Source of the DNA: Octopus sinensis
Taxonomy: Eukaryota
Direction of reading: 5' to 3'
Length of the DNA: 64,000 bases
Assembly (NCBI RefSeq): GCF_006345805.1
Contig: NC_043010.1
Span: forward strand, 51,336,001-51,400,000
Part shown: piece by piece, positions 1 to 64,000 of the stretch
How the letters are laid out: every line of letters starts with the position of its first letter
How positions within the stretch are numbered: position 1 is the first letter of the stretch
Made by a program: the position numbers and the translations under genes
Notes under the pieces: model-generated
Told to the model about the DNA's origin: nothing
The model's input: only the letters and a program-made list of their open reading frames with translations
Databases searched by the model: none

Positions 1-129
1 TACCATGGCTAGACATGATTTCACAGATTGGAAATGAAAGACACTGCTTCTATGACAGCGACGGTCACTTACAACTATCACATGATGTCAAGACAGAGAC
101 ACACACACGTGTGTGTGTACATACATGCA

Positions 130-179
<50 letters not shown>

Positions 180-1981
180 GGGATTCTTTTAGTTTCTGTC
201 TACCAAATCCACTCAGAAGGCTTTGGTCAGCCAGAAGCTATTGTAAAAGACACGTTTGTCCAATGAGGCACAGTGGAACTGAACCCAGAACTGCATGGTT
301 GGGAAGCAAACTTCTTAACTTCACAGCCATCAGTTTTATAAACTTATACTTAAATTATCTTAATGAAAATTAAATGCAGAAAGGAATTTTAACGAGCACT
401 ACAATTTGTGCCATTCAATATTAATAATGATTTCTAACATAGGCAGAACATAACTATTTCATTGACTCTCAGAGGGATGAAAGACAAAGTCACCTTTAGG
501 AGGATGTAAACTCAAAATGTAAAAACCCATAACTAAATGCCACAAGGCATTTTCCCCAATGTTAACAATTTGGCAACCCACAATCCTTTGCTAATTTTCA
601 GCGTAAGGGCCAGAAATTTGTAGGGAAGAAAATATAATTAGCAGAACTGAGCCCAATATATTACTGGTACTTATTTTATATTAATCCCCCAAGGGATGAA
701 AGATGAAGTCAATCCCAGTTGGAAATGAACTTAGAATGAAAAAATTTGTAAATAGATACCACAAAGTACTTCTTTCATCTGTCTTCTGTTTGTTCTATAT
801 CAACTTGTCTGGTATGTATCTTATCAAACTAGGAAGATGACAGGCAGTTTGGTATTGTTAATAATAATAATAATAATAATCCTTTCTAATTTTTGGTACA
901 AGGACAGCAATTTTTAAGGGACAGAGAAGTCAATTACATTGAACCTGGTGTTGAACTGGTAAGATATCTTATTGTCCCCAAAAGGATGAAAGGTAAAATC
1001 AACCTTGGTGGCACTGAAACTCAGAATGTAAAGAACCGGAAGGAATACCACTAAGCATTTTGTTTGATGTGCTAACAATTGTCATTGATAATTAGTCAGA
1101 TAATTAAATTATAAATTTTTCACATAAGATCCTAAAAACTGAAGACCTTAGTCACTCTATTGTGAAGTAAGTGGTCATACAGGAATAGTCATTTACAATA
1201 CAATGTCCAAAAATTTAATTACAATGTATTATAACAATCATATAGTAGCGCCGAGTTTGTCCGTCCATGGGATGCTTCTAGTTTCTGTAGTGCTAAGCAA
1301 ATGAGATAAATCTCTACTGTTAATTGTAATGAACTGGCAAGATTGTATCTATGGCAAGACGTATCAGAAAATGCTTCTTCACAAACCTGTTGTTGTTGTT
1401 ATTAAACCAATATCTACTTTAGTCAGGAATTCAAGAACAAAATGGTTACTGCAACCAGTGAGAGAATTTCTACAGGGTCTCTAAACCATTGAAACTAGTA
1501 CCATTGTCCAGCAATCTCCATAAAGTCTTTGAGAATGGAAGCTACATGATTTTAAGATGTAAACCTTAAAAAGTGGTATTTCAAAGACTTTAACCTTTAT
1601 TCAATATAAGACCAAATGATCCCAGCTATGATGCTAATGAAAGGGCTGTTGAATTCCCCCAATCATAATGGTCTCACCAACCCACCTGTCCTTTGTTTAG
1701 ATTTCCTAATGGATTCATACTGTCACAGGCTATCATTCTTCATTAGTATCATGGATCTACACAAGCAGTGCTGACTGCTGCCACAATAACAAGTCAATCC
1801 TGTAATCACTTTTCATCCATACAAGATGGAATACTCGGCACCATCAGCCATATTAAAATTGCGCCAATGCCAAACAAGAAGCTGCCACGTTATAGACAAA
1901 CTCACATGTATTGAAGGAATTTTGATGGGAAGTGAGTACAGTAGCTAACAGGATTGGTGGAGTATCCAGCAAACAGTTTAA

Positions 1982-2195
1982 TTCTTTCACATTCGAATTA
2001 CTGTCAAATGCAATGCTTATTTATTCACATTCTTATGAATTAATCATGCATCATCTTGTAGCTTCAAGATTTTGATGACTTGATTGTTTATTTTCAGAAT
2101 GGCATTGTAGGGTTGGTGTAAGAAGCTGGATCTGGTCAGTTTGAACATAAAACAGAACATCTGAGCTGGATATGGCTGCTTTAAATGTTAAAGGG
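1982..2195. mobile_element. piggyBac-like MITE, degenerate copy
   Basis: Colinear homology to 8922-9141; ends aaaggg-ttag. Confidence 0.5.
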
Positions 2196-2610
2196 TTAGC
2201 AGTTTTTGTCCTTTCAACTCTGCTGTATTCCCTAACAAACTGACTTAACTTTCAATGAAGCTAATTCACTTAGCTTTCAATGGGTGTCATGTAAAAGAGA
2301 AGAAGCAGTATTGTTCACTACTGTTAAACAGCAAGTTTCATAGATTATTGATCTCAAATCAATAAAATAAGTATCAACAATAAACTGAGATTGAGTCAAT
2401 CAACCCACTTCACCTGTACCCTGACCTTACAAAAAGTTGTTGATGCCTTCTCAAATAAAACTAATATAGTATTTTAAAAATTTTTAATAAGCAAGTCTGC
2501 AAATAAAACAGCAATGTAAATAATTTAAACTGAATCTAGAAAACTAACTAAATTTAGATCGAAACAAATATATATATATATCTTGTTTCTCTCCTTGTTT
2601 TTTCTGTGTC

Positions 2611-2648
2611 TCTTTCTGTAGAAGAGCATAGGCTCGAAACGTAAAAGA
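2611..2648 (+). ncRNA. Minimal hammerhead-like motif in a Penelope-type repeat (~2575-2740)
   Basis: tcttt-CTGTAGA-a-gagc-atag-gctc-GAA-ACGT-A-aaaga. Stem I and stem II pair perfectly, stem III is the palindrome ACGT, core has an A6>T deviation. Confidence 0.55.
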
Positions 2649-2734
2649 CTTTTTCTATTCCTGAGCGTTATACTAATACATCTGTTTGTTTTGTATACCA
2701 CCTGCCTTCGTCTTTTGTTTCTCTCGTAATCTCT

Positions 2735-2784
<50 letters not shown>

Positions 2785-2997
2785 ATATAAAAGTAGATTA
2801 ACATTAGAAAAAGATTTTAGTGATAGATCCTGAATTAACTATCTTACTTTTGACTAAACCCAAAGCCATGAAAGGATTAAAAGGAAAGTTTAATTAGTTT
2901 AATAATATCTCACTGTTACATTATGCTAAACTACAGAATATTGCCATAGATATAGAAACTCATAAAAGCTAACCTTCCTCAGGTCCCATTTCTTCCT

Positions 2998-4940
2998 TTA
3001 TTTCCAAAACTTATTCAATAAAATCAATGTAGTACTAAAAATGGCGGCTCCCAAAACAAAGTAACTGATATTTTGGGGAGTGAAATGACGTTTAAAGTCT
3101 ATCTTTGAGGCAGGTTCTTCCTTTTCTTTGTTCTCTTGCTCTGCCTTTATCTGAATAGCTGCTTCAATAGCTGAGTCGACAATTTCAGAAGCAGATTTCT
3201 CTATGTGACTTCCGTGTTCATCTTTAATTAGAGATTCTTCAGATTTACTGAGGCTTTTATCTAGAATATCTTGAGAGTCAGCTTCGAATACATCAACGGT
3301 ATTCGCAGAGTCCATCACTTCAGCTTCACACTTGCTTTCAAATCCTGAATCCAAAGCACTGGCCTCTTCAGGCAAGATTTTCTGAGCCACCAAGGTAGGT
3401 GTTTCTCTATCATGTGATGTTTCAGAGAGAACTTTCTTATGCTGAGTTTCCTCGGGAACTGTAGTCTTAGTTTCAAGAGATATTTCATCCTGGAAGCCAT
3501 CTTTTGGACTCGTTTTTTCAGAATGATCCCTAGCAGTATCCCCAGACATTTGACTCTGAAATGCAGCCACACTGTCTCCTTTACTCAATTCAAATGACCC
3601 ACCAGTTTTCACTACGTTTACCTCAGAATCGCTTAAAGCATCTGATGCAATATTTTGGAAGCCACTTTCAGGAACTGTTGGCTCCAAAATTTCTGCTTTA
3701 ACATCGGAATTATCCTCGATATGGTGATCAGGTGTTGAAGTAGTCTCTACTGATGGTTTAACACTTTCTGATGGAATTTCCGAAATGGCTTTAGCAACAT
3801 TTTCAGCATCAGGTGTAATAGTTTTATCAGAGTCTTCAAGAACATCATTGGAACTTGACAATTTACTTTCTAATAAGACACTGTTTTGGTTTATGGTATC
3901 AGTTTCATTCAGTTCCTCAGCTTCTTTAGGCTTCTGTGTGTTGGAGTAAGCAAAAGGACTCGTGCTGCCGGTCTGCGGAAGTGAGGAACTGGACTTTGAA
4001 CCAGAAACAGAGTCCTTAGCAAAAAATGGGCTTGAAAGCGATGTATCAGAAGAACTACTGTTGGAATAAAAATTAGACATTTCAGGAGTTTCCTGCTTGG
4101 TAGATGATGATGACGACGATGATGATGGCAATGACTCCTTTGAGTAACTAGGAGATGTTGAATAATCTGGAGTTACCATTGAACTAATGACTGAACTTTG
4201 TGGAAGCAGTGGTGTCAAAGTTGGTGAAACAAGATTCCTATCAGATTGAAGGTCATCTCTGACGGACCAATTCTCAGGAACTTGATTAAAATTAGGGATA
4301 TTAAGTGTTGCTTCATTCCTCTGTAGAATTTTGGATTCATATTCTGTATCTTTGCTCACTTGGGACAGATCCTCACCAAACAGCTCTTCTGAAACTGCTT
4401 CTGTCTTTTGTTCATATTTACTATCGCTATCACCACCGGAAGAACTATGATTTGAGGCAGCATCATTGTAGTGAGACACATTCTTAGCATCAGTATCAAG
4501 GAAGACAGCATTTGACATGAATCTATGCTCTTCTAAATCATTATTATTGTCTGCATCAAGCGATGCAGTGTTTATTGTCTTGTTGCTGTCCAATGTATGT
4601 TTAGCATCCAGGGCACTGTCTTTACCTGCCTCGTGCTGAATATTCTGGAATTTGCTGTTGGGCAGCAAGCCAGGAGCAGAGTTTAATTTCTGCCCATCGC
4701 CTACCAGAGGTTCCATGTTATTTCCTTCGACAAATGGAACAGAGTATGGCATGTGTTCACTTACATGAGTGTTGTTCAGTACCTCTTGTGCATCCTGCAT
4801 CTTTCCAAGTGCAATTAACAAAGTATCTATATCAGATTTAGTGTGAGTAAGCCAGTTGTAAATAAGATTAACCAGAGAGCTACCTGAATCAGTTTTCAAG
4901 CTTATGTCTTCAAGTTGTGATACTTCTTCCAAACTGTAGC
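2998..4940 (-). CDS. MAVS: MAVS-like gene, last coding exon: C-terminal half of Death domain, long Ser/Thr/acidic disordered linker, C-terminal transmembrane anchor, stop
   Basis: Long ORF. Acceptor ttttatgtag|GC at 4941/4940 (phase 1). Begins GYSLEEVSQLEDISLKTDSGSSLVNLIYNWL...DIDTLLIALGKM (death-fold pattern). Ends KRHFTPQNISYFVLGAAIFSTTLILLNKFWK* (hydrophobic helix flanked by basic residues). Confidence 0.88.
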
Positions 4941-4970
4941 CTACATAAAAACAAAAAGAAAAAAGAAATT

Positions 4971-5135
4971 CCATTAATTCATCTTAAAATGCTGGATCTT
5001 TCTGAAACCTATTATCTTAAAATACTAGATTTTTCTAAAACTCACCAATTTATCTTAAAATACCAGTTCTTTTTTTAAAAACCATTAATTTATCTTAAAA
5101 TGTTAGATCTTTCTAAAACCCGTTAATTTATCTTA
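4971..5135. repeat. Degenerate ~40 bp tandem repeat, about 4 copies, next to the last-exon acceptor
   Basis: Recurring ttaatttatcttaaaat.ctagat.tttctaaaac. Confidence 0.6.
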
Positions 5136-5369
5136 CCCATTCAATTTAAAATAAAATTTTAGTAAAAAAAGGTAATCCAACAAAAGAACCACAAACTAGA
5201 CGGACACTACAAATTGTGTTCATGTCCATGAGACATTTATCAATGGTTCAGTCTGCCTAGCTATAAACAGATATCACAAACAAGTACAACACACTACCAT
5301 AGGCTGTAGTTACTGTCAGATGCCATTTTTTTATCTCTTGTTAGTTGCAAGGCGGGGATGAGAATTAGT

Positions 5370-5648
5370 CTTGTGAAGACTGAGAGATTGATCCCCTCAA
5401 AGAAAGTCTTTCTCTGGCACTTTGCATGTTTATGGAACGTCACTGAGGCAAGTGAAAAAGTTTCAGTATCTTAAAGCCATATTAAAAAATGATGGGAAAA
5501 GGAACACTGAATTGATTGCTAGAATTGCAGTTGCTGTCACAGTAGTGTGCCAACTTCTTCAATTCAGCTTTCATGCCTACCCTAAGGTCACAAATGTTGA
5601 GTAATGACTGAAAGAGTATGATTACAAATATAAGCAGCTGAAATGAGT
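5370..5648 (+). mobile_element. RTE-clade LINE reverse-transcriptase relic
   Basis: LHVYGTSLRQVKKFQYL...NDGKRNTELIARIA followed by VMTERV*LQI*AAEMS, resembling the RTE/Expander RT C-terminal region; has stops and deletions. Confidence 0.7.
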
Positions 5649-6249
5649 ATAAGGCTTGAAATTTTGTGGGGAGAGGGATAGTTGATTACCAGTTGAGCCC
5701 CATTGCTCAACTGATACTCATTTCATCAACCCCCTAAAGAATGAAAGGCAAAACTGACCTCAGCAAAATTTGAACTCAGAATGTAAAAACATGAAATGCC
5801 GCAAAACATTTTGTCTGGATGGTGAAAACCCTGATGGCAGTAGCAGCACAGAGTGGTAATGTCTTGGCAATAAATGCCAGATAATTAACAAAGCATCATA
5901 GTAACAGTGGCTGTGAAGGTAAGATGCTGACATACAGAGGTAACACATGGTAACAAAGGTTGCCAAGATTTTTGTTATATAGGACACAGTTTATCTTAAA
6001 TAGGCAAAAATAAAACAGAAAATGTTTTATACTTAAAGCATCAGCAAGGGAGCCATCTCACAACCAGATCTTAATGTCAAAGTATGTTAACATTTTTTAA
6101 AAATAAACTCCATGGAGAAAAATTTGTTGGAGAAGAGGAGTCTTTGTCTGTCTCTCTCTCTCTCTCTTGATACTCTACATCAAATGATAATCAGTAATTT
6201 TTAAAAATCTATCACCAAACTAGTTAATTAACTGCTGTGTACTTTACAA

Positions 6250-6590
6250 ATCCTGTGGAAGGACCCTGTGGAAGTGATAGATCCAGGAAAACATGAGATG
6301 AAGTGGTGAAGCATGATCTTAGGATGTTGAATTTCACAGAGGTGATAAGTGATCAAGATCTTTGGTGATTAGCTATGCTTGAGAAGATATGTCAAGTCAA
6401 GTGGAATCACAGTGGTGAATAGTAAAAGGCACCCACTACACTCATGGGGTGGTTGGTGTTAAGAAAGGCATCCAACCATAGAAACCAAGCCAAATCAGAG
6501 CAAAGCCTGGTACAGCTCTCCAGCTTATCAGCCTGTCAAACTATCTGACCCACACCAGCTTGGAAAATAGACACTAAATGATGGTGATGT
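6250..6590 (+). mobile_element. RTE-like LINE 3' end (ORF tail plus 3'UTR ending in GAT repeats)
   Basis: EGPCGSDRSRKT*DEVVKHDL, similar to the GRPRKTW motif, followed by the aaaagcacccactacactc...gatgat tail. Confidence 0.6.
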
Positions 6591-6651
6591 GTATTTTACC
6601 AATACAAAACTATAACTGATCAATGACCAAAATCATTTGCTGTAAACATAC

Positions 6652-6876
6652 CAAGATGTAAAGCCAACAGTCTCCAGCTTTCAGGGTATTCTTGGTCCAA
6701 TCGTTTCAGGGGCCCAAGTAGGTTTGGTAGAATGGATTCCCATTTAGATTCATCTGGAATACTCCACTGTCTGCTCACCTCGTTTTGCAGTGATTTGTAA
6801 GTATTTTTATAGTAGTTATTATTATTTTTCCCACAGCTGTACTTGTTACTAAAATGGTAATTCTTAGACACCAGAT
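6652..6876 (-). CDS. MAVS: MAVS-like gene, internal exon: linker and N-terminal half of Death domain
   Basis: Acceptor tttccag|AT, donor G|gtatgt, 225 nt, phase 1 to phase 1. Encodes (D)LVSKN...LKRLDQEYPESWRLLALHL(G); WRxLAxxLG is a Death-domain hallmark. Confidence 0.88.
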
Positions 6877-7559
6877 CTGGAAACAAAGAAAGGTAAATCA
6901 TGATCAATTTTTTTTTGTTTTCATAGCAAAAGGACTTTAAAAAAACATACTGAAAAGGAAGAAAAGACTACATGGGAAAAAAACACAATTTGGGTTCTAA
7001 AAGAAAGAACAAAAGTGGATATGTTGGGTAGAAGTGATATGCTGCTCTCACAAGAAGAGTAGAAGCCAGTGATAAAATAATTTGTCTTTACCATTCAGTC
7101 CAATAGCATTTTTTGTCTAGTTTAGGGTGTTTATATGCAGCAAGCTGGCAGAATAGTTAACATGCTGGGTCAAATGCTGAGGCCAACTTAGCCTTTCATT
7201 GTTTCAGGGTCAATAAATTAAGTGCCAGTCGAGCATGGGATGAGCAATATAATTGACTTAACTACTCTTGGGTATGAGTATAAAAAACAAAAGAAAAAAA
7301 AGACTGCATCAATCTGCCAAGCCATGTCAAGCCAGAATGACAGAGTAGGTTCATCAAACCAATATGATTTCAAGCTCAAATTCACAGCTTCCATGCCAGA
7401 CTATGTTTGGTGGGGTGCACAGGCTGAGACCTTCATCTTGCAGTAGACTGAACGTAGGCAATCCAATCCAATCCAATCTAATCTAAAATGCAGTAGTAAT
7501 ATCAATGTCCAAGATGTTGGGGGTAATGTTTCATTGGAGTAGCAATTTATTAATATTCT

Positions 7560-7855
7560 CTAGCCTTGGGCCGACCAAAGCCTTGTGAGTGGATTTGGTA
7601 GACGGAACTAAAAGAAGCTCATTGTATATATGTATATATGTGTGTGTGTGTTGTGTGTGTGTGTGTGTCCCCTGCAACATCACTTGACAACTGATGCTGG
7701 TGTGTTTACGTCACTATAACTTAGCGGTTCAGCAAACGAGACCGATAGAATAAGTACTAGGCTTACAAAGAATAAGTGCTGTGGTCGATTTGCTCGACAA
7801 AAGGCGGTGCTCCAGCATGACCACAGTCAAATGACTGAAACAAGTAAAATAGTAA
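7560..7855 (+). mobile_element. SINE family A, 5'-truncated
   Basis: ccaaagccttgtgagtggatttggtagacgg...(TA)n(TG)n...gctccagcatg.cc.cagtcaaatgactgaaacaagtaaaa. Confidence 0.8.
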
Positions 7856-8709
7856 GTGTAATTCATAATCTCTATGGCATGTCTTACCTAATGTCACTCT
7901 ATATCCCACAGCTATCTTAGTTTTGTAAGAATTACTAAATAGTTAATAAGATGAGTTTGACAATTGTCATGAGGCATAAAGGAAAAGCAAAGTTGAACTT
8001 GGCAAGGTTTGGAATCAGAATATAAAGGGGTATACCTGGTGTTCTATCAGTTCTCTCATTTGCTACTATGACAATGCTAAGGGCAGAGTAACAACAGCTG
8101 TCACACTCAGAGCAAGCAAATTCACCCTGTCCACTTTCATTCCTGTCACTATCAGAATCTCAAGGCATACAAAAGGTGACTGAACAGTGGAGAATGTGCA
8201 ACCTGGGTGGGCTACTAAGTTGCACCACTGCATGCAATTAACTTGTGTATGTAGGTCAGGAGTAGTATGATTGTCTATGCTAGGTGGAAGCATGGCATAT
8301 TGAGAACAACAGGTCTGTGAGTTAATATCTAGTCATTCAGCCAACCACCTGCATGCTGTATATGTGTACATGATCAAAAGCTGATATGGAACTCTACAAT
8401 AACAATAGATAAGACAATGTTGAGAGAGCAACAACAAGTCCAGACTGTCAGTGAACCCCATACAGATTAATTACTGTTTACGGAAATACCCAGTATTTTA
8501 TTTTATTATTTCTTTTTTTCATTAATTAATTTGGGAGAAAAAAAAAAGTAATGTGGCTTTGTGGTAAGTAGCCGATAGAATAAGTACTAGGCTTACAAAG
8601 AATAAGTCCTGGGGTCGATTTGTTCGACTAAAGGCGGGGCTCCAGCATGGCCGCAGTCAAATGACTGAAACAAGTAAAAGAGTAAAAGAGAGAATAGAGA
8701 TAAACTCAC

Positions 8710-8878
8710 CTTCTTGGGACCGTTTCACTTTCTCAGCTAAGTCAGGTAGGTTGATGCTGGAACTGAGTAAAGCTTCAGCTAGTCTCAACTGCCAGTGCTC
8801 ACTTGATGCAAGATGATGAAGTAAACTATTCACAGCAGCCTCGTTCCCTTTAATTTCATATTCCAGTTCAATTTGATC
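8710..8878 (-). CDS. MAVS: MAVS-like gene, internal exon: C-terminal half of CARD (absent from the ORF track)
   Basis: Acceptor ttttcatag|GAT, donor G|gtgagt, 169 nt, phase 0 to phase 1. Translates DQIELEYEIKGNEAAVNSLLHHLASSEHWQLRLAEALLSSSINLPDLAEKVKRSQE, matching by eye the MAVS/RIG-I-type CARD pattern (GN..A...L...L.....W......AL......DLA..V). Confidence 0.85.
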
Positions 8879-8921
8879 CTATGAAAAACAGGGATTCATT
8901 TGCCTATTTTAGAACAATTAA

Positions 8922-9141
8922 CCCTTTAATATTCAGAGTACTCCATAAAATTTAATGCTTTTTGATTCACACTGTTTTGAAGTAATCATGCATTATCTTG
9001 TAGCTTTAAGATTTTGATGATGTGGTTGCTTATTTTTAGAATGACATTGTAGGGTAGGTGTGAGAGGCTGAATATGGCCAGTCTGAACATAAAACAAGTA
9101 GAATATTTGGGTCGGAAACGGCCGGTTTAAAAACTAAAGGG
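8922..9141. mobile_element. piggyBac-like MITE
   Basis: TTAA|CCCTTTA ... TAAAGGG|TTAA; related copy at 1982-2195. Confidence 0.7.
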
Positions 9142-9615
9142 TTAAACACTACATACAGATGGGGTATGCATGGCCCATACAAACAACTAGACGAGATGTA
9201 CCTACATTTATTGTAGTGATATCAAAGTTCTTCATTCATGAAATACCAAAACACAAAAGAAGTTGCATTAGTATCAATGGCGGTGCCTCACTATGACTAG
9301 AGCCCTATCAGTAAAAGAAAGTGTTGTGTCATTATGTGTGTGTTTTAATTGGCACAAGTTTTGAAGTGACTGAAAGGATGAGAGTTTTGCCCCTGAAACT
9401 CTTGGCTTTTGAGACTTAACTGACTTTTCAAAAGTCAAAATATGTATGATGGAACCTGATAAAACCAAGGTCAGTCTTAGGTTGGTGGGTTTCAAAAGGG
9501 GTTAAGGTAAAAGCAAAGTTTTGTTGTTTTTCTTTCAATAAGAATTGAAACAATGATCCTGTGATTAACAGGATCACTGCTTTTAAACTATTTTTCACAG
9601 TAAGATGAAATATAC

Positions 9616-9983
9616 TCTTTTACTTGTTTCAGACATTTGACTGTGGCCATGCTGGAGCACCACCTTTAGTCGAGCAAATCAACCCCAGGACTTATTCTTT
9701 GTAAGCTTAGTACTTATTCTATTGGTCTCTTTTGCTGAACCACTAAGTTAAGGGGTCATAAACACACCAGCATCGGTTGTCAAGCGATGTTGGGGGGACA
9801 AACACAGACACACACACATGATGGGCTTCTTTCAGTTTCCGTCTACCAAATCCACTAACAAGGCTTTGGTCGACTCGAGGCTATAGCAGAAGACATTTGC
9901 CCAAAGGTACCACGCAGTGGGACTGAACCCAGAAACATGTGGTTGGTAAACAAGCTATTTACCACACAGCCACTCCTATGCCT
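9616..9983 (-). mobile_element. SINE family A (tRNA-derived head, CORE-like segment), near full length
   Basis: Reverse complement of the 20975-21381 pattern. Confidence 0.85.
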
Positions 9984-10624
9984 ATATAACTAAATAACTT
10001 TTTTGATTCCCATTTTTTTTCATTAAAATCTTAACTTTTCTGCTTTATATTATTATTTCATAAATGCACAACATATTAGAATGCTAGAAAAAAAAAAAAG
10101 AAAAATATTATTATTATTATTATTAGAATATTTACTTTATTTGCCCATTTTTCTCATTCAGTTTCTCTGTTATTGTAAAGCTGGATATAGCTGTTGCCAG
10201 TTCTATTGTATTTACCTTGCTATGTAATATGGTGAAGTGGTCTGGTTGAATAAGTTAGTCGGGCGGGGGGTGGGGGGGGGGTATGTTGCCACATCAATAT
10301 AATGGACCTGGGCAGAATTCATACACAACTTCGCAGTAACAAAGAAATTAATAAGGTAAAAATAAACGGGGGGGGGGTAGGATGTGAAATGAAATATGAA
10401 CTGCAGCTTTCAACAATGAATGCGAAATAATACACACACACACACACACAAGCATATGCAAATGTACACACACACACATAAATACATATACACACAAACA
10501 AATCTTCACACACATATATATACATGCATACACAATCACATGCATGCTTATACACACAAAGATATAAGCCTCCACTCACATACACACACACTCAATAATT
10601 TTTGAGGTACATGCCATCCGACTC

Positions 10625-10920
10625 GTGGCCGATGCCAGCACCGCCTCGTCTGGCTTCCGTGCCGGTGGCACATAAAATACACCAATCCGACCGTGCCCGT
10701 TGCCAGCCTCGCCTGGCACCTGTGCAGGTGGCACGTAAAAAGCACCCACTACACTCACGGAGTGGTTGGCATTAGGAAGGGCATCCAGCTGTAGAAACAC
10801 TGCCAGATAAGACTGGAGCCTGGTGCAGCCTTCTGGCTTCCCAGATCCCCGGTCGAACCGTCCAACCCATGCTAGCATGGAGAACGGACGTTAAACGATG
10901 ATGATGATGATGATGATGAT
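10625..10920 (+). mobile_element. RTE-like 3'UTR fragment with (GAT)n tail
   Basis: ggcacgtaaaaagcacccactacactc...ttaaacgatgatgat. Other copies near 13450-13663, 21418-21612, 23695-23885 (-) and 30487-30617 (-). Confidence 0.75.
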
Positions 10921-10955
10921 GCCAATGATAATATTTTGCCTCTTTATTTAAAAAT

Positions 10956-11275
10956 GGTCAATACCAATGCTCCCTGACTGGCTCCCGTTCCAGTGGCATG
11001 TGAAAAGCACCATCCGAACATGGTCGATGCCAGTGTTCCCTGACTGGTTCCCGTGCCAGTGGCATGTAAAAAGCACCATCCGAACATGGTCGATGCCAGT
11101 GTTCCCTGACTGGCTCCCGTTCCAGTGGCATGTGAAAAGCACCATCCGAACATGGTCGATGCCAGTGTTCCCTGACTGGCTCCCGTTCCAGTGGCATGTG
11201 AAAAGCACCATCCGAACATGGTCGATGCCAGTGTTCCCTGACTGGTTCCCGTGCCAGTGGCATGTAAAAAGCACC
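10956..11275 (+). repeat. 66-bp tandem repeat, about 5 copies, inside an RTE-like 3'UTR that continues to ~11432
   Basis: Unit ggtcgatgccagtgttccctgactggctcccgttccagtggcatgtgaaaagcaccatccgaacat starting at 10956, 11022, 11088, 11154 and 11220. Confidence 0.9.
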
Positions 11276-12030
11276 CACTACACTCTTGGAGTGACTGGCA
11301 TTGGGCATCAAGCTATAGAATCATTGCCAGATCAGATTGGAGCTTGGTGCAGCCCACTGGCTTGCCAGACCTTAGTCAAACCGTCCAACTCATGCCGGCA
11401 TGGAAAGTAGATGTTAAATGACGATGATGATGTTTGTACTGTTTATCAGTTCACTTGCTCCATCAAATTGATGTTGCCTGAACAACAAATCAAAGGTGCC
11501 ATGCAGTGGGACTAAACCCAAGAGTACGTGGCTGGGAAGAAAGCTTTTTGGCCACATAGCTACGCCTTTTTATCTGGCCTTCTTTTTTTCTTTTCACGAT
11601 CCTTTTTGATCAGAATTGCCCCACCCCCACTTTCTTTTTTCTTTTTTTCTCCTTCTCGACTTCCCAAAAAGAAAAGCTCTACTTTGTATTTTGTCTCTTC
11701 TGTGTTCAGCCCTGCATGGCTAATAAAGACATCTATCTAGATACAAAAAACAAAAAACAAAAAAAAAAGGGACAATAGTCATGGCTAGACTGTCTTTGAT
11801 CATGTGTTAATACATGAAGATACTGAATTATCTTCATATCAGATACAGTGTCTAAATGACTGCAGAAACCCTTTTGGATTGACAACTGTTTCATTAACAA
11901 AACCCATACAAGATTATGAAACAAAAAAAGGGGGGGGGGGGGGTAACAACAACAAATAAAGGGGGGGTAACAACAACAAATAAAGGGGGGGGGATAACAA
12001 CAACAAATAAAAGGGGTAAATGTACCAAAC

Positions 12031-12153
12031 TTTAATATCGGTTGATATACAACTCTCCAGTTCCTGTATAAGGACCACTGCAGGCACACACTCCTGTAGT
12101 TCTGCTGTCACTTCTTTCAGAAAGTCTCTGGTTTCTTTAGTAAGTGTCTCAGG
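12031..12153 (-). CDS. MAVS: MAVS-like gene, internal exon: N-terminal half of CARD
   Basis: Acceptor ttttttatcttccag|CCT, donor AAA|gtttgg, 123 nt, phase 0 to phase 0. Encodes PETLTKETRDFLKEVTAELQECVPAVVLIQELESCISTDIK, in frame with the next exon. Confidence 0.8.
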
Positions 12154-12494
12154 CTGGAAGATAAAAAATGTTGTAAGGGTAACAATATACAGAGGCAATA
12201 CTGAAAACATGTAATCACAGTATAAACACAACACCACCAACAATAAACAACACAACTGACAGTAGACAACACAACAGGTTTTAAACAATACAATGAGCAA
12301 TGAACAGCACAATGGACTGTTAACAACATAATGAACAGTGAACAATACAACAGGCAGTAAAAATTGCAATGAACAGTAAACAATGCAATGAACAATAAAC
12401 CCATCCCAATCACATTGCAAACAATGAAATGAACCCACTTTTATGCCTGGTGCTTTCCTATCAGTCTCTTTTGCTGAACCACAAAGTTGTTGTT

Positions 12495-12797
12495 GTTTGT
12501 TCCTTCTTGAGCCACACCTGGCTCATAGGGCCGGTTTCCCGGTTTCCTTGGCATATAGGTTTCCCCACCTGGACGGAACGCCGGTCCATTGCAGGTGAGC
12601 TGCAAGATGCAGGAGGAAAGAGTGAGAGAAAGTTGTGGTGAAAGAGTCAGCAGAAGTTTGCCATTACCTTCTGCCGGAGCCGTGTGGAGCTTAGGTGTTT
12701 CACTCATAAACATGCACATCGCCTGGTCTGAGATTCGAACCTGCAATCCCTTGACCGTGAGTCCACTGCTATAACCACTAGGCCATGTGCCTCCACG
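12495..12797 (-). mobile_element. SINE family C (tRNA-derived)
   Basis: Minus-strand head ggaggcacatggcctagtgg...ggttcgaatc. Relatives at 16033-16275 (+) and 45415-45700 (-). Confidence 0.75.
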
Positions 12798-13661
12798 AAC
12801 CACAAAGTTACAGGGACACAAACACACCGATACCGGTTGTTAAGCAGTGACAGGAACAGACACAGACACATACAAATGTACGTATGTGTGTGTGAGAGAG
12901 AGAGAGAGGCTTCTTTCAGTTTCTGCCTACCAAATCCACTCACAAGGCTTTGGTTGGCTCGAGTCTATAGTAGAAGACAGTTACCCAAGGTACCACCATG
13001 TGGTTGGGAAGCAAACTTCTTATTTCTTTATTTCCCATAAGGGGCTAAACAGAGGGGACAAACAAGGACGGACAAAGGGATTAAGTAGTTCGGCAAAAGA
13101 GAAAACACCATGCAGACTGCAACAGTCAATAAAACAGAAACATAGTTTAAAAATTTATTCTTTCAGTGAGTCCCAGTACCAAATAATCCATGGCCCAGGG
13201 TTGGGACCTGTCAGAGCATTATATATTGCAATATAGAGCAATGCTCCGCAACCACTTTTTCACTTGCAGTACACTTATATTCTTTTCAAAATTCGGTGGC
13301 ACACTTGAACTAAAAGCATAAAACTAAAAGCATAGGGCAAAAAAAAAATTATACTCAGGTTACACTGCGGCACACTGGTTGTGGAGAACTGGCATAGAGG
13401 CAGTAGTATACTATGATAAAGCATTTTAATAGTACTGTACAAATTTCGTGGCCGTTCGCCAGCTCTGTCTGGCACCTGTGCAGGTGGCACGTAAAAAACA
13501 CCCACTACACTCGCGGAGTGGTTGGCGTTAGGAAGGGCATCCAGCCGTAGAAACACTGCCAGATCTGACTGGGCCTGACGAAGCCTTCCAGCTTCACAGA
13601 CCCCAGTTGACCCGTCCAACCCATGCTAGCATGGAAAGCGGACGCTAAATGATGATGATGA

Positions 13662-14017
13662 TGATAAACGGCAAAATGTCTGCGTGTGTGTCCTTTATAC
13701 AAATCCACAATTTTTCAGTTAGAGGGCTTGCACTTTCTATGGTCATTCAAATCCGTCCAAGGGTGGTCATGCACATCTTTACATTTCCCCAGTCACCCCG
13801 TAAAGCCATTAAAAAAATCAATAGAAGTGACTTTTTTGTGAATTTTCTATCCAAAACTCAATCAAAATGCCCGAAACTTGATATGCCAATTGAACGCCAG
13901 CTAGCTGTATGTGATTGGTCGGAGATTTGGACAGTACTCGCGTGTATGTGCACACGCACGCAGCTGTATATGCATGCACTAGCACTATGACCTGGCGTTG
14001 CCGGGTCATAGTGCTAG
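13662..14017 (+). mobile_element. Non-autonomous Helitron-like element, family 2
   Basis: Ends in a GC hairpin and CTAG followed by T; near-identical copy at 30043-30391. Confidence 0.65.
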
Positions 14018-14614
14018 TAGCATATAATAGTATAGTGTAATGTACAAATGTACTATTTATATAATACAACACACATTAGCAAGAAGATCACATACTTAAA
14101 TAACCTCTTGAACCAGAATTAATAAGATAAAATCAATATAAGCTGATAGACAACTGAATATGAATACATAAATATATTAATATACATAATACTTACATAT
14201 ATATCTATCTTAATATACATACATATATGCATACACACACACACACATATATATATATGTGATTTTATAACGCACTATATATATATATATATATGTATAT
14301 ATATAAGAAAACCAAAAAATACTAAGTCTATTTGTTTGTGTGTGTGTATACATACATATGTATTTGTGATTATCAAGTAATTACTAATCCAACTAAGAGG
14401 ACAGATAATTCCTTTGAGAGTTTACATAATCTGTTTTATATAAGACAAACATTCACCATTTGTGTGTGTGAATACCAATCAGCTAAATTATTCCATTCTT
14501 AGAATCAACAAGGGAGCCTCTAAGCAATTGTCAGGCTCACTAGAAATACCACCACCTAAATTTCCCTTCCTTGATTTTATAACGCACTATCTCAAAAATA
14601 AATAAATTAATAAA

Positions 14615-15270
14615 TCTCTCTATATATAAAGCTGAAGTTGTCTGTGTGTGGCAGGTTTGGTAGCCTTCAACTAACACTATCTCCCCCGAGACCCTGCGGC
14701 GCAAGTTGACCAAAAGTGAGAGTATGATAGAAGAAGGCTTGCTCTTCCTTCCGTAGAAGAAAAAATTCAAATCGGACCATGTTAACACCAACAATTATTT
14801 ACATCAAAAAGGTGCTTTTTTTCTATGAAAATCCCTATTTTTACGATTTTTTTACTGCTGTGTCGCCATTTTTCGGTGTATTTCAACCAGAGAAGTGTTG
14901 CTCGGGTTTGTTTCGACCCTTTAGAATTGGAATTTTTGAAAAGTAAAAATTTTGCCTTATGTAGCTTGTTATTCTCTTTAAGTGAACATTTTTCTGGTTG
15001 AAATACACCGAAAAATGGCGACACAGCAGTCAAAAACTCATAAAAAATAGGGATTTTCATAGGAAAAAAGCACCTTTTTGATGTAAATAATTTTTGGTGT
15101 TAACATGGTCCGATTTGAATTTTTTCTTCTACGGAAGGAAGAGCAAGCCTTCTTGTATCATACTCTCACTTTTGGTCAACTTGTGCCGCAGGGTCTCGGA
15201 GGAGATAGTATTAGTTGAAGGCTACCAAACCTACCATACACAGATAACTTCAGCTTTATATATATAGAGA
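14615..15270. mobile_element. Two non-autonomous Helitron-like copies (family 1) fused tail-to-tail, forming a long inverted repeat
   Basis: Both outer ends read TCTATATATAAAGCTGAAGTT. Arms ~14617-14897 and ~14987-15270. A monomer with both termini is at 50765-51325. Confidence 0.75.
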
Positions 15271-15984
15271 TGTATGTGTATACGTATGTGTGTGTAAAAT
15301 AAAACAACATTAACAAACAAAAAAACAAAAGTAAAAGCCCACGGTTATGTCACTCACATGCTTGTTCATGATGACTGATAGTGTTGTTGCTATTGTTGTT
15401 CAATGTTAGTTGGTTAGTTTTTGAGGTGAAGAGGAGGAAGAAGAAGAGTTGTAGAGAGTTAAAGTGATGAAGATAGACCGCAAAAAGGTTAGGGCAAAAG
15501 TTCAGGCCAGCAGCGGCGGCAATGAGCAGGTTGCTGTTGTTATTGTCAGAAACAATAACATCAACAATGGTAGCTGCAACAGTAATGTAAAACTGTTAAT
15601 GAGGAATGCTTCAGAGAAAATTAGCAAACAAACAAATAAATAAATAACAGATTAATTAGGTAAATAAACAAATTAATACGCAGTCAGTGCGAAGGAAAAA
15701 GTTGAGAAGGGTGGGGCGCGGAGAAGAGTTTAGAAATTACACAAGCAAAAGTGCTGAACAGGCAAAAGATCAGTGAGCAAATGCAGGTGTGTAGACGTGG
15801 CTTTGTGCTTGATAAGCTTGCTTTGCAGCTGTGTGGCTTGGGGTTCAGTGACATTAGGTGGCACCTTGGGCGAGTGCATTCTATGACAGACCCAGGGTGA
15901 CCAATGGTTTGTGAGTAAAATTGGTAGGTGAAAACTATGTGGGATCCTGTCATATAATCAGGAATCTTGCAAAATGAATTGATA

Positions 15985-16032
<48 letters not shown>

Positions 16033-16033
<1 letters not shown>

Positions 16034-16275
16034 GGAGGCGCAATGGCCCAGTGGTTAGGGCAGCGGACTCGCGGTTGGAGGATCGCAGTTTCGATTCCCA
16101 GACCGGGCGTTGTGTGTGTTTATTGAGTGAAAACACCTAAAGCTCCACGAAGCTCCGGCACTCTTCTTCCTGTTTCTTGAGTAACGCTGCGATGGACTGG
16201 CGTCCCGCCCAGCTGGGGAGAACACATATGCCATAGAAACCAGAAACCGGGAAACTGGTCCCATGAGCCTGGCTT
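16033..16275 (+). mobile_element. SINE family C (tRNA-derived)
   Basis: ggaggcgcaatggcccagtggttagggc...gtttcgattcc (A/B-box-like). Confidence 0.75.
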
Positions 16276-16629
16276 TTCAGCCTCCACCTCGTATATATTC
16301 ATACAATGGACTTCAATTTGTTTTTCTGTCTACCAAATTAACTCACAAGGCTTTGGTTGGAGTGGAGCTATAATAGAAGACCCCTTGCCTAAGGTTCTGT
16401 TCAGATGGAGTGAAGCCGAGATGACATGGTTGGGAATCAAACTTCTTAACCACAAAGCCATGCTTGCACCTATTAACACACACACATACAAATAAATATA
16501 ATCATCATTTAACATCTGTATTCTATACTGGCAGAGGCTGGATGGTTTGACAAGATCAGACTAGAGGACAGCATTAGGCTCTAATGTCTGCTTTGGCATG
16601 GCTTATCTCTATATTTATAGCCCTCTTCT

Positions 16630-16946
16630 GTCTCTCTCTCTCTCATGTGTATGTGTGTGTGTGTGTGTGTATAGATATTATTGTACATATATATATATAT
16701 ATATATATGTATGTATATATATCTGTGTGTGCATATATAGATATATATATATACATATATATATGTATGTGTGCATATATATATATATATATATCTGTGT
16801 GTGCATATATATATATACATACATACACGCATATATATATACATACATGCATATATATGTATATATTATATTAATATATATCTGTGTGTGTGTATATATA
16901 TATGTATGTATATATATGTGTGTGTGTGTGTGCATGCATATATGTA

Positions 16947-16982
<36 letters not shown>
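16630..16982. repeat. Compound (TA)/(TG) microsatellite
   Basis: Directly visible. Similar tracts at 23140-23420 and 28095-28615. Confidence 0.95.
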
Positions 16983-16984
<2 letters not shown>

Positions 16985-17536
16985 ATTAAGCTGTTAAGCT
17001 AGTGAAACTGATCAAGTACCAAACTTCTGCTAGATGATATCAATACAAAAACAGAGACCGAATAGATACAGTGAAGGATAGGATTACAATTTTAGAATAT
17101 ATTGTTTCAGAGATGGATGTCATCAAGGTTGGCACAAAAAAGTAAAGAATTGTTGTTGTTGTTTAACTCTGGGTCAGCCCTGATGAAGCAAACCTATGAT
17201 TAAAGGTATTCCAGCCATGACCATCCCATCTTTTAGAGTGGAGTGCCAAAAGAGATTTTTAGGTTTTATTTAAAGGCCATTCCTTTTCGGATGTATGCTT
17301 GCAGAGAGATATTACATTTGTTTGCAGGGAGTTATTACATTTCCTGGTAACCCTCTTTTAGAGCTTACAACTCTTGGTAACTTGGAGAGAAAAGTAAGGT
17401 ATACCAAGGGATCTATGCCCATTATTATAAAAATCAGTTATTTCATTAAAGTTACAAACAAAACGTGATTGTAACCAGGGTTTATCAGGATAAAGAAAGT
17501 CACCCTAAGCCTTGAAAAACAGAACCTCAACTTTAT

Positions 17537-18015
17537 CAGTTCTGTATTTAAGAGATGAGGAATTATGTACATTATTTACGTTCGACGGTTATTTGTCCTC
17601 ATCTTGCTTGTTGTTAACACAACGTTTTGGCTGATATACCCTCCAGCCTTCATCAGATGTCTTGGGGAAATTCCAAACCTGGGTTCTCATTCCTAAGGTA
17701 CTTTTCGATATTATTATTATTATTGTTGTTCAGATCACTGCTTGCTTGGAATTGAACTTGGAATCTTGGGGTTAGTAGCCCATGCTCTTAATCCCAAGAT
17801 TCCGAGTTCAATTCCAAGCAGTTACCTGAACAACAACAACAACAATAATAATAATAGTAATAATAACAATAACAACCTCGAAAATACCTTAGGAATGAGA
17901 ACCCAGGTTCGAAATTTCCCCAAGACACCTAAAGAAGGCTGGAGGGTATATCAGCCGATTTGTTGTGTTAACAACACATAAGATGAGGACAAATATCCGT
18001 CGAATGTAAATAATG
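17537..18015. mobile_element. Head-to-head inverted dimer of a tRNA-headed, hammerhead-bearing element (Penelope-associated)
   Basis: Arms 17570-17770 and 17792-18015. Flanking 11-bp direct repeat CTCAACTTTAT. Hammerhead-like motif in each arm. Confidence 0.7.
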
Positions 18016-19399
18016 CTCAACTTTATAATCATAGTACTTACATCTACTTTCTATGCTGGCATGGGTAAGAAGAGTCATTACAGTTTGAACTAGCTCTCAT
18101 TCAGAGTTTATTGTCCTAAATGGGTTGGGAGAGAATTTATCACCAAAACATTATTAACCTTTTGCCTAACCTGTGTATCATATGTGACACACAGGACATA
18201 TTTTGTTGGTGTCATGCATCAGATATGACACACTTTCCCAATTTCTTTTCAACCACTGCAGTAATTTGAGACTTATGAAAAGGAAGGCTTTATATTACTC
18301 AGAACGTATGAAACAAGGACTAATTTAAAAGTCTTCAAATAAAGAAGTTTAGGATAAACTTACTAAGATGCTTTGGACAAATGGTTAAATATGGCAGGGT
18401 ATCTACAATGAGGTGTCCTTTCTATCACTAATCACTTTACAGAGCTTACTAAGAACATTTTATTTTGGGAGCAGTAATAGAGAAGTTATGTCCTCCACAA
18501 GACAAGACTAAGGGACTTCATGAACCGGCACTGTCTTCACTTATTTGCCAAATGTTCAATTTCTCCCTCTTGGGGTTCGTAGTCTTGTCAGCTGCACAGT
18601 AACCTCATTAGCGTTGGTGACATGGAAAATGCACTTAGTACACAATGTAAAGTGGCAAGTACTACGAAAGGCATCTAACCACAGAAACCATGCTGAAGTA
18701 GATACTGGCCCACAATGCAGTCCTTGGACCCATGGACGTTAAATGATGATGATGATGATGAGCATTTAGGATCATGTTATGCAATGTCCCCCTGCCCACT
18801 TTTTTAAGAAGGAGGATGTAATTTGAGGGTGTTTGGTTGCAGTTTCTAGAAGGCTGACTGCATGAAGGCTCTCTCTCACTGACATGTTAGTTGTAATGTA
18901 TGGAGGTAATGATAGAGTGGGAGTGTTTAAAACAGCCAATGGTTGTGCAGGGCCAGAGGTGCAAAGGCAAAGTTCTAATTTGGAAGTAAGAAACAGGTCA
19001 TGCAAATTGGGTATGGATGAATGGTTGCTGGAAATGAAAAGTTCTGTATAGGGAGAATGGCAAAGAATTTTGCTTTTGCACCGTTTGAGCCAACATGAGA
19101 GAATAACGAAGGTTACAGATCAAAGAAGAGTGTTACAATAGGTAGATAAGCAGTTATTAAATTCTAGAGAAGAGCTACAGCTAAAACTAGTTATTAAACA
19201 AACACTAGAAAAATGGCTGGGAGGAATAGGTGAATGAATATTAAGTGAACACTTCAGAATAACTGAACAATGAACAGCTAGTGAATACTTTAGGAACATG
19301 CAGTGAAAATTTAGTGAACAGAACCTCAGCTAAAACCAGTTATTAAACAAATACTGGAGAAGTAGAGGTGAGGAATAGGTGAACATTTAGTGACAATTT

Positions 19400-20180
19400 C
19401 AGAATAATTGAACAATATATGGTCGGTGAACACTTCTGAATTACTGAACAATACATGGTCGGTGAACACTTCTGAATAACTGAACAATACATGGTCGGTG
19501 AACACTTCTGAATAACTGAACAATACATGGTCGGTGAACACTTCTGAATAACTGAACAATACATGGTCGGTGAACACTTCTGAATAACTGAACAATACAT
19601 GGTCAGTGAACACTTCTGAATAACTGAACAATACATGGTCAGTGAACACTTCTGAATAACTGAACAATACATGGTCAGTGAACACTTCTGAATAACTGAA
19701 CAATACATGGTCAGTGAACACTTCTGAATAACTGAACAATACATGGTCAGTGAACACTTCTGAATAACTGAACAATACATGGTCAGTGAACACTTCTGAA
19801 TAACTGAACAATACATGGTCAGTGAACACTTCTGAATAACTGAACAATACATGGTCAGTGAACACTTCTGAATAACTGAACAATACATGGTCAGTGAACA
19901 CTTCTGAATAACTGAACAATACATGGTCAGTGAACACTTCTGAATAACTGAACAATACATGGTCAGTGAACACTTCTGAATAACTGAACAATACATGGTC
20001 AGTGAACACTTCTGAATAACTGAACAATACATGGTCAGTGAACACTTCTGAATAACTGAACAATACATGGTCAGTGAATACTTCTGAATAACTGAACAAT
20101 ACATGGTCAGTGAACACTTCTGAATAACTGAACAATACATGGTCAGTGAACACTTCTGAATAATTGAACAATACATGATT
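19400..20180. repeat. 36-bp minisatellite, about 21 copies
   Basis: Unit gtgaacacttctgaataactgaacaatacatggtc(a/g); no spacers. Confidence 0.97.
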
Positions 20181-20974
20181 AAAGAACACTTTATAAACAT
20201 TTAGTGAACAACTTTCATAGACAGCAATACAAATTACTAGAACACATTTCACACATATGCAATAATCATTTAAATTTAGCGATCATTCTAACAAAAATTT
20301 GAAATGGTATACATTGTTAAAGCGTTTTGAACAACTAGTAAACACCTGTAGTTGACAGTTAATAAACATTTTAGAATAAAGCCAGCGGGGAAGCATCATT
20401 CAAATGTTACAACAATGAAAGGAATCTGTTCGGAGACCAGAAGAAAGTTGTAAATTCATTAACTGATGATTAATACACACACAGCTTATACTTGTACTAC
20501 TACTACTACTAGAACAATAAAAACATAGGCACGGGCATGGTTGTGTGATCCAGAAGCTCACTTTGCAACCATGTGGTTTTGGGTTCAGTCCCACTGCATA
20601 GAACCTTGGGTAAGTTTCTTCTACATGGCCTCAAGCTGACCAAAGCCTTGCGAGTCAATTTAGTGGATGGAAACTGTGGATGCACATCATGTGTGTGTGT
20701 GTGTCTGCATATATAAATAAATATATAGATATACAGTAGGGGCCATAATATAAGGGTCAGTAAGAACAAGTGTATTGAAATAGTTATTATAGAAGATTAA
20801 CAACACATTGAGACTTGATATTTTACACATATTTAGATATATCTAATATCTACCTTTCGTAAAAATTTCAAGTGAATGGAATAAATATTTTGTAAGTTAT
20901 GAGGAAATAAACAAATAATCTTCTAAACTGCAATGGCCAAAAGTTAAGGGTCACTTAGAAAAAAATGAACTACT

Positions 20975-21381
20975 AGGAGTGGCTGTGTGGTAAGTAGCTT
21001 GCTTACCAACCACATGGTTCCGGGTTCAGTCCCACTGCATGGCATCTTGGGCAAGTGTCTTCTGCTATGGCCCCGGGCCGACCAATGCCTTGTGAGTGGA
21101 TTTGGTAGACGGAAACTGAAAGAAGCCTGTTGTATATATGTGTATATATATATATATGTATGCGTGTGTGTGTTTGTGTGTCTGTGTTTGTCCCCCAAGC
21201 ATTGCTTGACAACCGATGCTGGTGTGTTTACGTCCCAGTCACTTAGCGGTTCGGCAAAAGAGACTGATAGAATAAGTACTGGGCTTCCAAAGAATAAGTC
21301 CTGGGGTTGATTTGCTCGACTAAAGGTGGTGCTCCAGCATGGCCGCAGTCAAATGACTGAAACAAGTAAAAGAGTAAAGAG
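20975..21381 (+). mobile_element. SINE family A, full length
   Basis: ggagtggctgtgtggtaag...gggttcagtccc (A/B boxes), cttgggcaagtg CORE-like segment, internal (TA)n(TG)n, gtaaaagag tail. Confidence 0.9.
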
Positions 21382-21871
21382 TACTAACCAAGCTATTTGT
21401 TGTTTAAAAGACATAACTGTGCCGGTGGCATGTAAAAAGCACCCACTACACTCTCGGAGTGGTTGGCGTTAGGAAGGGCATCCAGCTGTAGAAACTCTGC
21501 CAAATCAAGATTGAAGCCTGGTGCAGCCATCTGGTTCGCCAGCCCTCAGTCAAAATCGTCCAACCCATGCTAGCATGGAAAGCAGGTGTTAAACAATGAT
21601 GATGATGATGATGAATGGGCTAATCTTATTTTACAGGTTATCCAACATCCTTATTAATGCCAGTGGCATGAAAGAAAACCATATAAGTCAAAGACATTTA
21701 TGCAATGTTTGTTGAATCCTTTTTTTAAGAAAGTAGGGTGTGATTTGAAGCATATTTTGCTTCTATTTCTAATCTGTTGATCAAGCACATAAGGGCAGCC
21801 AGTTGTCGGCGGCAGGTGACTTATTCCAAGTTATTCTGAACTGTGTTCTTCACCTGTACTACTGTAGAAAA

Positions 21872-22083
21872 TACTCTTTTACTTGTTTCAGTCATGTGAC
21901 TGTGGCCATGCTGGAGCACTGCCTTTAGTCGAGCAAATCAACCCCAGGACTTATTCTTTGTAAGCCTAGTACTTATTCTATCGGTCTCTTTTGCCGAACC
22001 ACTAAGTTACGGGCACGTAAACACAGACACACACACACATGTATATATATATATATATATATACATATACATACATACATATA

Positions 22084-22114
<31 letters not shown>

Positions 22115-22277
22115 CTACGACGGGCTTATTTTCAGTTTCCGTCTACTAAATCCACTCACAAGGCTTTGGTCGGCCCAAGGCTATAGTAGAAGACACTTGC
22201 CCAATGTGCCACGCAGTAGGACTTAAACCCGGAACCATGTGGGTGGTAAGCAAGCTACTTACCACACAGCCACTCCT
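21872..22277 (-). mobile_element. SINE family A, inverted relative to 20975-21381
   Basis: Reverse-complement match, ~490 bp from the plus-strand copy. Confidence 0.88.
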
Positions 22278-22769
22278 TGGCGATGTACTTTATATGAATG
22301 ACCTTGGATAGCATGATTGTGGTTAATAATACTCAATTTGAAACATCACTAAGTTACCGGCTGGTTTAGCAGGTGTGGGATATTTATTGATGGTAGTAGA
22401 AGGTGGGGAGAGAATGGAATGAGAAAATGATGTTTAAGGAGAAATGAGGAGTCAGGAGAGGGGGTGAGACATGTATTTGGAGCAAAGAGTTTAGTTTAGA
22501 ACGTGTTGCTGTTTAAACCCCAGGACAGACCCGTGGAAAAAAAAGACATTTCAGCTGTGTCTATCTCACCTACGCAGTTCAATGTATCTTTTTAGAGATG
22601 GTTGGGTCCAAGCTGAGATAAATTTAGTTTCTATTCATAGCAGGTTGAGCAACTGCGTAGACACCCCATCATTGGTTCATGTTTAAAAAAGAATGTCTGA
22701 GAAGTGAGACACAATGGAAGAGAGGGATGAAGGGGAGGAAAGGGCAGCTGAGGAGGAAATATATGGGTG

Positions 22770-23085
22770 TTGTTTTGGAAGTTGGTGGTGGTATGGTGAT
22801 GAAGATGATGATGATGACGATGGTAGTAATACCGATGGTGGTGGTGGCATTAGTCATGATCATGACAATGGTGAGGATGGTGGTAGTGGTGTGTTACTGT
22901 GCTGAGCATGCTAATAATGGTAGTGGCAGTAGTGATGGTGATGGTGGTGGTAGTGGTGAAGGTGGTGGTAGAGGTGATGAAGGTGGTGGCAGTGGTGGTG
23001 ATAGTGATGATGGTGGTGGTGGTGAGTAGCATAAAGTCAGTATGTATTGAAAGTGGGTGGTGGTGGTTGGTAGTGGTGGTGATGA
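22770..23085. repeat. Degenerate (GGT/GAT)n low-complexity tract
   Basis: Directly visible. Confidence 0.9.
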
Positions 23086-23342
23086 AGCCTGAACAACTCT
23101 CTACCTGGCAGGTGGCTTTACATTTTTTGGATGCAGTCCAGAATGTGTGTGCGTGCGTGTGTGTGTGTGTGTGTGAGTGTGTGTGTGTATAATATCCTGG
23201 ATATATGAACAGCACTCTTAATGTATAGTTATTGTTTAACAAGTGTGTGTGTGTGTGTGTGTGTACATGTAACTGCATTTATTTACAAACACACACACAG
23301 TGTATGTTTGTATATATGTGTGGGTATATGTCTGTGTGTGTA

Positions 23343-23412
<70 letters not shown>

Positions 23413-23883
23413 CACACACACTCATCTATCTCTAGTCAGACACACATGCACATTTTTATATTTATATTTTGTGTGTATTTATATTTATACACACACAATA
23501 AAGATATAAAATAAAGCATGGACAACTACAACCTTCATTTTGTCCTTCACTGAAGACAACAGGGCAAAGTCAGCCCCCATTGGTGGATACCACTGGTAAA
23601 CTTACTAGAAAAATAGTAGCCTGGCATTGATGCATGCATGTGTGAATATGCGCTATATGCAAACGTGTGTATACACATATATAAACAATTGCGTATCATC
23701 ATCATCGTTTAACATCTGCTTTCTATGCTAGCACGGGTTGGACGATTTGACTGAGGACTGGTGAACCAGATGGCTGCACCAGGCTCCAATCTGATCTGGC
23801 GGAGTTTCTACAGCTGGATGCCCTTCCTAACGCCAACCACTCCGAGAGTGTAGTGGGTGCTTTTACATGCCACCGGCATGAGG

Positions 23884-24298
23884 GCCAGTCTGGCAGTACT
23901 GGCAACGGCCAGTCTGGCAGTACTGGCAACGGCCAGTCTGGCAGTACTGGCAACAGCCAGTCTGGCAGTACTGGCAATGGCCAGTCTGGCAGTACTGGCA
24001 ACAGCCAGTCTGGCAGTACTGGCAACAGCCAGTCTGGCAGTACTGGCAACGGCCAGTCTGGCAGTACTGGCAACGGCCAGTCTGGCAGTACTGGCAACGG
24101 CCAGTCTGGCAGTACTGGCAACGGCCAGTCTGGCAGTACTGGCAACGGCCAGTCTGGCAGTACTGGCAACGGCCAGTCTGGCAGTACTGGCAACAGCCAG
24201 TCTGGCAGTACTGGCAACAGCCAGTCTGGCAGTACTGGCAACAGCCAGTCTGGCAGTACTGGCAACAGCCAGTCTGGCAGTACTGGCAACGGCCAGTC
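23884..24298. repeat. 24-bp minisatellite, about 17 copies, abutting an RTE-like 3'UTR
   Basis: Unit gccagtctggcagtactggcaac(g/a). Confidence 0.95.
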
Positions 24299-24729
24299 TT
24301 TTACTTGTTTCAATCATTAGACTGTGGCCATGCTGGGACATCACCTTCAAGAATTTTGGTTGAATGAATCAATCCCAGTATTTCTTTCTTTTTATTTTTT
24401 TTTAAGCCTGATACTTATTACCTATTTCTTTATTGCCCACAAGGGGCTAAACACAAAGGGGACGAACAAGGACAAACAGATTAAGTTGATTACATCGACC
24501 CCCAGTGCGTAACTGGTACTTAATTTATCGACCCCCAAAAGGATGAAAGGCAAAGCCCACAGATAATTTTTTCACTATAGACCTTAATGGTCATAAAGGC
24601 ACTATATCAGTGGATAGATTAAAAAAGGCCTTCATAGAGAAAACTGTCCCTGTTCCCACTGCAGACGACACACACACACAGCATTACAAACACGGCCCGC
24701 TCACCCACCTTCACATTCCATGACTACCA

Positions 24730-24940
24730 TTGGGATCGATCAGGTACCGGACAAGATTCTAGAGTATTTTCCTGTTTTTTTTACATAATTTTTGAGAATG
24801 GTCAAGTTCATTTTTTAGTATTCTTGTTTGTGAGAGCAGTTGAATTTATTTCAAATATTTTAAAAATCACCTCCAGCTAATTGTTGAGAGGACATTAGTG
24901 TTGCCTTGGCGGAGGTTTGCACTCTCTGAGTGTCCTTGTT
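24730..24940 (+). mobile_element. Helentron-associated (HINE-like) element fragment
   Basis: Ends ccttggcggaggtttgcactctctgagtgtccttgtt; homologous to 41086-41453 in the opposite orientation. Confidence 0.55.
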
Positions 24941-25409
24941 CTATCTATGTTTTACTTGTTTCAGTGGCCATGCTGGGGCACCGATCACTTTTGCTGAACT
25001 ACTAAAATACAGGGCCATAAACACCAACACCAGTTATCAAGAGGTGGTGGGGAACAAACACAGACAAATGTGCACACACACACACACACGCACACACACA
25101 CATATTTTCTGTGTACCAAATCCACTTATAAAGTTTTGGTTGGCTCAAGGGGCCACACACATTGGAACTGAATCCAGAACAATGCAGTTAGGAAGCAAAC
25201 CACACTCCAGCATGGCCACAGTCAAATGACTGAAACAAATAAAAGAATATATACATATATATGAAATGTTTGTGTGTGCAAATTCTATTATTGGTTTCAG
25301 CCAGAGACCATGACCATAATGGAGCACTACCGTAAGAAATGTGTTCCCATCTTGAGCAAAACCAGGATGCCTGGGTGAAAGCCAGGAAATGTCTGTGTCC
25401 ATATACATA

Positions 25410-25454
<45 letters not shown>

Positions 25455-26109
25455 ATGCATACACATACACAAAAAATGTGGTATATGTATATTTATATAC
25501 ATTAAAGAAGTCACCTTCGAAAAACATTTAGAAAGGTTTCGGTGTAGACTCATGTTTCAGCAATGTGCTGGTTTAGCTTTAGCTCCCCCTACACCTCTCT
25601 CAGATCCATCATTTATCTGTTTCTTCCTCTCTCATATCCATCTCACACACACTCTTTTATCTCTGTTTCTTGCTATCTCACGCATACTCATTTTTTTTCT
25701 AAATACTCTCTTTACACACCACAAACAGGTGCAATTAATGAGACTAGTTATCAGTGATTGTATATCGCTTAAGATATGTTTCCAACCTTCTCTTTCATTC
25801 ATTGTACAGCTTTATCATGACGAAGTGGATGGGCTAGAAACATCCATACTGTTTGTTGCGTGATCAGAAACTTTACTTCAGAACTAAGTGGTTTCAGGTT
25901 CAATTCTACCATGTAGCATCTTAAGCAAGTATCTTCTATAACTTCAGCCCAACCAGTGCCTCAGTGTTAAGGATAAGATGACCACTAGTTTTTTAATACA
26001 TGAATATAATGTTCAAACTGTTGTGTCCCTGGAAATCACTCTCTTCCATGTGTGCATTCTTGCTTAGGTTTATTTGTCTAATGGACAGTTTTCTTTTTGC
26101 TACTTATAA

Positions 26110-26360
26110 AAATAATAATAATGAAATTATTGTAAACAGTGCTCAGGTGCACCACGACTTGTCAAAAGTGCGTACAAAGCATATGCAGTAATGTACAAAT
26201 GTCTGGGAAGTGAACAGTGTACGAGTCAGATACATGCTTGTGTGTGTATTGAGGGGAGAAAATCAGGTGTAGTGTTGGCAAATCTCAGGAAGCATGGAAG
26301 TTTTGAAGGATGCAATGCTCCGACAACTAACAACTGATGCTGGCAGTTTGTTCCATACTT
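26110..26360 (-). mobile_element. CR1-like LINE 3' end
   Basis: Minus strand WNKLPASVVSCRSIASFKTSM... then a 3'UTR ending in (ATT)n. Confidence 0.65.
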
Positions 26361-27204
26361 GTAACTCTTATCCAAGTAAAACAAGTTACAAATTCTTTTC
26401 TTCGCTGGAATCTAGCCAAAAAATTAACCTAACTTATTAGTCTAGTACACAAGGCCCAAATTACAATTGTAGTTACAACACTTTGTGAATGAAACTGGAA
26501 ACGAGTAGAAGCCTGCCATGTGTGTTGTGCTTGCATGTATTAATGTGACTGTATAAATGTTGATTGTGTGCATCTCAATTGACAGTCTGAGCAAATTTGA
26601 TGAGGCAATCTTCATTCTCAAAAAAAAAACAAAAAAAAACAACTTAGCGGTTTGGCAAAAAGAGACCGATAGAAGAAGTACTGGGCTTACAAAAGAATAA
26701 GTCCCAGGGTCGATTTGCTCGACTAAAGGCGGTGCTCCAGCATGGCCACAATCAAATGACTGAAACAAGTAAAAGAGTAAAAAGAGTAAAGTCCTTTAGT
26801 TCAACAGCTTCATCACATTGACAATGTAAGGACTTCTTCTCTGTCTTGGCACTCCATCAGTAAAAGACTTGCCCAAGGTGTCACACACACTGGGACTGAA
26901 CATGGAGCCATGTGGTTTGAGAGCAAGCTTCTTACCATACAGCCACACTTGCACCTATATCATCATCATCATTGCTGGAATGGGTTGGACGATTTGACAG
27001 AAGCTGGCCAGGTAAGAGCCTGCACCAGACTTCTGTGCCTATATACATATTTATTTACACACACACACAATGGGCTTGTTTCAGGTCTTTTGCCTACCAA
27101 ATCTAGTCACAAGGTTTTGGTCAGCCTGAAGTTATTGTAGAAAACACTTGCCCAAAGTGCCATACAGTGAGTGGATTTGGTAGATGGAAACTGGAAGAAG
27201 CCTC

Positions 27205-27282
<78 letters not shown>

Positions 27283-27554
27283 CCCATCATCACTTGACAA
27301 CTGATGTTGGCATGTTTATGTCCCAGTCACTTAGCAGTTCAGCAAAAGAAACCAATAGAGAAAGTACTAGGCTTCAAAAATAAGTCCTAGGGTCAATTTG
27401 CTTAACTAAAATCCTTTAAGGCAGTGGTCCAGCATGGCCGCAGTCAAATTACTGAAACAAGTAAAAGAATAAAGAATATATAAACACACACACAAAATAT
27501 ACAGATATGTATATCTGTGTGTGTGCACGTGTCTGTGCGCATGTGTGTGTGCAC

Positions 27555-27589
<35 letters not shown>

Positions 27590-28143
27590 CCCCACCACCA
27601 CTGGACAATAGGTGTTGGTTTGTTTACATCCTTGCACTTTTGCGGTTCAGTAATAAAAAGATACTGGTAGGATAAGTATCAAGCTAAAAAAAAAGTACTG
27701 AGAATGATCCATTTGACTAAACTCTTGGTAGCAATGCCCCAACATGGCCACAGTCCAATGACTGAAACATATAGAAAATAAGAGATACATGTAGAATTTT
27801 TTGGACTAAAATGTACACCCAAAAAAGGTTATGTCAACTTACACACCAAGATGGCTTTAGAGGAACCCAAAAGATGATGAGGTTTGAATGTTTACACTAT
27901 ATACTGTTGACTTTGTGCACCAAAAAATACAGTATTAATTCCTGCTGTAGCCTCTTTTACTAAAGGTAGACTTAGGAATTGGTTTTTGGAGTGTGGTGGA
28001 ATCTTTTGTACATCAGGATACTCAGGAAAAATTTTGGCAAGCAAAAGAACTGAAGAGGAAGAAACTAGAGATAGATAAATAGATAGGCTAACGGGTGTAT
28101 ATATGTATGTATGTATGTATGTGCGTACGTGTGCATTGTGTAA

Positions 28144-28183
<40 letters not shown>

Positions 28184-28497
28184 ATGTGTGTTGTGTATTT
28201 ATATGTATGTATGTTATGTGTATATATATATATGTGTGTGTTGTGTACATATGTGTTGTGCATTTATATGTATGTCTGTTATGTGTATATATGTGTGTGT
28301 TGTGTACATATGTATTGTGTATTTATATGTATGTTATGTGCATATATATGTGTGTGTGTTGTGTACATGTATGTGTGTATGTGTGTGTGTGTTGTGTACA
28401 TATATGTGTGTTATGTGTGTATATATATGTGTGTGTGTGTGTTGTGTACATGTATGTGTTGTGTACATATATATGTGTGTTGTGTATATGTATGTTA

Positions 28498-28533
<36 letters not shown>

Positions 28534-28579
28534 CATGTGTGTGTGTCTGTGTGTGTGCTGTGTACACGTGCGTGTGTGT

Positions 28580-28619
<40 letters not shown>

Positions 28620-28913
28620 AAGGAGAAAAGTGAGAGGGATGATACTGGAACTGAAAGTAACCATAGAAGATTCAAAGAATCTACAATGTCAGACCAAAGT
28701 CAAAGAAGTTAGAATGTGGGTGGGATGGGTTTGGGGGCGATACAAGGAGAAAAGAGAAAACAAACAACTTGACAGAGGAGGAAATGCTGCAAAATATCTA
28801 TGCTATAAAACAGATTGAAATGTCTAGAAGTAGACATATGCACTTTAGTATGTGTGTGTGGGTGTTTTGTGTGATCTGTCTGTGTCTACATACATACGTA
28901 CGTACGTACATAC

Positions 28914-29328
28914 AGGCGCAGGAGTGGCTGTGTGGTAAGTAGCTTGCTTACCAACCACATGGTTCTGTGTTCAGTCCCACTGGCGTGACACCTTGGGCAA
29001 GTGTCGTCTACTATAGCCTCAGGCCGACCATAGCCTTGTGAATGGATTTGGTGGACGGAAACTGAAAGAAGCCCGTCACATATATGTATGTATATATATA
29101 TATGTGTGTGTGAATATGTTTGTGTGTCTGTGTTTGTGTCCCCCCTACCCCCGACATCACTTGACAACCGATGCTGTTGTGTTTATGTTCCCGTAACTTA
29201 GCGGTTCGGCAAAAGAGACCAATAGAATAAGTACTAGGTTTACAAAGAATAAGTCCTGGGGACGATTTGCTCGACTAAAGGCTGTGCTCCAGCATGGCCG
29301 CAGTCAAATGACAAACAAATAAAAGAAT
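28914..29328 (+). mobile_element. SINE family A, full length
   Basis: ggcgcaggagtggctgtgtgg... through ...aataaaagaata. Confidence 0.88.
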
Positions 29329-29799
29329 ACATGTGGATGTGTATGTGTGAGTGTGCATATGTACATGCATGCATGCGTGTGCATGTATATATGTATGTAT
29401 GTGTGTGTGTGTGTGTGTGAGTGTGTGTGTGTATGTGCTAAAGGCAAGCTGGGAGAATTATTACAGTGCCAGGCATAATATTTTGTGACATTTTGTCCGT
29501 CTTAAGTTTCCGAGTTCAAGTTCTGCAGAGGTTGACTTTCCCTTTCATGCTTTTGGGGGTTGATAAAACAAGTACCAGACGAGTACCAGGTTTGATGTTA
29601 TCAACTAACTCCCACCTCAAAACTACTGGCCTTTGCTCTTGTGCCAAAATGTGAATTTTTGGTGTAACTGGTTGCACAATCACCCAACAAGCAAAAGAGA
29701 TGTGGTTGTAACCCAGTGATAGGGTCTGTTCTCTTTAATTCTTTTTGAGTTTCATGTAATATACATCAAAAACATTTGATCATTTGCATTATAATTGAT

Positions 29800-30391
29800 A
29801 TCTCTATATATATATATTTCTTTACTACCCACATGGGGCTAAACACAGAGGGGACAAACAAGGACAGACAAAAGGATTAAGTCGAGTACATCGACCCCAG
29901 TGCGTAACTTAATTTATCAACACCGAAAGGATGAAAGACAAAGTCGACCTCGGCGGAATTTGAACTCGGAACGTAACGACAGACGAAATACGGCTACGAA
30001 TTTCGCCCGGCATGCTAACATTCCTACCAGCTCGCCGCCGCTCAAAATGTCTCTGTGTGTGTGTCCTTTATACAAATCCACAATTTTTCAGTTAGAGGGC
30101 TCGCACTTTCTATGGCCATTCAAAACCGTCCAAGGGTGGTCGTGCACATGTTTACATTTCCCCAGTCACCCCGCAAAGCCATTAAAAAAAATCAATAGAA
30201 GTGACTTTTTTCTGAATTTTCTATCCAAAACACAATCAAAATGCCCAAAACTTGATACGGCAATTGAATGCCAGCTAGCTGTATGTGATTGGTCGGAGAT
30301 TTGGACAGTACTCGCGTGTATGTGCGCACGCACGCAGCTGTATATGCATGCACTAGCACTATGACCAGGCGTTGCTGGGTCATAGTGCTAG
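29800..30391 (+). mobile_element. Helitron-like family 2 copy interrupted near its 5' end by a family B SINE (29815-30040, minus)
   Basis: 5' tctctatatata at ~29801; body resumes at 30043; ends in hairpin plus CTAG|T. Confidence 0.6.
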
Positions 30392-31604
30392 TTTAGATGT
30401 AAAATGAATGATTGGCAAAATGAGCAGAGAACAGGTAGGGTTGTAAAGGTTCTTTTAGTACAGTCTCTGCAAGTTCACCACCTTAATCATCATCATCATC
30501 ATCATTCAGTGTCCGTTTTCCATGCTAGCATGGGTTGGACGGTTCAACTGGGGTCTGTGAAGCTGGAAGGCTTCATCAGGCCCAGTCAGATCTGGCAGTG
30601 TTTCTACGGCTGGATGCCCTTCCTAACGCCAACCACTCCGTGAGTGTAGTGGGTGCTTTTTACGTGCCACCCACACGTAATAATGCTTCAAAAATAATAA
30701 TAATAATGGCTTCAAATTTTGGTACAAGACCAGCAAATTCAAGGGAGGGATTAAGTCAATTACATCAACCCCAGTGAACAACTGGTACATATTTTATTGA
30801 CCTCGAAAGGATGAAAGGAAAAAGATGACCTCAACAGAATTTGAACACAGAACATAATGCTGGAAGAAATACTGCTAAGCACTTTGTCCCGTGGGCTAAT
30901 GATTCTGCCAGCTCACTGCCTTAATAATAATGATGATGATGATAATGATGATGACGGACACTCTGGTCAAAGAGGACGTATGACCATTCGGCTTTTTGCC
31001 ACACGACCTGCACAAATGATTTGTTTATAGTGATGAAATGTTAATGCCACAGATTAGCTCATTCTCTCCATAAAAATCAATATTTCGTGTCGAAGTGATT
31101 GCATAGCAACACAAAATGAAGTTTTGCTCAAGAACACAATGCACCACCTGGTCTAGGAATTGAAATCACAATCACCAGATCATGAACACAACACCCTAAC
31201 AACTGAGCCATATGCCCACAATAATAATAATAATCATTTCTACTACAGACACAAGGCCTGAAATTTTAAGTGAGGGGACTAGTCGATCACATTGACTCCA
31301 GTGTGTAGCTGGTACTAATTTCATCAACCCCAAGAGGATGAAAGATGAAGTTGACCTCAGTGGAATTTCAACTCAGAACATAAAGTTGGACAAAATGCTT
31401 TGCAACATTTTGTCCGCTTTGCTAACGATCCTACCAGCTTGCTGCCTTAATAATAGTGCAAAACCAGAAATATGGCTCCCTAGTCATAATAGCAATTTGA
31501 ACTTCTAACTTATTGTTTTTGAGGCCTCTGGGTAAGACTTGGAGACAACTTGTACAAATATAAAGCAAAAGCCAAACATACAATAATAATAATAATAATT
31601 AATT

Positions 31605-31905
31605 TGTTTATTGGCCACAAGGGCTAACAAAAATCAATTAAAACATAAAGGGACAAAACACAGGACGAAAGTTACAAAGGGTTTTGTCCGTTTGAAAAAA
31701 AGGTCCGTGTACAAAAGCAGGATAACAACGAAATATAAGTAAGTATTAAAACTCCCAATAGGGGGAGGCGCTTCAAAAGGTTACTCGTGGAAAAACCCAT
31801 AAAAGCCACGGGAGCCTGGTCAAAAGGGGCATAGAGAGCCCCTTTCTCCTTTTATATTTCCTTTTAATTTTTCACAGGTGTATCCTCAGAATTGGTCCAT
31901 TCATA
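31605..31905 (-). mobile_element. LINE 3' end whose tail resembles the family B SINE tail
   Basis: tttattggccacaagggctaac...aagggacaaaacacagg. A related fragment lies at ~11560-11735 (+). Confidence 0.45.
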
Positions 31906-32269
31906 CTGGTAATGATGATTTCAAATTTTTCCACAAGTGCAGCAATTTGTGGGGAGGGGATGAGTTGATTACACTGACCCCCCAATGTTCAACTGGTACT
32001 TATTTTATCGACCCCAAAAGGATGAAAGATAAAGTCGACCTCAGCAGAATTTGAACTCAGAATGTAGCAATGGGTAAAATGCCCCTAAGTATTTCGTCCA
32101 GCACGATTCTGCCGGCTAATGATTCAACCAGCTCACTGCTTTATAACAGCAATAATAGTTCATTTGCTACAAGGGCAGTGAGCCATGGGACATGGCCTGG
32201 AAAAGTTTCAAAATGTCTTGGGAGCGAAACAAACAAATGAGAAAGAAAAATCAACATATTAACGAATAC

Positions 32270-32500
32270 AATGATGATGATGACTCGTTCTTTTGTATTT
32301 TTTGCTGTCCTAGATACTGTTGTGGTGTCAGGTGCTTTGTCTTCATGCTCTAAATACCACCCAGCTGTTGTAGTCCAAAACGATATCTCTTTCTTTGCAC
32401 ACAAAGAGAAATATCACAAATGTCTTTATGACCGGATTTGACCTGCACGAAACAATTTAACCTTGATTAACTACTAACAGCAAACAGCCTTATTTTAACC
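32270..32500 (-). mobile_element. Possible highly decayed mariner transposase fragment
   Basis: GWYLEHEDKAPDTT resembles the W.LHHDNAPAH motif; frameshifted and weak. Confidence 0.3.
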
Positions 32501-34526
32501 TTATCGAACATTGAGAGAGCCATCACGCAACAGTCCTGCGGGCAATTGGATAAACTACAAGTGTTTATGTGCAAGAATGTTCCAGAACCTTTGTGTAAGG
32601 TCATGGACATTGTCCTTCTTCCAAACTTTAAAAAAAAAAAAATTACCCTTTTTTTTTTCCCTTGCTGATGGAAGAATTATTTTCTTTTTGAAATAAAATT
32701 CAGTAGGTACAAGCATGGCTGTGTGTTCGAGGGGTTCACTTTGCAACATGCTTTCAGGTTCAGGCCCACTTAATGGCATCTTCAATGGGTATTGTCTACT
32801 GCAGCCATTGGAAATCAATGCCTTGTGACTGAATGTGGTTGACAGAAACTGTATGGAAGCCAGTCATGCGTGTGTTTGGGCATGCACATGCTTGTGTCTT
32901 CTACAACCCCAGGCCAACTGAATGCTACTTGAGGGAATGTGGTTCACAGAAACGGTGTGGAAACAGTGTAGAGGCAGTGAGCTGGCAGAAATGTTAGCAC
33001 GCCGGGCAAAATGCTTAGTGGTATTTTGTCTGCTGCTACGTTCTGAGTTCAAATTCCGAGGTCGACTTTGCCTTTCATCCTTTCGGGGTTGATTAAATAA
33101 GTACCAGTTATGCACTGGGGTCAATATAATCGACTTAACCCATTTGTCTGTCCATGTTTGTCCCCTCTGTGTGTAGCTCCTTGTGGGCAGTAAAGAAATA
33201 AGAAACGGTGTGGATGCTTGTTGTACATGTGTGTGTGTGTGCATGTGCACTGTCTTCTACTACAGCCCAAATGCCACTTGAATGAATGTGGTTGACGGAA
33301 ACTGTGCAGAAGCCTGCCATATGTATGTGGTGGTGTGGAGTGTACATGCTTGTGTGTCTTCTACTACAACCCCAGGTCAATCAAATGCCACTTGAGCGAA
33401 TACAGTTGGTGGAAACTGTGTGGAAGCTTGTCATGTGTGTGCGCATACCTGCTTGCATTTTGAGGGTGTGCTTGTGTCTATCTTCAACTACAGCACCAGG
33501 CTTGTGTGTGTGTGTTTATGTGTATTTCTCTCTCACTGCTTGTTTGCTGAATAATCCTTTCTTATAGCTTCCTGAATATTTTGATACAGTTGACAGCCAC
33601 TTCTCAGAAAGAAAAGGTCAAATGAGGCTCTTGTTCACAGAAATTCTTTTAAAAAAAAATGTATATTCTGCCCAGTCAACTAAATGACATTTGTTGTAAG
33701 GTTGCAACCTTAATCTTATAAATCTGCAAATCCACTCAACTATTGAAGATTGCACTTTATATTTCAATTGTTTATGCTCTTGTTTAACCCCAGGTCAACA
33801 ATGAGTCAAGAAAACCATGATCAAAAGCGTTCCCTTTATCAATATTGTTGTGTCAGGCTGTGAGCTGGCAGAGAAGTTCGAATGCCAGGCAAAATGCTTT
33901 GCAGCTTTTTATTCATCTTTGCATTCTGAGTTCAAATTCTGCCGAGGTCAACTTTGCCTTTCATTCTTTCGGGGTTGATAAAATAAGTACCAGTTGGGTA
34001 TTTGGATTGATGTAATCGACTTACCCACCCACCACCCCTGGCCTTGTGCCAAAATTTGAAATCAATATCTTGTACGTGTGTGTATGTTCTCTCAAACATA
34101 TTCAGTTTCCGTTGTTGGTTGAGAGTGATTAAAGAGATATGTGGTTGCTATTTGTAAGTAATGAATTGACTAAAAGATGTCAGGGAAAAGTCATTGGGAG
34201 GAAAGAAATAAGGAAACAAAAACTATTTTAAATCAGTTATTAACTGACAGTACATAATTTATATATGATGCATTTACACATGTGCGGGAAAAAAATCTTG
34301 TATTCAATTTTTTAAGCAAAGGAAGACCAAAAAAAAATTTCAGTCATTTATTGGCAATACACGACACGTACAGATTAAAAATGCTTTACACAGTAGAAAT
34401 ATCATTATTTCTAATTCTCTATAAAGGGGACTACAGCAGTGGTACTGGATATTAATAGTTATTGCCAAGCTAACATCTATCTGGACTGCTATGTTAGCTT
34501 AGCGATAACTATTAATATCCAGTACC

Positions 34527-34757
34527 TATTTCTTTACTAACCACAAGGGGCTAAATACAGAAAGGACAAACAAGGACAGACAAACGGATTAAGTCGATTA
34601 TATCGACCCCAGTGCGTAACTGGTACTTATTTAATCGACCCCGAAAGGATGAAAGGCAAAGTCGACCTCGGTGGAATTTGAACTCAGAACGTAGCGGCAG
34701 ACGAAATACTGCTAAGCATCTCGCCCGGTGTGCTAACGTTTCTGCCAGCTCGCCGCC
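34527..34757 (-). mobile_element. SINE family B (tRNA-like head, Meta-SINE-like central domain)
   Basis: ggcggcgagctggcagaa...gagttcaaattcc..cgaggtcgactttgcctttcatcctttcggggtcg. Other copies at 32971-33202 and 56823-57054. Confidence 0.85.
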
Positions 34758-34909
34758 TTATTAATATCCAATACCACTGCCGTAGTCTCCTTCAGAGAGA
34801 ATTAGAAATGTTATTTCTATTTTTGAAAACCAGTGGATGTATTCCACTGAATTTAGGTAAATAATCCTTCGAACAGATGATCAGCAGTGCTCTTTCTGGG
34901 GTCGGCTGC

Positions 34910-34952
34910 TCTACATTGATAAGGGGCAAATACCCCGAAACTAGTCTGTAGA
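34910..34952 (+). ncRNA. Minimal type-I hammerhead ribozyme motif, U3:A8 variant
   Basis: tctaca-TTGATAA-gggg-caaata-cccc-GAA-ACTAGT-C-tgtaga. Stems I and II perfect, stem III palindromic, GUC triplet. Confidence 0.75.
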
Positions 34953-36714
34953 TGCCAGACCAGCAAGGAGAAGCTGCTGACCTTCCCTGTTCGAAGGTTA
35001 TAATGGACACAGGTTTGTGTGTCACATAGCTAGCTAGAGGCGATGGCCTCTTGGAGCTAATCAATGGCAGCATTCGTCCTATCTATCTGGACTGTCATGT
35101 TAGCTTGGCAATAACTATTAATATACTTTACACAGTATTGTGGCATTGCGTGAATATTTAGTATTTTTAATGTTGACAACTAAGACGTATATTCCAGTCC
35201 ACACCACCAAGAAACTCTGCCAGGCCCGTCAATCAACACACAAATGTAAGAAGGTGTTCTTGTAGCTACACATAACTATTTTTTTCCAGTGACATTTTTT
35301 TTTCCTGGATTTGACTAATATCATCCACTACCAAAATCGTAAATTCTTGGCTAATTTATTTAATGCTCCTTGCATTAAACAATGTGAATAAAACTTTATT
35401 TACTGATATACACTTTAAAAAGATGCTAAAAAAAAAAGAGAAAACTGGGGGTGGGTAAGGTAGGAGCAGCCGAAGACGGAAAGGCAAGGGCGATAGGTCA
35501 CATATCCCAGAACAAGAGGGGTGCTCAGCCACACCACGCAGTAATGAATGTGATGGCGTTGCCAAGGAGAATGGTTAGCGACACTCGCTGCAGTAGTCAC
35601 TTCACCTTGAGGGGCTCATTTCTCAGACAGGCTGCCGTTATCGCTATTGTGTAGAGGAAATCGGTGGTACGAGGTCTTAGAACACCTGTTGTCTTGACAG
35701 CAACCAGTCAGGTTCCTGTACTTATTTTCCTCTTCTCTGCGTTATGGGCAGTGATACGGGGGTTTGTGACAGATGCATTAAATACAGTTCTGTGGTGTTA
35801 TGAGCCAGGCTGTGTTGTAGGGAAGGATCGGAAGTGAGGGAGTAAGTATGTCCTGTTGGAAGTGGGGCCTGTGGGTCCCACCTGAAGGGCTGTGGTGGGC
35901 ATGCGAGGTCAGTGAAGTGTGAGAGCAAGTTGGTGGCGAACAGCGCATTAGAGCAGACCATGCAAATTGAGACAGAGCATGTGGACATTGAAAGTGACCC
36001 TTTTTCTGGACCGACAGGTAAGGCTACTGCACTTCTCTCTTTGCTTCCATTTTTTTGTTCCTTTACATCACAAGTTCGACACCAGCTTACCAAATATGTT
36101 AAATCATTGAGTAGCAAACCGTAGCATCGCCTTTTAAACCGAAGTACACACATAAACTTATGTTACTTTCATCTGCCATGGATGGCTTTGACAATACATC
36201 AATAACCTACATTACATCAGAGACGTATCACGGTGAAAGAAAAAGGTGAAGGGAGTTCATCTGTACTTTTAGCTGTTATATATACACTATATTATTGACA
36301 AGAGACATCGAACAAAAAAGTTAAATCTCTCAAATCACACAATTAGGTCATTAAAACATTAGGAGAAATACAAGTGATATGTCTGAAAAATAAAATCAGA
36401 TGGGAAAATCACAGATGCAGCACTGTTGATCAATAAGGAACATTTGTGATCTGGGCTGACTTGAATCTAAGCAACATATATATATTATTTGTATGACTAT
36501 TTAGCCACACAAAAGTTACATTATTTTAAACAAAGCTATCACTAACATGAAATCTTATTCACTGGGTTAACTAGAGTGTGGTAGGTTTGACTACCGACAT
36601 ATCAAATGTAAAACGAAATTATTTAAGTACCAACAGAGGTAGATTTCTACGTGGTCGTTTGACCTGTTATAAATAGCGGCCAAATTTTCCTTAAATCTCT
36701 TATTATTATTATTA

Positions 36715-36748
<34 letters not shown>

Positions 36749-37120
36749 GCACCTTACTTTTGGCCCAGACAGAAGGCAGTAACCATAGTCCTTTACAGGG
36801 TCCCCTAATACTTACTGGTGGGAGAGAAGGAAGTATCTTCAAGCTGGGAACCAAGCCCGAATGCTTGCAACAGAGTGGAGTCTGTTAAAGATACCCAAGG
36901 CACCAGTTTGTGATGTTAATTCGGATTAAGTCTATGTCCCATGTAATGCCATGGTGGAATTTGAACTCAGAACACAGGGAGCTGGAACGAATGCCGCAAG
37001 GCATCCGGCCCAACGTTTTTACACCTCCAACTTCCACCATGGATTATTACCTTTTTTTATCAGCCCTGAAAGGATGTAAGTCAAAGTTGACCTCAGCCGA
37101 GTTTGAACTCAGGAGAGTTG

Positions 37121-37574
37121 GGATCTTTGTGGCTTTTGTCACTGTTTACAATCATCTTTTTAAAAAAAAAAAATTTAATATATCATAAAGATGTAATTTT
37201 TGACGCTGAATCCAAATTTATTCTTCATCTGTTCCAGAAAAATTTTGCTAAAATGTCAGGTGTTCAAAGTTTGATAGGTTTCAGAATTTTCAGCCAATCA
37301 GAAAACAGCACGTTCGCTGCCTCTTCCATCATTCGGATCTTTGGTTACTATGGACACAGAGTTCTTCACCACAGTGATGTGTAAAATACTCACTTCTGAT
37401 TGGCTAAAATACCCAAATTTTGAAAATTTTAAAGACTGATAACTTTTTAATTATGGTTTCATAGGAAAAATAAATTTCATCTTCATAATTAGTATACAAA
37501 ACTTAATCCATATACTAAATTTGAAAATAATTCGAACAAAATTGTAAAGAGTGACGAAAACCACAAATACCATC
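37121..37574. mobile_element. MITE with ~35-bp TIRs and an internal inverted repeat
   Basis: ggatctttgtggcttttgtcactgtttacaa / ttgtaaagagtgacgaaaaccacaaatacatcc; no clear TSD. Confidence 0.65.
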
Positions 37575-38169
37575 CAATGATCAACTGTCTTAAAAGGGAA
37601 AAAAAAAGTATTGATTACAACACTGATCAATGTAGTGTTAGACATGCAATACCTGACAAGAAGAGAGGTACTAGGTGGGTCAATTGACATAGGTCTACGA
37701 TTTCGAGAGGGACTGTGCCTCCTCCTCTTCCTCCTCCCCAGGTCAGATCAAATAGAAAATCTTTTGGCAAAAAAATTCCCCCTCCTTTTTTAAAAATCAT
37801 TCTAGTTCTTCTATTTCATTCTGTTACAGCAGGACGGAATTAAAGATTTAAGTACATCATGTAACACACATATACACACAATAATCGACAGAGGTTGCAG
37901 ACTCAAGGGCCAAGAGTTTCCTGCATTAGCACTTATCAACTAATACACAAAGTCCTTGAGTTTCTTTAACCTCTGTCTATTATTAAATGAAACCTAACTT
38001 TCGTTATATTGTTTCATCCAACTACCGCATTAAAAACGCGTTGGCATATTAGACGCACCCCAATTTCAGCAGCACATACTCAGGGGTAAAAACAAGTTTT
38101 TAGTGCATTGAGGTATGTAATATAGTCCCAACTTCGCATATAGGACCCAGGGTGAATTTTTAATAAGCC

Positions 38170-38945
38170 AGTCAACTTTGGAGAATTCTTAATTCTTGAG
38201 ATGATCTCAAGCGAAACTGGTCTTAACGGGCATTTGGTAATTATAATACATTCTCCAGGGGCAGAACATTTTAATAACGATTTCAATTTTTGGCGATCTT
38301 ATGGCAAGTCGTTTACTTCGACCCCAAGACTCAACTGGTACTATTTTATCGACGCTGAAAGGATGAAAAGCAGTCGACCTCGGCGGAATTTGATCTAAGA
38401 ACGTAAAGACGGACGAAATATCGCAAAGCATGTCGCCGTGCGTGCAAACAATTTTGCTAGCTCGCCGCCTTACAGATAATCTTAATAACAAGAATTTATA
38501 TTGTGTGGTATTTGTCTATGCTCACATAAATGCGACTGGCCAGCTTAAGTTATTTCTCTTAGCTCGTTTCTTGTTTAAATTATGCAAATTATCTGGGCCA
38601 TAAACGTTTTCTACTTTATTTTGTGTATGTTAAAGTTTTTTGACTGCTGGGGGATAATATCAGACAGCTGTCATGCTTATGATGACTAAGCCAGAAACAC
38701 GTCTCCAAGATTATATGTATTCTTATCGGCAGACAATGAACATGTCGATTTCCTTAACGGCATGTCAACTTTAGAGAATTCTTAATTCTTGAAATTACCC
38801 CCCCCCCCCCCCGACCCAGTTGGAGCTGGTCGTTAATTGTCATTTGGTAATTATGACATCCTCTAGAGGCGGAGATAATTTTGTGGTATTTGATGCACTC
38901 TATATTTGTCTGTTGTTGAAATGCATACAACTGGCCACTCAGTTA
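38170..38945 (+). mobile_element. Decayed Penelope/retrozyme-like unit with terminal direct repeat, SINE-interrupted
   Basis: gtcaacttt.gagaattcttaattcttga at 38170 and 38763. Decayed core ATGATGA..AGAAAC-AC-GTC at ~38679-38703. Related to 48310-48930. Confidence 0.45.
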
Positions 38946-39070
38946 CATCTCAGTTAATTCTTATATTTTTATACATTCTTTAAAAAAAAGTGTGTGTCTT
39001 AAGACATCAATTCTGGCAATTATGACTTGAAGGACGACCTATATTTTGTATATTTATTACGAAGATTTAC

Positions 39071-39115
39071 ACGCGTTGGTGTACTTTTAATCACAGTTCT
39101 GCTCCGGCTCGGCAT
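39071..39115 (-). CDS. Candidate first coding exon of the MAVS-like gene (MPSRSRTVIKSTPTR)
   Basis: ATG at 39115, 15 codons, then CGT|gtaaat, a phase-0 donor as the 12153 acceptor requires. In-frame stop upstream. Lies in unique CpG-containing sequence. No homology support. Confidence 0.4.
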
Positions 39116-39119
39116 TAAA

Positions 39120-39400
39120 CAACAATTTCATTAAATCAATGTAACATAACCGTGCTCATAAAAAAAAAACGAGTTCACAATAAACAAGTCAAGTGAAGAC
39201 GATTCATATTTTGTTTATTCTGCTTGATAACCTACATAAATATGTTTGTACTCATTGCTTAAATTCGTAAGCAACAACATGGCTTCCCAACCCTTCCTGT
39301 CATGTCAGTTAAGTAGCGACTTTCAACGCAGCCATTGTCATTTTAATTCAACCGTTTAACTTATTAAGTAGGGGGGGGGGCTGCCAGGACAAAAAACAAA
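39120..39400 (-). promoter_or_regulatory. Putative promoter / 5'UTR region
   Basis: Non-repeat stretch with YY1-like motifs (caacatggc on +, acaatggctg on -) at the boundary between CpG-depleted and CpG-retaining repeats. Confidence 0.3.
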
Positions 39401-39779
39401 TTATTCTAACGAGTAGCAAAAGCAGTAAAAAGACGTTTTACATGCCTTAGAATTTATTTAAGCTTCATAACGTTCCGAAATCAAATCATAAGAGGTTGAA
39501 TTCAGAGCATCGATCCTTTTACGTTCGATAGAGTACCACTTCAAGAAATGGAGTCGATATTATCGACAGAAACCAACCTCAAAATTTGAGTGCCAAACTA
39601 AGTGGCTTCTGTCGTTTTAAAAGCATAAAAGGGGAATTTGTGACAGATGCCTTTTCCAAAGATTTTAATTGTAAGTGGAAAGGATTATATATATTATTAT
39701 ATATAAAAATTTTTAAAAATGCGAGAAAATGAGAGTGGGGAGTCTTTCCACAAAAATATATATATATATATATACTTGT

Positions 39780-40870
39780 CTCGACTTTCACTTTCATTCT
39801 TTCGAAATCGATAAAATAAGGTACCGGTTTAGCACTGGTGTCGATGCAATCGACTTACACCCATCCCCCGAAATTGCTGGCCTTGTGCCAAAATTATTAT
39901 TATTATTATTATTACACCATTCGGGTGATGGGACTTCTATTCCTATTCTTTAGGGCGGCGAGCTGGCAGAATCGTAAGCTCTCCGGACAAAATGCTTAGC
40001 GGCATTTCGTCCATCCTTGCGTTCTGAGTTCAAATCCAGCCGAGGTCGACTTCGCCTTTCACTCTTTCGGGGTCGATAATTTAAATACCAGCGAAACACT
40101 AGAGTTGATGTAATTGACTACTCGCTCCCCAAAAATCTCAGGCCTTGTGCCTTTAATAGAAAGGATTATTATTAGATTACGGCGGCGAGCTGGCAAAATC
40201 GTTAGCACGCCCTGCGAAATGCTAAGAGGTATTTCGTCTGCTGCTACGTTCTGAGTTCAAATTTCGCCGAGGTCGACTTTGCCTTTCATCCTTTTGGGGT
40301 CGATAAATTAAGTACCAGTAGCGTACTGGAGTCGATGTAACCGACTAGTCCCTTCCCACCAAATTTCAGGCCTTGTGCCTTTAGTAGAAAGTATTATTAT
40401 TATTATTCCTTTCTGGTGATGGGACTTCTATCCCAATTCTTTAAGGCGGCAAGCTGGCAGAATCGTTAAAGCGTTGGACAAAATGCTTAGCGTCATTTCT
40501 TCTCGCTCTTTACGTTTTGGTTTCAAATTCTGCCGAGGTCGACTTTTCCTTTCATCCTTTCGGAATCGATAAAATAAGACCCAGTCGAGTACTGGGGTCG
40601 ATATAATCGATTTACCTCCTCCTCCAAAATTGCTGGCTTTGTGCCAAAATTTGAAACCACTTAAAAGCGGCGAGCTGGCAGAATCGCTAATACGCCAAGC
40701 AAAATGCTTAGCGGCATTTCTTCGCGATCTTTATGTTCTGAGTTCAAATTCTGACGAGTTCAACTTTTCGGGAACAATAAAATAAGTAGCAGTTGAACAC
40801 TGGATTTGATGTAATCGACTTAACCCTCTCCCTAAAATAGCTGACCTTGCGCAAAAATATGAAATAATAA
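39780..40870 (+). mobile_element. Head-to-tail cluster of 4-5 family B SINEs
   Basis: Heads ggcg(g)cgagctggca at ~39953, 40181, 40446 and 40667; duplicated spacer ggtgatgggacttctat. Confidence 0.85.
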
Positions 40871-40907
40871 TGATAATACTCACTCCAATTATTTTATGGA
40901 TAGTGGG

Positions 40908-41620
40908 CAGCGCTGGATTAACCATTAAGCAAAATAAGCACGTGATTAGGGCATCAAGGGAAGCGCGGTACCACAGAAATGGTAAATGGTTTACGGCACA
41001 AAAGAAATCACTATAAACTTGCTAAAATAATATTCGAGACGCCTTTAACGGATGCAAAAAAGTAGGAGGAAGCTTTTCAAATATAAACAAGAGCACTTAG
41101 CGCAAACCTCCGCCAAGGCAACACTAAGGTCATCTCAACGATTAACCAGGCATAATTTTTAAAATGAGAATGTCTGAAAAACTCGACTGCTCTCACAAAC
41201 GAGAATACTAAAAATGAACCCGACCGCTCTCAAAAATTTAGTAAAAAAAGAAAAAACAGGAAAAATAATCCAGAATCCTTGTCCGGAATCAGATCGATCC
41301 CAAAATCTAATCAGTTCGTGTCAGTTACGACGCCGAACATCCCTGAAACTTTCATCCGAATCCATCAAGCGGTTCTTGAGATATCTTGTCCACAGACAAA
41401 CAAACAAATGCGACTGAAAACAATATCTCCGCCTTCGCTAAAGCGGGGGTAATAAAGTGGAAGTATACAAAAATGAACATTATTTTCCCTCTTACTGTTT
41501 TGTTTCGTTTTGAAAAATAAAAATTTATATTATGGTTTGCTAATGTTTATATTTTGAATAACAATCTTTTATGGGGGCACCAAAATCTTTAAGGTCGTGA
41601 TGGGTCTTAATCCGGCCCTG
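40908..41620. mobile_element. hAT-like MITE containing a nested HINE-like element
   Basis: TIRs cagcgctggattaa / ttaatccggccctg; TSD degenerate. Confidence 0.5.
41086..41453 (-). mobile_element. Helentron-associated (HINE/DINE-like) non-autonomous element
   Basis: aacaagagcac...acctccgccaagg subterminal repeat at one end; hairpin ctccgccttcgctaaagcgggggtaat at the other. Confidence 0.6.
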
Positions 41621-42217
41621 ATGGAGGAAGGAGTAAGTAAAGATTACAGTTTATACAAATAAACCTCCAGCGGGCTGGGTTAACTATGATCATGGCGTAA
41701 AGAAAATTAGCTGCAAAAAAAAAATGGGTATGTTGAGGTGAATAAACTGTTTTAAAATGCAATAAATTCTTTCACTGTTCTCACAGATTAATACTACAAC
41801 TACCACCACCGTATATATAGAACTAAAACTTATGCATCTTGAAAATTGCACAGAAACTTTATAATCGCTCAGTGCATTGGAAACTATCTTATGACACCCT
41901 ATATACTAGCAACATCGTTCTTACCCAACCATCATGCAACAGTAATGTATGTACTTTTACTAGCGATGATGACCTACCAAAAATAACTAGCGCGCCAGAA
42001 CTATCACTGCCGCGTACACAGAACCTCGGTTTTACTGGAAGTAAAAAATATAAAATAAAATAAAACAGAATAAAATGAAACATAATCAGCACCACTTATA
42101 TTCTATCATCATTTAGTTCTATCATAACGCTACTAGTGAAGAAATTCGAACGTGTTTGTATATATTAGAGTGGGATTTATATGAGGTTACCGTATTTAAT
42201 GTCTCACGACGTGTGTA

Positions 42218-42249
<32 letters not shown>

Positions 42250-42649
42250 GTGTAATTTGTAACAGACGACACCAGGTTTCGAAACTTGCTGCAGTTTGTT
42301 ACACATTTTTAAAGGCAATAATAAAACGGTTATTCTCGGTGTTAAATTACACCTTCAATCTTTTACAAGTACATAACCGACATTCGTTGGTGTATGCGTG
42401 TCACTGTATTCATTTGTACGTTTCAGTCATTTGACTGCGACCATGCTGGAGCACCGTCTTCAGTCGAATAAATCGACCCCGGGACTTATTCATTGAAAGC
42501 TTAATACTTATTCTATCAGTCTCTTTTGTCGAACCGCTAAGTTTTCTAAGATGGGCAGATTTTAGTGATACACTGATAACCCGTTTGTCAGGAAACTAAT
42601 AGATTTGCACTAAAGCAGACAGAGGTGGGTGGTGTTAAAAACGGTGAAG

Positions 42650-42960
42650 ACCCTCTTCGGTTATGAATGACCATGGGATTGTACGTACAACTCTGGACAG
42701 GGTTGTTTCTGGAAGACCAGTAGTCGCCCATGCATACCAGCCTCCCTTCTCCACGCCACCGATGTTATCCAGGGGAAAGGCAAAGGCTGATATAACTTGG
42801 CACCAGTGATGTCGCAACTCATTTCTACAGCTGAGTGAACTGGAGCAACGTGAAATAAAGTATCTTGCTCAAGAACACAACACACAACCTGGTCCGGGAA
42901 TCGAACTCACTCCCTCATGATTGTGAGCCCGACGCTCTGACTACTGAACCACGTGCCTTC
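42650..42960 (-). mobile_element. tRNA-derived SINE with V-domain-like centre
   Basis: Minus strand gaaggcacgtggttcagtag...gagttcgattcc...gtgttcttgagcaagatact...cactcagctgtagaaatgagt. Confidence 0.65.
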
Positions 42961-43224
42961 AGTTGGGTGGTGCTAACAATAGTAAGTTAGCTTTTGTTTC
43001 AGTTGAGAAATATTTTAAAAGAGAGAGCAAACCAAAATCTCATCAAATAATCAAATGTGGTTCTTAAAATGGCTGTTCATGTATGACATCACAGTCCGTA
43101 TTTGAGTCGGACACAGGCGCGCGCACACTCTCTTACATATATTCGTTAAGACATAGGCGTGTATAGACCTACATATGCACATCTCTATACGACAAGAGAA
43201 GAAAAAATTATGTAAAGAACTTCA

Positions 43225-43310
43225 TTAGCTTACGGCTGTTTCTGCTATAAGATACAATGCACTCATAGTTGAGTACTTGTGTATCAACTTATAGTTTCTT
43301 TGGTGCTTCA
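43225..43310 (-). ncRNA. Decayed hammerhead-like motif with long stem II
   Basis: Minus strand agca-CCAAAGA-a-(long hairpin ctataag...cttatag)-ca-GAAAC-AGCC-GTA-agct; core mutated. Confidence 0.35.
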
Positions 43311-43678
43311 ACTAAAAAGATGTTTTATATGACACATTCTATCAGTGTCCGAAGTTTGAAAGTATTTAGTTACAAAAAATTTCTCGATCTGCCGTTCAAA
43401 GAGTAAAGAACCAAATAACGTTATCTTGATGGGTTCTTATGAAGTTTTTAGAAATTTATAACACGCTATAGAAACGTTATTCATTGCTATTATATCTACA
43501 ACCTCGTACTTAAACACTCGTGTCTTTCCTTACTAGGATTTCCCGACAAAATTGATCGACCCAGCGACGTATGAACCTGGTTGAACAATCGTATGTATCT
43601 CGCCAGCTTGAGTGGGACTGCAAAGGCCATGGCCGTTGCCTGGGACCACAAATTTCATACATAGACACAGTCCGAAGA

Positions 43679-44093
43679 GGATCTTTTCGGTTTGAACGGC
43701 AGTTTTTTAAAATAATTTCCACGTAACTAAACACTTTTAAACTTCGTATACTGGTAGAATGTGTTTATAAAACATCTTTTTCTCTTGGCTTTATTGAGAA
43801 AATTCTATGGTTTGTAAGATATTTGTTGTTTTTTTCTTCTTCAATTTCAGCAATTTCAACCAATCAATGACGTCTATTGAGGTGAAAACATTATGTGCCG
43901 TATGAATACGTCCTTCGTTTAAGAAACAGATTGAGTTTATTTACATTTCTGAAGAAAAAAAAAGATACCCTTGCCCCCATCCCTAACCCTAAAACAGATT
44001 GAAATGCAATAGATCGATACTAGGGTCACAATTATGGGTGACAATTTCATAGGACACAGCTAGAAATAACTGCCGTACAAACCGAAAAGATCC
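43679..44093. mobile_element. MITE with 24-bp TIRs and perfect 8-bp TSD (Merlin-like)
   Basis: TCCGAAGA|ggatcttttcggtttgaacggcag ... ctgccgtacaaaccgaaaagatcc|TCCGAAGA. Truncated copy at 56201-56490. Confidence 0.85.
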
Positions 44094-46635
44094 TCCGAAG
44101 ATTACACCCATCTGTTGTGCATGTGTGTACGTGAGTGCGTGATTGTGTGCAGTTTGTGAATTTGTGAATATATCTGTAAATCTTTCGTATGCGTGTGTGA
44201 GTGTTTGCGAGTCTGTTGTTTGTATATGCTTTACAAATATTTGTACCCAATTTTGTACCGCTTCAAACGTGATTACAAGGCCTTACGCGAAGGCGCGAGT
44301 GTGTGTGTGTGCGGTAAGCCAAGCAGCGTAACAATGACACATTAAGATAGGAATGTCATCAAAGAGTTAGTAGAGGAGCTATTCCTAAGCACATTCATAC
44401 ATATTCGTGTATATGTGTGTGTGTGGTTTAATTGTAATAATACACACAGACAGACATAGTGTAGTATGCACAATGTGCAGGTTATTAATGAGTATAATGT
44501 TGTTGTTGTTGTTGTAGGCATCGAAATCACAATGAGTTAGTTATTACATGCCACTACATTCCCTACTACTGTAATTGTCCACAAATAAATAATGTCATCA
44601 AATATGTCAATTGGGTTCAGTGAATCAGAAAAAATACGTCTACGCTAAACAACATTGTTACGTTTTTTATTTATTTATTTTGCATGTGTGTGTGTGTGTG
44701 TGTGTGGTGTGTGTGTGTGTGTGTGTGTACGAGTACTACCACGATAGTTATTCAATGTGGTGGTTCTACTTGCTAGAAATAATATCCAAATCCTTAAAGT
44801 TCACTTTACTGTCCACACCACTGAACATATATATATACTAAATGAAAAATAACTGAATATGATATTATACTACATAAAGCGGGGTGGTCACGCCTAGAAT
44901 GCCAGTGGGCTGATGAAAGCCCAACATAGTGGAAAAGTTTAAAAAAAAACATTTGGTAGACGGAAACTGAAAGAAGCTTGTCGTATATATGTATATATAT
45001 ATATGTGTGTGTGTTAGTGTATCTGTTTGTACCCACAAAATCGCTTGACAACCGATGGTGGTGTGTTTGCATCCCCGTAACTTAGCGGTTCGGCAAAAGA
45101 GACCGATAGAATAAGTACTGGGCTTACAAAGAATAAGTCCTGGGGTCGATTTGCTCGACTAAAGGCGGTGCTCCAGCATGGCCGCAGTCAAATGATTGAA
45201 ACAACAAGTAATAGAGTAAAAGAGCATGTACTCAGTTTCGTTTTAATGTGGATTTTTCCGAAAATACCAAATGTTTGTTATTAAGTCGGCAAGCTGGTAA
45301 GAATCATTTGCGCGCCGGACAAAATGCTTAGCATTCAGAGTTAAAATTCCGTCGAGGTCGAGTTCGCCTTCCATCGTTTCAGGATCGATAGATATTCTTT
45401 TTTTTTTTGCGCCTTTTTCAAGCCAAGCCAGGCTCATGGGCCCGGTTTCCCGATTTCTATGACGTATGTGTTCCCCCCAGCTGGACGGGACGCCAGTCCA
45501 TCGCAGCGTTACTCAAGAAACGGGAAGAAAGAGTGAGAGAAAGTTGGGGTGAAAGAGTACAACGGGGGTCGCCACCACCCCCACTGCGGGAGCCTCATGC
45601 AGCTGTGGGCGTTTTCGCTCAATAAACACACACAACACCCGGTCTGGAAATCGAAACCGCGATCCTCCGATCGCGAGTCCGCTGCCCTAACCACTGGGCC
45701 ATCGATAGATTAAGTACCAGTAAAGCACTGATTCGATGTAATCGATTAGCCCCCGCTTCTCCAAAATTCCAAGCCTTGGGCCTATTGTGGAAAGGATTAT
45801 GATAACGAAGGCCACGAGCTGACAAAATCGTTAGCGCGCTGGAGAAAATGTTTATCGGTATTTCTTCTGGCTCTACTTTCTGAACTCAAATCTCGCCAAG
45901 GTCAAATTTATCCTTCATCCTTTCGCGGGTCGATGAAAATATAGTACCAGTCCAATATAGTCGATGGTACCGACTATTTCCCTCCCCTTAAAATTGTTGG
46001 ACTCGTGCCTCAATTAGAAACAATTATAGCAATACTCTTCTTTCTTTTTTGCTCGCTAATTTCTCATCAATTAACTGAACTGTTGGGTTGGGTTACATTT
46101 TTGTAAAATAGCGAGTTGAAAAACTCCGGCCAACTGGTTTTACCCGTCATTAAATGAGAAAAACCCTCCTCTTGTGGTGTTTTGCACACACACATTCAGC
46201 CTTTTTGTGATGGCAATGGGATGATAGTAATAGTATGAGCTAGGCGGCGTAGGTGATGGTGGTAGCCGAGGCGGTCAAGATTGAATGTGAGAGTAAGTGA
46301 TGTGAAAGGCAGTGATGATAGTGGTGGAGGGGAGGCGGCGATGTCAACAGTATTGGTGGTTGTGGCGTCAGAAGTCTGAATGGTGTACGGCAGATGTGAT
46401 GGCGATGGAGATGGTACTGTTCTTTATCTTGCAGCTTTGCAATAAGTTCCAAGTCGACAAATTATATCATTGTTTTAATGAAAATTGTTCATTGCTTGAA
46501 AAATATTGCTCAAGTTTAATAAAATTTGATAAGTACTCAATGCATGAAGTGTCACTGTTGGGCCTAAGGCCTAATGAAGAGCCCTCCACAAGAGCTAGCT
46601 TAAAAGTCGCGTTATCGAGCGACTTTTTAAGCTAT

Positions 46636-47075
46636 TGATCAATATACCCACTGTCTGCGACACGACACACGTGAAGTCAGTAGTCCAGCTCTTGCCAAAC
46701 ACGCTGTAGCATATATTGTGTAACATTTTCCGGCGCCTCAGTGATTTCCTACTTGAGGTCCTCTAGGTTTGTACCAAGAGCAAGGATATAGATCAGTCCT
46801 TTCACATAGCCCCATAGAAAAAAAATCACGGTGTCAAGTCAGGTGAACGTAGTGGCCATTTCAACAGCACATCGTCATTATCACTGACATAACTGGTCCA
46901 TCTACCTTGTAGATTCTCATTAAGATAAGTCCGCACATTCACCTTCCAGTGAGGTGGTGCCTCACCCATTTGAAAAATGAAGTGTTCATGCTCATTTGCA
47001 ATGAGGTCATCAAATAACCATTTCTGAAGCATTTGCAGTTACAGATCGCCGGTCACGTTTAGCTCAAAGATAAAC
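46636..47075 (-). pseudogene. Tc1/mariner-superfamily transposase relic (catalytic domain C-terminus)
   Basis: FIFQMGEAPPHW...VRTYLN...GRW...WPLRSPDLTP*, then frameshifted FFLWGYVK...MLQRVWQELDY. Confidence 0.85.
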
Positions 47076-47172
47076 AGTCTAGAAAGACGATTGTTTGTTA
47101 AAATTTGAGATGATTTGATCGAAAACTGGCAATTATTAGACTACAAAATGATGTCAAATTTTTTAAGACATC

Positions 47173-47214
<42 letters not shown>

Positions 47215-48309
47215 TGTGTGTGTAAGATATATTGGGTGCAGGTGTGGCTGTAGAAAAAAGTTTGCATCCCAACTACATGGTTCTGAGTTCAATCCCACTG
47301 CGTGGTACCTTGGGCAAGTGTCTTCTACTATAACCTCGGGCTGACCAAAGCCTTGAGTGGATTTGGTAGACGGAAACTGAAAGAAGCTCGTCATATATAT
47401 ATATATTATATATATACACACACGAGCAGGAACTTCAAATTCCCGCGGTTGCCAGACTAATGCTAGTTTACTGGTATCTTTATCAGACTAGAACCTTGCA
47501 AAGTACAGCATTAATAAACTTATATAATTCATACTAATGTACAGGAATATGTGCTTCATTTAAATCATTTAAGTAAATTTAATATTTGTTTAATTTAAAG
47601 TATATTGACCAAGATGACCACCACTCCTGATTCGGAAAAAAATCAGTAATCCGGAAAGTCTTTGGAACTAAAGGCTCCGGAAAATCTATGTTGTGTCTAC
47701 AAATGGTAACAATCTTACAGGTCTATGGGAGCCTTCAAGTAAATAAATGATCCTCTTTATAGAAAGATGTAAAATAGCACAAATGGTTTTCCATACATAG
47801 ACTTCACTGGATTGCAATTTCCGTCGTTATTTTCTGCACCAAAAACTGCAAAAAGGCCAATTTATTTTTATTGCCAACTGGCATAGTAAAATTGGAGAAG
47901 AAATCATCAAAATAACTTCTTGATATAAAATAATTAGGTCATTTTCAGAAAAGAAAGGTCTTAAATATAGGAGACATCGCTCTGCCAAGTGAACTACAAA
48001 TATTAGATTATAAACCTACGACTTTTAATAGATATTTTAAGTTTGAAGAGGGAAGAATAAAAGAAATATATAAATAAAATAGCTTGAATTTTCGCAACGA
48101 CGTAATAGTATGATCAAGGTACTGTAAACCATTCAGCAACTCGTTAATAATGCCTTATTTGTTCGCTATTCTATTATTGTCACATTCTCGCTCTCTCTCC
48201 TCTCTTTCAATCTCCGCCTATAACCATACCTGTATATTTTTCTAATGCCTCCTCTCTCTCTCTCCAAAGAGCTATGCAGCGAGCTAGCCAAGTACTCCTG
48301 GTATTTGAA

Positions 48310-48930
48310 CAAAGTGAGCTTAAAGAAATGACTCGATGTGGCCAGTGGCATGTTTATGAATAACAGACAAATATCGGCATGTTAAATACCTCATAGCAAA
48401 AATTTCTAAAATTATTTCCGCCTCGAGATAATGTGTCTTAATTACCAAATTGCAATTAAGAATTTTCGTTCTGATGTATCTAACATACCGGTACTTATCT
48501 ATGTTATTCAAATATTTAGCACTGGCCAACCTCGAATTATTTTTGTTTTGCTTCATTTTTGTTTAAATAATGCAAATTACTTAAGCCATTATTGCTTTCT
48601 CTTGTTTTGTATGAGTCTAAGTCCTTTGCCTACTGGAGATAAAATCGGGCAACAGTCGTGCCAATGAAGGCTATTGAAGGAGAATACATGTCCACGACTG
48701 TTCTGTTATCTCCAAACAATAACCCTGTCCCTTTCCCCAAACGGCAAGTCACTTTTGGAGAACTCTTGAATCTGGGGATTGTCTCCCCTTCTCAACTGAA
48801 GCCGGTCATAATTACCATTATGGTAATTATGATACATCCTCGTGAGGCGAAGATAATTTTAATAAATCAGTAATTTTTGTTATAAGGCATTTAACATACC
48901 GATATTTGTCTAAGTACTTCATTGGCTTTG
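48310..48930 (+). mobile_element. Decayed Penelope/retrozyme-like unit (~411 bp period) with inverted 5' copy
   Basis: Direct repeat taacataccg at 48481 and 48892. Inverted arm ~48330-48470. Long stem aacagtcgtg/cacgactgtt encloses decayed core CCAATGA...GAATAC-AT-GTC. Confidence 0.5.
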
Positions 48931-50458
48931 CTGTCCGTATGAGTCAACAATTTTTAATCCTGTTCTTCTTGTCATTGAATTGTGCTAACAGTTATGGAAG
49001 ACGGTCTTTAAGAACAGAGGGGTTACATTAAGATCCGTCACGCAGAAATGGGAGCGAATTTTTTTCCCACGAGAGTTCAGGACCCCAGTAATGAACTCAT
49101 TTACATACAGCCAATCAGAAAACCCACATATTTTAGTCGTTGGACGGCAGCCATACTGAGGCACCAGCTTCAAGGATTTAGTCGAACAAATAAATTTCAG
49201 TATCTATTTTTGAAGTCTGTTACATTTTCGATCGGCCCCTTTGGCCGAACTTGTCAAACGAGCCAAGCACATACCGACACACACACACACACTAAGGGTT
49301 TCCAGTTTCCGTCTACAAAATTCAATCTTAACGTATTGGATGATAAAAAAAACAAAAACACTAACCTCCTTTTTCGTAATTGCTGGCCTTGTGCCAAGAT
49401 TAGAAACCTATTATTTAATATGTTTCCTATTTAAAAGGTTGGGAGGCACTGACACGTAACGACAGGAGGTAAAAAACAAAATCTTTCATTATTGGAGAGT
49501 TAATAAAAAAAACACTTGGAAACGAACAAAAGAGGGTTTTTCCCTCTTCACAATCTACAGCTAACTCTCTTCGTGTAAAGAGAAAATAAAATAATTATTA
49601 TAAATAAATATGCAAGTCATCACAGTAAGATAGTTACGAGAGAATTTGTGCGTGCGTATGTGTCAAAAAGAAAAAAAACAGCTGAAAAATAAATAGGACG
49701 AGAGAGAGAGAATGGTGATGGGCAAGTGTGTATGTGTGAAAACAAGAGAAAGTGAGTGAATGAATGAAATAAGAGAAGTAGGAGAGAAGGAATGCCATAG
49801 AAAAGCGATAACTTCAGTTGAGTGTTGATCAGCAAATTAATGGTATAAATTTGATTTTGGGAAAATAGAATACTTTATGCCTCTGACATAGCACGCTATC
49901 TTCAATATAAAGGATTAGCACTAACACAAGACTTTTGCCTTGATATCACGAGATGATTGTAAATGAATAATGAATGTCATACACATTCATTTCTAGCCTT
50001 CTACGGAAAACATGCTTTGCCATGGGGAGAAATACAACCTTGATTAGTTAGGAACAGGTGAGGGTTGGCGTCATGAAGAGTGTAGAAAAATCTTCTCAAC
50101 AGATTTCGTCTCATCCATTCAAGCATGGAAAATTTAGGCGTTAAACGATGATGATGGGAATACACGAATGTCAAAGAGAAGTCCTTTACAATACATGGAC
50201 TGATGCCGTGTTGCTGTTGTTGTTGTTAAGCAACAAGACGGGTAAGGGTGATTAGGTAATGGTGATTAGGTAATGGTCTAGGGCTTAGGGGCGGGAGACC
50301 CCAGATCTTGGGAAAAAAAACAAAAACTTTGGTCGTCTTGTAGTCGTTGACGCCCGACGCCACTGGGAGGTGGCCCTCGAAGTCGCTGGAAATGGAGATC
50401 TCCAGGTCCAAATTCTTGAACGGCCGACTGACGCCGTGCGACAAGAAGCTTCTGATCT

Positions 50459-50496
50459 AAGGCAAACATGTTTGAGTTACCTTCGTCAGATGACTT
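50459..50496 (-). ncRNA. Decayed minimal hammerhead-like motif
   Basis: Minus strand aagtcat-CTGACGA-aggtaactc-AA-ACATGT-T-tgcctt; stem III is the palindrome ACATGT; G12 lost. Confidence 0.4.
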
Positions 50497-50764
50497 CAAA
50501 GCCAAGAAACACTATCTTACCAACATTGTTTATATTGTCCAAACGTTTTGATCTTATTGGAGCTTATCTCCCTTGCTTGTCGTTACTAAACAAACTTTAT
50601 AGGAGTCTTTTTGCCAACTAATTGCATGGATAATCTTCGATGATCGAGGCTTTTCAACTCGTTACACAGTACCGAACCAGCTATCCGGAAAGATTAGGGC
50701 CAGAAGTGTCCCGGATTTCTGGATTTGCCAGTTTTCTAGAGACAGTCTAAATGTATACTAAAAA

Positions 50765-51325
50765 TCTATATATATAAAGCTGAAGTTGTCTGTGTGTGTG
50801 TGTGTGGCAGGTTTGGTAGCCTTCAACTAACACTATCTCCTCCAAGACCTGCGGCGCAAGTTGACCAAAATTGAGAGTATGATACAAGGAGGCTTGCTCT
50901 TCATTCCGTAGAAAAAAAAATTCAAATCGGATCATGCTAACACCAAAACTTATTTACATCAAGAAGGTGCTTTTTTTCTATGAAAATCTCAATTTTTTAC
51001 GATTTTTTTACTGCTGTGTCGCCATTTTCTGTACATTAGAATGAATTATATAAGTTTATTAATGCTGTACTTTGCTAAGTTCTAGTCTGATAAAGATACC
51101 AGTAAACTAGCATTAGTCTGGCCACCGCGGGAATTTGAAGTTCCTGCTCGTGTGTGTATATATATATAATATATATATATGACGAGCTTCTTTCAGGGTA
51201 TTTCAACCAGAAAAATGTTCAATTAAAGAGAATAACAAGCTACATAATGCAAAATTTTTACTTTTCAAAAATTCCAATTCTAAAGGGTCGAAACAAACCC
51301 GAGCAACTCCGGGTGATACTGCTAG
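50765..51325 (+). mobile_element. Non-autonomous Helitron-like element (family 1) carrying a 168-bp foreign insert
   Basis: A|TCTATATATATAAAG ... cccgagcaactccggg-tgatactg-CTAG|T: AT target, no TSD, subterminal hairpin. Confidence 0.8.
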
Positions 51326-51602
51326 TATGAAATAAACAATGAAAAGTACAGAGCTAAATCGTATTTAACAGGTTAATACACTTTTAAAGCAGGGTATGTT
51401 AAATCCTTATAAAGAACAAAACTGGATACAATAGTTTGCACGGTATAAACACAGTATTCCCAGATGTCTGGAAGCCGGATAAGCGGTACGGTATGTACTA
51501 CATTTCTGTTTCTACCTTATTAATTAGAATAAAATCAGTGGATCAGATTAAATAATTAACTTGAAACACTAAGATAATGAGAGATAAAAAAAAAAGTTAG
51601 AA

Positions 51603-52017
51603 TGCGCAGGAGTGGCTGTGTGGTAAGTAGCTTGCTAACCAACCACATGGTTCTGGGTTCAATCACACTGCGTGGCATCTTGGGCAAGTGTCTTCTGCTA
51701 TAGCCCCGGGCCGACCAATGCCTTGTGAGTGGATTTGGTAGACGGAAACTGAAAGAAGCCTGTCGTATATATGTATATATATGTATATGTATGTGTGTGT
51801 GTTTGTGTGTCTGTGTTTGTTCCCCTAGCATTACTTGACAACCGATGCTGGTGTGTTTACGTCCCCGTCACTTAGCGGTTCGGCAAAAAGAGACCGATAG
51901 AATAAGTACTGGGTTTACAAAAAGAATAAGTCCCGGGGTCGAGTTGCTCGACTAAAGGCGGTGCTCCAGCATGGCCGCAGTCAAATGACTGAAACAAGTA
52001 AAAGAGTAAAAGAGAGA
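51603..52017 (+). mobile_element. SINE family A, full length
   Basis: Same pattern as 20975-21381. Confidence 0.9.
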
Positions 52018-54598
52018 GAATGCGTGCATACGCTTGTATGAGTGCGCGCGAATGGGCGCAAGCACATCTGAATGGGCGCGTGTGTCTGCCAGCGTGTGGG
52101 TACGTATGTGTCTTCGTATGTGTACGGCAGTGTGTGCGTGTGTGTGTGGTGCTTGTTTTTACACACACACACACACACGCGTTACGCGCGCGCGTCATTA
52201 AATACCAACCATTACATTCAATTTTGTATGGTTATTTAGGTATGCAAGAAGCGCGAACGTAAGCAGACAGTCAGACGGAGAGGTTGTAAAAAAAGAACGA
52301 AACGAAGCCGTTGTTAGTGTTTGCCAAAGTCTTGCAAGATTTATGAATTATTGTCTATGAGAACAATTACCAAATTGCTACAATCTTAGAGATAAAAGAT
52401 TATGTGTGTGAGTACGTGAGTGTGTTATACACACATGAGGTGAGTGAATAACATAACCACGTATACACACACACACATAAAAAAAAAATGTACACGTTGC
52501 CCTCTCACGTAAATAATATCTGCAATACATTCGTTCCTCACCTACCTACTGAAGTTGTAATTTGAGAGCCAAGTTTTATCGGTAGCAAACAATCTACCTG
52601 AGAAATTATGTAAAGAGAGATATATTCAATTAGTATCAGCCAAGAATGAAAATCCACCTCTCATATCTAGACACAAATACCAATACGTAGGATGTTGGAG
52701 AAAAAAAAATCTACCATTGATTCTGTATTAGTTTAAGACCTGATTTATGTGAGAGAAAGAACGAGACAGACAGACAGACAGATAGATAAATAAATAAATA
52801 AATAAATAGACAGACAGACAGATAGATAGAAAGATAGATAGCGGGGGAAGAGATTGTGGATGTTAACATAAACGAAACGATTATTTCCCTCCACATAAAT
52901 CTTTTATCATTATCTTGTTTCAGCCATTGAAACGCAGTCATGGTGGAGCACCACTTTGAGGGGTTAGAACGAACAAATCGACCATTACTTTTTCTCAAAG
53001 TCTGGTACTTAGTCTGTCGATCATCTTTGTCGAAACGCTAAGTGTACCTACACACGCGCTCGCTCGCATCTATCTACACATGTATGTGTACGAAGAAGGT
53101 CTATGATTAGAACAGTTCGTAATATTCCCGGTGATTTGGGATAAACACTGTTTTAAATTAATTTCGATTAATTATTTATCCTAATTACGTCATAGAATTA
53201 ATTATGTTTATTCCTGATGAAACAGCTATTGAAAGTAATTATGAACTGCCAGAGAAATTTATGCTTTTTCTTTCGCATTTTATTCCAAAATTACAAACAT
53301 TTTATTTACAGACAGATATTACTCCACTGGTGTGGTACAGTCGTAGAATGTTTAGTCGAACAAATCGCCCCTAGTACTAACTTTCAAAGTCCGGTACTAA
53401 TTCTACCGATCTCTTTTGCCGAACTGCTAGGTTACGGGTACGTAAACAAGCAAACGCCTGTTTTCAAGCAGTGCAGAATGAGGTGAACAACACAAAAACA
53501 CATACACAGGATACATATTAGGCCAAAAGTTGGTCGTCTGTGTGGATTTGTCAGGAGCTACAACATTGCTAGATGACCAAGACAATCAGTGGAACAAAAA
53601 CGTGCATTCTAAAAATGTTTAGAGGGGGGCATGAGCAATTTTGAAACGAAGATTTCTTTGGGAACCATCAAGGACGATTTATAGAGTTCATCTCCCAGAC
53701 CCTCCTTCATCGGCAAACTTTCGGGTCGAAAATGTCCAAGATAATGTCCAAGACTGACTGGCTTGATTGCGCTACTAATAAGCCATGTTAATTCAAAATA
53801 AATTTTAGCTATACAGATATAGTATGCAATAATACAAAATAACAAAAAAACTAATTTCCACCAACTAATGAAAACAGAAAGTATTTCTTCTATTCTGTAG
53901 CCTTATAAAGAAGAGCAGGTATTGCGTCAGAGACGAATTCAGCGGCCAACATGTCTGTGGAAGTAGGAGGATTGGCGCCTGTGACCTTTACAGGCCTTTG
54001 TGATATCAGTGCGGTTGATGTGCAGCTTGTACAATTATAGGTTGACGTTAGTGGGTGGGAGGACCTGATCAAAACACATATATATGCATACAAATATGCG
54101 CATACATTTATTTATACATACAATAACTAGCACACTTATCGCGAATATAGGAGGTGTGGGTTCGAATCCCATGCGTACGAAAAGCCTACTTTTTCTCCGT
54201 CAAGGGCTTATATGACCCAATATTAGACTATTTTCGTTCATCAATACACGGTGATCGCTTATAAGCATTAAGCTTATAAGAATACTATTATTTACAGAAT
54301 TGTCACTCGTATCCGCATCTCATATTATCACATATACACATATATAATAAGTAACTGAGATTCAGTTAAATTAAATACTTAAGTTGAAGCACCAAGTCAG
54401 TCCGGTATTATCCGCACAGCTCGAAGTAAGGTGAATAAAATCAAAATAAGTAACAGAATATCAAGTAGTAATGTAGTTTTGTTCTTAGATATCCTTGCTA
54501 CAACAGTGACACCATGAAATTCTTCCATCCTCTTACTCTGTTAAAATATTTGAGAAAAATTATATTAATACATCCTGTCTGTTAAAAACCCATATTTG

Positions 54599-54684
54599 TG
54601 CAGCTGAAGATAGCGCTGTATTTAAATTGATGTAATGATTGCATTGTTCAATTAAATGGAGCCGCTTGAAACGGTCGTACTGCA
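54599..54684 (+). ncRNA. Type-I hammerhead-like motif with extended stem II
   Basis: tgcag-CTGAAGA-t-agcg...(long hairpin)...cgct-t-GAA-ACGGTCGT-A-ctgca. Confidence 0.6.
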
Positions 54685-57299
54685 TTACTACTTGACATTC
54701 TGTTATTTTGATTTTGATTATATATATATATAGTTTATCTTTATGTGTAAAAACAAATCTGCTGCTACTAAGCTTAGAGCTCCACGTAGATTATCATCAT
54801 CCAATTTGCTTTAAGTACAATGGAATAAGCAACTACTATATTTAGTAGTATTACTAGTTACGATATACAGAGCAGATGTACGAAACATTACGATAAACAC
54901 AAGTTTATATAATGATTCTACGTAGGTTTCATCGTTTTGGTTGTTTGAAATTCCGTATTGGATGTTCCAAATGAAATTGTATGCTTAACCTCAACGGATC
55001 ATCAAGGAAATCTTTACTACCCAGCTCTTAATAAACACACGTCCGCAGAAAAAGTCTCCGCCATTCGCTACGCTGTCCGAATTGCCTTCCCCACATCACA
55101 CATGCTTTCTATGAGGACTTTACACGATCTTTAAATCGCAGTTTTGGATTCTGTGGGCCGCTTTCCACAAACAAATACGTATACGCACAAATAAATACAT
55201 TACACACAAACACAGTCTGATATCTTTTATACAACAAAGGTTATTCATGTTTGTTATACAATCTATGAAGATTTTACGTTATCTCTTTCTAATCTATTAC
55301 CAAACAATATTTGTTAATGAAATGAGATGTATTGAATAAACGTAAAAAAAAAAAAGTTATCTCCACAATTGTTTTATTCTTGTATTACATGTTCAGGATA
55401 CATGAATGGAACTACAGAAACAACATGGAATAAATCATTTACTCCACGATCTTTTGAAATATAACAGAACGCATGGGTTCCAAACATTGATTATATCTCA
55501 TAAACAATAAACCACAAAACACTATCTATCTATCTATCTATCTATCACATCTTTTACTTGTTTTAGTCATCAGACTGCGGACATGCTGGAGCACCGCATT
55601 GAACAACCTTTAATCGAATGAATCGATTCCGGTACTTTTATTCAAGCCTATTATTCTATCGGTTTCTTTGGCTGAATTGCTAAGTTACGGCGGACGTAAA
55701 CACACTGGTTGTCAGGCGGTGGTCAGGGACAAAGACACAAACGTAAATACATACATGCGCGTACATTTATAGATGTATACAGGTGTGTATGTGTGTGTGT
55801 GTGTAGGAGAGAGTGAAACAGAGAGTTTGTGTGTAAATGTATCTTATGCATATAATATCCATGACTACGTTATCCAATATGTTCTTCATTTAAAATATCA
55901 CGATGTAATTTGGCTGTTATTTCTTCACCGCAGTTGCTCCATCGATGATACCTGATTGCAGGTGTTGGTGAATCTTCGACATTCAAACTGGATGCCCATT
56001 TCGGAGAATGTGATTTAAGAAGCTGGTGTGTATAATAAGCACCAAACCAGTTATGTGAGTAGTACTCTAGTTTAGTACACTTGGCATGAAGTTTCGGCAA
56101 TATTTACAAATGTGTATATAGTTACAAAGAACGATACCATCAAAACTTGAGCGGTCTCCAGCTTTTCAATTTTTAACTGTCACTCATAAATAGAAACTTA
56201 GGATCTTTTCTTTTTGAACGGCATATGTCAACACAATTTCTAGTTAACTAAACACTTTTAAACTTCGTATACTGGTAGAATGTGTTTATAAAACATCATT
56301 TTTTCTTGGCTTTATTGAGAAAATTCTATAGTTTGTAATATATTTCCACTTTAATTTCGAGCATTTCGGCAATTTTAACCAATCGCTGACCTCCATTTAG
56401 GTAAACAACATTCCGTGCTGTATGAATATGTCTCTCCTTTAAGAAACAGATTGGGTTTATTTACATTTGCGAAGAAAAAAAGATACCGTTTCGTACGTGT
56501 GTATAGTTGGTTTGTTTGTACGCAGCGCCTGCTCACTCATAGAACAATAGTTTAGAAGCAGGCTATACCAAAAATAAGCTCAATAGGTAGTTTACTCAGC
56601 AAGCAACAGTAATTTTTCCTGCGTCCATTTTTCTGGACGCTATGCATTAATGGGTTAAAGTCAAACAATTCGACCACCAGTACTTATTCTTTTTTAAGCC
56701 TGCTCCTCATTCTATTCGTCTCTATTGACGAATCGCTAATTTACGGGGATGCAAATAAACCAACACCGGTTGTCAAGCGGTGGAGGGGGTACACACACAC
56801 GATGGGATACCGCACTGTTTCATATTTCTTTATTGCCCACAAGAGGTTAAATATAGAGGGGACAAACAAGGACAGACAAAGGGGTTAAGTCGATTACATC
56901 GACCCCAGTGCGTAACTGGTACTTAATTTATCGACCCCGAAAGGATGAAAGGCAAAGTAGACCTCGGCGGAATTTGAACTCAGAACGTAACAGCAGACGA
57001 AACACTGATAAGCATTTTGCCCGGCGTGCTAACGTTTCTGCCAGCTCGCCGCCTTATTTCACTGTTTCAGTCTACCAAGGTATTGGTCACTCCGGAGATA
57101 TAGTAAAAGACACTTGTCCAAGGTGCCGCACAGCGGGATTGAAACCGAAACCAAAAAGTTGCAAAGCGAGCTTCTTAAACACACCCCCATTATATATAAC
57201 CAACGTAACTTACAAACACTGCGGTTTCTAGCTACATCCGAGCTGACTTTATCTTCCTTTCTTTCAGATTCAGTGAATTTAATCTAATTTATTCTCCTC

Positions 57300-57460
57300 C
57301 GTATACATGTGTGCTCTTAACACCAATGCTGCTACGGCATCTAGAAAAATTTCTAGGTGGCAGAGCAGGTGTGGTGGCCATTTGGCAGTTCTTTATGGCG
57401 AAGCCGCAGTCCTGCATCAAGTGAAGACCAAGTTTGGGCACCTAACGTCCGAAATGTTAT
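57300..57460 (+). mobile_element. Possible mariner transposase N-terminal HTH relic
   Basis: LNTNAATASRKI...LYGEAAV...TKF resembles the Mos1-type HTH pattern; weak. Confidence 0.3.
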
Positions 57461-58357
57461 CAGGCATTCATATCTCTATCAGTTGGACAGTTTAGCTACT
57501 GTATCTTCAACTTCAAAAGTATTCAAAATGCCTCCAGAAAATTCACCATATACCTATAAAAGTATGCTAAAATGGTTCATTTTCGACCAGATATCGACAT
57601 TGGGAGAATTTCTTCTAGATTTACAAAGCATTGTCTTTAACATGAAACTTTCTCAAGTTCCGTTTGGAGAAAAATTACAAGAATGGAGGAGTTAACATGC
57701 AGTTTACCATCGTAAAAAAAAAAAGTGAGAGTAAATTGTCCTAAAAAATGAATGTAAATTGAAATATTGGATAAATCGGAATTGACGATAGTGACACGTC
57801 AAAATTTCATGTATGCCTAGCAATGAACGTTACTGAAAAGGCAATTCGGTGGCTTGCATGTCAACACATGATAGCCAACACAGATACGTATGTGGGAATT
57901 GCAATAATTCCGCACGGTTAATGAACTGTAGAGAGAAAAAAAAAATCAACAGGAAACGGTGGAGTTGTTTCTGTGAATTCACTTGATCTATATGAATTAT
58001 ACATTTTTTGTTTTGTTTTTTGTTTTTTTTTGAGAAGAGAAATCTGACTACCAATAATAATTCAACTAATGTGCATGTGTGTAAGAGACTATCCGTAGAA
58101 CGAAATTAGATTTTTGAACGAAAAGTGAGTAAATAATACAGCGACTGATTGGTGCAATTTCCCGAGAGATGTATGTGAGCAACACGGCATTCTTTCGAAA
58201 GAATGCCAGCAGCACTTGGAAGCTCAGTTCATCCACAGCAATTCAGTGGATTGGATGGTGCAGGAAACCCTACAACTGGAAATAAACAAATCCAAATATA
58301 TGCATCGGAAATATCACTGAAGAGAGTGACATGATGGGCATTTGGTGTTCTATAGAT

Positions 58358-58622
58358 TGGTTATGTCACGTAATATCGTTTACATTAACTTTGGGTTATC
58401 AGTCATCACTTTCGGTTTCTGTCACAATTACATTTCACTTTCGGTTTCTGTTACAAGGTTATGTCACGTAATATTGTTTACATTATCTTTGGGTTATCAA
58501 TCATCACTTTCGGTTCCTGTCACAATTACATTTCAGTTTCTGTCACAATTACATTTCAGTTTCAGTTTCTGTCAGAATTACATTTCACTTTCGGTTTCTG
58601 TCACAATTACATTTCACTTTCG
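58358..58622. repeat. Nested tandem duplication (~99-bp unit plus ~22-29-bp subunits)
   Basis: ggttatgtcacgtaatat occurs twice; cggtttctgtcacaattacatttca is repeated. Confidence 0.8.
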
Positions 58623-59114
58623 TTAGAACAATTTACTTTCGTTTCTCGAGGACAGTAAACTGCATGTAGATCGTAGGCGGTATTGCTTCCCAGTAAATTT
58701 GTTAGGTGAGTAAACCCAAGTGGGCAGGCCTAATGTCAGCATACAACCGCAGGCCAGAGAATAACAGCTAGAAGAGAGGGGGAAAATACTTGATTGATGC
58801 TAGGTGACCGCCCCCTAATGGTGGAGGAGCTTTCCGTTCCCATATTTTATTATCGTTTATTCGTTACTTTTTTCTTGTTTCCATGTAAAATCTCCACCCA
58901 CTGTCCCTCAGACCTTGGGATCCTTATGGGCAAATAATAAAATAAATTAATGCTATTATAATTAGTATTAGTTACTGAGTTTGAAAGAAAGCTATTACAT
59001 ATACGAAACCATATTAATCATGTAATTATGAGGCGAACTGGTAGAATCGTTAATGCACCCGACAAAATGGAAGACATTTGGAAGAAATGCACAGCGACTT
59101 TTCTTCCAAATTTA

Positions 59115-59274
59115 GGAATGGCTGTGTGGTAAGTAGCTTGCTTACCAACCACATGGTTCCGGGTTCAGTCCCACTGCGTGGCACCATGGGCAAGTGTCTT
59201 CTACTATAGCCTCGGGCCGACCAAAGCCTTGTGAGTGGATTTGGTAGACGGAAACTGAAAGACCGTCTCTCTCT

Positions 59275-59326
<52 letters not shown>

Positions 59327-59790
59327 TGTGTGTCTGTGTTTGTGTCCCCAACATCGCTTGACAACCGATACTTTGGGTCGACCAAAGCCTTGTGAGTGGA
59401 TTTGGTAGACGGAAACTGAAAGACCGTCTCTCTCTCACTCACACATATATATATATATATGTTTGTGTGTCTGTGTTTGTGTCCCCAACATCGCTTGACA
59501 ACCGATACTTTGGGTCGACCAAAGCCTTGTGAGTGGATTTGGTAGACGGAAACTGAAAGAAGCCCGTCGTATATATTTATATATATGTGTGTGTGTTTGT
59601 GTGTCTGTGTTTGTCTCTCCAACATCGCTTGACAACCGATGCTGGTATGTTTACGTCCCCGTAACTTAGCGGTTCGGCAAGAGAGACCGATAGAATAAGT
59701 ACTAAGCTTACAAAGAATAAGTCCTGGGGTCGATTTGCTCGACTAAGGCGGTGCTCCAGTATAGCCGCAGTCAAATTACTTAAAACAAAA
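59115..59790 (+). mobile_element. SINE family A with an internally triplicated segment
   Basis: cgaccaaagccttgtgagtgg...acatcgcttgacaaccgat occurs three times. Confidence 0.85.
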
Positions 59791-60798
59791 AATAATAATA
59801 AAAGAAAATGCCGCCTAAGATAACATTGCCTTTCATCCTTTCGGAGTTTGATAAAATAAAGTACCAGTTGGGCACGGCGGTCATTCTGATGCACTATGCC
59901 CCCACTCCTCGAAACCGCTGGCCATATGCCAAGTTTGCTTCGCATGCACATGGTTCCAGGTTCAGTCTAACTGTGACAGCTCGGAAAAGTGTCTTCTATA
60001 GCCTCGTGCTGACCAAAGCTGATGAGAGGATTTGGCAAACGGAAACTGAAAGCCCGCCGTGTGTATGTGTGTGTTGGCGCGTCTTCGTGTCTATGTTTGT
60101 TCCACACCGTTGCCTGACAACCGTTGTTGTGTTTATGTTCCCCATAAGCTAGCGGTTCGGCAAAAGAAACCGATAGGATAAGTACCTGGCTTTAAAAAAA
60201 AGTACTCCTTCGATTAAAGACTCCTCAAAGCGGTGCCCCAGCAAGGCCGCAGTCTGACAATTGAAACATAAGATAAAAGGTATCATTGACTTTATGTCTA
60301 ATAAATTAGAAATACATTCAAAATTTGCTCTTATTTCTATGACAAAGAAGAGTCGTACAGCTTAAGAAGACAAATAGTCAAGGTTAATAAAACCTTCGAG
60401 AGAAATGTCCTGACAATATTTACACACTGTTAACTTGTTGGTTTGTGCTTCACATATTATATTTGAACGTGCCTCTGACTATAGTAACAGATAATCAGCC
60501 GATGTTCTTAAATGCGACTATCTATTATTATATTTCATACATACCAATTACAAAATGGACGTCACATTCGTTACACACCGATAATAGTATTTCTATATCT
60601 AGCTTAGCTTAAACGCAGTTCAACTTGATAAAAGGTAAGTGGTTGGTTAGTTGACTTGCTATAAACTCTACACATCGTCTTAAAAATTGGAAAGGACACA
60701 TATATATTATAGGTTAATATCTAGATCCGCACCCGGTGGGAAAAATGGAAACGAATATGTGTAACAGGTGTAAGGCATCGTATATTAAAGGATATTAA

Positions 60799-60867
<69 letters not shown>

Positions 60868-62253
60868 TGTGTGTGTGTGTGTGTGTATGTATATTGTTTC
60901 ATTTGTTTCAGTCATTTGACTGCGGCCATGCTGGAGCACCGCCTTAAAGGGCTTTAGCCGAACAAATCGACCCCAGGACTTATTCTTTGTAAGCCTAACA
61001 CTTATTCTATCGATCGCTTTTCCGAACCGCTAAGTTACTGAGGCATAAACAGACCAGCATCGGTTGTCAAACGATGGCGGGGGGAGGCACGTGTGTGTAT
61101 ATACACACACGCACACACACACTGGCAATGCTGGAGCACCACCTTTAGTCGAGCAAATCGACCCCAGGACTTATTCTTTGTAAGCCTAGTACTTACTCTA
61201 TCAGTCTCTTTTGCCGAACCGCTAAGTTACGGGGACGCAAACATACCACCATCGGTTGTCAAGCGATGTTGTGGGGACACAAACACACAAACATGTACAC
61301 ACACACATACATACATATATACGACGGGTTTCTTTCAGTTTCCGTCTACCAAATCCACTCACAATGTTCTGGTCGGCCCGAGGCTATAGTAGAAGATACT
61401 TGCCCAAGGTGCTACGCAGTGGGACAGAACCCGGAACAATGTGGTTGGGAAGCAAGCTTCGAACCACACAGCCACGCCTGCGCAATGTCCACTTTTCCAT
61501 GCTCGCATGGGTTGGATGGAATCTGATGAGGCGAATTTTCTACGGTCGGACGCCTTTCCTGTCGCCAATCCTCACAAGTTTCCAGTTAAGGTAATATTTC
61601 GTATAAAAATACTGGGAACGAAGAACACTCGTTTACATTTGTCTTGTGATACTAAGTCAAGGAGACAGTAACACACACCGCTTACGTCTACGAAATCCAC
61701 TCACAAGGTTATAAAAGAAGACACTTGCCGAAGGTACCACGACGTGGGATGGGTGTATATGTATGTATGCTCTTTTACTTGTTTTAGTCATTTGACTGCG
61801 GCCATGCTGGAGCACCGCCTCTAGTCGAGCAAATCGACCCCAGGACTGATTCTTTGTAAGCCTAGTACTTATTCTATTGGTGTCTTTTGCCGAACCGATA
61901 AGTTGCGGGGACGTAAACACCGCAGCATCGGTTGTCAAGCGATGTTGGGGGGGGGGGTACAAACACAGATACACAAACACATATATATACGACGGGCTTC
62001 TTTCAGTTTCCGTCTACCAAATCCACTCACAAGGCTTTGGTCGGCCCGATGCTATAGTAGCAGACACTTGCCCAGTGCCACGCAGTGGGACTGAACTCGG
62101 AACCATGTGGTTGGTACGCAACACACAGTAATACCTCACTTTAAGAGGACCCACCTTACAAGACCCCGAGTTTGCGAGTTTTATTATAAGCTTTTCAAGC
62201 AAAAGATCGAAATTTTGAACGAAGTGCAAAAGTTTCTACTGCCATAACAAATA

Positions 62254-62338
62254 GACGGAGGTAAAGGATACGCACACCACCCGTTTTCGGCGTAACCCTA
62301 ACCCTAAACACCGGGTGTGCGTATTCTTTACCATCACC
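62254..62338. mobile_element. 85-bp mini-MITE with (CCCTAA) core
   Basis: ggtaaaggatacgcacacc / ggtgtgcgtattctttacc; flanked by aacaaata / aacaaatg. Confidence 0.65.
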
Positions 62339-62405
62339 AACAAATGCTTCTGCGTTTTACTGAGAAATTTATAGAGCGCGAAAAAAGGCTTCTAAGTGAA
62401 CAAGA

Positions 62406-62795
62406 GGTTAGCCATGATAAGATGGCTTCTATACTTTACATTATCGAGCGATTACTGTTTCAATCTCATTCTGAGATTTAATTATGCTTACTGTTCGTTT
62501 TTCGACATCAGTGGCAGATGCCATTAGAAAAACATATCTATTTGCAAAGGAGCCTTCTCTTTCATCGCTACCTGGTGGTTACCGCCCGTTGACGAGGGAC
62601 AAAAATCCCGAAACTAGTTCGAGCGTATCACTCAGGCTTGCGAGGAAGGGATGGCCTCCCTTTGCAAATACTCCAAGGACACAGATATTGTGTCTAAAGC
62701 CAGCTAGAGACGAAGATCTCTTGGGGCTATAAAGCTACAGTAACACCCCCTCCCCAATGTGGTTAGCCATGATAAGATGGCTTCTATACTTTACA
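62406..62795 (+). mobile_element. Hammerhead-bearing 355-bp retrozyme/Penelope-like unit with 35-bp perfect terminal direct repeat
   Basis: ggttagccatgataagatggcttctatactttaca at 62406 and 62761; hammerhead motif at 62583-62625. Confidence 0.75.
62583..62625 (+). ncRNA. Minimal type-I hammerhead ribozyme motif, U3:G8 variant
   Basis: cgcccg-TTGACGA-ggga-caaaaa-tccc-GAA-ACTAGT-T-cgagcg. Confidence 0.65.
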
Positions 62796-62994
62796 ATTCT
62801 AGGCTTGTTTTTTAGAAAAGAAATGCACAGGTGATGGTGCGCGCGAGATTAATGCGAGTGAAAGGGATTCCAAAAACTATTATAAAAATATTTTTTATTA
62901 TAAATGATCTTGACATTCTTTTTATTTTACATAAATTATTCTTGATTCTACAATTGTTTTATTGGAATTTATTTACGAGGATTATAAATGTTAT

Positions 62995-63201
62995 ACTCTT
63001 TTACTTGTTTCAGTCATTTGACTGCGGCCATGTTGGAGCACCATCTTTTACTCGAACAATTCGACCCCGGGACTTATTCTTTATAAGCCTAGTACTTATT
63101 CTATCGGTCTCTTTTGCCGAACGGCTAGGTGACGGAGACATAAACACACCAGCATCGGTTGTCAAGCGATGTTGGCGGGGACAAACACAGACACATATAT
63201 A

Positions 63202-63235
<34 letters not shown>

Positions 63236-63684
63236 TAATAAATAAAATAAAACATATGCATATATATAAACATATATGTACGTACCTACCTCTACATGTA
63301 CATATACACGCATATATGAGTACAGGACACCAAAAGGACGTCGAACACAATGAGAAACGAAAACATAGACACAAACCAAAGGAACTGGACATTTTTTTTT
63401 TTAAACAACGAAAAAATAGAGTACAGGACAATTAACACAAAGAAAAAAAACCCTTCTTCAGTCGCTATGGTTTCATCTACTCTACGTTTCGAAGGATAAA
63501 AGCGAGACGTATCTTCGACAAGAAACTTTCCTTCCTGCGAAAAGCAAATCAATTAAAATACTGAGATCTTTTCGCAGAGGGGTAAAAAATGGTAACAAAA
63601 ACAGGACAGTAACGACAGTACAAGGAAAAACAAGATAAGAAGGGCTGTTAACGCCGAACGAAAAAAGTATTGCGAACGCGGATT

Positions 63685-63735
<51 letters not shown>

Positions 63736-63895
63736 CGACGGGCTTCTTTCAGTTTCCGTCTACCAAATCCACTCACAAGGCTTTGGTCGGCCCGAGGTTA
63801 TAGAAGACACTTGCCCAAAGTGCCACGCAGAGGGACTGAACCCGGAACCATGTGGTTGGTAAGCAAGCTACTTACCACACAGCCACTCCTGCGCC
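62995..63895 (-). mobile_element. SINE family A split in its (TA)n tract by another repeat (~63240-63690)
   Basis: Tail half at 62995-63230, head half at 63730-63895. Confidence 0.7.
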
Positions 63896-64000
63896 TGAAG
63901 TTATGGGTAAAATATGTTCCTGGGAACGAATTCCGATTTATAACATTGCTACTATGGGAAATTATAGCTCTGCTTTACGAGTGGTCTCCGGGAACAAATT

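Follow-up and report, generated by a model that had tools for sequence, protein, structure and literature searches.

A CARD, death-domain and tail-anchor gene of Octopus sinensis likely encodes a cephalopod MAVS-type adaptor

In this work, we used computational sequence analysis to characterize a gene in a 64,000-nucleotide stretch of Octopus sinensis DNA (the window), which probably encodes a MAVS-type adaptor for RIG-I-like receptor (RLR) signaling in cephalopods. The predicted protein combines a CARD, a death domain behind it and a single C-terminal anchor, as an earlier note on this DNA had claimed; the CARD scores above the CARD_2 cut-off, and the gene is likely an orthologue of the bivalve type of MAVS. 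A cephalopod MAVS-type adaptor is not described in the literature that we searched, and the present analysis sets the gene beside the bivalve and vertebrate systems and weighs other readings of its domain architecture.

The gene lies on the minus strand and comprises four exons, separated by GT-AG introns throughout, whose lengths sum to 2460 nt, that is, 819 codons plus a TAA stop codon at 3000-2998 (Table 1). The splice sites and matching phases proposed earlier are real: the same three junctions are present in the gene models of O. vulgaris (P0005), O. bimaculoides (P0006), and Argonauta hians (P0007), and spliced contigs agree except at the donor of intron 1. Two such RNA-type contigs (X1 record 1, 2700 nt; X15 record 6, 3317 nt), from separate runs and studies, cover the locus; both map to 12155-12025, 8877-8710, 6876-6651, and 4939-2796/2829, with the pieces contiguous within each record and a one-base G ambiguity at the exon borders that has no effect on the junction calls. 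They bear out the acceptor of exon 1 as well as introns 2 and 3, and they continue into the 3′ untranslated region as far as 2796; intron 1, however, uses another donor in these contigs (see below), so that they uphold the splices proposed in the earlier note only in part. Contigs of the DNA run X18 read across the exon-intron borders (6470-7220, 8671-8945, and 4134-4998 plus 5032-5631). The DNA of exon 2 is single copy in the 2.72-Gb genome, and the piece of protein that it encodes scores 20.5 bits against CARD_2 by itself.

The joined frame of about 819 amino acids does have its 819 codons but misses its start: exon 1 directly follows an acceptor AG and contains no ATG, which means that the model is short at its 5′ end. 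Further 5′ exons are located outside the window, about 6.8 and 11.3 kb past its end, and define a long isoform with 60 to 80 repeat residues N-terminal to the CARD, unlike described MAVS proteins. Within the window, a candidate alternative first coding exon (MNKH) opens a reading frame of 823 aa. This exon is absent from the spliced contigs, both of which carry AG as the two bases before exon 1, fitting the upstream 31-nt exon, which ends in AAG, and not the MNKH exon, which ends in CAT. The octopod proteins are 823 to 900 aa long, and the partial Argonauta model has 1437 aa.

Table 1. Features of the octopus gene; a slash within a splice site marks the exon-intron border
Feature	Position	Strand	Remarks
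Exon 1	12153-12031	minus	Phase 0/0; N-terminal half of CARD (PETLTKE...STDIK); acceptor AG at 12155-12154
ORF-keeping donor of exon 1	12031/12030	minus	AAA/GTTTGG; same junction in P0005, P0006, P0007
Five extra bases GTTTG	12026..12030	minus	Exact contig match over 12155-12025
Exon 2	8878-8710	minus	Phase 0/1; C-terminal half of CARD (DQIELEYEIKGN...KRSQE); donor AAG/GTGAGT
Exon 3	6876-6652	minus	Phase 1/1; inter-domain spacer and first part of death domain; donor TTG/GTATGT
Exon 4, last coding	4940-2998	minus	Phase 1/stop; rest of death domain, linker, conserved helix EKSASEIVDSAIEAA, tail anchor
Pfam Death match, P0005 residues 243-302	4795..6685 (coded by 6685-6652 and 4940-4795)	minus	Intron 3 in between
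Tail-anchor transmembrane segment ISYFVLGAAIFSTTLILLN	3013..3069	minus	Followed only by KFWK before the stop
Candidate alternative first coding exon (MNKH)	15369-15358	minus	ATG AAC AAG CAT/GTGAGT; matches N-terminus of O. bimaculoides model
Long-isoform intron, about 58.7 kb	12154..64000 (part in window)	minus	Upstream exons beyond window
Upstream 31-nt exon	L010:6839-6809	minus	Outside window; long isoform
Upstream 30-nt tandem-repeat exon	about L011:1689-1333	minus	Outside window; long isoform

Comparison of the spliced octopod proteins with Pfam by HMMER, a check that had been proposed for this gene, placed the CARD above the CARD_2 cut-off of 28.2 bits (33.2 bits in P0005 and 31.7 in P0006), with no match to the generic CARD model (PF00619) at an E value of ≤10 in either protein. 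As a calibration, six further CARD exons from this genome were compared, and all of them matched both models; four of the six favored the generic CARD (51 to 71 bits), and CARD_2 was favored only by an RLR-linked CARD and one other. The Death model scored 19.9 bits (E value of 8e-4) in P0005 and 19.6 bits in P0006, with E values near 1e-3, and so fell short of its curated cut-off of 22.6; further support for this domain comes from a match of the joint profile described below to the p75NTR death domain (E value of 1e-4) and from its colinearity with a death domain of the bivalve Solemya velum. The death domain is followed by a linker of about 520 residues that is rich in Ser, Asp, and Glu (18% Ser) and, with 5.6% Pro, not proline-rich. 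At the C terminus, ISYFVLGAAIFSTTLILLN has the highest 19-residue Kyte-Doolittle mean of the protein (1.78), contains all five top windows, and is its sole strongly hydrophobic segment. It is conserved in Argonauta and combines moderate hydrophobicity with basic flanks (KIDFKRHF and KFWK), as is usual for tail anchors that are targeted to the mitochondrial outer membrane. Octopus and Argonauta share 69/98 residues of the death domain, 36/56 of exon 2, 20/41 of exon 1, and 174/443 of the linker. The predicted monomer structure (pLDDT of 40.5) was too poor to build on.

Word-indexed protein searches returned octopod proteins only (2 of 8000, 3 of 2855, and 3 of 8000 candidates), and a full HMMER scan of 1,835,955,588 representatives gave four matches at an E value of ≤0.001, namely, two octopods, a 74-aa CARD fragment (P0008), and the hypothetical protein KAL5022594.1 (P0009, E value of 3.6e-5) from S. 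velum. The latter, the sole non-cephalopod match at this threshold among the 1.84 billion representatives, aligned to residues 52 to 239 of the query, across CARD and death domain, and itself scores 59 bits for CARD_2 and 50.3 bits for Death; BLASTP aligned P0006 to it colinearly over 230 residues at 25% identity (pairwise E value of 6e-10). P0009 shares the colinear CARD_2 and Death arrangement with the octopod protein and differs from it in that its 463-aa model, which is uncharacterized, has no terminal hydrophobic segment. The characterized oyster and scallop MAVS proteins were not among the four matches at an E value of ≤0.001, and since the profile search did not retrieve them, direct orthology with these two proteins is not established.

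Searches of the PDB with the octopod sequence or an octopod-only profile found no CARD at an E value of ≤10, so that the link to the RIG-I and MAVS CARDs goes via Pfam CARD_2 and the bivalve relative. The by-eye alignment with the human MAVS CARD, from which the earlier note had argued for a RIG-I/MDA5 adaptor, accordingly finds no direct statistical support, and there is no pairwise significance between the octopod protein and vertebrate MAVS in these octopod-only searches; what stands of that claim is a CARD of the RIG-I/MAVS type, a death domain, and a tail anchor. P0009 alone matched 32 PDB sequences, comprising 6 RIG-I and 9 MAVS CARD sequences and 17 death domains, and a joint profile that included the bivalve relative (A3) matched 26, comprising 10 RIG-I, 1 MDA5, 8 MAVS, 5 death domains, and 2 others. 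All 19 CARD matches of the joint profile were therefore to RIG-I, MDA5, or MAVS, and none was to a CARD of CRADD, caspases, Apaf-1, or NOD; a grouping with caspase, RAIDD, or NOD families, named at the outset as evidence against a MAVS identity, is not seen among these matches.

These matches bear on the reading of the gene as a membrane-tethered apoptosis adaptor similar to CRADD/RAIDD, in which the CARD would engage a CARD-bearing caspase and the death domain that of a PIDD-like protein or a receptor, with no role in RLR signaling. In CRADD/RAIDD, too, a CARD and a death domain stand in this order inside some 245 residues; CRADD-type clusters are the top language-model look-alikes of residues 1 to 245 (0.83 to 0.84, with a MAVS-like cluster 16th at 0.78), and the genome contains several generic CARD exons. 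Yet these look-alike scores stay under the lead threshold of 0.9, the octopod CARD is matched by CARD_2 and not by PF00619, and CRADD or caspase CARDs are missing from both the 26 matches of the joint profile and the 32 of P0009. Moreover, the soluble CRADD measures roughly 200 aa and has no linker; the about 580 further residues and the tail anchor of the octopod protein have no counterpart in it. We consider this reading quite improbable.

Within the joint profile, RIG-I CARDs outscore MAVS CARDs (best E values of 2.6e-10 and 2.1e-4, respectively), and the nearest solved death domains are those of p75NTR, MyD88, IRAK3, and Pelle. Together with the death domain being the best conserved part of the protein between Octopus and Argonauta, this would suit a scaffold of the death-fold kind in a different innate pathway, working with MyD88, IRAK, or Pelle-like kinases or TNFR-type receptors, whose CARD_2 derives from an RLR-like ancestor and has become uncoupled from RLRs. 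Against this stands the presence of a CARD-bearing RLR in the genome, encoded on the plus strand of contig C2 in the order CARD_2 (50.6 bits), DEAD/ResIII (two exons), Helicase_C (42.9 bits), and RIG-I_C-RD (70.8 bits). In addition, experiments in oyster and scallop have identified proteins with this very order of CARD_2, Death, and tail anchor as MAVS (PMC5557890, PMC9879056), and we regard an uncoupled scaffold as unlikely.

The MAVS-type reading also agrees with the organization of the bivalve proteins. Bivalve MAVS (PMC5557890, PMC9879056, PMC11103948) and the octopod protein share one domain order, from an N-terminal CARD through a death domain and a linker to a transmembrane segment at the C terminus, in line with the statement of the earlier note that bivalve MAVS adds a death domain. 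CgMAVS of Crassostrea gigas, with its CARD, death domain, and transmembrane segment, is described as binding RIG-I CARDs and TRAF6 and self-associating through the transmembrane segment (PMC5557890), and CfMAVS of Chlamys farreri, of the same layout, is described as binding a TBK1/IKK-epsilon-like kinase (PMC9879056). In these bivalves and in the octopus alike, a CARD-bearing RLR occurs in the same genome; compared to bivalve MAVS, the octopod protein is longer and has a Ser/Asp/Glu-rich linker and, in the long isoform, repeats before the CARD. Vertebrate MAVS (IPS-1/VISA/Cardif) resembles the octopod protein in its CARD_2-family CARD, long disordered middle, and C-terminal tail anchor but has no death domain, which in the octopod protein takes the place where the Pro-rich region would be. 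The octopod protein further differs from vertebrate MAVS in that its linker is not proline-rich and in that, in Octopus, it has neither a conserved TRAF motif nor a pLxIS motif (a polar residue followed by LxIS), the latter being found in neither P0005 nor P0006, as the earlier note had said. The TRAF sites proposed there (PDESKW, PKEAEE, and TKQE) are not supported: counted with the TRAF consensus patterns, TRAF6-type motifs number two against a shuffle mean of 1.04 and TRAF2/3-type motifs three against 4.05, the frequency expected by chance, and none of the five (0/2 and 0/3) is conserved in Argonauta.

As a MAVS-type adaptor, the protein would sit, through its tail anchor, on the outer membrane of mitochondria and perhaps also on peroxisomes, and the CARDs of RNA-bound RLRs would nucleate assembly of its own CARD. 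By analogy with oyster and scallop MAVS, the death domain and conserved islands of the linker may then recruit TRAF6, a TBK1/IKK-epsilon-like kinase, and IRF/NF-κB, a recruitment that would replace the docking by pLxIS in vertebrates.

How much CARD-bearing protein is made may depend on intron 1. In both of the listed spliced contigs, its donor is TTG/GTACAT at 12026/12025 and not AAA/GTTTGG at 12031/12030; the 5 additional nucleotides shift the frame, which, read from the MNKH start, ends at a stop after 62 residues. The junction that keeps the reading frame is absent from these two contigs, although assembled contigs keep one path and cannot demonstrate the absence of another junction. Use of this alternative donor within a CARD exon would reduce the output of CARD-bearing protein. 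Taken to its extreme, the locus could be mostly nonproductive, with the longer mRNA prevailing, little or no CARD-bearing protein being made, and the gene either decaying or yielding CARD-less products only; the donor is the same in contigs from two studies, and the reading frame that would retain exon 2 carries a TAA at 12034-12032. We hold this to be very improbable, as exon 1 is open, the entire frame of 823 to 890 aa is intact, and the CARD frame is conserved in three octopods (40/41 residues of exon 1 against O. bimaculoides and 20/41 against Argonauta, whose linker identity is 39%), with the contigs showing a single path only.

Finally, we speculate, while regarding the idea as rather improbable, that octopods gate a MAVS-type adaptor by a splice choice inside the CARD and by a variable repeat cap ahead of it. 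The default donor, 5 nt downstream, would give an early-stop mRNA, and the weak upstream donor would give a CARD-bearing, filament-competent protein; the variable 30-nt tandem-repeat exon, each unit of which starts with ATG, would add the cap before the CARD. If true, such gating, undescribed for MAVS of any animal in the literature searched, would serve to secure a prion-like immune switch at the post-transcriptional level, in the manner of a safety catch.

The gene on the minus strand of the window is probably an octopod orthologue of bivalve-type MAVS, a reading that its sequence suggests through the domain architecture and through one uncharacterised bivalve relative, the Solemya velum protein P0009, whose model is without a transmembrane segment (TM). 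Its four exons, with borders set by hand and each piece translated, add up to 819 codons plus a stop, exactly the frame of about 819 aa that had been proposed from the DNA alone, and at every acceptor a pyrimidine tract leads into the AG (table); introns 1, 2 and 3 measure 3152, 1833 and 1711 nt, and the genome, of 2.72 Gb, has the DNA of exon 2 in single copy. Searched with the product of exon 4, 8000 scored candidates yielded two proteins, P0005 from Octopus vulgaris (900 aa, recorded as "dentin sialophosphoprotein-like isoform X2") and P0006 from O. bimaculoides (823 aa, recorded as "Death domain-containing protein"), and residues 1-250 as query added P0007, a partial model of 1437 aa from Argonauta hians (3 of 2855 candidates). 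The junctions DIK/DQIE, SQE-D-LVS and HL-G-YSLEE are common to all three models, and the protein spliced from the window agrees with P0005 at 815/823 residues (99.0%) and with P0006 at 748/822 (91%).

Coordinates of the exons, the candidate 5' exons and the protein domains
Feature	Position	Strand	Details
Exon 1	12153-12031	minus	123 nt, phase 0/0, donor AAA/GTTTGG
Exon 2	8878-8710	minus	169 nt, phase 0/1, donor AAG/GTGAGT
Exon 3	6876-6652	minus	225 nt, phase 1/1, donor TTG/GTATGT
Exon 4	4940-2998	minus	1943 nt including TAA, phase 1/stop, no donor
MNKH coding stretch	15369-15358	minus	candidate start; 12 nt, ATG AAC AAG CAT/GTGAGT
31-nt exon	L010:6839-6809		6.8 kb past window end; acag/GGCAGAGG...TCGAAG/gtaagt; encodes (M)AEEPRISSSK
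30-nt tandem-unit exon	~L011:1689-1333		11.3 kb past window end; each unit codes MSLPVHTVED
CARD_2 (PF16739)	P0005 residues 86-163		33.2 bits in P0005, 31.7 in P0006; curated Pfam cut-off 28.2
Death (PF00531)	P0005 residues 243-302		19.9 and 19.6 bits, E ~1e-3; curated Pfam cut-off 22.6

We compared the contigs of four sequencing runs with positions 2600-16700 of the window, leaving stretches without contig cover out of the evidence; the kind of these runs is not on record, and X1 and X15 are termed RNA-type solely from their intron-skipping joints. Spliced contigs come from two studies (X1 record 1, 2700 nt; X15 record 6, 3317 nt), in which the pieces 12155-12025, 8877-8710, 6876-6651 and 4939-2796/2829 follow one another without gaps, with 0-3 other letters; a one-base G ambiguity at the piece borders is without effect on the confirmed splices. 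These contigs bear out the acceptor of exon 1, as well as introns 2 and 3, as the earlier note had drawn them, but place the intron 1 donor 5 nt further downstream. Contigs of X18, a large DNA run, cross the exon-intron borders unspliced (6470-7220, 8671-8945, and 4134-4998 with 5032-5631); the spliced form is absent from the DNA contigs listed, and X6 has no long piece on the gene.

In both RNA-type contigs the first piece, 131 nt long, matches 12155-12025 exactly, and exon 1 is longer by the 5 nt GTTTG (12026-12030) than the earlier note and the three protein models have it. Both listed spliced contigs use the donor TTG/GTACAT between 12026 and 12025, joined to the same exon 2 acceptor, and the in-frame junction is absent from the listed RNA-type contigs, of which two are spliced and which, keeping one path each, show presence and not absence. 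Use of the +5 donor shifts the frame inside the CARD, with the product from the MNKH start stopping after 62 residues, and the frame able to keep exon 2 open is blocked by a TAA at 12034-12032. Two observations speak against a dead gene: the whole reading frame is intact, and exon 1 is conserved in the CARD frame, with 40/41 residues identical to O. bimaculoides and 20/41 to Argonauta, compared with 174/443 for the linker. The +5 form may be a regulated, unproductive splice. Donors follow the consensus MAG/GTRAGT, against which both intron 1 donors are weak. Two features of this gene are unusual, its +5 donor and the repeat exon before the CARD.

Exon 1 is preceded by an acceptor and lacks an ATG, and the start could lie at either of two places. 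The MNKH stretch reproduces the N-terminus of the O. bimaculoides model and opens an ORF of 823 aa, and no contig pieces are listed at it. The 5' exons of the P0005 type were not found within the window by tblastn, and both were located in the adjoining 80 kb; since they sit past the window end, positions 12154-64000 are part of an intron of ~58.7 kb. In the X1 and X15 contigs an AG immediately precedes exon 1, which agrees with the AAG that closes the 31-nt exon and disagrees with the CAT that closes the MNKH stretch. The outer 5' exons together with the in-frame donor open an ORF of 890 aa whose ATG is at L011:1514, and a 2-nt difference in this assembly puts the upstream repeat units out of frame. 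In the long isoform, coding begins in the repeat exon (L011:1251-1689, on G000:C14), every 30-nt unit of which opens with ATG; seven in-frame MSLPVHTVED units are present in O. vulgaris P0005 and six in the O. sinensis genome, and the Argonauta model has a different, acidic repeat region of >600 aa before the CARD.

Intron 1 contains a 66-nt tandem repeat (10954-11275, 4.9 copies, 94% matches) that is open in more than one frame, with ORF artefacts of 109-152 aa as the result, and the large intron holds two arrays, one a 36-nt tandem array (22 copies, 98% matches, 19398-20191) and the other likewise of short period (23723-24368), both open in several frames; the ORFs of up to 318 aa at these two places are repeats and were rejected as genes. 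Summed contig depth is very high in all four runs in the bins 7310-10135, 10607-11077, 12491-13903 and 15788-16258, which share recurring ORF strings such as ..FDCGHAGAPP..; together, the depth and the shared strings suggest a dispersed repeat family of high copy number across the introns.

Of the two domains named in the earlier note, CARD_2 exceeded its curated Pfam cut-off, whereas Death was matched below its own. The generic CARD model (PF00619) gave no match at E<=10 in P0005 or P0006, and among the four exon pieces searched singly one was matched, exon 2 with CARD_2 at 20.5 bits. As a calibration, six other CARD exons of the genome were all matched by both CARD models, four favouring PF00619 (51-71 bits vs 28-40) and two, including the RLR CARD, favouring CARD_2. 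The sole strongly hydrophobic window lies in the last 23 residues (ISYFVLGAAIFSTTLILLN; Kyte-Doolittle mean 1.78), flanked by KIDFKRHF and KFWK. Moderate hydrophobicity and basic flanks are typical of tail anchors of the mitochondrial outer membrane, and by these properties this anchor would be targeted there. Between death domain and anchor runs a linker of ~520 residues (Ser 18%, Glu 9.7%, Asp 8.3%, Pro 5.6%), in which the islands SLDADNNNDL, NLVSPTLTP..MVTPDYSTSP, EDSDK, DHSE..TSPK and EKSASEIVDSAIEAA are kept in Argonauta. AlphaFold2 on the three-sequence octopod alignment reached a mean pLDDT of 40.5 and a pTM of 0.26, too poor for a fold search.

Word-indexed protein searches returned the three octopods and no other relative. 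Against the PDB, the octopod sequence and the octopod-only profile A2 matched p75NTR death domains alone, and weakly (E 0.07-1.6); with no PDB CARD at E<=10, the by-eye alignment to the human MAVS CARD lacks direct statistical backing. A HMMER search of 1.84 billion representatives with A2 gave four matches at E<=0.001, namely two octopods, P0008 (E 9.7e-6) and P0009 (E 3.6e-5), and did not retrieve oyster or scallop MAVS. P0008 is an unnamed fragment of 74 aa whose match covers the half of the CARD encoded by exon 2; the Logan contigs P0008 and P0010 hold an open frame of 74-142 aa resembling this half (..IKHEGNKLAVETILNQL..WPLQLYHALLSPSINRPKLARKL), probably this exon from a cephalopod or mollusc that is more distantly related. 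P0009, a hypothetical protein, was matched in one stretch from CARD through death domain and scores 59 bits for CARD_2 and 50.3 bits for Death; BLASTP aligns it colinearly with P0006 over 230 residues, 25% of them identical (pairwise E 6e-10).

As sole query against the PDB, P0009 matched the CARDs of 6 RIG-I and 9 MAVS sequences, together with 17 death domains. The joint profile A3, which combines P0009 with the octopods, matched 26 sequences: ten RIG-I CARDs (best E 2.6e-10), one MDA5 CARD (1.5e-5), eight MAVS CARDs (best E 2.1e-4), five death domains (best E 1e-4, p75NTR) and two unrelated; CRADD, caspase, Apaf-1 and NOD CARDs were absent from the 26. The best RIG-I E-value was ~10,000-fold better than with P0009 alone, which argues that the octopod rows add to the RLR/MAVS-type signal and do not dilute it. 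Alignment of A2 by hhalign with four CARD exons of the same genome gave no significant match (0/4), and the RLR CARD alone fell in register CARD to CARD (E 0.15, not significant, 44 columns). The best language-model look-alikes were CRADD-type clusters for residues 1-245 (0.83-0.84) and generic CARD clusters for residues 1-102 (0.85-0.87), both under the lead threshold of 0.9 and taken as no more than leads.

Elsewhere in the genome there are eight further CARD_2 matches and one RIG-I_C-RD match. On the plus strand of contig C2 the exons run CARD_2, DEAD/ResIII (two exons), Helicase_C and RIG-I_C-RD, and this predicted gene is a canonical CARD-bearing RLR; PF18119 (RIG-I_C) had no match in the genome, with controls equally silent and the result hence uninformative. 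A Pif1 2B-domain ORF (L018:1582-2130), ~3.5 kb ahead of the exon that encodes the RLR CARD, and a reverse-transcriptase fragment inside the RLR gene (L023:2491-2841) are likely mobile-element remains. Four generic CARD exons (PF00619, 58-71 bits) lie within 67 kb at G000:C24:4966172-5033170 (L003-L006), where the ORFs of L005 and L006 are the same and that of L008, on C11600, is nearly identical, which suggests a recently duplicated CARD gene family.

TRAF and pLxIS sites were defined by consensus patterns. The TRAF6 sites of the earlier note (PDESKW and PKEAEE) do not stand out from chance, with two motifs where 2000 shuffles average 1.04 and reach two in 28% of cases, and the same holds for its TRAF2-type site TKQE, one of three TRAF2/3-type motifs against a shuffle mean of 4.05. 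Neither kind is conserved in Argonauta (0/2 and 0/3), and PDESKW falls where the conserved death-domain block opens, at about P0005 residue 215. The pLxIS motif is indeed absent from Octopus.

In the available portions of the sources, RLR signalling via MAVS in invertebrates is shown in bivalves only (PMC5557890, PMC9879056). In oyster CgMAVS the CARD is followed by a death domain, where the Pro-rich region would be, and by a TM; the protein binds TRAF6 as well as the CARDs of RIG-I, and its TM mediates self-association (PMC5557890). Scallop CfMAVS shares this layout, and a TBK1/IKK-epsilon-like kinase is among its binding partners (PMC9879056). This CARD-Death-TM layout is also that of the octopod protein. 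For Aplysia and abalone, the portions available report that MAVS was not found (PMC9334734, PMC11103948). RLRs are expressed in O. bimaculoides (PMC8998645), and a RIG-I response has been proposed in the squid-Vibrio symbiosis of the bobtail squid, with the adaptor unnamed in the text available (PMC7665748). Among the papers listed for MAVS in cephalopods, Octopus and squid, none describes a cephalopod MAVS; in the text available of cephalopod-related papers, MAVS is mentioned in an abbreviation list, background text and references only, and papers on dentin sialophosphoprotein in Octopus held nothing relevant by title or abstract. CARD-Death-TM MAVS is already known from bivalves and its probable cephalopod member new to the literature found, and the public records, with "dentin sialophosphoprotein-like" and "Death domain-containing protein", misname the gene.

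By analogy with the family, the octopod adaptor would be tail-anchored on mitochondria, where the CARDs of RNA-bound RLRs would seed its own CARD and activate it, and its output would run via the death domain and the conserved linker islands. With a concrete candidate of defined exon structure, the RLR pathway of cephalopods becomes open to experiment; the candidate also suggests that the CARD-Death-TM form of MAVS is older than the split between bivalves and cephalopods.

Follow-up and report, generated by a model that had tools for sequence, protein, structure and literature searches.

The window, i.e., the whole 64-kb stretch of Octopus sinensis DNA analyzed here, harbors a composite repeat insertion at 34384–35137. 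It is framed by a 12-bp target-site duplication (TSD), CTTTACACAGTA, the left copy of which (34384–34395) is matched exactly by the right one (35126–35137). Adjacent to the left TSD, an 81-bp inverted, 5′-truncated arm on the minus strand (34396–34476) crosses a unit junction without including a hammerhead and meets head to head a 52-bp, 5′-truncated partial repeat on the plus strand, a pLTR-like partial tandem (34475–34526). A 232-bp minus-strand SINE (34527–34758), flanked by a 17-bp TSD with one mismatch (34510–34526 and 34759–34775), inserted later, and one full monomer follows on the plus strand (34759–35125; 43% GC). Between the outer TSDs, the locus comprises the inverted arm and 1.1 repeat units, with the SINE interrupting. 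tRNA-like A and B boxes of the SINE were read by eye only, ARAGORN and Rfam yielding no match to it, and its copy depth in contigs of sequencing runs is very high. The earlier note had derived a 357-bp unit from a 606-bp repeat offset, and the arithmetic holds, as subtraction of the SINE and its TSD (232 + 17 = 249 bp) leaves 357 bp. The family period is nevertheless 361 bp (15 of 17 listed spacings, the other two being 362 and an unrelated 70), and 357 bp results from 4 bp that this copy alone has lost. The inverted 5′ copy, previously estimated at ~85 bp and regarded as typical of Penelope, is real and the anatomy is Penelope-style, an inverted arm plus tail being standard for these elements (PMC8557442). 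No ORF of at least 120 aa overlaps the element, RT or GIY-YIG reading frames as in autonomous Penelope-like elements included. Folded as a circle, the monomer is predicted to be highly self-paired (MFE −120.1, z −5.96, 40 shuffles).

The element lies antisense within an intron of a minus-strand gene encoding CARD_2 and Death domains, with coding exons at 12159–12031, 8878–8711, 6877–6650, and 4956–3001. An Octopus vulgaris protein matches one host exon at 99% identity. Pfam reports CARD_2 (E 5e-8) and a weak Death match for the host protein and no match for its last exon alone, and the C-terminus appears hydrophobic by eye. MAVS combines an N-terminal CARD with a C-terminal membrane anchor; judged by domain layout, it is reasonable to consider the host gene MAVS-like. 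As the nearest upstream exon is located 6.8 kb beyond the end of the window, this repeat and a second one at 62406 share one intron of about 59 kb. The previous assignment antisense to intron 1 is thus correct regarding orientation and intronic position, whereas the number of the intron is model-dependent, one gene model having further coding sequence upstream.

The monomer contains a type I hammerhead at 34910–34952 on the plus strand, recognized by its core, two helices, and covariation. A 6-bp helix I (34910–34915/34947–34952) embraces the core UUGAUAA (34916–34922; TTGATAA in DNA), a 4-bp helix II with the loop CAAAUA (34923–34936), GAAA (34937–34940), and the palindromic ACUAGU of the helix III region (34940–34945). 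GAAACTAGTC is present, and the GUC site places the predicted cut after C17 (34946). The motif has U3 U4 G5 A6 U7 A8 A9, G12–A14, A15.1, U16.1, and C17, with a Watson–Crick 3:8 pair, and three helices with an open helix I in an arrangement backed by covariation; core, perfect stems, GUC site, and the substitution of C3:G8 by U3:A8 are therefore all as initially described. Helix III consists of just 2 bp, or of 1 bp plus a palindromic tetraloop; it is invariant and hence lacks a covariation signal of its own. In models it closes poorly in the monomer (2-nt loop), and a cofold of two copies of the 10-nt helix III region is predicted at −6.2 kcal/mol. The motif differs from Penelope min-HHRs, which combine a short helix I with 7–8 bp in helix II and an additional nucleotide ahead of it; here helix I has 6 bp and helix II 4 bp, and the additional nucleotide is absent. 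Rfam at gathering thresholds gave no matches in the 64-kb window, hammerhead models included, and ARAGORN likewise found nothing there. Two hairpins downstream, previously noticed as common to both units of the window, were confirmed. The GACACA/TGTGTC hairpin (35006–35023, plus strand) is conserved in four families, here named A–D, with 94% of cells paired and double changes in 3/6 pairs, and the AGCT..AGAGGC/GCCTCT..AGCT hairpin (35028–35058, plus strand; 75–79% of cells paired) keeps its register in families A and B but to a lesser degree in C and D.

The unit at 34393 belongs to family A. It has 2548 candidate places in the 2.7-Gb genome, and the 40 that were scored include 39 other near-full-length copies, 87–91% identical. 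Exact matches to the family A motif number 516 genome-wide compared with none for a reversed-pattern control, so the motif is not due to chance. The first 100 listed of these matches, counted by eye, comprise 98 with U3:A8 and 2 with C3•A8, and loop 3 is palindromic in 95 of them. Likewise, U3 and A8 are each present in 29 of 30 close copies. Palindromic loops 3 occur in 24/30 and 22/30 unselected motif matches (25% expected), and along the tree of family A the loop-3 dinucleotide changes from TA to AT and on to GC. Head-to-tail joins recur at a fixed period of 357–365 bp, with dimers and tetramers that have no ORF between them. Upstream inverted pieces accompany 14/30 family A and 17/30 family B loci. 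Copies of both families end at two preferred sites ~50–55 nt apart and nearly in register; the monomer described here ends at the first and its inverted arm at the second. A script assigned 63 end calls to end 1 (24), tail end (17), and read-through (22), and manual re-reading identified five as mislabelled, leaving about 20 end-1 and 18 tail-end calls. The tail defined by these sites, ~50–55 nt, exceeds the 30–40 nt described for Penelope insertions, a point that sits less well with the retrozyme reading given below. TTTACA, found at the ends of both units of the window, was rejected as homology: it is target DNA here, and other family A ends continue with other letters.

Genome-wide, cores with a 14-nt spacer were counted against reversed controls, the counts representing copies rather than independent events: 2897 versus 145 for U3:A8, 1661 versus 39 for C3:G8, 546 versus 63 for U3•G8, and 414 versus 68 for C3•A8. 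U3:A8 is the commonest core among these motifs. Double changes were found in 21/30 pairs of 20 related sequences from four families, a hand-picked set in which counts are not independent events. They cover all six pairs of helix I, all four pairs of helix II, the 3:8 pair, and the loop-3 dinucleotide. The covariation score is 0.482 compared with 0.227 for shuffled (0/500) and at most 0.136 for slid versions. The check proposed in the earlier note, covariation among family members, is accordingly significant, the loop-3 palindrome included; the family consensus is not C3:G8 with random decay. We therefore conclude that U3:A8 is the state of the family, and that it is a genuine compensated pair.

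The second unit of the window (62406–62795, plus strand) is a much younger family B copy with a U3•G8 core and a GUU site; its period is 355 bp, in a family with a 357-bp period. The period of 357 bp, previously taken as a shared sign of one family, is hence that of family B. Aligned to each other, the two units are 63.5% identical (shuffled mean 55%, maximum 60%), and the 62406 unit falls in its own clade in a tree of 69/153 segments (of the remainder, 25 rows of family B were removed by subsampling and 59 lacked homology over 250 nt), in which long between-family branches were flagged unreliable. They therefore belong together as a superfamily, but not as one family. Their apparently different phases are mostly different 5′ truncations, as the 3′ ends align within about 10 nt.

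Family B copies are 96–98% identical, tandems included, whereas the nearest copies of the 34393 unit reach 88–91%. Of 48 cores read in family B loci, 41 are TTGACGA and all 48 come with GUU, some overlapping loci being counted twice. A by-eye count of 100 listed out of 299 family B motifs gives 75 U3•G8, 74 of them with GUU, and 25 U3:A8, of which 19 have GUC, 5 GUU, and 1 GUA. Rooted with family D, the family B tree (22/42 family B rows and three outgroups) forms a ladder from U3:A8/GUC via U3:A8/GUU to U3•G8/GUU. In family D, 100 listed out of 268 motifs comprise 65 U3:A8, 27 C3:G8, 7 C3•A8, and 1 U3•G8, and the tree (29 family D rows and two outgroups) displays a C3 clade (support 100/99) nested inside U3:A8 rows and split into C3:G8 and C3•A8 groups. 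The latter group has 10 rows from seven loci (support 87/87), one row reading A3. AU tests rejected the U3:A8 rows as one clade in both B (p 0.0011) and D (p 0.0005), with groups named after seeing the trees and core columns left in; loci of the subfamily trees were hand-picked from pattern lists, and their outgroups are long branches. Read from these trees, the youngest sister subfamilies appear to have amplified once their cores had become unpaired, as U3•G8/GUU in family B and as C3•A8 in family D. Alternatively, a single CpG change in a founder copy with C3:G8 could have produced the C3•A8 group.

Autonomous Penelope machinery is encoded in the same genome. A 784-aa ORF with RVT_1 and GIY-YIG domains, the GIY-YIG match lying just under the Pfam cut-off, is flanked by direct repeats of 335 bp, which have a U3:A8 hammerhead of their own. 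Blastn of units A–D against three loci of this family gave no match, and comparison with 30 loci of a second autonomous family gave short or insertion-derived matches only. The terminal repeats of GIY-YIG ORFs near three further loci (L026, L070, and L078) are not common to units A–D, and a genome-wide search with one autonomous family (best 150 of 19719 candidates) found none with the terminal repeat of units A–D. No specific autonomous partner was thus found among the Penelope families compared, which likewise speaks against the retrozyme reading.

Taken together, the element at 34393 is very probably a dispersed, ~5%-diverged copy of a 361-bp protein-free repeat with a type I U3:A8 hammerhead, likely a non-LTR retrozyme pasted by Penelope-like proteins. 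Source tandem loci would be transcribed into multimers, in which two hammerheads may pair via their palindromic helix III sequence, ACUAGU, and cleave 3′ of GUC, releasing monomers that may be circularized by a host ligase. A Penelope RT/endonuclease would then nick the two target strands 12 nt apart, and each nick would prime reverse transcription that starts at either of two internal sites about 50–55 nt apart; head-to-head joining of two truncated cDNAs would leave the 12-bp TSD together with the tail and the inverted arm, and the SINE would have inserted afterwards. In anole, the Penelope protein cleaves and extends both strands of the target, and its reverse transcription uses two internal start sites, which define the tail (PMC11167929). 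Activity of this kind would explain why the inverted arm ends at one site and the sense copy at the other, and how the 12-bp TSD arose.

GUU sites cleave more slowly than GUC sites. Single changes at most core positions sharply lower hammerhead activity, according to a general statement in PMC3088659. As the core is unpaired in the youngest subfamily of family B, spreading may not require efficient cleavage. We tentatively consider, as a possibility that is not the likelier one, that the superfamily records a 3:8 pair crossing a fitness valley in vivo. Starting from U3:A8 ancestors, family B would first have adopted GUU and then U3•G8, now its youngest and largest subfamily, and family D would have changed to C3, giving rise both to an amplified C3•A8 subfamily and to one with C3:G8 restored. 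The mismatched copies would have spread via dispensable, protein-assisted, or trans cleavage, the last by intact relatives sharing helix I and the palindromic helix III, a palindrome that may serve as a family-specific dimer barcode (ACUAGU, ACAUGU, ACGCGU, ACCGGU). A separate reading, in which the hammerhead is vestigial lineage-wide and serves the Penelope protein as a structural handle whose catalysis is no longer needed, appears unlikely. It would fit the amplified U3•G8/GUU and C3•A8 copies (75/100 and 7/100 listed motifs of families B and D), as well as the observation that catalytic mutants of the anole Penelope hammerhead still insert in vitro (PMC11167929). However, nine positions (G5, A6, G12, A13, A14, A15.1, C15.2, G16.2, and U16.1) are invariant in the 20 sequences of four families, paired 3:8 states outnumber unpaired ones genome-wide (4558 versus 960), family D returned to C3:G8, and the loop-3 palindrome was kept through double changes.

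Instead of being a retrozyme mobilized independently, the unit could be a pLTR, solo or incomplete, left over from the 3′ end of an autonomous Penelope element. Penelope copies are strongly 5′-truncated with the same inverted and tail anatomy (PMC8557442), and autonomous elements in this genome also have U3:A8 hammerheads. This origin is nonetheless improbable given the fixed 357–365-bp head-to-tail joins in ORF-free dimers and tetramers, the coverage by other loci, which declines beyond the unit apart from unrelated common repeats (eight loci profiled), and the missing match to the pLTR of the 784-aa family.

As a retrozyme copy, the 34393 element is an aged one. It differs by 5.8% from the family column majority, and its terminal branch measures 0.051, whereas most rows of family B lie at 0.003–0.018 and a young tandem of family A at 0.006. 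The core has decayed no more slowly than the background among 30 copies (10/360, 2.8%, versus 290/8896, 3.3%), so an intact core in this copy is to be expected; 20 of the 30 have an intact core, and core, stems, and palindrome are fully perfect in 10. With one hammerhead at the locus a circle cannot be excised. Li et al. (bioRxiv 10.64898/2026.07.22.740005) reserve the term "active" for two consecutive units that each have a hammerhead, an arrangement found in relatives such as L126, L046, and L122; most family loci have fewer than two, so few can make a circle. In axolotl, a helix III of 1 bp plus palindromic tetraloop needs dimers, whereas coral and mussel hammerhead monomers did cleave (PMC7229834), and by analogy with the latter monomer activity of such hammerheads is possible. 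The 34393 copy itself is most likely inert, as it comprises one ribozyme without an in-cis partner and the host pre-mRNA carries the non-catalytic complement. The proposal that it is the best candidate for a still-active ribozyme is thus not sustained, given its ~5% divergence, single hammerhead, antisense orientation to the host gene, and 10/30 close copies equally perfect. Contigs from 4 of 24 sequencing runs, two of them presumed RNA, include family-like contigs on the unit at low depth, and one joins 35119 back to 34772, a joint that also exists as tandem DNA; contigs do not preserve start or end pile-ups, joints are swamped by the SINE, and these data speak neither for nor against expression. 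That the copy was kept as a working ribozyme regulating the CARD/Death-domain host gene or an antisense RNA is very improbable: all 12 core positions and both helices are intact, and the left junction is bridged by a contig whose run bears another organism code, but the element runs antisense to the pre-mRNA, a copy of this age would be expected to retain an intact core by chance, and the presumed SINE promoter points away from the ribozyme. A chance look-alike inside an ordinary satellite or SINE-like repeat, to which the lack of Rfam matches and the modest fold predicted for the isolated motif (z just −1.2 to −1.4) might point, is refuted by compensatory changes in every variable hammerhead pair and by core patterns 6- to 43-fold above reversed controls.

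Metazoan non-LTR retrozymes, including 350–390-bp repeats of molluscs (Mytilus), were described by Cervera and de la Pena 2020 (PMC7229834), and their link to Penelope was argued by Li et al. The octopus repeats share with them an ORF-free unit of 150–450 bp with GC content below 50% (361 bp and 43% here, head to tail in partial and full tandems), a type I hammerhead, a TSD of more than 4 bp, a predicted self-paired circle, and Penelope elements in the same genome. The TSD measures 12 bp here, with 12–14-bp candidates at L004, L009, and L017, many other family loci ending in microsatellites where it is unreadable. Unlike those retrozymes, the octopus repeats have U3:A8 rather than C3:G8 as main core and mostly form loci of 1–1.5 units with Penelope-style inversions rather than long tandems; their helix III is of the weak, 1-bp-plus-palindromic-tetraloop type of amphibian retrozymes, and their circular RNA is a prediction from sequence. 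With Penelope-like elements and their pLTR hammerheads, as portrayed in PMC4209133, PMC8557442, and PMC11167929, they have in common the partial tandem, the inverted 5′-truncated copy, the optional 3′ tail from two RT start sites, the palindromic helix III, and the U3-A8 variant, but they lack an RT or GIY-YIG ORF, their helices are canonical (6 and 4 bp) rather than min-HHR, and their tail is about 50–55 nt long. The U3:A8 core is already in print, Penelope elements included: natural U3-A8 hammerheads were reported to be active in vitro (Perreault et al. 2011, PMC3088659), and U3-A8 occurs in about 1,300 Penelope motifs of Schistosoma mansoni (PMC4209133). The same compensatory pair, rare in the set of PMC3088659, is the majority core of 14-nt spacer motifs in octopus, where, unlike in that set, both mismatched 3:8 states form amplified subfamilies. 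In the literature covered, which is incomplete and whose supplements may list octopus motifs, neither retrozymes of octopus nor amplified families with U3•G8 or C3•A8 cores turned up.

The 34393 element is an ordinary aged member of the retrozyme-type kind, and as one of hundreds of similar copies the single locus matters little. The mismatched-core subfamily series is the more interesting lead. The family set, whose natural and dated subfamilies cover each of the four 3:8 states as well as four palindromes of helix III, makes it testable whether the hammerhead of a Penelope-dependent element must cleave for the element to spread.

The youngest of the four sister hammerhead-bearing repeat families, family B (window 62406-62795; loci L031-L060 and L205-L224 elsewhere in the octopus genome), comprises copies that are 96-98% identical, and most amplified copies carry an unpaired U3•G8 core together with a GUU cleavage site. 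This group occupies a nested position, enclosed by older U3:A8/GUC copies. In family D, an unpaired C3•A8 core marks one subfamily (L121-L124, L135, L136, and L203), within which tandem dimers are present; its sister is a C3:G8 subfamily, and U3:A8 copies enclose both.

Hammerhead or hammerhead-like motifs also accompany GIY-YIG elements elsewhere in the genome. Loci L200-L202 represent a young autonomous Penelope family with tandem units of ~4.4 kb, a 784-aa RT and GIY-YIG ORF, a second long ORF upstream in a different frame, and a terminal repeat whose U3:A8 hammerhead has GUA as its site. A second GIY-YIG family (L170-L199) harbors a putative U3•G8 hammerhead-like motif in 15 of 30 loci, element-internal and preceding the endonuclease region by ~500 bp.

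The left junction of the family A copy is crossed by a contig (window 34225-34458) of sequencing run X18, whose organism code differs; the X18 sample therefore has the same insertion. The SINE target site (34510-34526) coincides with the repeat unit junction and adjoins the first preferred 3' end, a placement possibly due to chance at an AT-rich site. Outside the window, the host gene has a short upstream exon (L137:6815-6838), and a minisatellite (L138:1293-1641) corresponds to N-terminal coding repeats in one protein model.

Across families A-D, the loop-3 dinucleotide (TA, AT, GC, or CG) is interchanged via double changes, and palindromic helix III loops are retained in the subfamilies.

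Follow-up and report, generated by a model that had tools for sequence, protein, structure and literature searches.

Retrozymes of corals, mussels and the axolotl occur as circles, with Penelope-like elements (PLEs) named as candidates for their mobilisation (Cervera and de la Pena 2020, PMC7229834). As described there, these non-LTR retrozymes consist of tandem units of 170-400 bp (350-390 bp in mussels) with a type I hammerhead, a short palindromic stem III and no ORF. For Xenopus retrozymes, cleavage has been reported in one of nine dimers tested (Li et al. 2026, bioRxiv 10.64898/2026.07.22.740005). PLEs themselves form partial tandems and inverted 5' copies, with a tail that is often present at one end only (Craig et al. 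2021, PMC8557442). In vitro, this tail lies between two internal start sites of reverse transcription (Frangieh et al. 2024, PMC11167929); a dimeric form is predicted for the PLE protein, and mutation of the hammerhead still allows insertion (PMC11167929). Two further systems are close to the one described here, namely the newt satellite 2, a hammerhead repeat of ~330 bp for which an snRNA-type Pol II promoter is reported (Coats et al. 1994, as cited in PMC2220036), and the LINEs of the Tx1 clade, the known targets of which include U2, microsatellites, satellites and also DNA transposons (PMC4494074, PMC4640811).

The locus analyzed here occupies positions 62406-62795 (+ strand) of the window, that is, of the whole 64-kb stretch of Octopus sinensis DNA. 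It shares the unit size, tandem organization, hammerhead type, palindromic stem III and lack of an ORF with the retrozymes of coral, mussel and axolotl, and its family unit of 357 bp lies within the range of the mussel units. The insertion, as delimited by family matches and by empty paralogous sites at which the flanks are joined, comprises one unit of 355 bp, 2 bp shorter than the family unit, plus 35 bp, about 1.1 units in total. An earlier note on this DNA had described a perfect 35-bp direct repeat 355 bp apart, a hammerhead between the repeats and several hairpins downstream, and all three descriptions were confirmed. The repeat is exact at both positions (62406-62440 and 62761-62795), with no equal match in 100 shuffles. 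The hammerhead is of type I and lies on the + strand (62571-62641; Rfam HH9, 33.2 bits, E 2.1e-6, predicted cut after 62619). Both hairpins that had been named are present in the predicted fold, which has a z of -4.98, with the opposite strand of the element also scoring z -4.05. Hairpin A (62677-62695) is kept in sister families, whereas hairpin B (62698-62728), which has an internal loop, is the best-conserved motif of the wider group. No ORF of at least 120 aa was found over the element. The short unit, present both in tandem and dispersed, the lack of an ORF, LTR, PBS or PPT, and the presence of one type I hammerhead per unit (with an Rfam score below gathering) are those of a non-LTR retrozyme. 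Judged by these testable sequence features, the locus belongs to a protein-free non-LTR retrozyme family, of which it is a dispersed copy.

A search of the 2.72-Gb genome yielded 116 matches to the element in the best 40 of 2,003 candidate regions, and the full-length matches were 96-98% identical. This is a young tandem family, with at least 233 hammerhead copies. The exact pattern of hairpin B, which represents the wider group, gave 5,670 matches, and the reversed control gave none. Tandem arrays of 2.5 and of 3.9 units are present, the latter being the longest. The earlier note had proposed a "monomer plus a bit" of the kind that reverse transcription around a circular RNA of ~355 nt, a retrozyme, would leave. 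This was corroborated as regards a tandem hammerhead retrozyme of which more than one full unit was copied, and the 35-mer recurs inside other copies. A very young sister retrozyme of 350-353 bp, with a canonical hammerhead and multi-unit arms, was found at three loci (L359, L363, L364); its start sequence is changed and might allow it to escape the LINE discussed below.

The 35-mer could in principle be a host target-site duplication (TSD) flanking an element with fixed ends, and PMC7229834 does mention animal retrozymes of which some have long TSDs. However, the retrozyme interrupts an older dispersed repeat, the left half of which lies at 62339-62405 and the right half at 62796-62960, and in 28 of the 38 paralogues of this repeat that were fetched, the flanks are joined without the 35-mer. 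Moreover, the 35-mer recurs inside other copies of the family. The joined paralogues and the internal 35-mers refute the TSD reading, to which we assign a negligible probability. The doubt of the earlier note about so long a TSD was thus borne out, and the finding that it had named as fatal to its own proposal, a 35-mer restricted to this locus as host flanking sequence, was looked for and not obtained. Comparison with the paralogues indicates that at most 4 bp (ACAA), which overlap the end of the element, were duplicated upon insertion. No orthologous empty site was found among the assembled contigs compared. The older repeat as a whole extends over 62190-62405 and 62796-62960, is 80-88% identical to its paralogues, and received a second insert besides the retrozyme. 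This is a multicopy, MITE-like palindrome of ~77 bp with TAACCC repeats in its loop (62256-62332; 1,797 candidates in the genome), which the contigs skip.

The ends of the family copies were mapped in 100 segments from 65 loci, which were chosen by position among the first 100 hammerhead matches, with four overlapping loci dropped; exclusion of three ends that abut a LINE left 97 3' ends. The 3' ends are concentrated at two sites ~47 nt apart, with 49 at the short site (S, unit positions 28-42), 36 at the long site (L, positions 76-89) and only 12 elsewhere. Of the 85 ends at S or L, 48 run into (TA)n or TA repeats. The 5' ends, by contrast, are scattered over unit positions 5-355, and the median length is ~290. 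Thus, the circularly permuted ends expected by the earlier note were not observed, since only the 5' end varies and 85 of 97 3' ends lie at two fixed sites. Its proposed survey of genomic copies was half successful, with tandem arrays of up to 3.9 units but no permuted ends. Similarly, the opposite case that it had considered, in which all copies share fixed ends, holds for the 3' side, with its two sites, and fails for the 5' side. The window copy ends at S, where the second 35-mer (62761-62795) terminates and where reverse transcription is likely to have started, and begins at unit position 1 with the first 35-mer (62406-62440), its variable 5' end, which contains a 6-bp hairpin (62410-62427). 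The "tail" between the two sites (62441-62490) contains another hairpin (62462-62478), and the L site, at about 62488-62490, is internal in this copy. The 35-bp overlap arises because the copy starts at position 1 and ends at S; its length is simply where the 5' end of this copy stopped.

At 27 of the 65 loci the insertions are inverted, and their ends follow a strict rule. One arm ends at S and the other at L in 22 loci, S+S and L+L do not occur, and in five loci one arm ends elsewhere. If the arms were independent, this S+L excess would have a p of ~1e-7, with the proviso that two of the loci may be one duplication. A score-ranked set, which partly consists of the same loci, showed S+L in all 11 resolvable cases among 16 inverted loci. 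A further 18 inverted loci, drawn from the first 100 hairpin B matches, mostly from sister families and read by eye, gave S+L in 16 of 16 resolvable cases, with two that could not be resolved. Across insertions split by a LINE, the pairing was observed in 7 of 7 resolvable cases. L+L ends were found in one sister locus (L321). The two arms of inverted insertions agree at 290 of 300 subtype sites, where ~104 differences would be expected if they were unrelated, and often the same region was copied; successive tandem units agree at 93 of 103 such sites (~34 differences expected). Because both arms share subtype variants and obey the S/L pairing, we infer that one RNA, or units of one transcript, was primed once per site on opposite strands and copied from two fixed starts.

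Two fixed 3' ends with a tail between them (85 of 97), 5' truncation, partial tandems, inverted 5' copies and the lack of a regular TSD are features of the PLE type. As far as PLEs such as Poseidon PAc, Neptune and Naiad are described in PMC11167929 and PMC8557442, the likeness extends to an optional, often single-ended tail, AT-rich or (TA)n targets and an internal start of reverse transcription. In contrast to PLEs, the retrozyme has no ORF, and its tail is ~47 nt long rather than 30-40 nt. We consider it probable that the locus belongs to a dispersed 357-bp hammerhead retrozyme with a variable 5' end, two fixed 3' ends and a likely internal snRNA-type promoter, which is likely inserted by a PLE from a circular or, less likely, an uncleaved tandem RNA. 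In this mechanism, two hammerheads in a tandem transcript would release one unit, which would be closed into a circle. A Penelope-like RT/endonuclease would then nick AT-rich DNA. Priming would take place at S for the majority of single insertions, and at both S and L, on opposite strands, for the inverted ones. Reverse transcription would run for a median of ~290 nt and sometimes go past one round, and the "unit plus a bit" would result from such overrun.

The tail, the inversions and the (TA)n targets, as PLE features (PMC8557442), together with the resemblance of retrozymes to pLTRs in Xenopus (bioRxiv 10.64898/2026.07.22.740005), would also suit the reading that the repeat is no more than an autonomous PLE's pseudo-LTR and the copies are 5'-truncated remains of that PLE. 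This is very unlikely, given that copies of more than one unit continue into another unit and never into a PLE frame, and that the 3' regions of the PLE families sampled in the genome are unrelated to the retrozyme. No sequence homology was found between the retrozyme and these sampled PLEs. In 70 stretches around GIY-YIG matches, a small part of 5,029 candidates, neither BLAST nor a DNA profile detected an autonomous PLE homologous to the retrozyme, and the profile matches within these stretches looked like independent retrozyme insertions. Among the copies examined, none had an RT+GIY-YIG ORF joined to the repeat. The retrozyme moves like a PLE but is not one. Neptune-type PLEs with long RT+GIY-YIG frames (775-781 residues) that end in (TA)n are present in the genome, and one of them has a minimal U3/GUU hammerhead near its 3' end, as read by eye. 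In a young Neptune-type family (L061-L066, L068, L072, L073), a 479-residue frame overlaps the 781-residue RT+GIY-YIG frame, GATTGG/TGACGTC repeats lie downstream, and a minimal hammerhead is found ~70 nt from the (TA)n end. The 3' region of a second Neptune-type family (775 residues; L067:3742-6818 on the minus strand, L074) contains a hammerhead that is likewise minimal, and palindromic.

The state of the hammerhead bears on the template. In the window copy, stem I is formed by 62583-62588 and 62620-62625, the core UUGACGA lies at 62589-62595, stem II pairs 62596-62599 with 62606-62609, and the palindromic stem III is at 62613-62618. Stems I and II have a high predicted probability, whereas stem III forms only as a palindrome, as in hammerheads that act as dimers. 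The score of 33.2 bits is under the Rfam gathering score of 52, and the 64-kb window contains no match at gathering level. The core is non-canonical, with U3 in place of C3, a GUU cleavage triplet and a C-A mismatch in stem I. U3 and the mismatch are the state of the whole 357-bp family, and genome-wide, 229 of the 233 exact-pattern hammerheads have GUU and four have GUC, whereas canonical cores are found in the sister families, which are 70-84% identical. PLE hammerheads with U3 have been reported to combine it with A8 (PMC4209133), while U3 is combined with G8 in the retrozyme. The hammerhead and the two downstream hairpins keep 92% of their pairs, with compensatory changes that affect stems I-III, across nine related sequences, the relatedness of which inflates the control. 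Because of U3, GUU (229 of 233) and the stem I mismatch, the hammerhead of this family may cut slowly or not at all.

A linear cleaved monomer could be rejected as the template because the 5' ends are not piled up at the ribozyme cut. A circular RNA is plausible: rolling-circle copying fits most of the tandem and arm data and would explain how promoter-bearing copies of more than one unit are regenerated. Successive units diverge by 2.3%, the same as inverted arms, compared with ~4% between loci. The predicted fold of the natural unit as a circle is stable (z -3.3). Assembled contigs from four runs carry the family and the joint that returns from 62760 to 62406, a joint that tandem DNA yields as well. 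Eight of the ten unit disagreements stem from two loci with mixed units (L020, L179), and a subtype switch between units cannot be produced by one monomer circle. Because of these mixed loci and the weak-looking hammerhead, a linear route has to be weighed, in which the same element and a Penelope-like enzyme would use a linear tandem transcript that stays uncleaved and comes from a small number of long arrays, with the hammerhead as a weakened relic and no circle. The non-canonical core is fixed in the family, PLE insertion in vitro was unaffected by hammerhead mutations (PMC11167929), and the arrays of 2.5 and 3.9 units could serve as sources. However, the linear route would lose one unit in each generation, and only 2 of ~90 family loci have arrays of source length (~650 bp or more). 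Furthermore, in the young sister with the canonical core, both sides of one inverted insertion (L359) carry multi-unit arms that are nearly identical, and related animal retrozymes accumulate as circles according to PMC7229834. On balance, the linear route seems unlikely, and we favor the circular template.

The retrozyme likely carries an snRNA-type promoter. In the genome, 20 of the 25 U2 loci and 18 of the 20 U1 loci, the upstream DNA of which is otherwise unlike, have the motif ATCAGT at -57 to -61; the U1 loci were found with the Rfam model, as a pattern search for U1 gave none. The retrozyme has ATCAGTG 59 nt ahead of ATCG, as in these promoters. In the window copy, the PSE-like motif ATCAGTGG (62507-62514), for which a promoter function is proposed, lies 57 nt upstream of the predicted transcription start at about 62564, where Pol II would initiate. 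Sister lineages have the motif at -56 to -60, with some distances counted by hand, and one has it as ATCAGCG. The match is only 6-7 nt long, and its background is 3 in 1438. The start region, too, is reminiscent of an snRNA gene, as the LINE target TTTCATCGCTACC is similar to the 5' end of U2. LINE-free 5' ends do not clearly pile up at the predicted start, and a slight excess nearby consists mostly of LINE junctions. A distal promoter motif common to U1 and U2 was not convincing, with TGATTAGC in 3 of 25 U2 loci. The promoters of a U1 cluster (L285-L302) have a perfect octamer ATGCAAAT ~15 nt past the PSE-like motif, and the retrozyme has octamers with one mismatch at -24 and -259. The newt satellite 2 is a similar hammerhead repeat in an amphibian (PMC2220036), but the octopus copies are mostly dispersed and truncated, and the promoter proposed here is deduced from the U1/U2 genes of the same genome.

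The predicted start coincides with the target of a resident LINE (62560-62577; duplicated upon insertion and empty in the window copy). Three sampled loci are split at the same base by an insert of 4-5.5 kb, a young LINE of 5.5 kb that would insert ~14 nt past the predicted start. It encodes an ORF1 with a zinc knuckle and an ORF2 with AP endonuclease, RT and zf-RVT domains; it is called L1/Tx1-like on the basis of these domains and its best solved relative, human L1 ORF2p (E 1e-31). ORF2 is uninterrupted (1134 residues) in 1 of the 19 copies checked. Among the best 30 of 40 scored LINE 3'-end matches, 29 are at the retrozyme site, and the one exception lies at a U2 gene's 5' end. The sequence next to these 30 ends is the target of the 357-bp family in 19 cases, a duplicated target followed by another LINE in five, and a sister retrozyme in four; of the remaining two, one has 10 target bases, with the retrozyme on the 5' side, and one is a confirmed U2 snRNA gene. 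The LINE begins at its own first base in each of the 23 loci examined; its TSD is 18-21 bp long where both sides are intact, and LINE-TSD-LINE arrays are present. Of four older relatives, one lacks the 5' 827 bases. Tx1L, Keno and Tx1-Mar share these ORF1 and ORF2 domains, and also the single fixed site in a multicopy target and tandem re-insertion (PMC4494074, PMC4640811); unlike them, the octopus LINE uses the predicted start of a hammerhead retrozyme as its target and, in one case, the very 5' end of U2. At that U2 locus, ~15 nt of retrozyme are found at the 5' junction, as expected if the LINE RNA begins at the retrozyme start. This copy sits in a U2 snRNA cluster (L249, U2 at 5890-6083) and parts the gene from its promoter. 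The target site of Keno lies inside U2. On the reverse strand of another locus (L325), the LINE 3' end and 10 target bases precede the 3' portion of a different PLE-like RT/endonuclease frame, which has a (CT)n end.

Because the LINE is nearly always found within the retrozyme and one copy has the uninterrupted ORF2, it might itself be the mobiliser, or the two might move as one composite. This is highly improbable. The LINE copies diverge by 0.5%, compared with 2.8-4.3% for the retrozyme halves around them, which belong to different subtypes, so that the LINE must have inserted independently into existing retrozymes. In addition, the LINE has its own duplication, first-base start and LINE-TSD-LINE arrays, whereas retrozyme copies lack poly(A) tails and LINE-type TSDs. 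Rather than moving the retrozyme, the LINE likely borrows its promoter. All 21 LINE-bearing family copies retain at least 188 bp of retrozyme upstream, compared with 10 of 61 LINE-free targets (p 2e-12), which suggests that an active promoter, or a further element upstream, is required by the LINE. With ~175 bp of retrozyme upstream of the target, the window copy is LINE-free. Copies of a second, related LINE family sit at the same site (L228/L254, L322, L324, L348), sometimes in mixed tandem with the first.

Compared with the retrozymes of PMC7229834, for which circles were shown, the octopus family is known from genomic DNA and has the U3/GUU core. The two-site 3' ends, the S+L pairing, the PSE and the resident LINE are not among the features that we find described for those retrozymes. 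No literature was found on Tx1 together with a retrozyme, or with a satellite and a hammerhead, in a search that lay outside most subscription journals and Repbase. The features that stand out are the S+L rule and the link between LINE and promoter, rather than the 35-bp repeat. Tentatively, and with somewhat less than even confidence, the data may be read as a stack of three layers: a ribozyme-bearing circRNA element that mimics an snRNA gene, with PSE and U2-like start, would be copied from one circle by a two-headed Penelope-like enzyme and parasitised by a LINE that homes on promoter-intact copies at their start. Under this reading, the short+long rule would be strict because the enzyme primes once at each of the two sites. 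The rule, with both arms derived from one type of template, predicts a dimeric enzyme and two starts on one RNA. The junctions provide direct genomic evidence for the PLE mechanism and touch on two open questions, how animal retrozymes move and how PLEs make inverted, tailed insertions. The retrozyme also represents a class of LINE target absent from the literature found and probably a compact case of promoter piracy, and a LINE that is young, full-length and site-specific is also of interest for targeted insertion.

Elsewhere in the 64-kb window, a 661-residue open frame with a hydrophobic end (2998-4983, minus strand) is probably the long last exon of a host gene, and long minisatellite arrays at 19326-20282 and 23723-24368, with units of ~33 bp and ~24 bp, appear as repetitive open frames.
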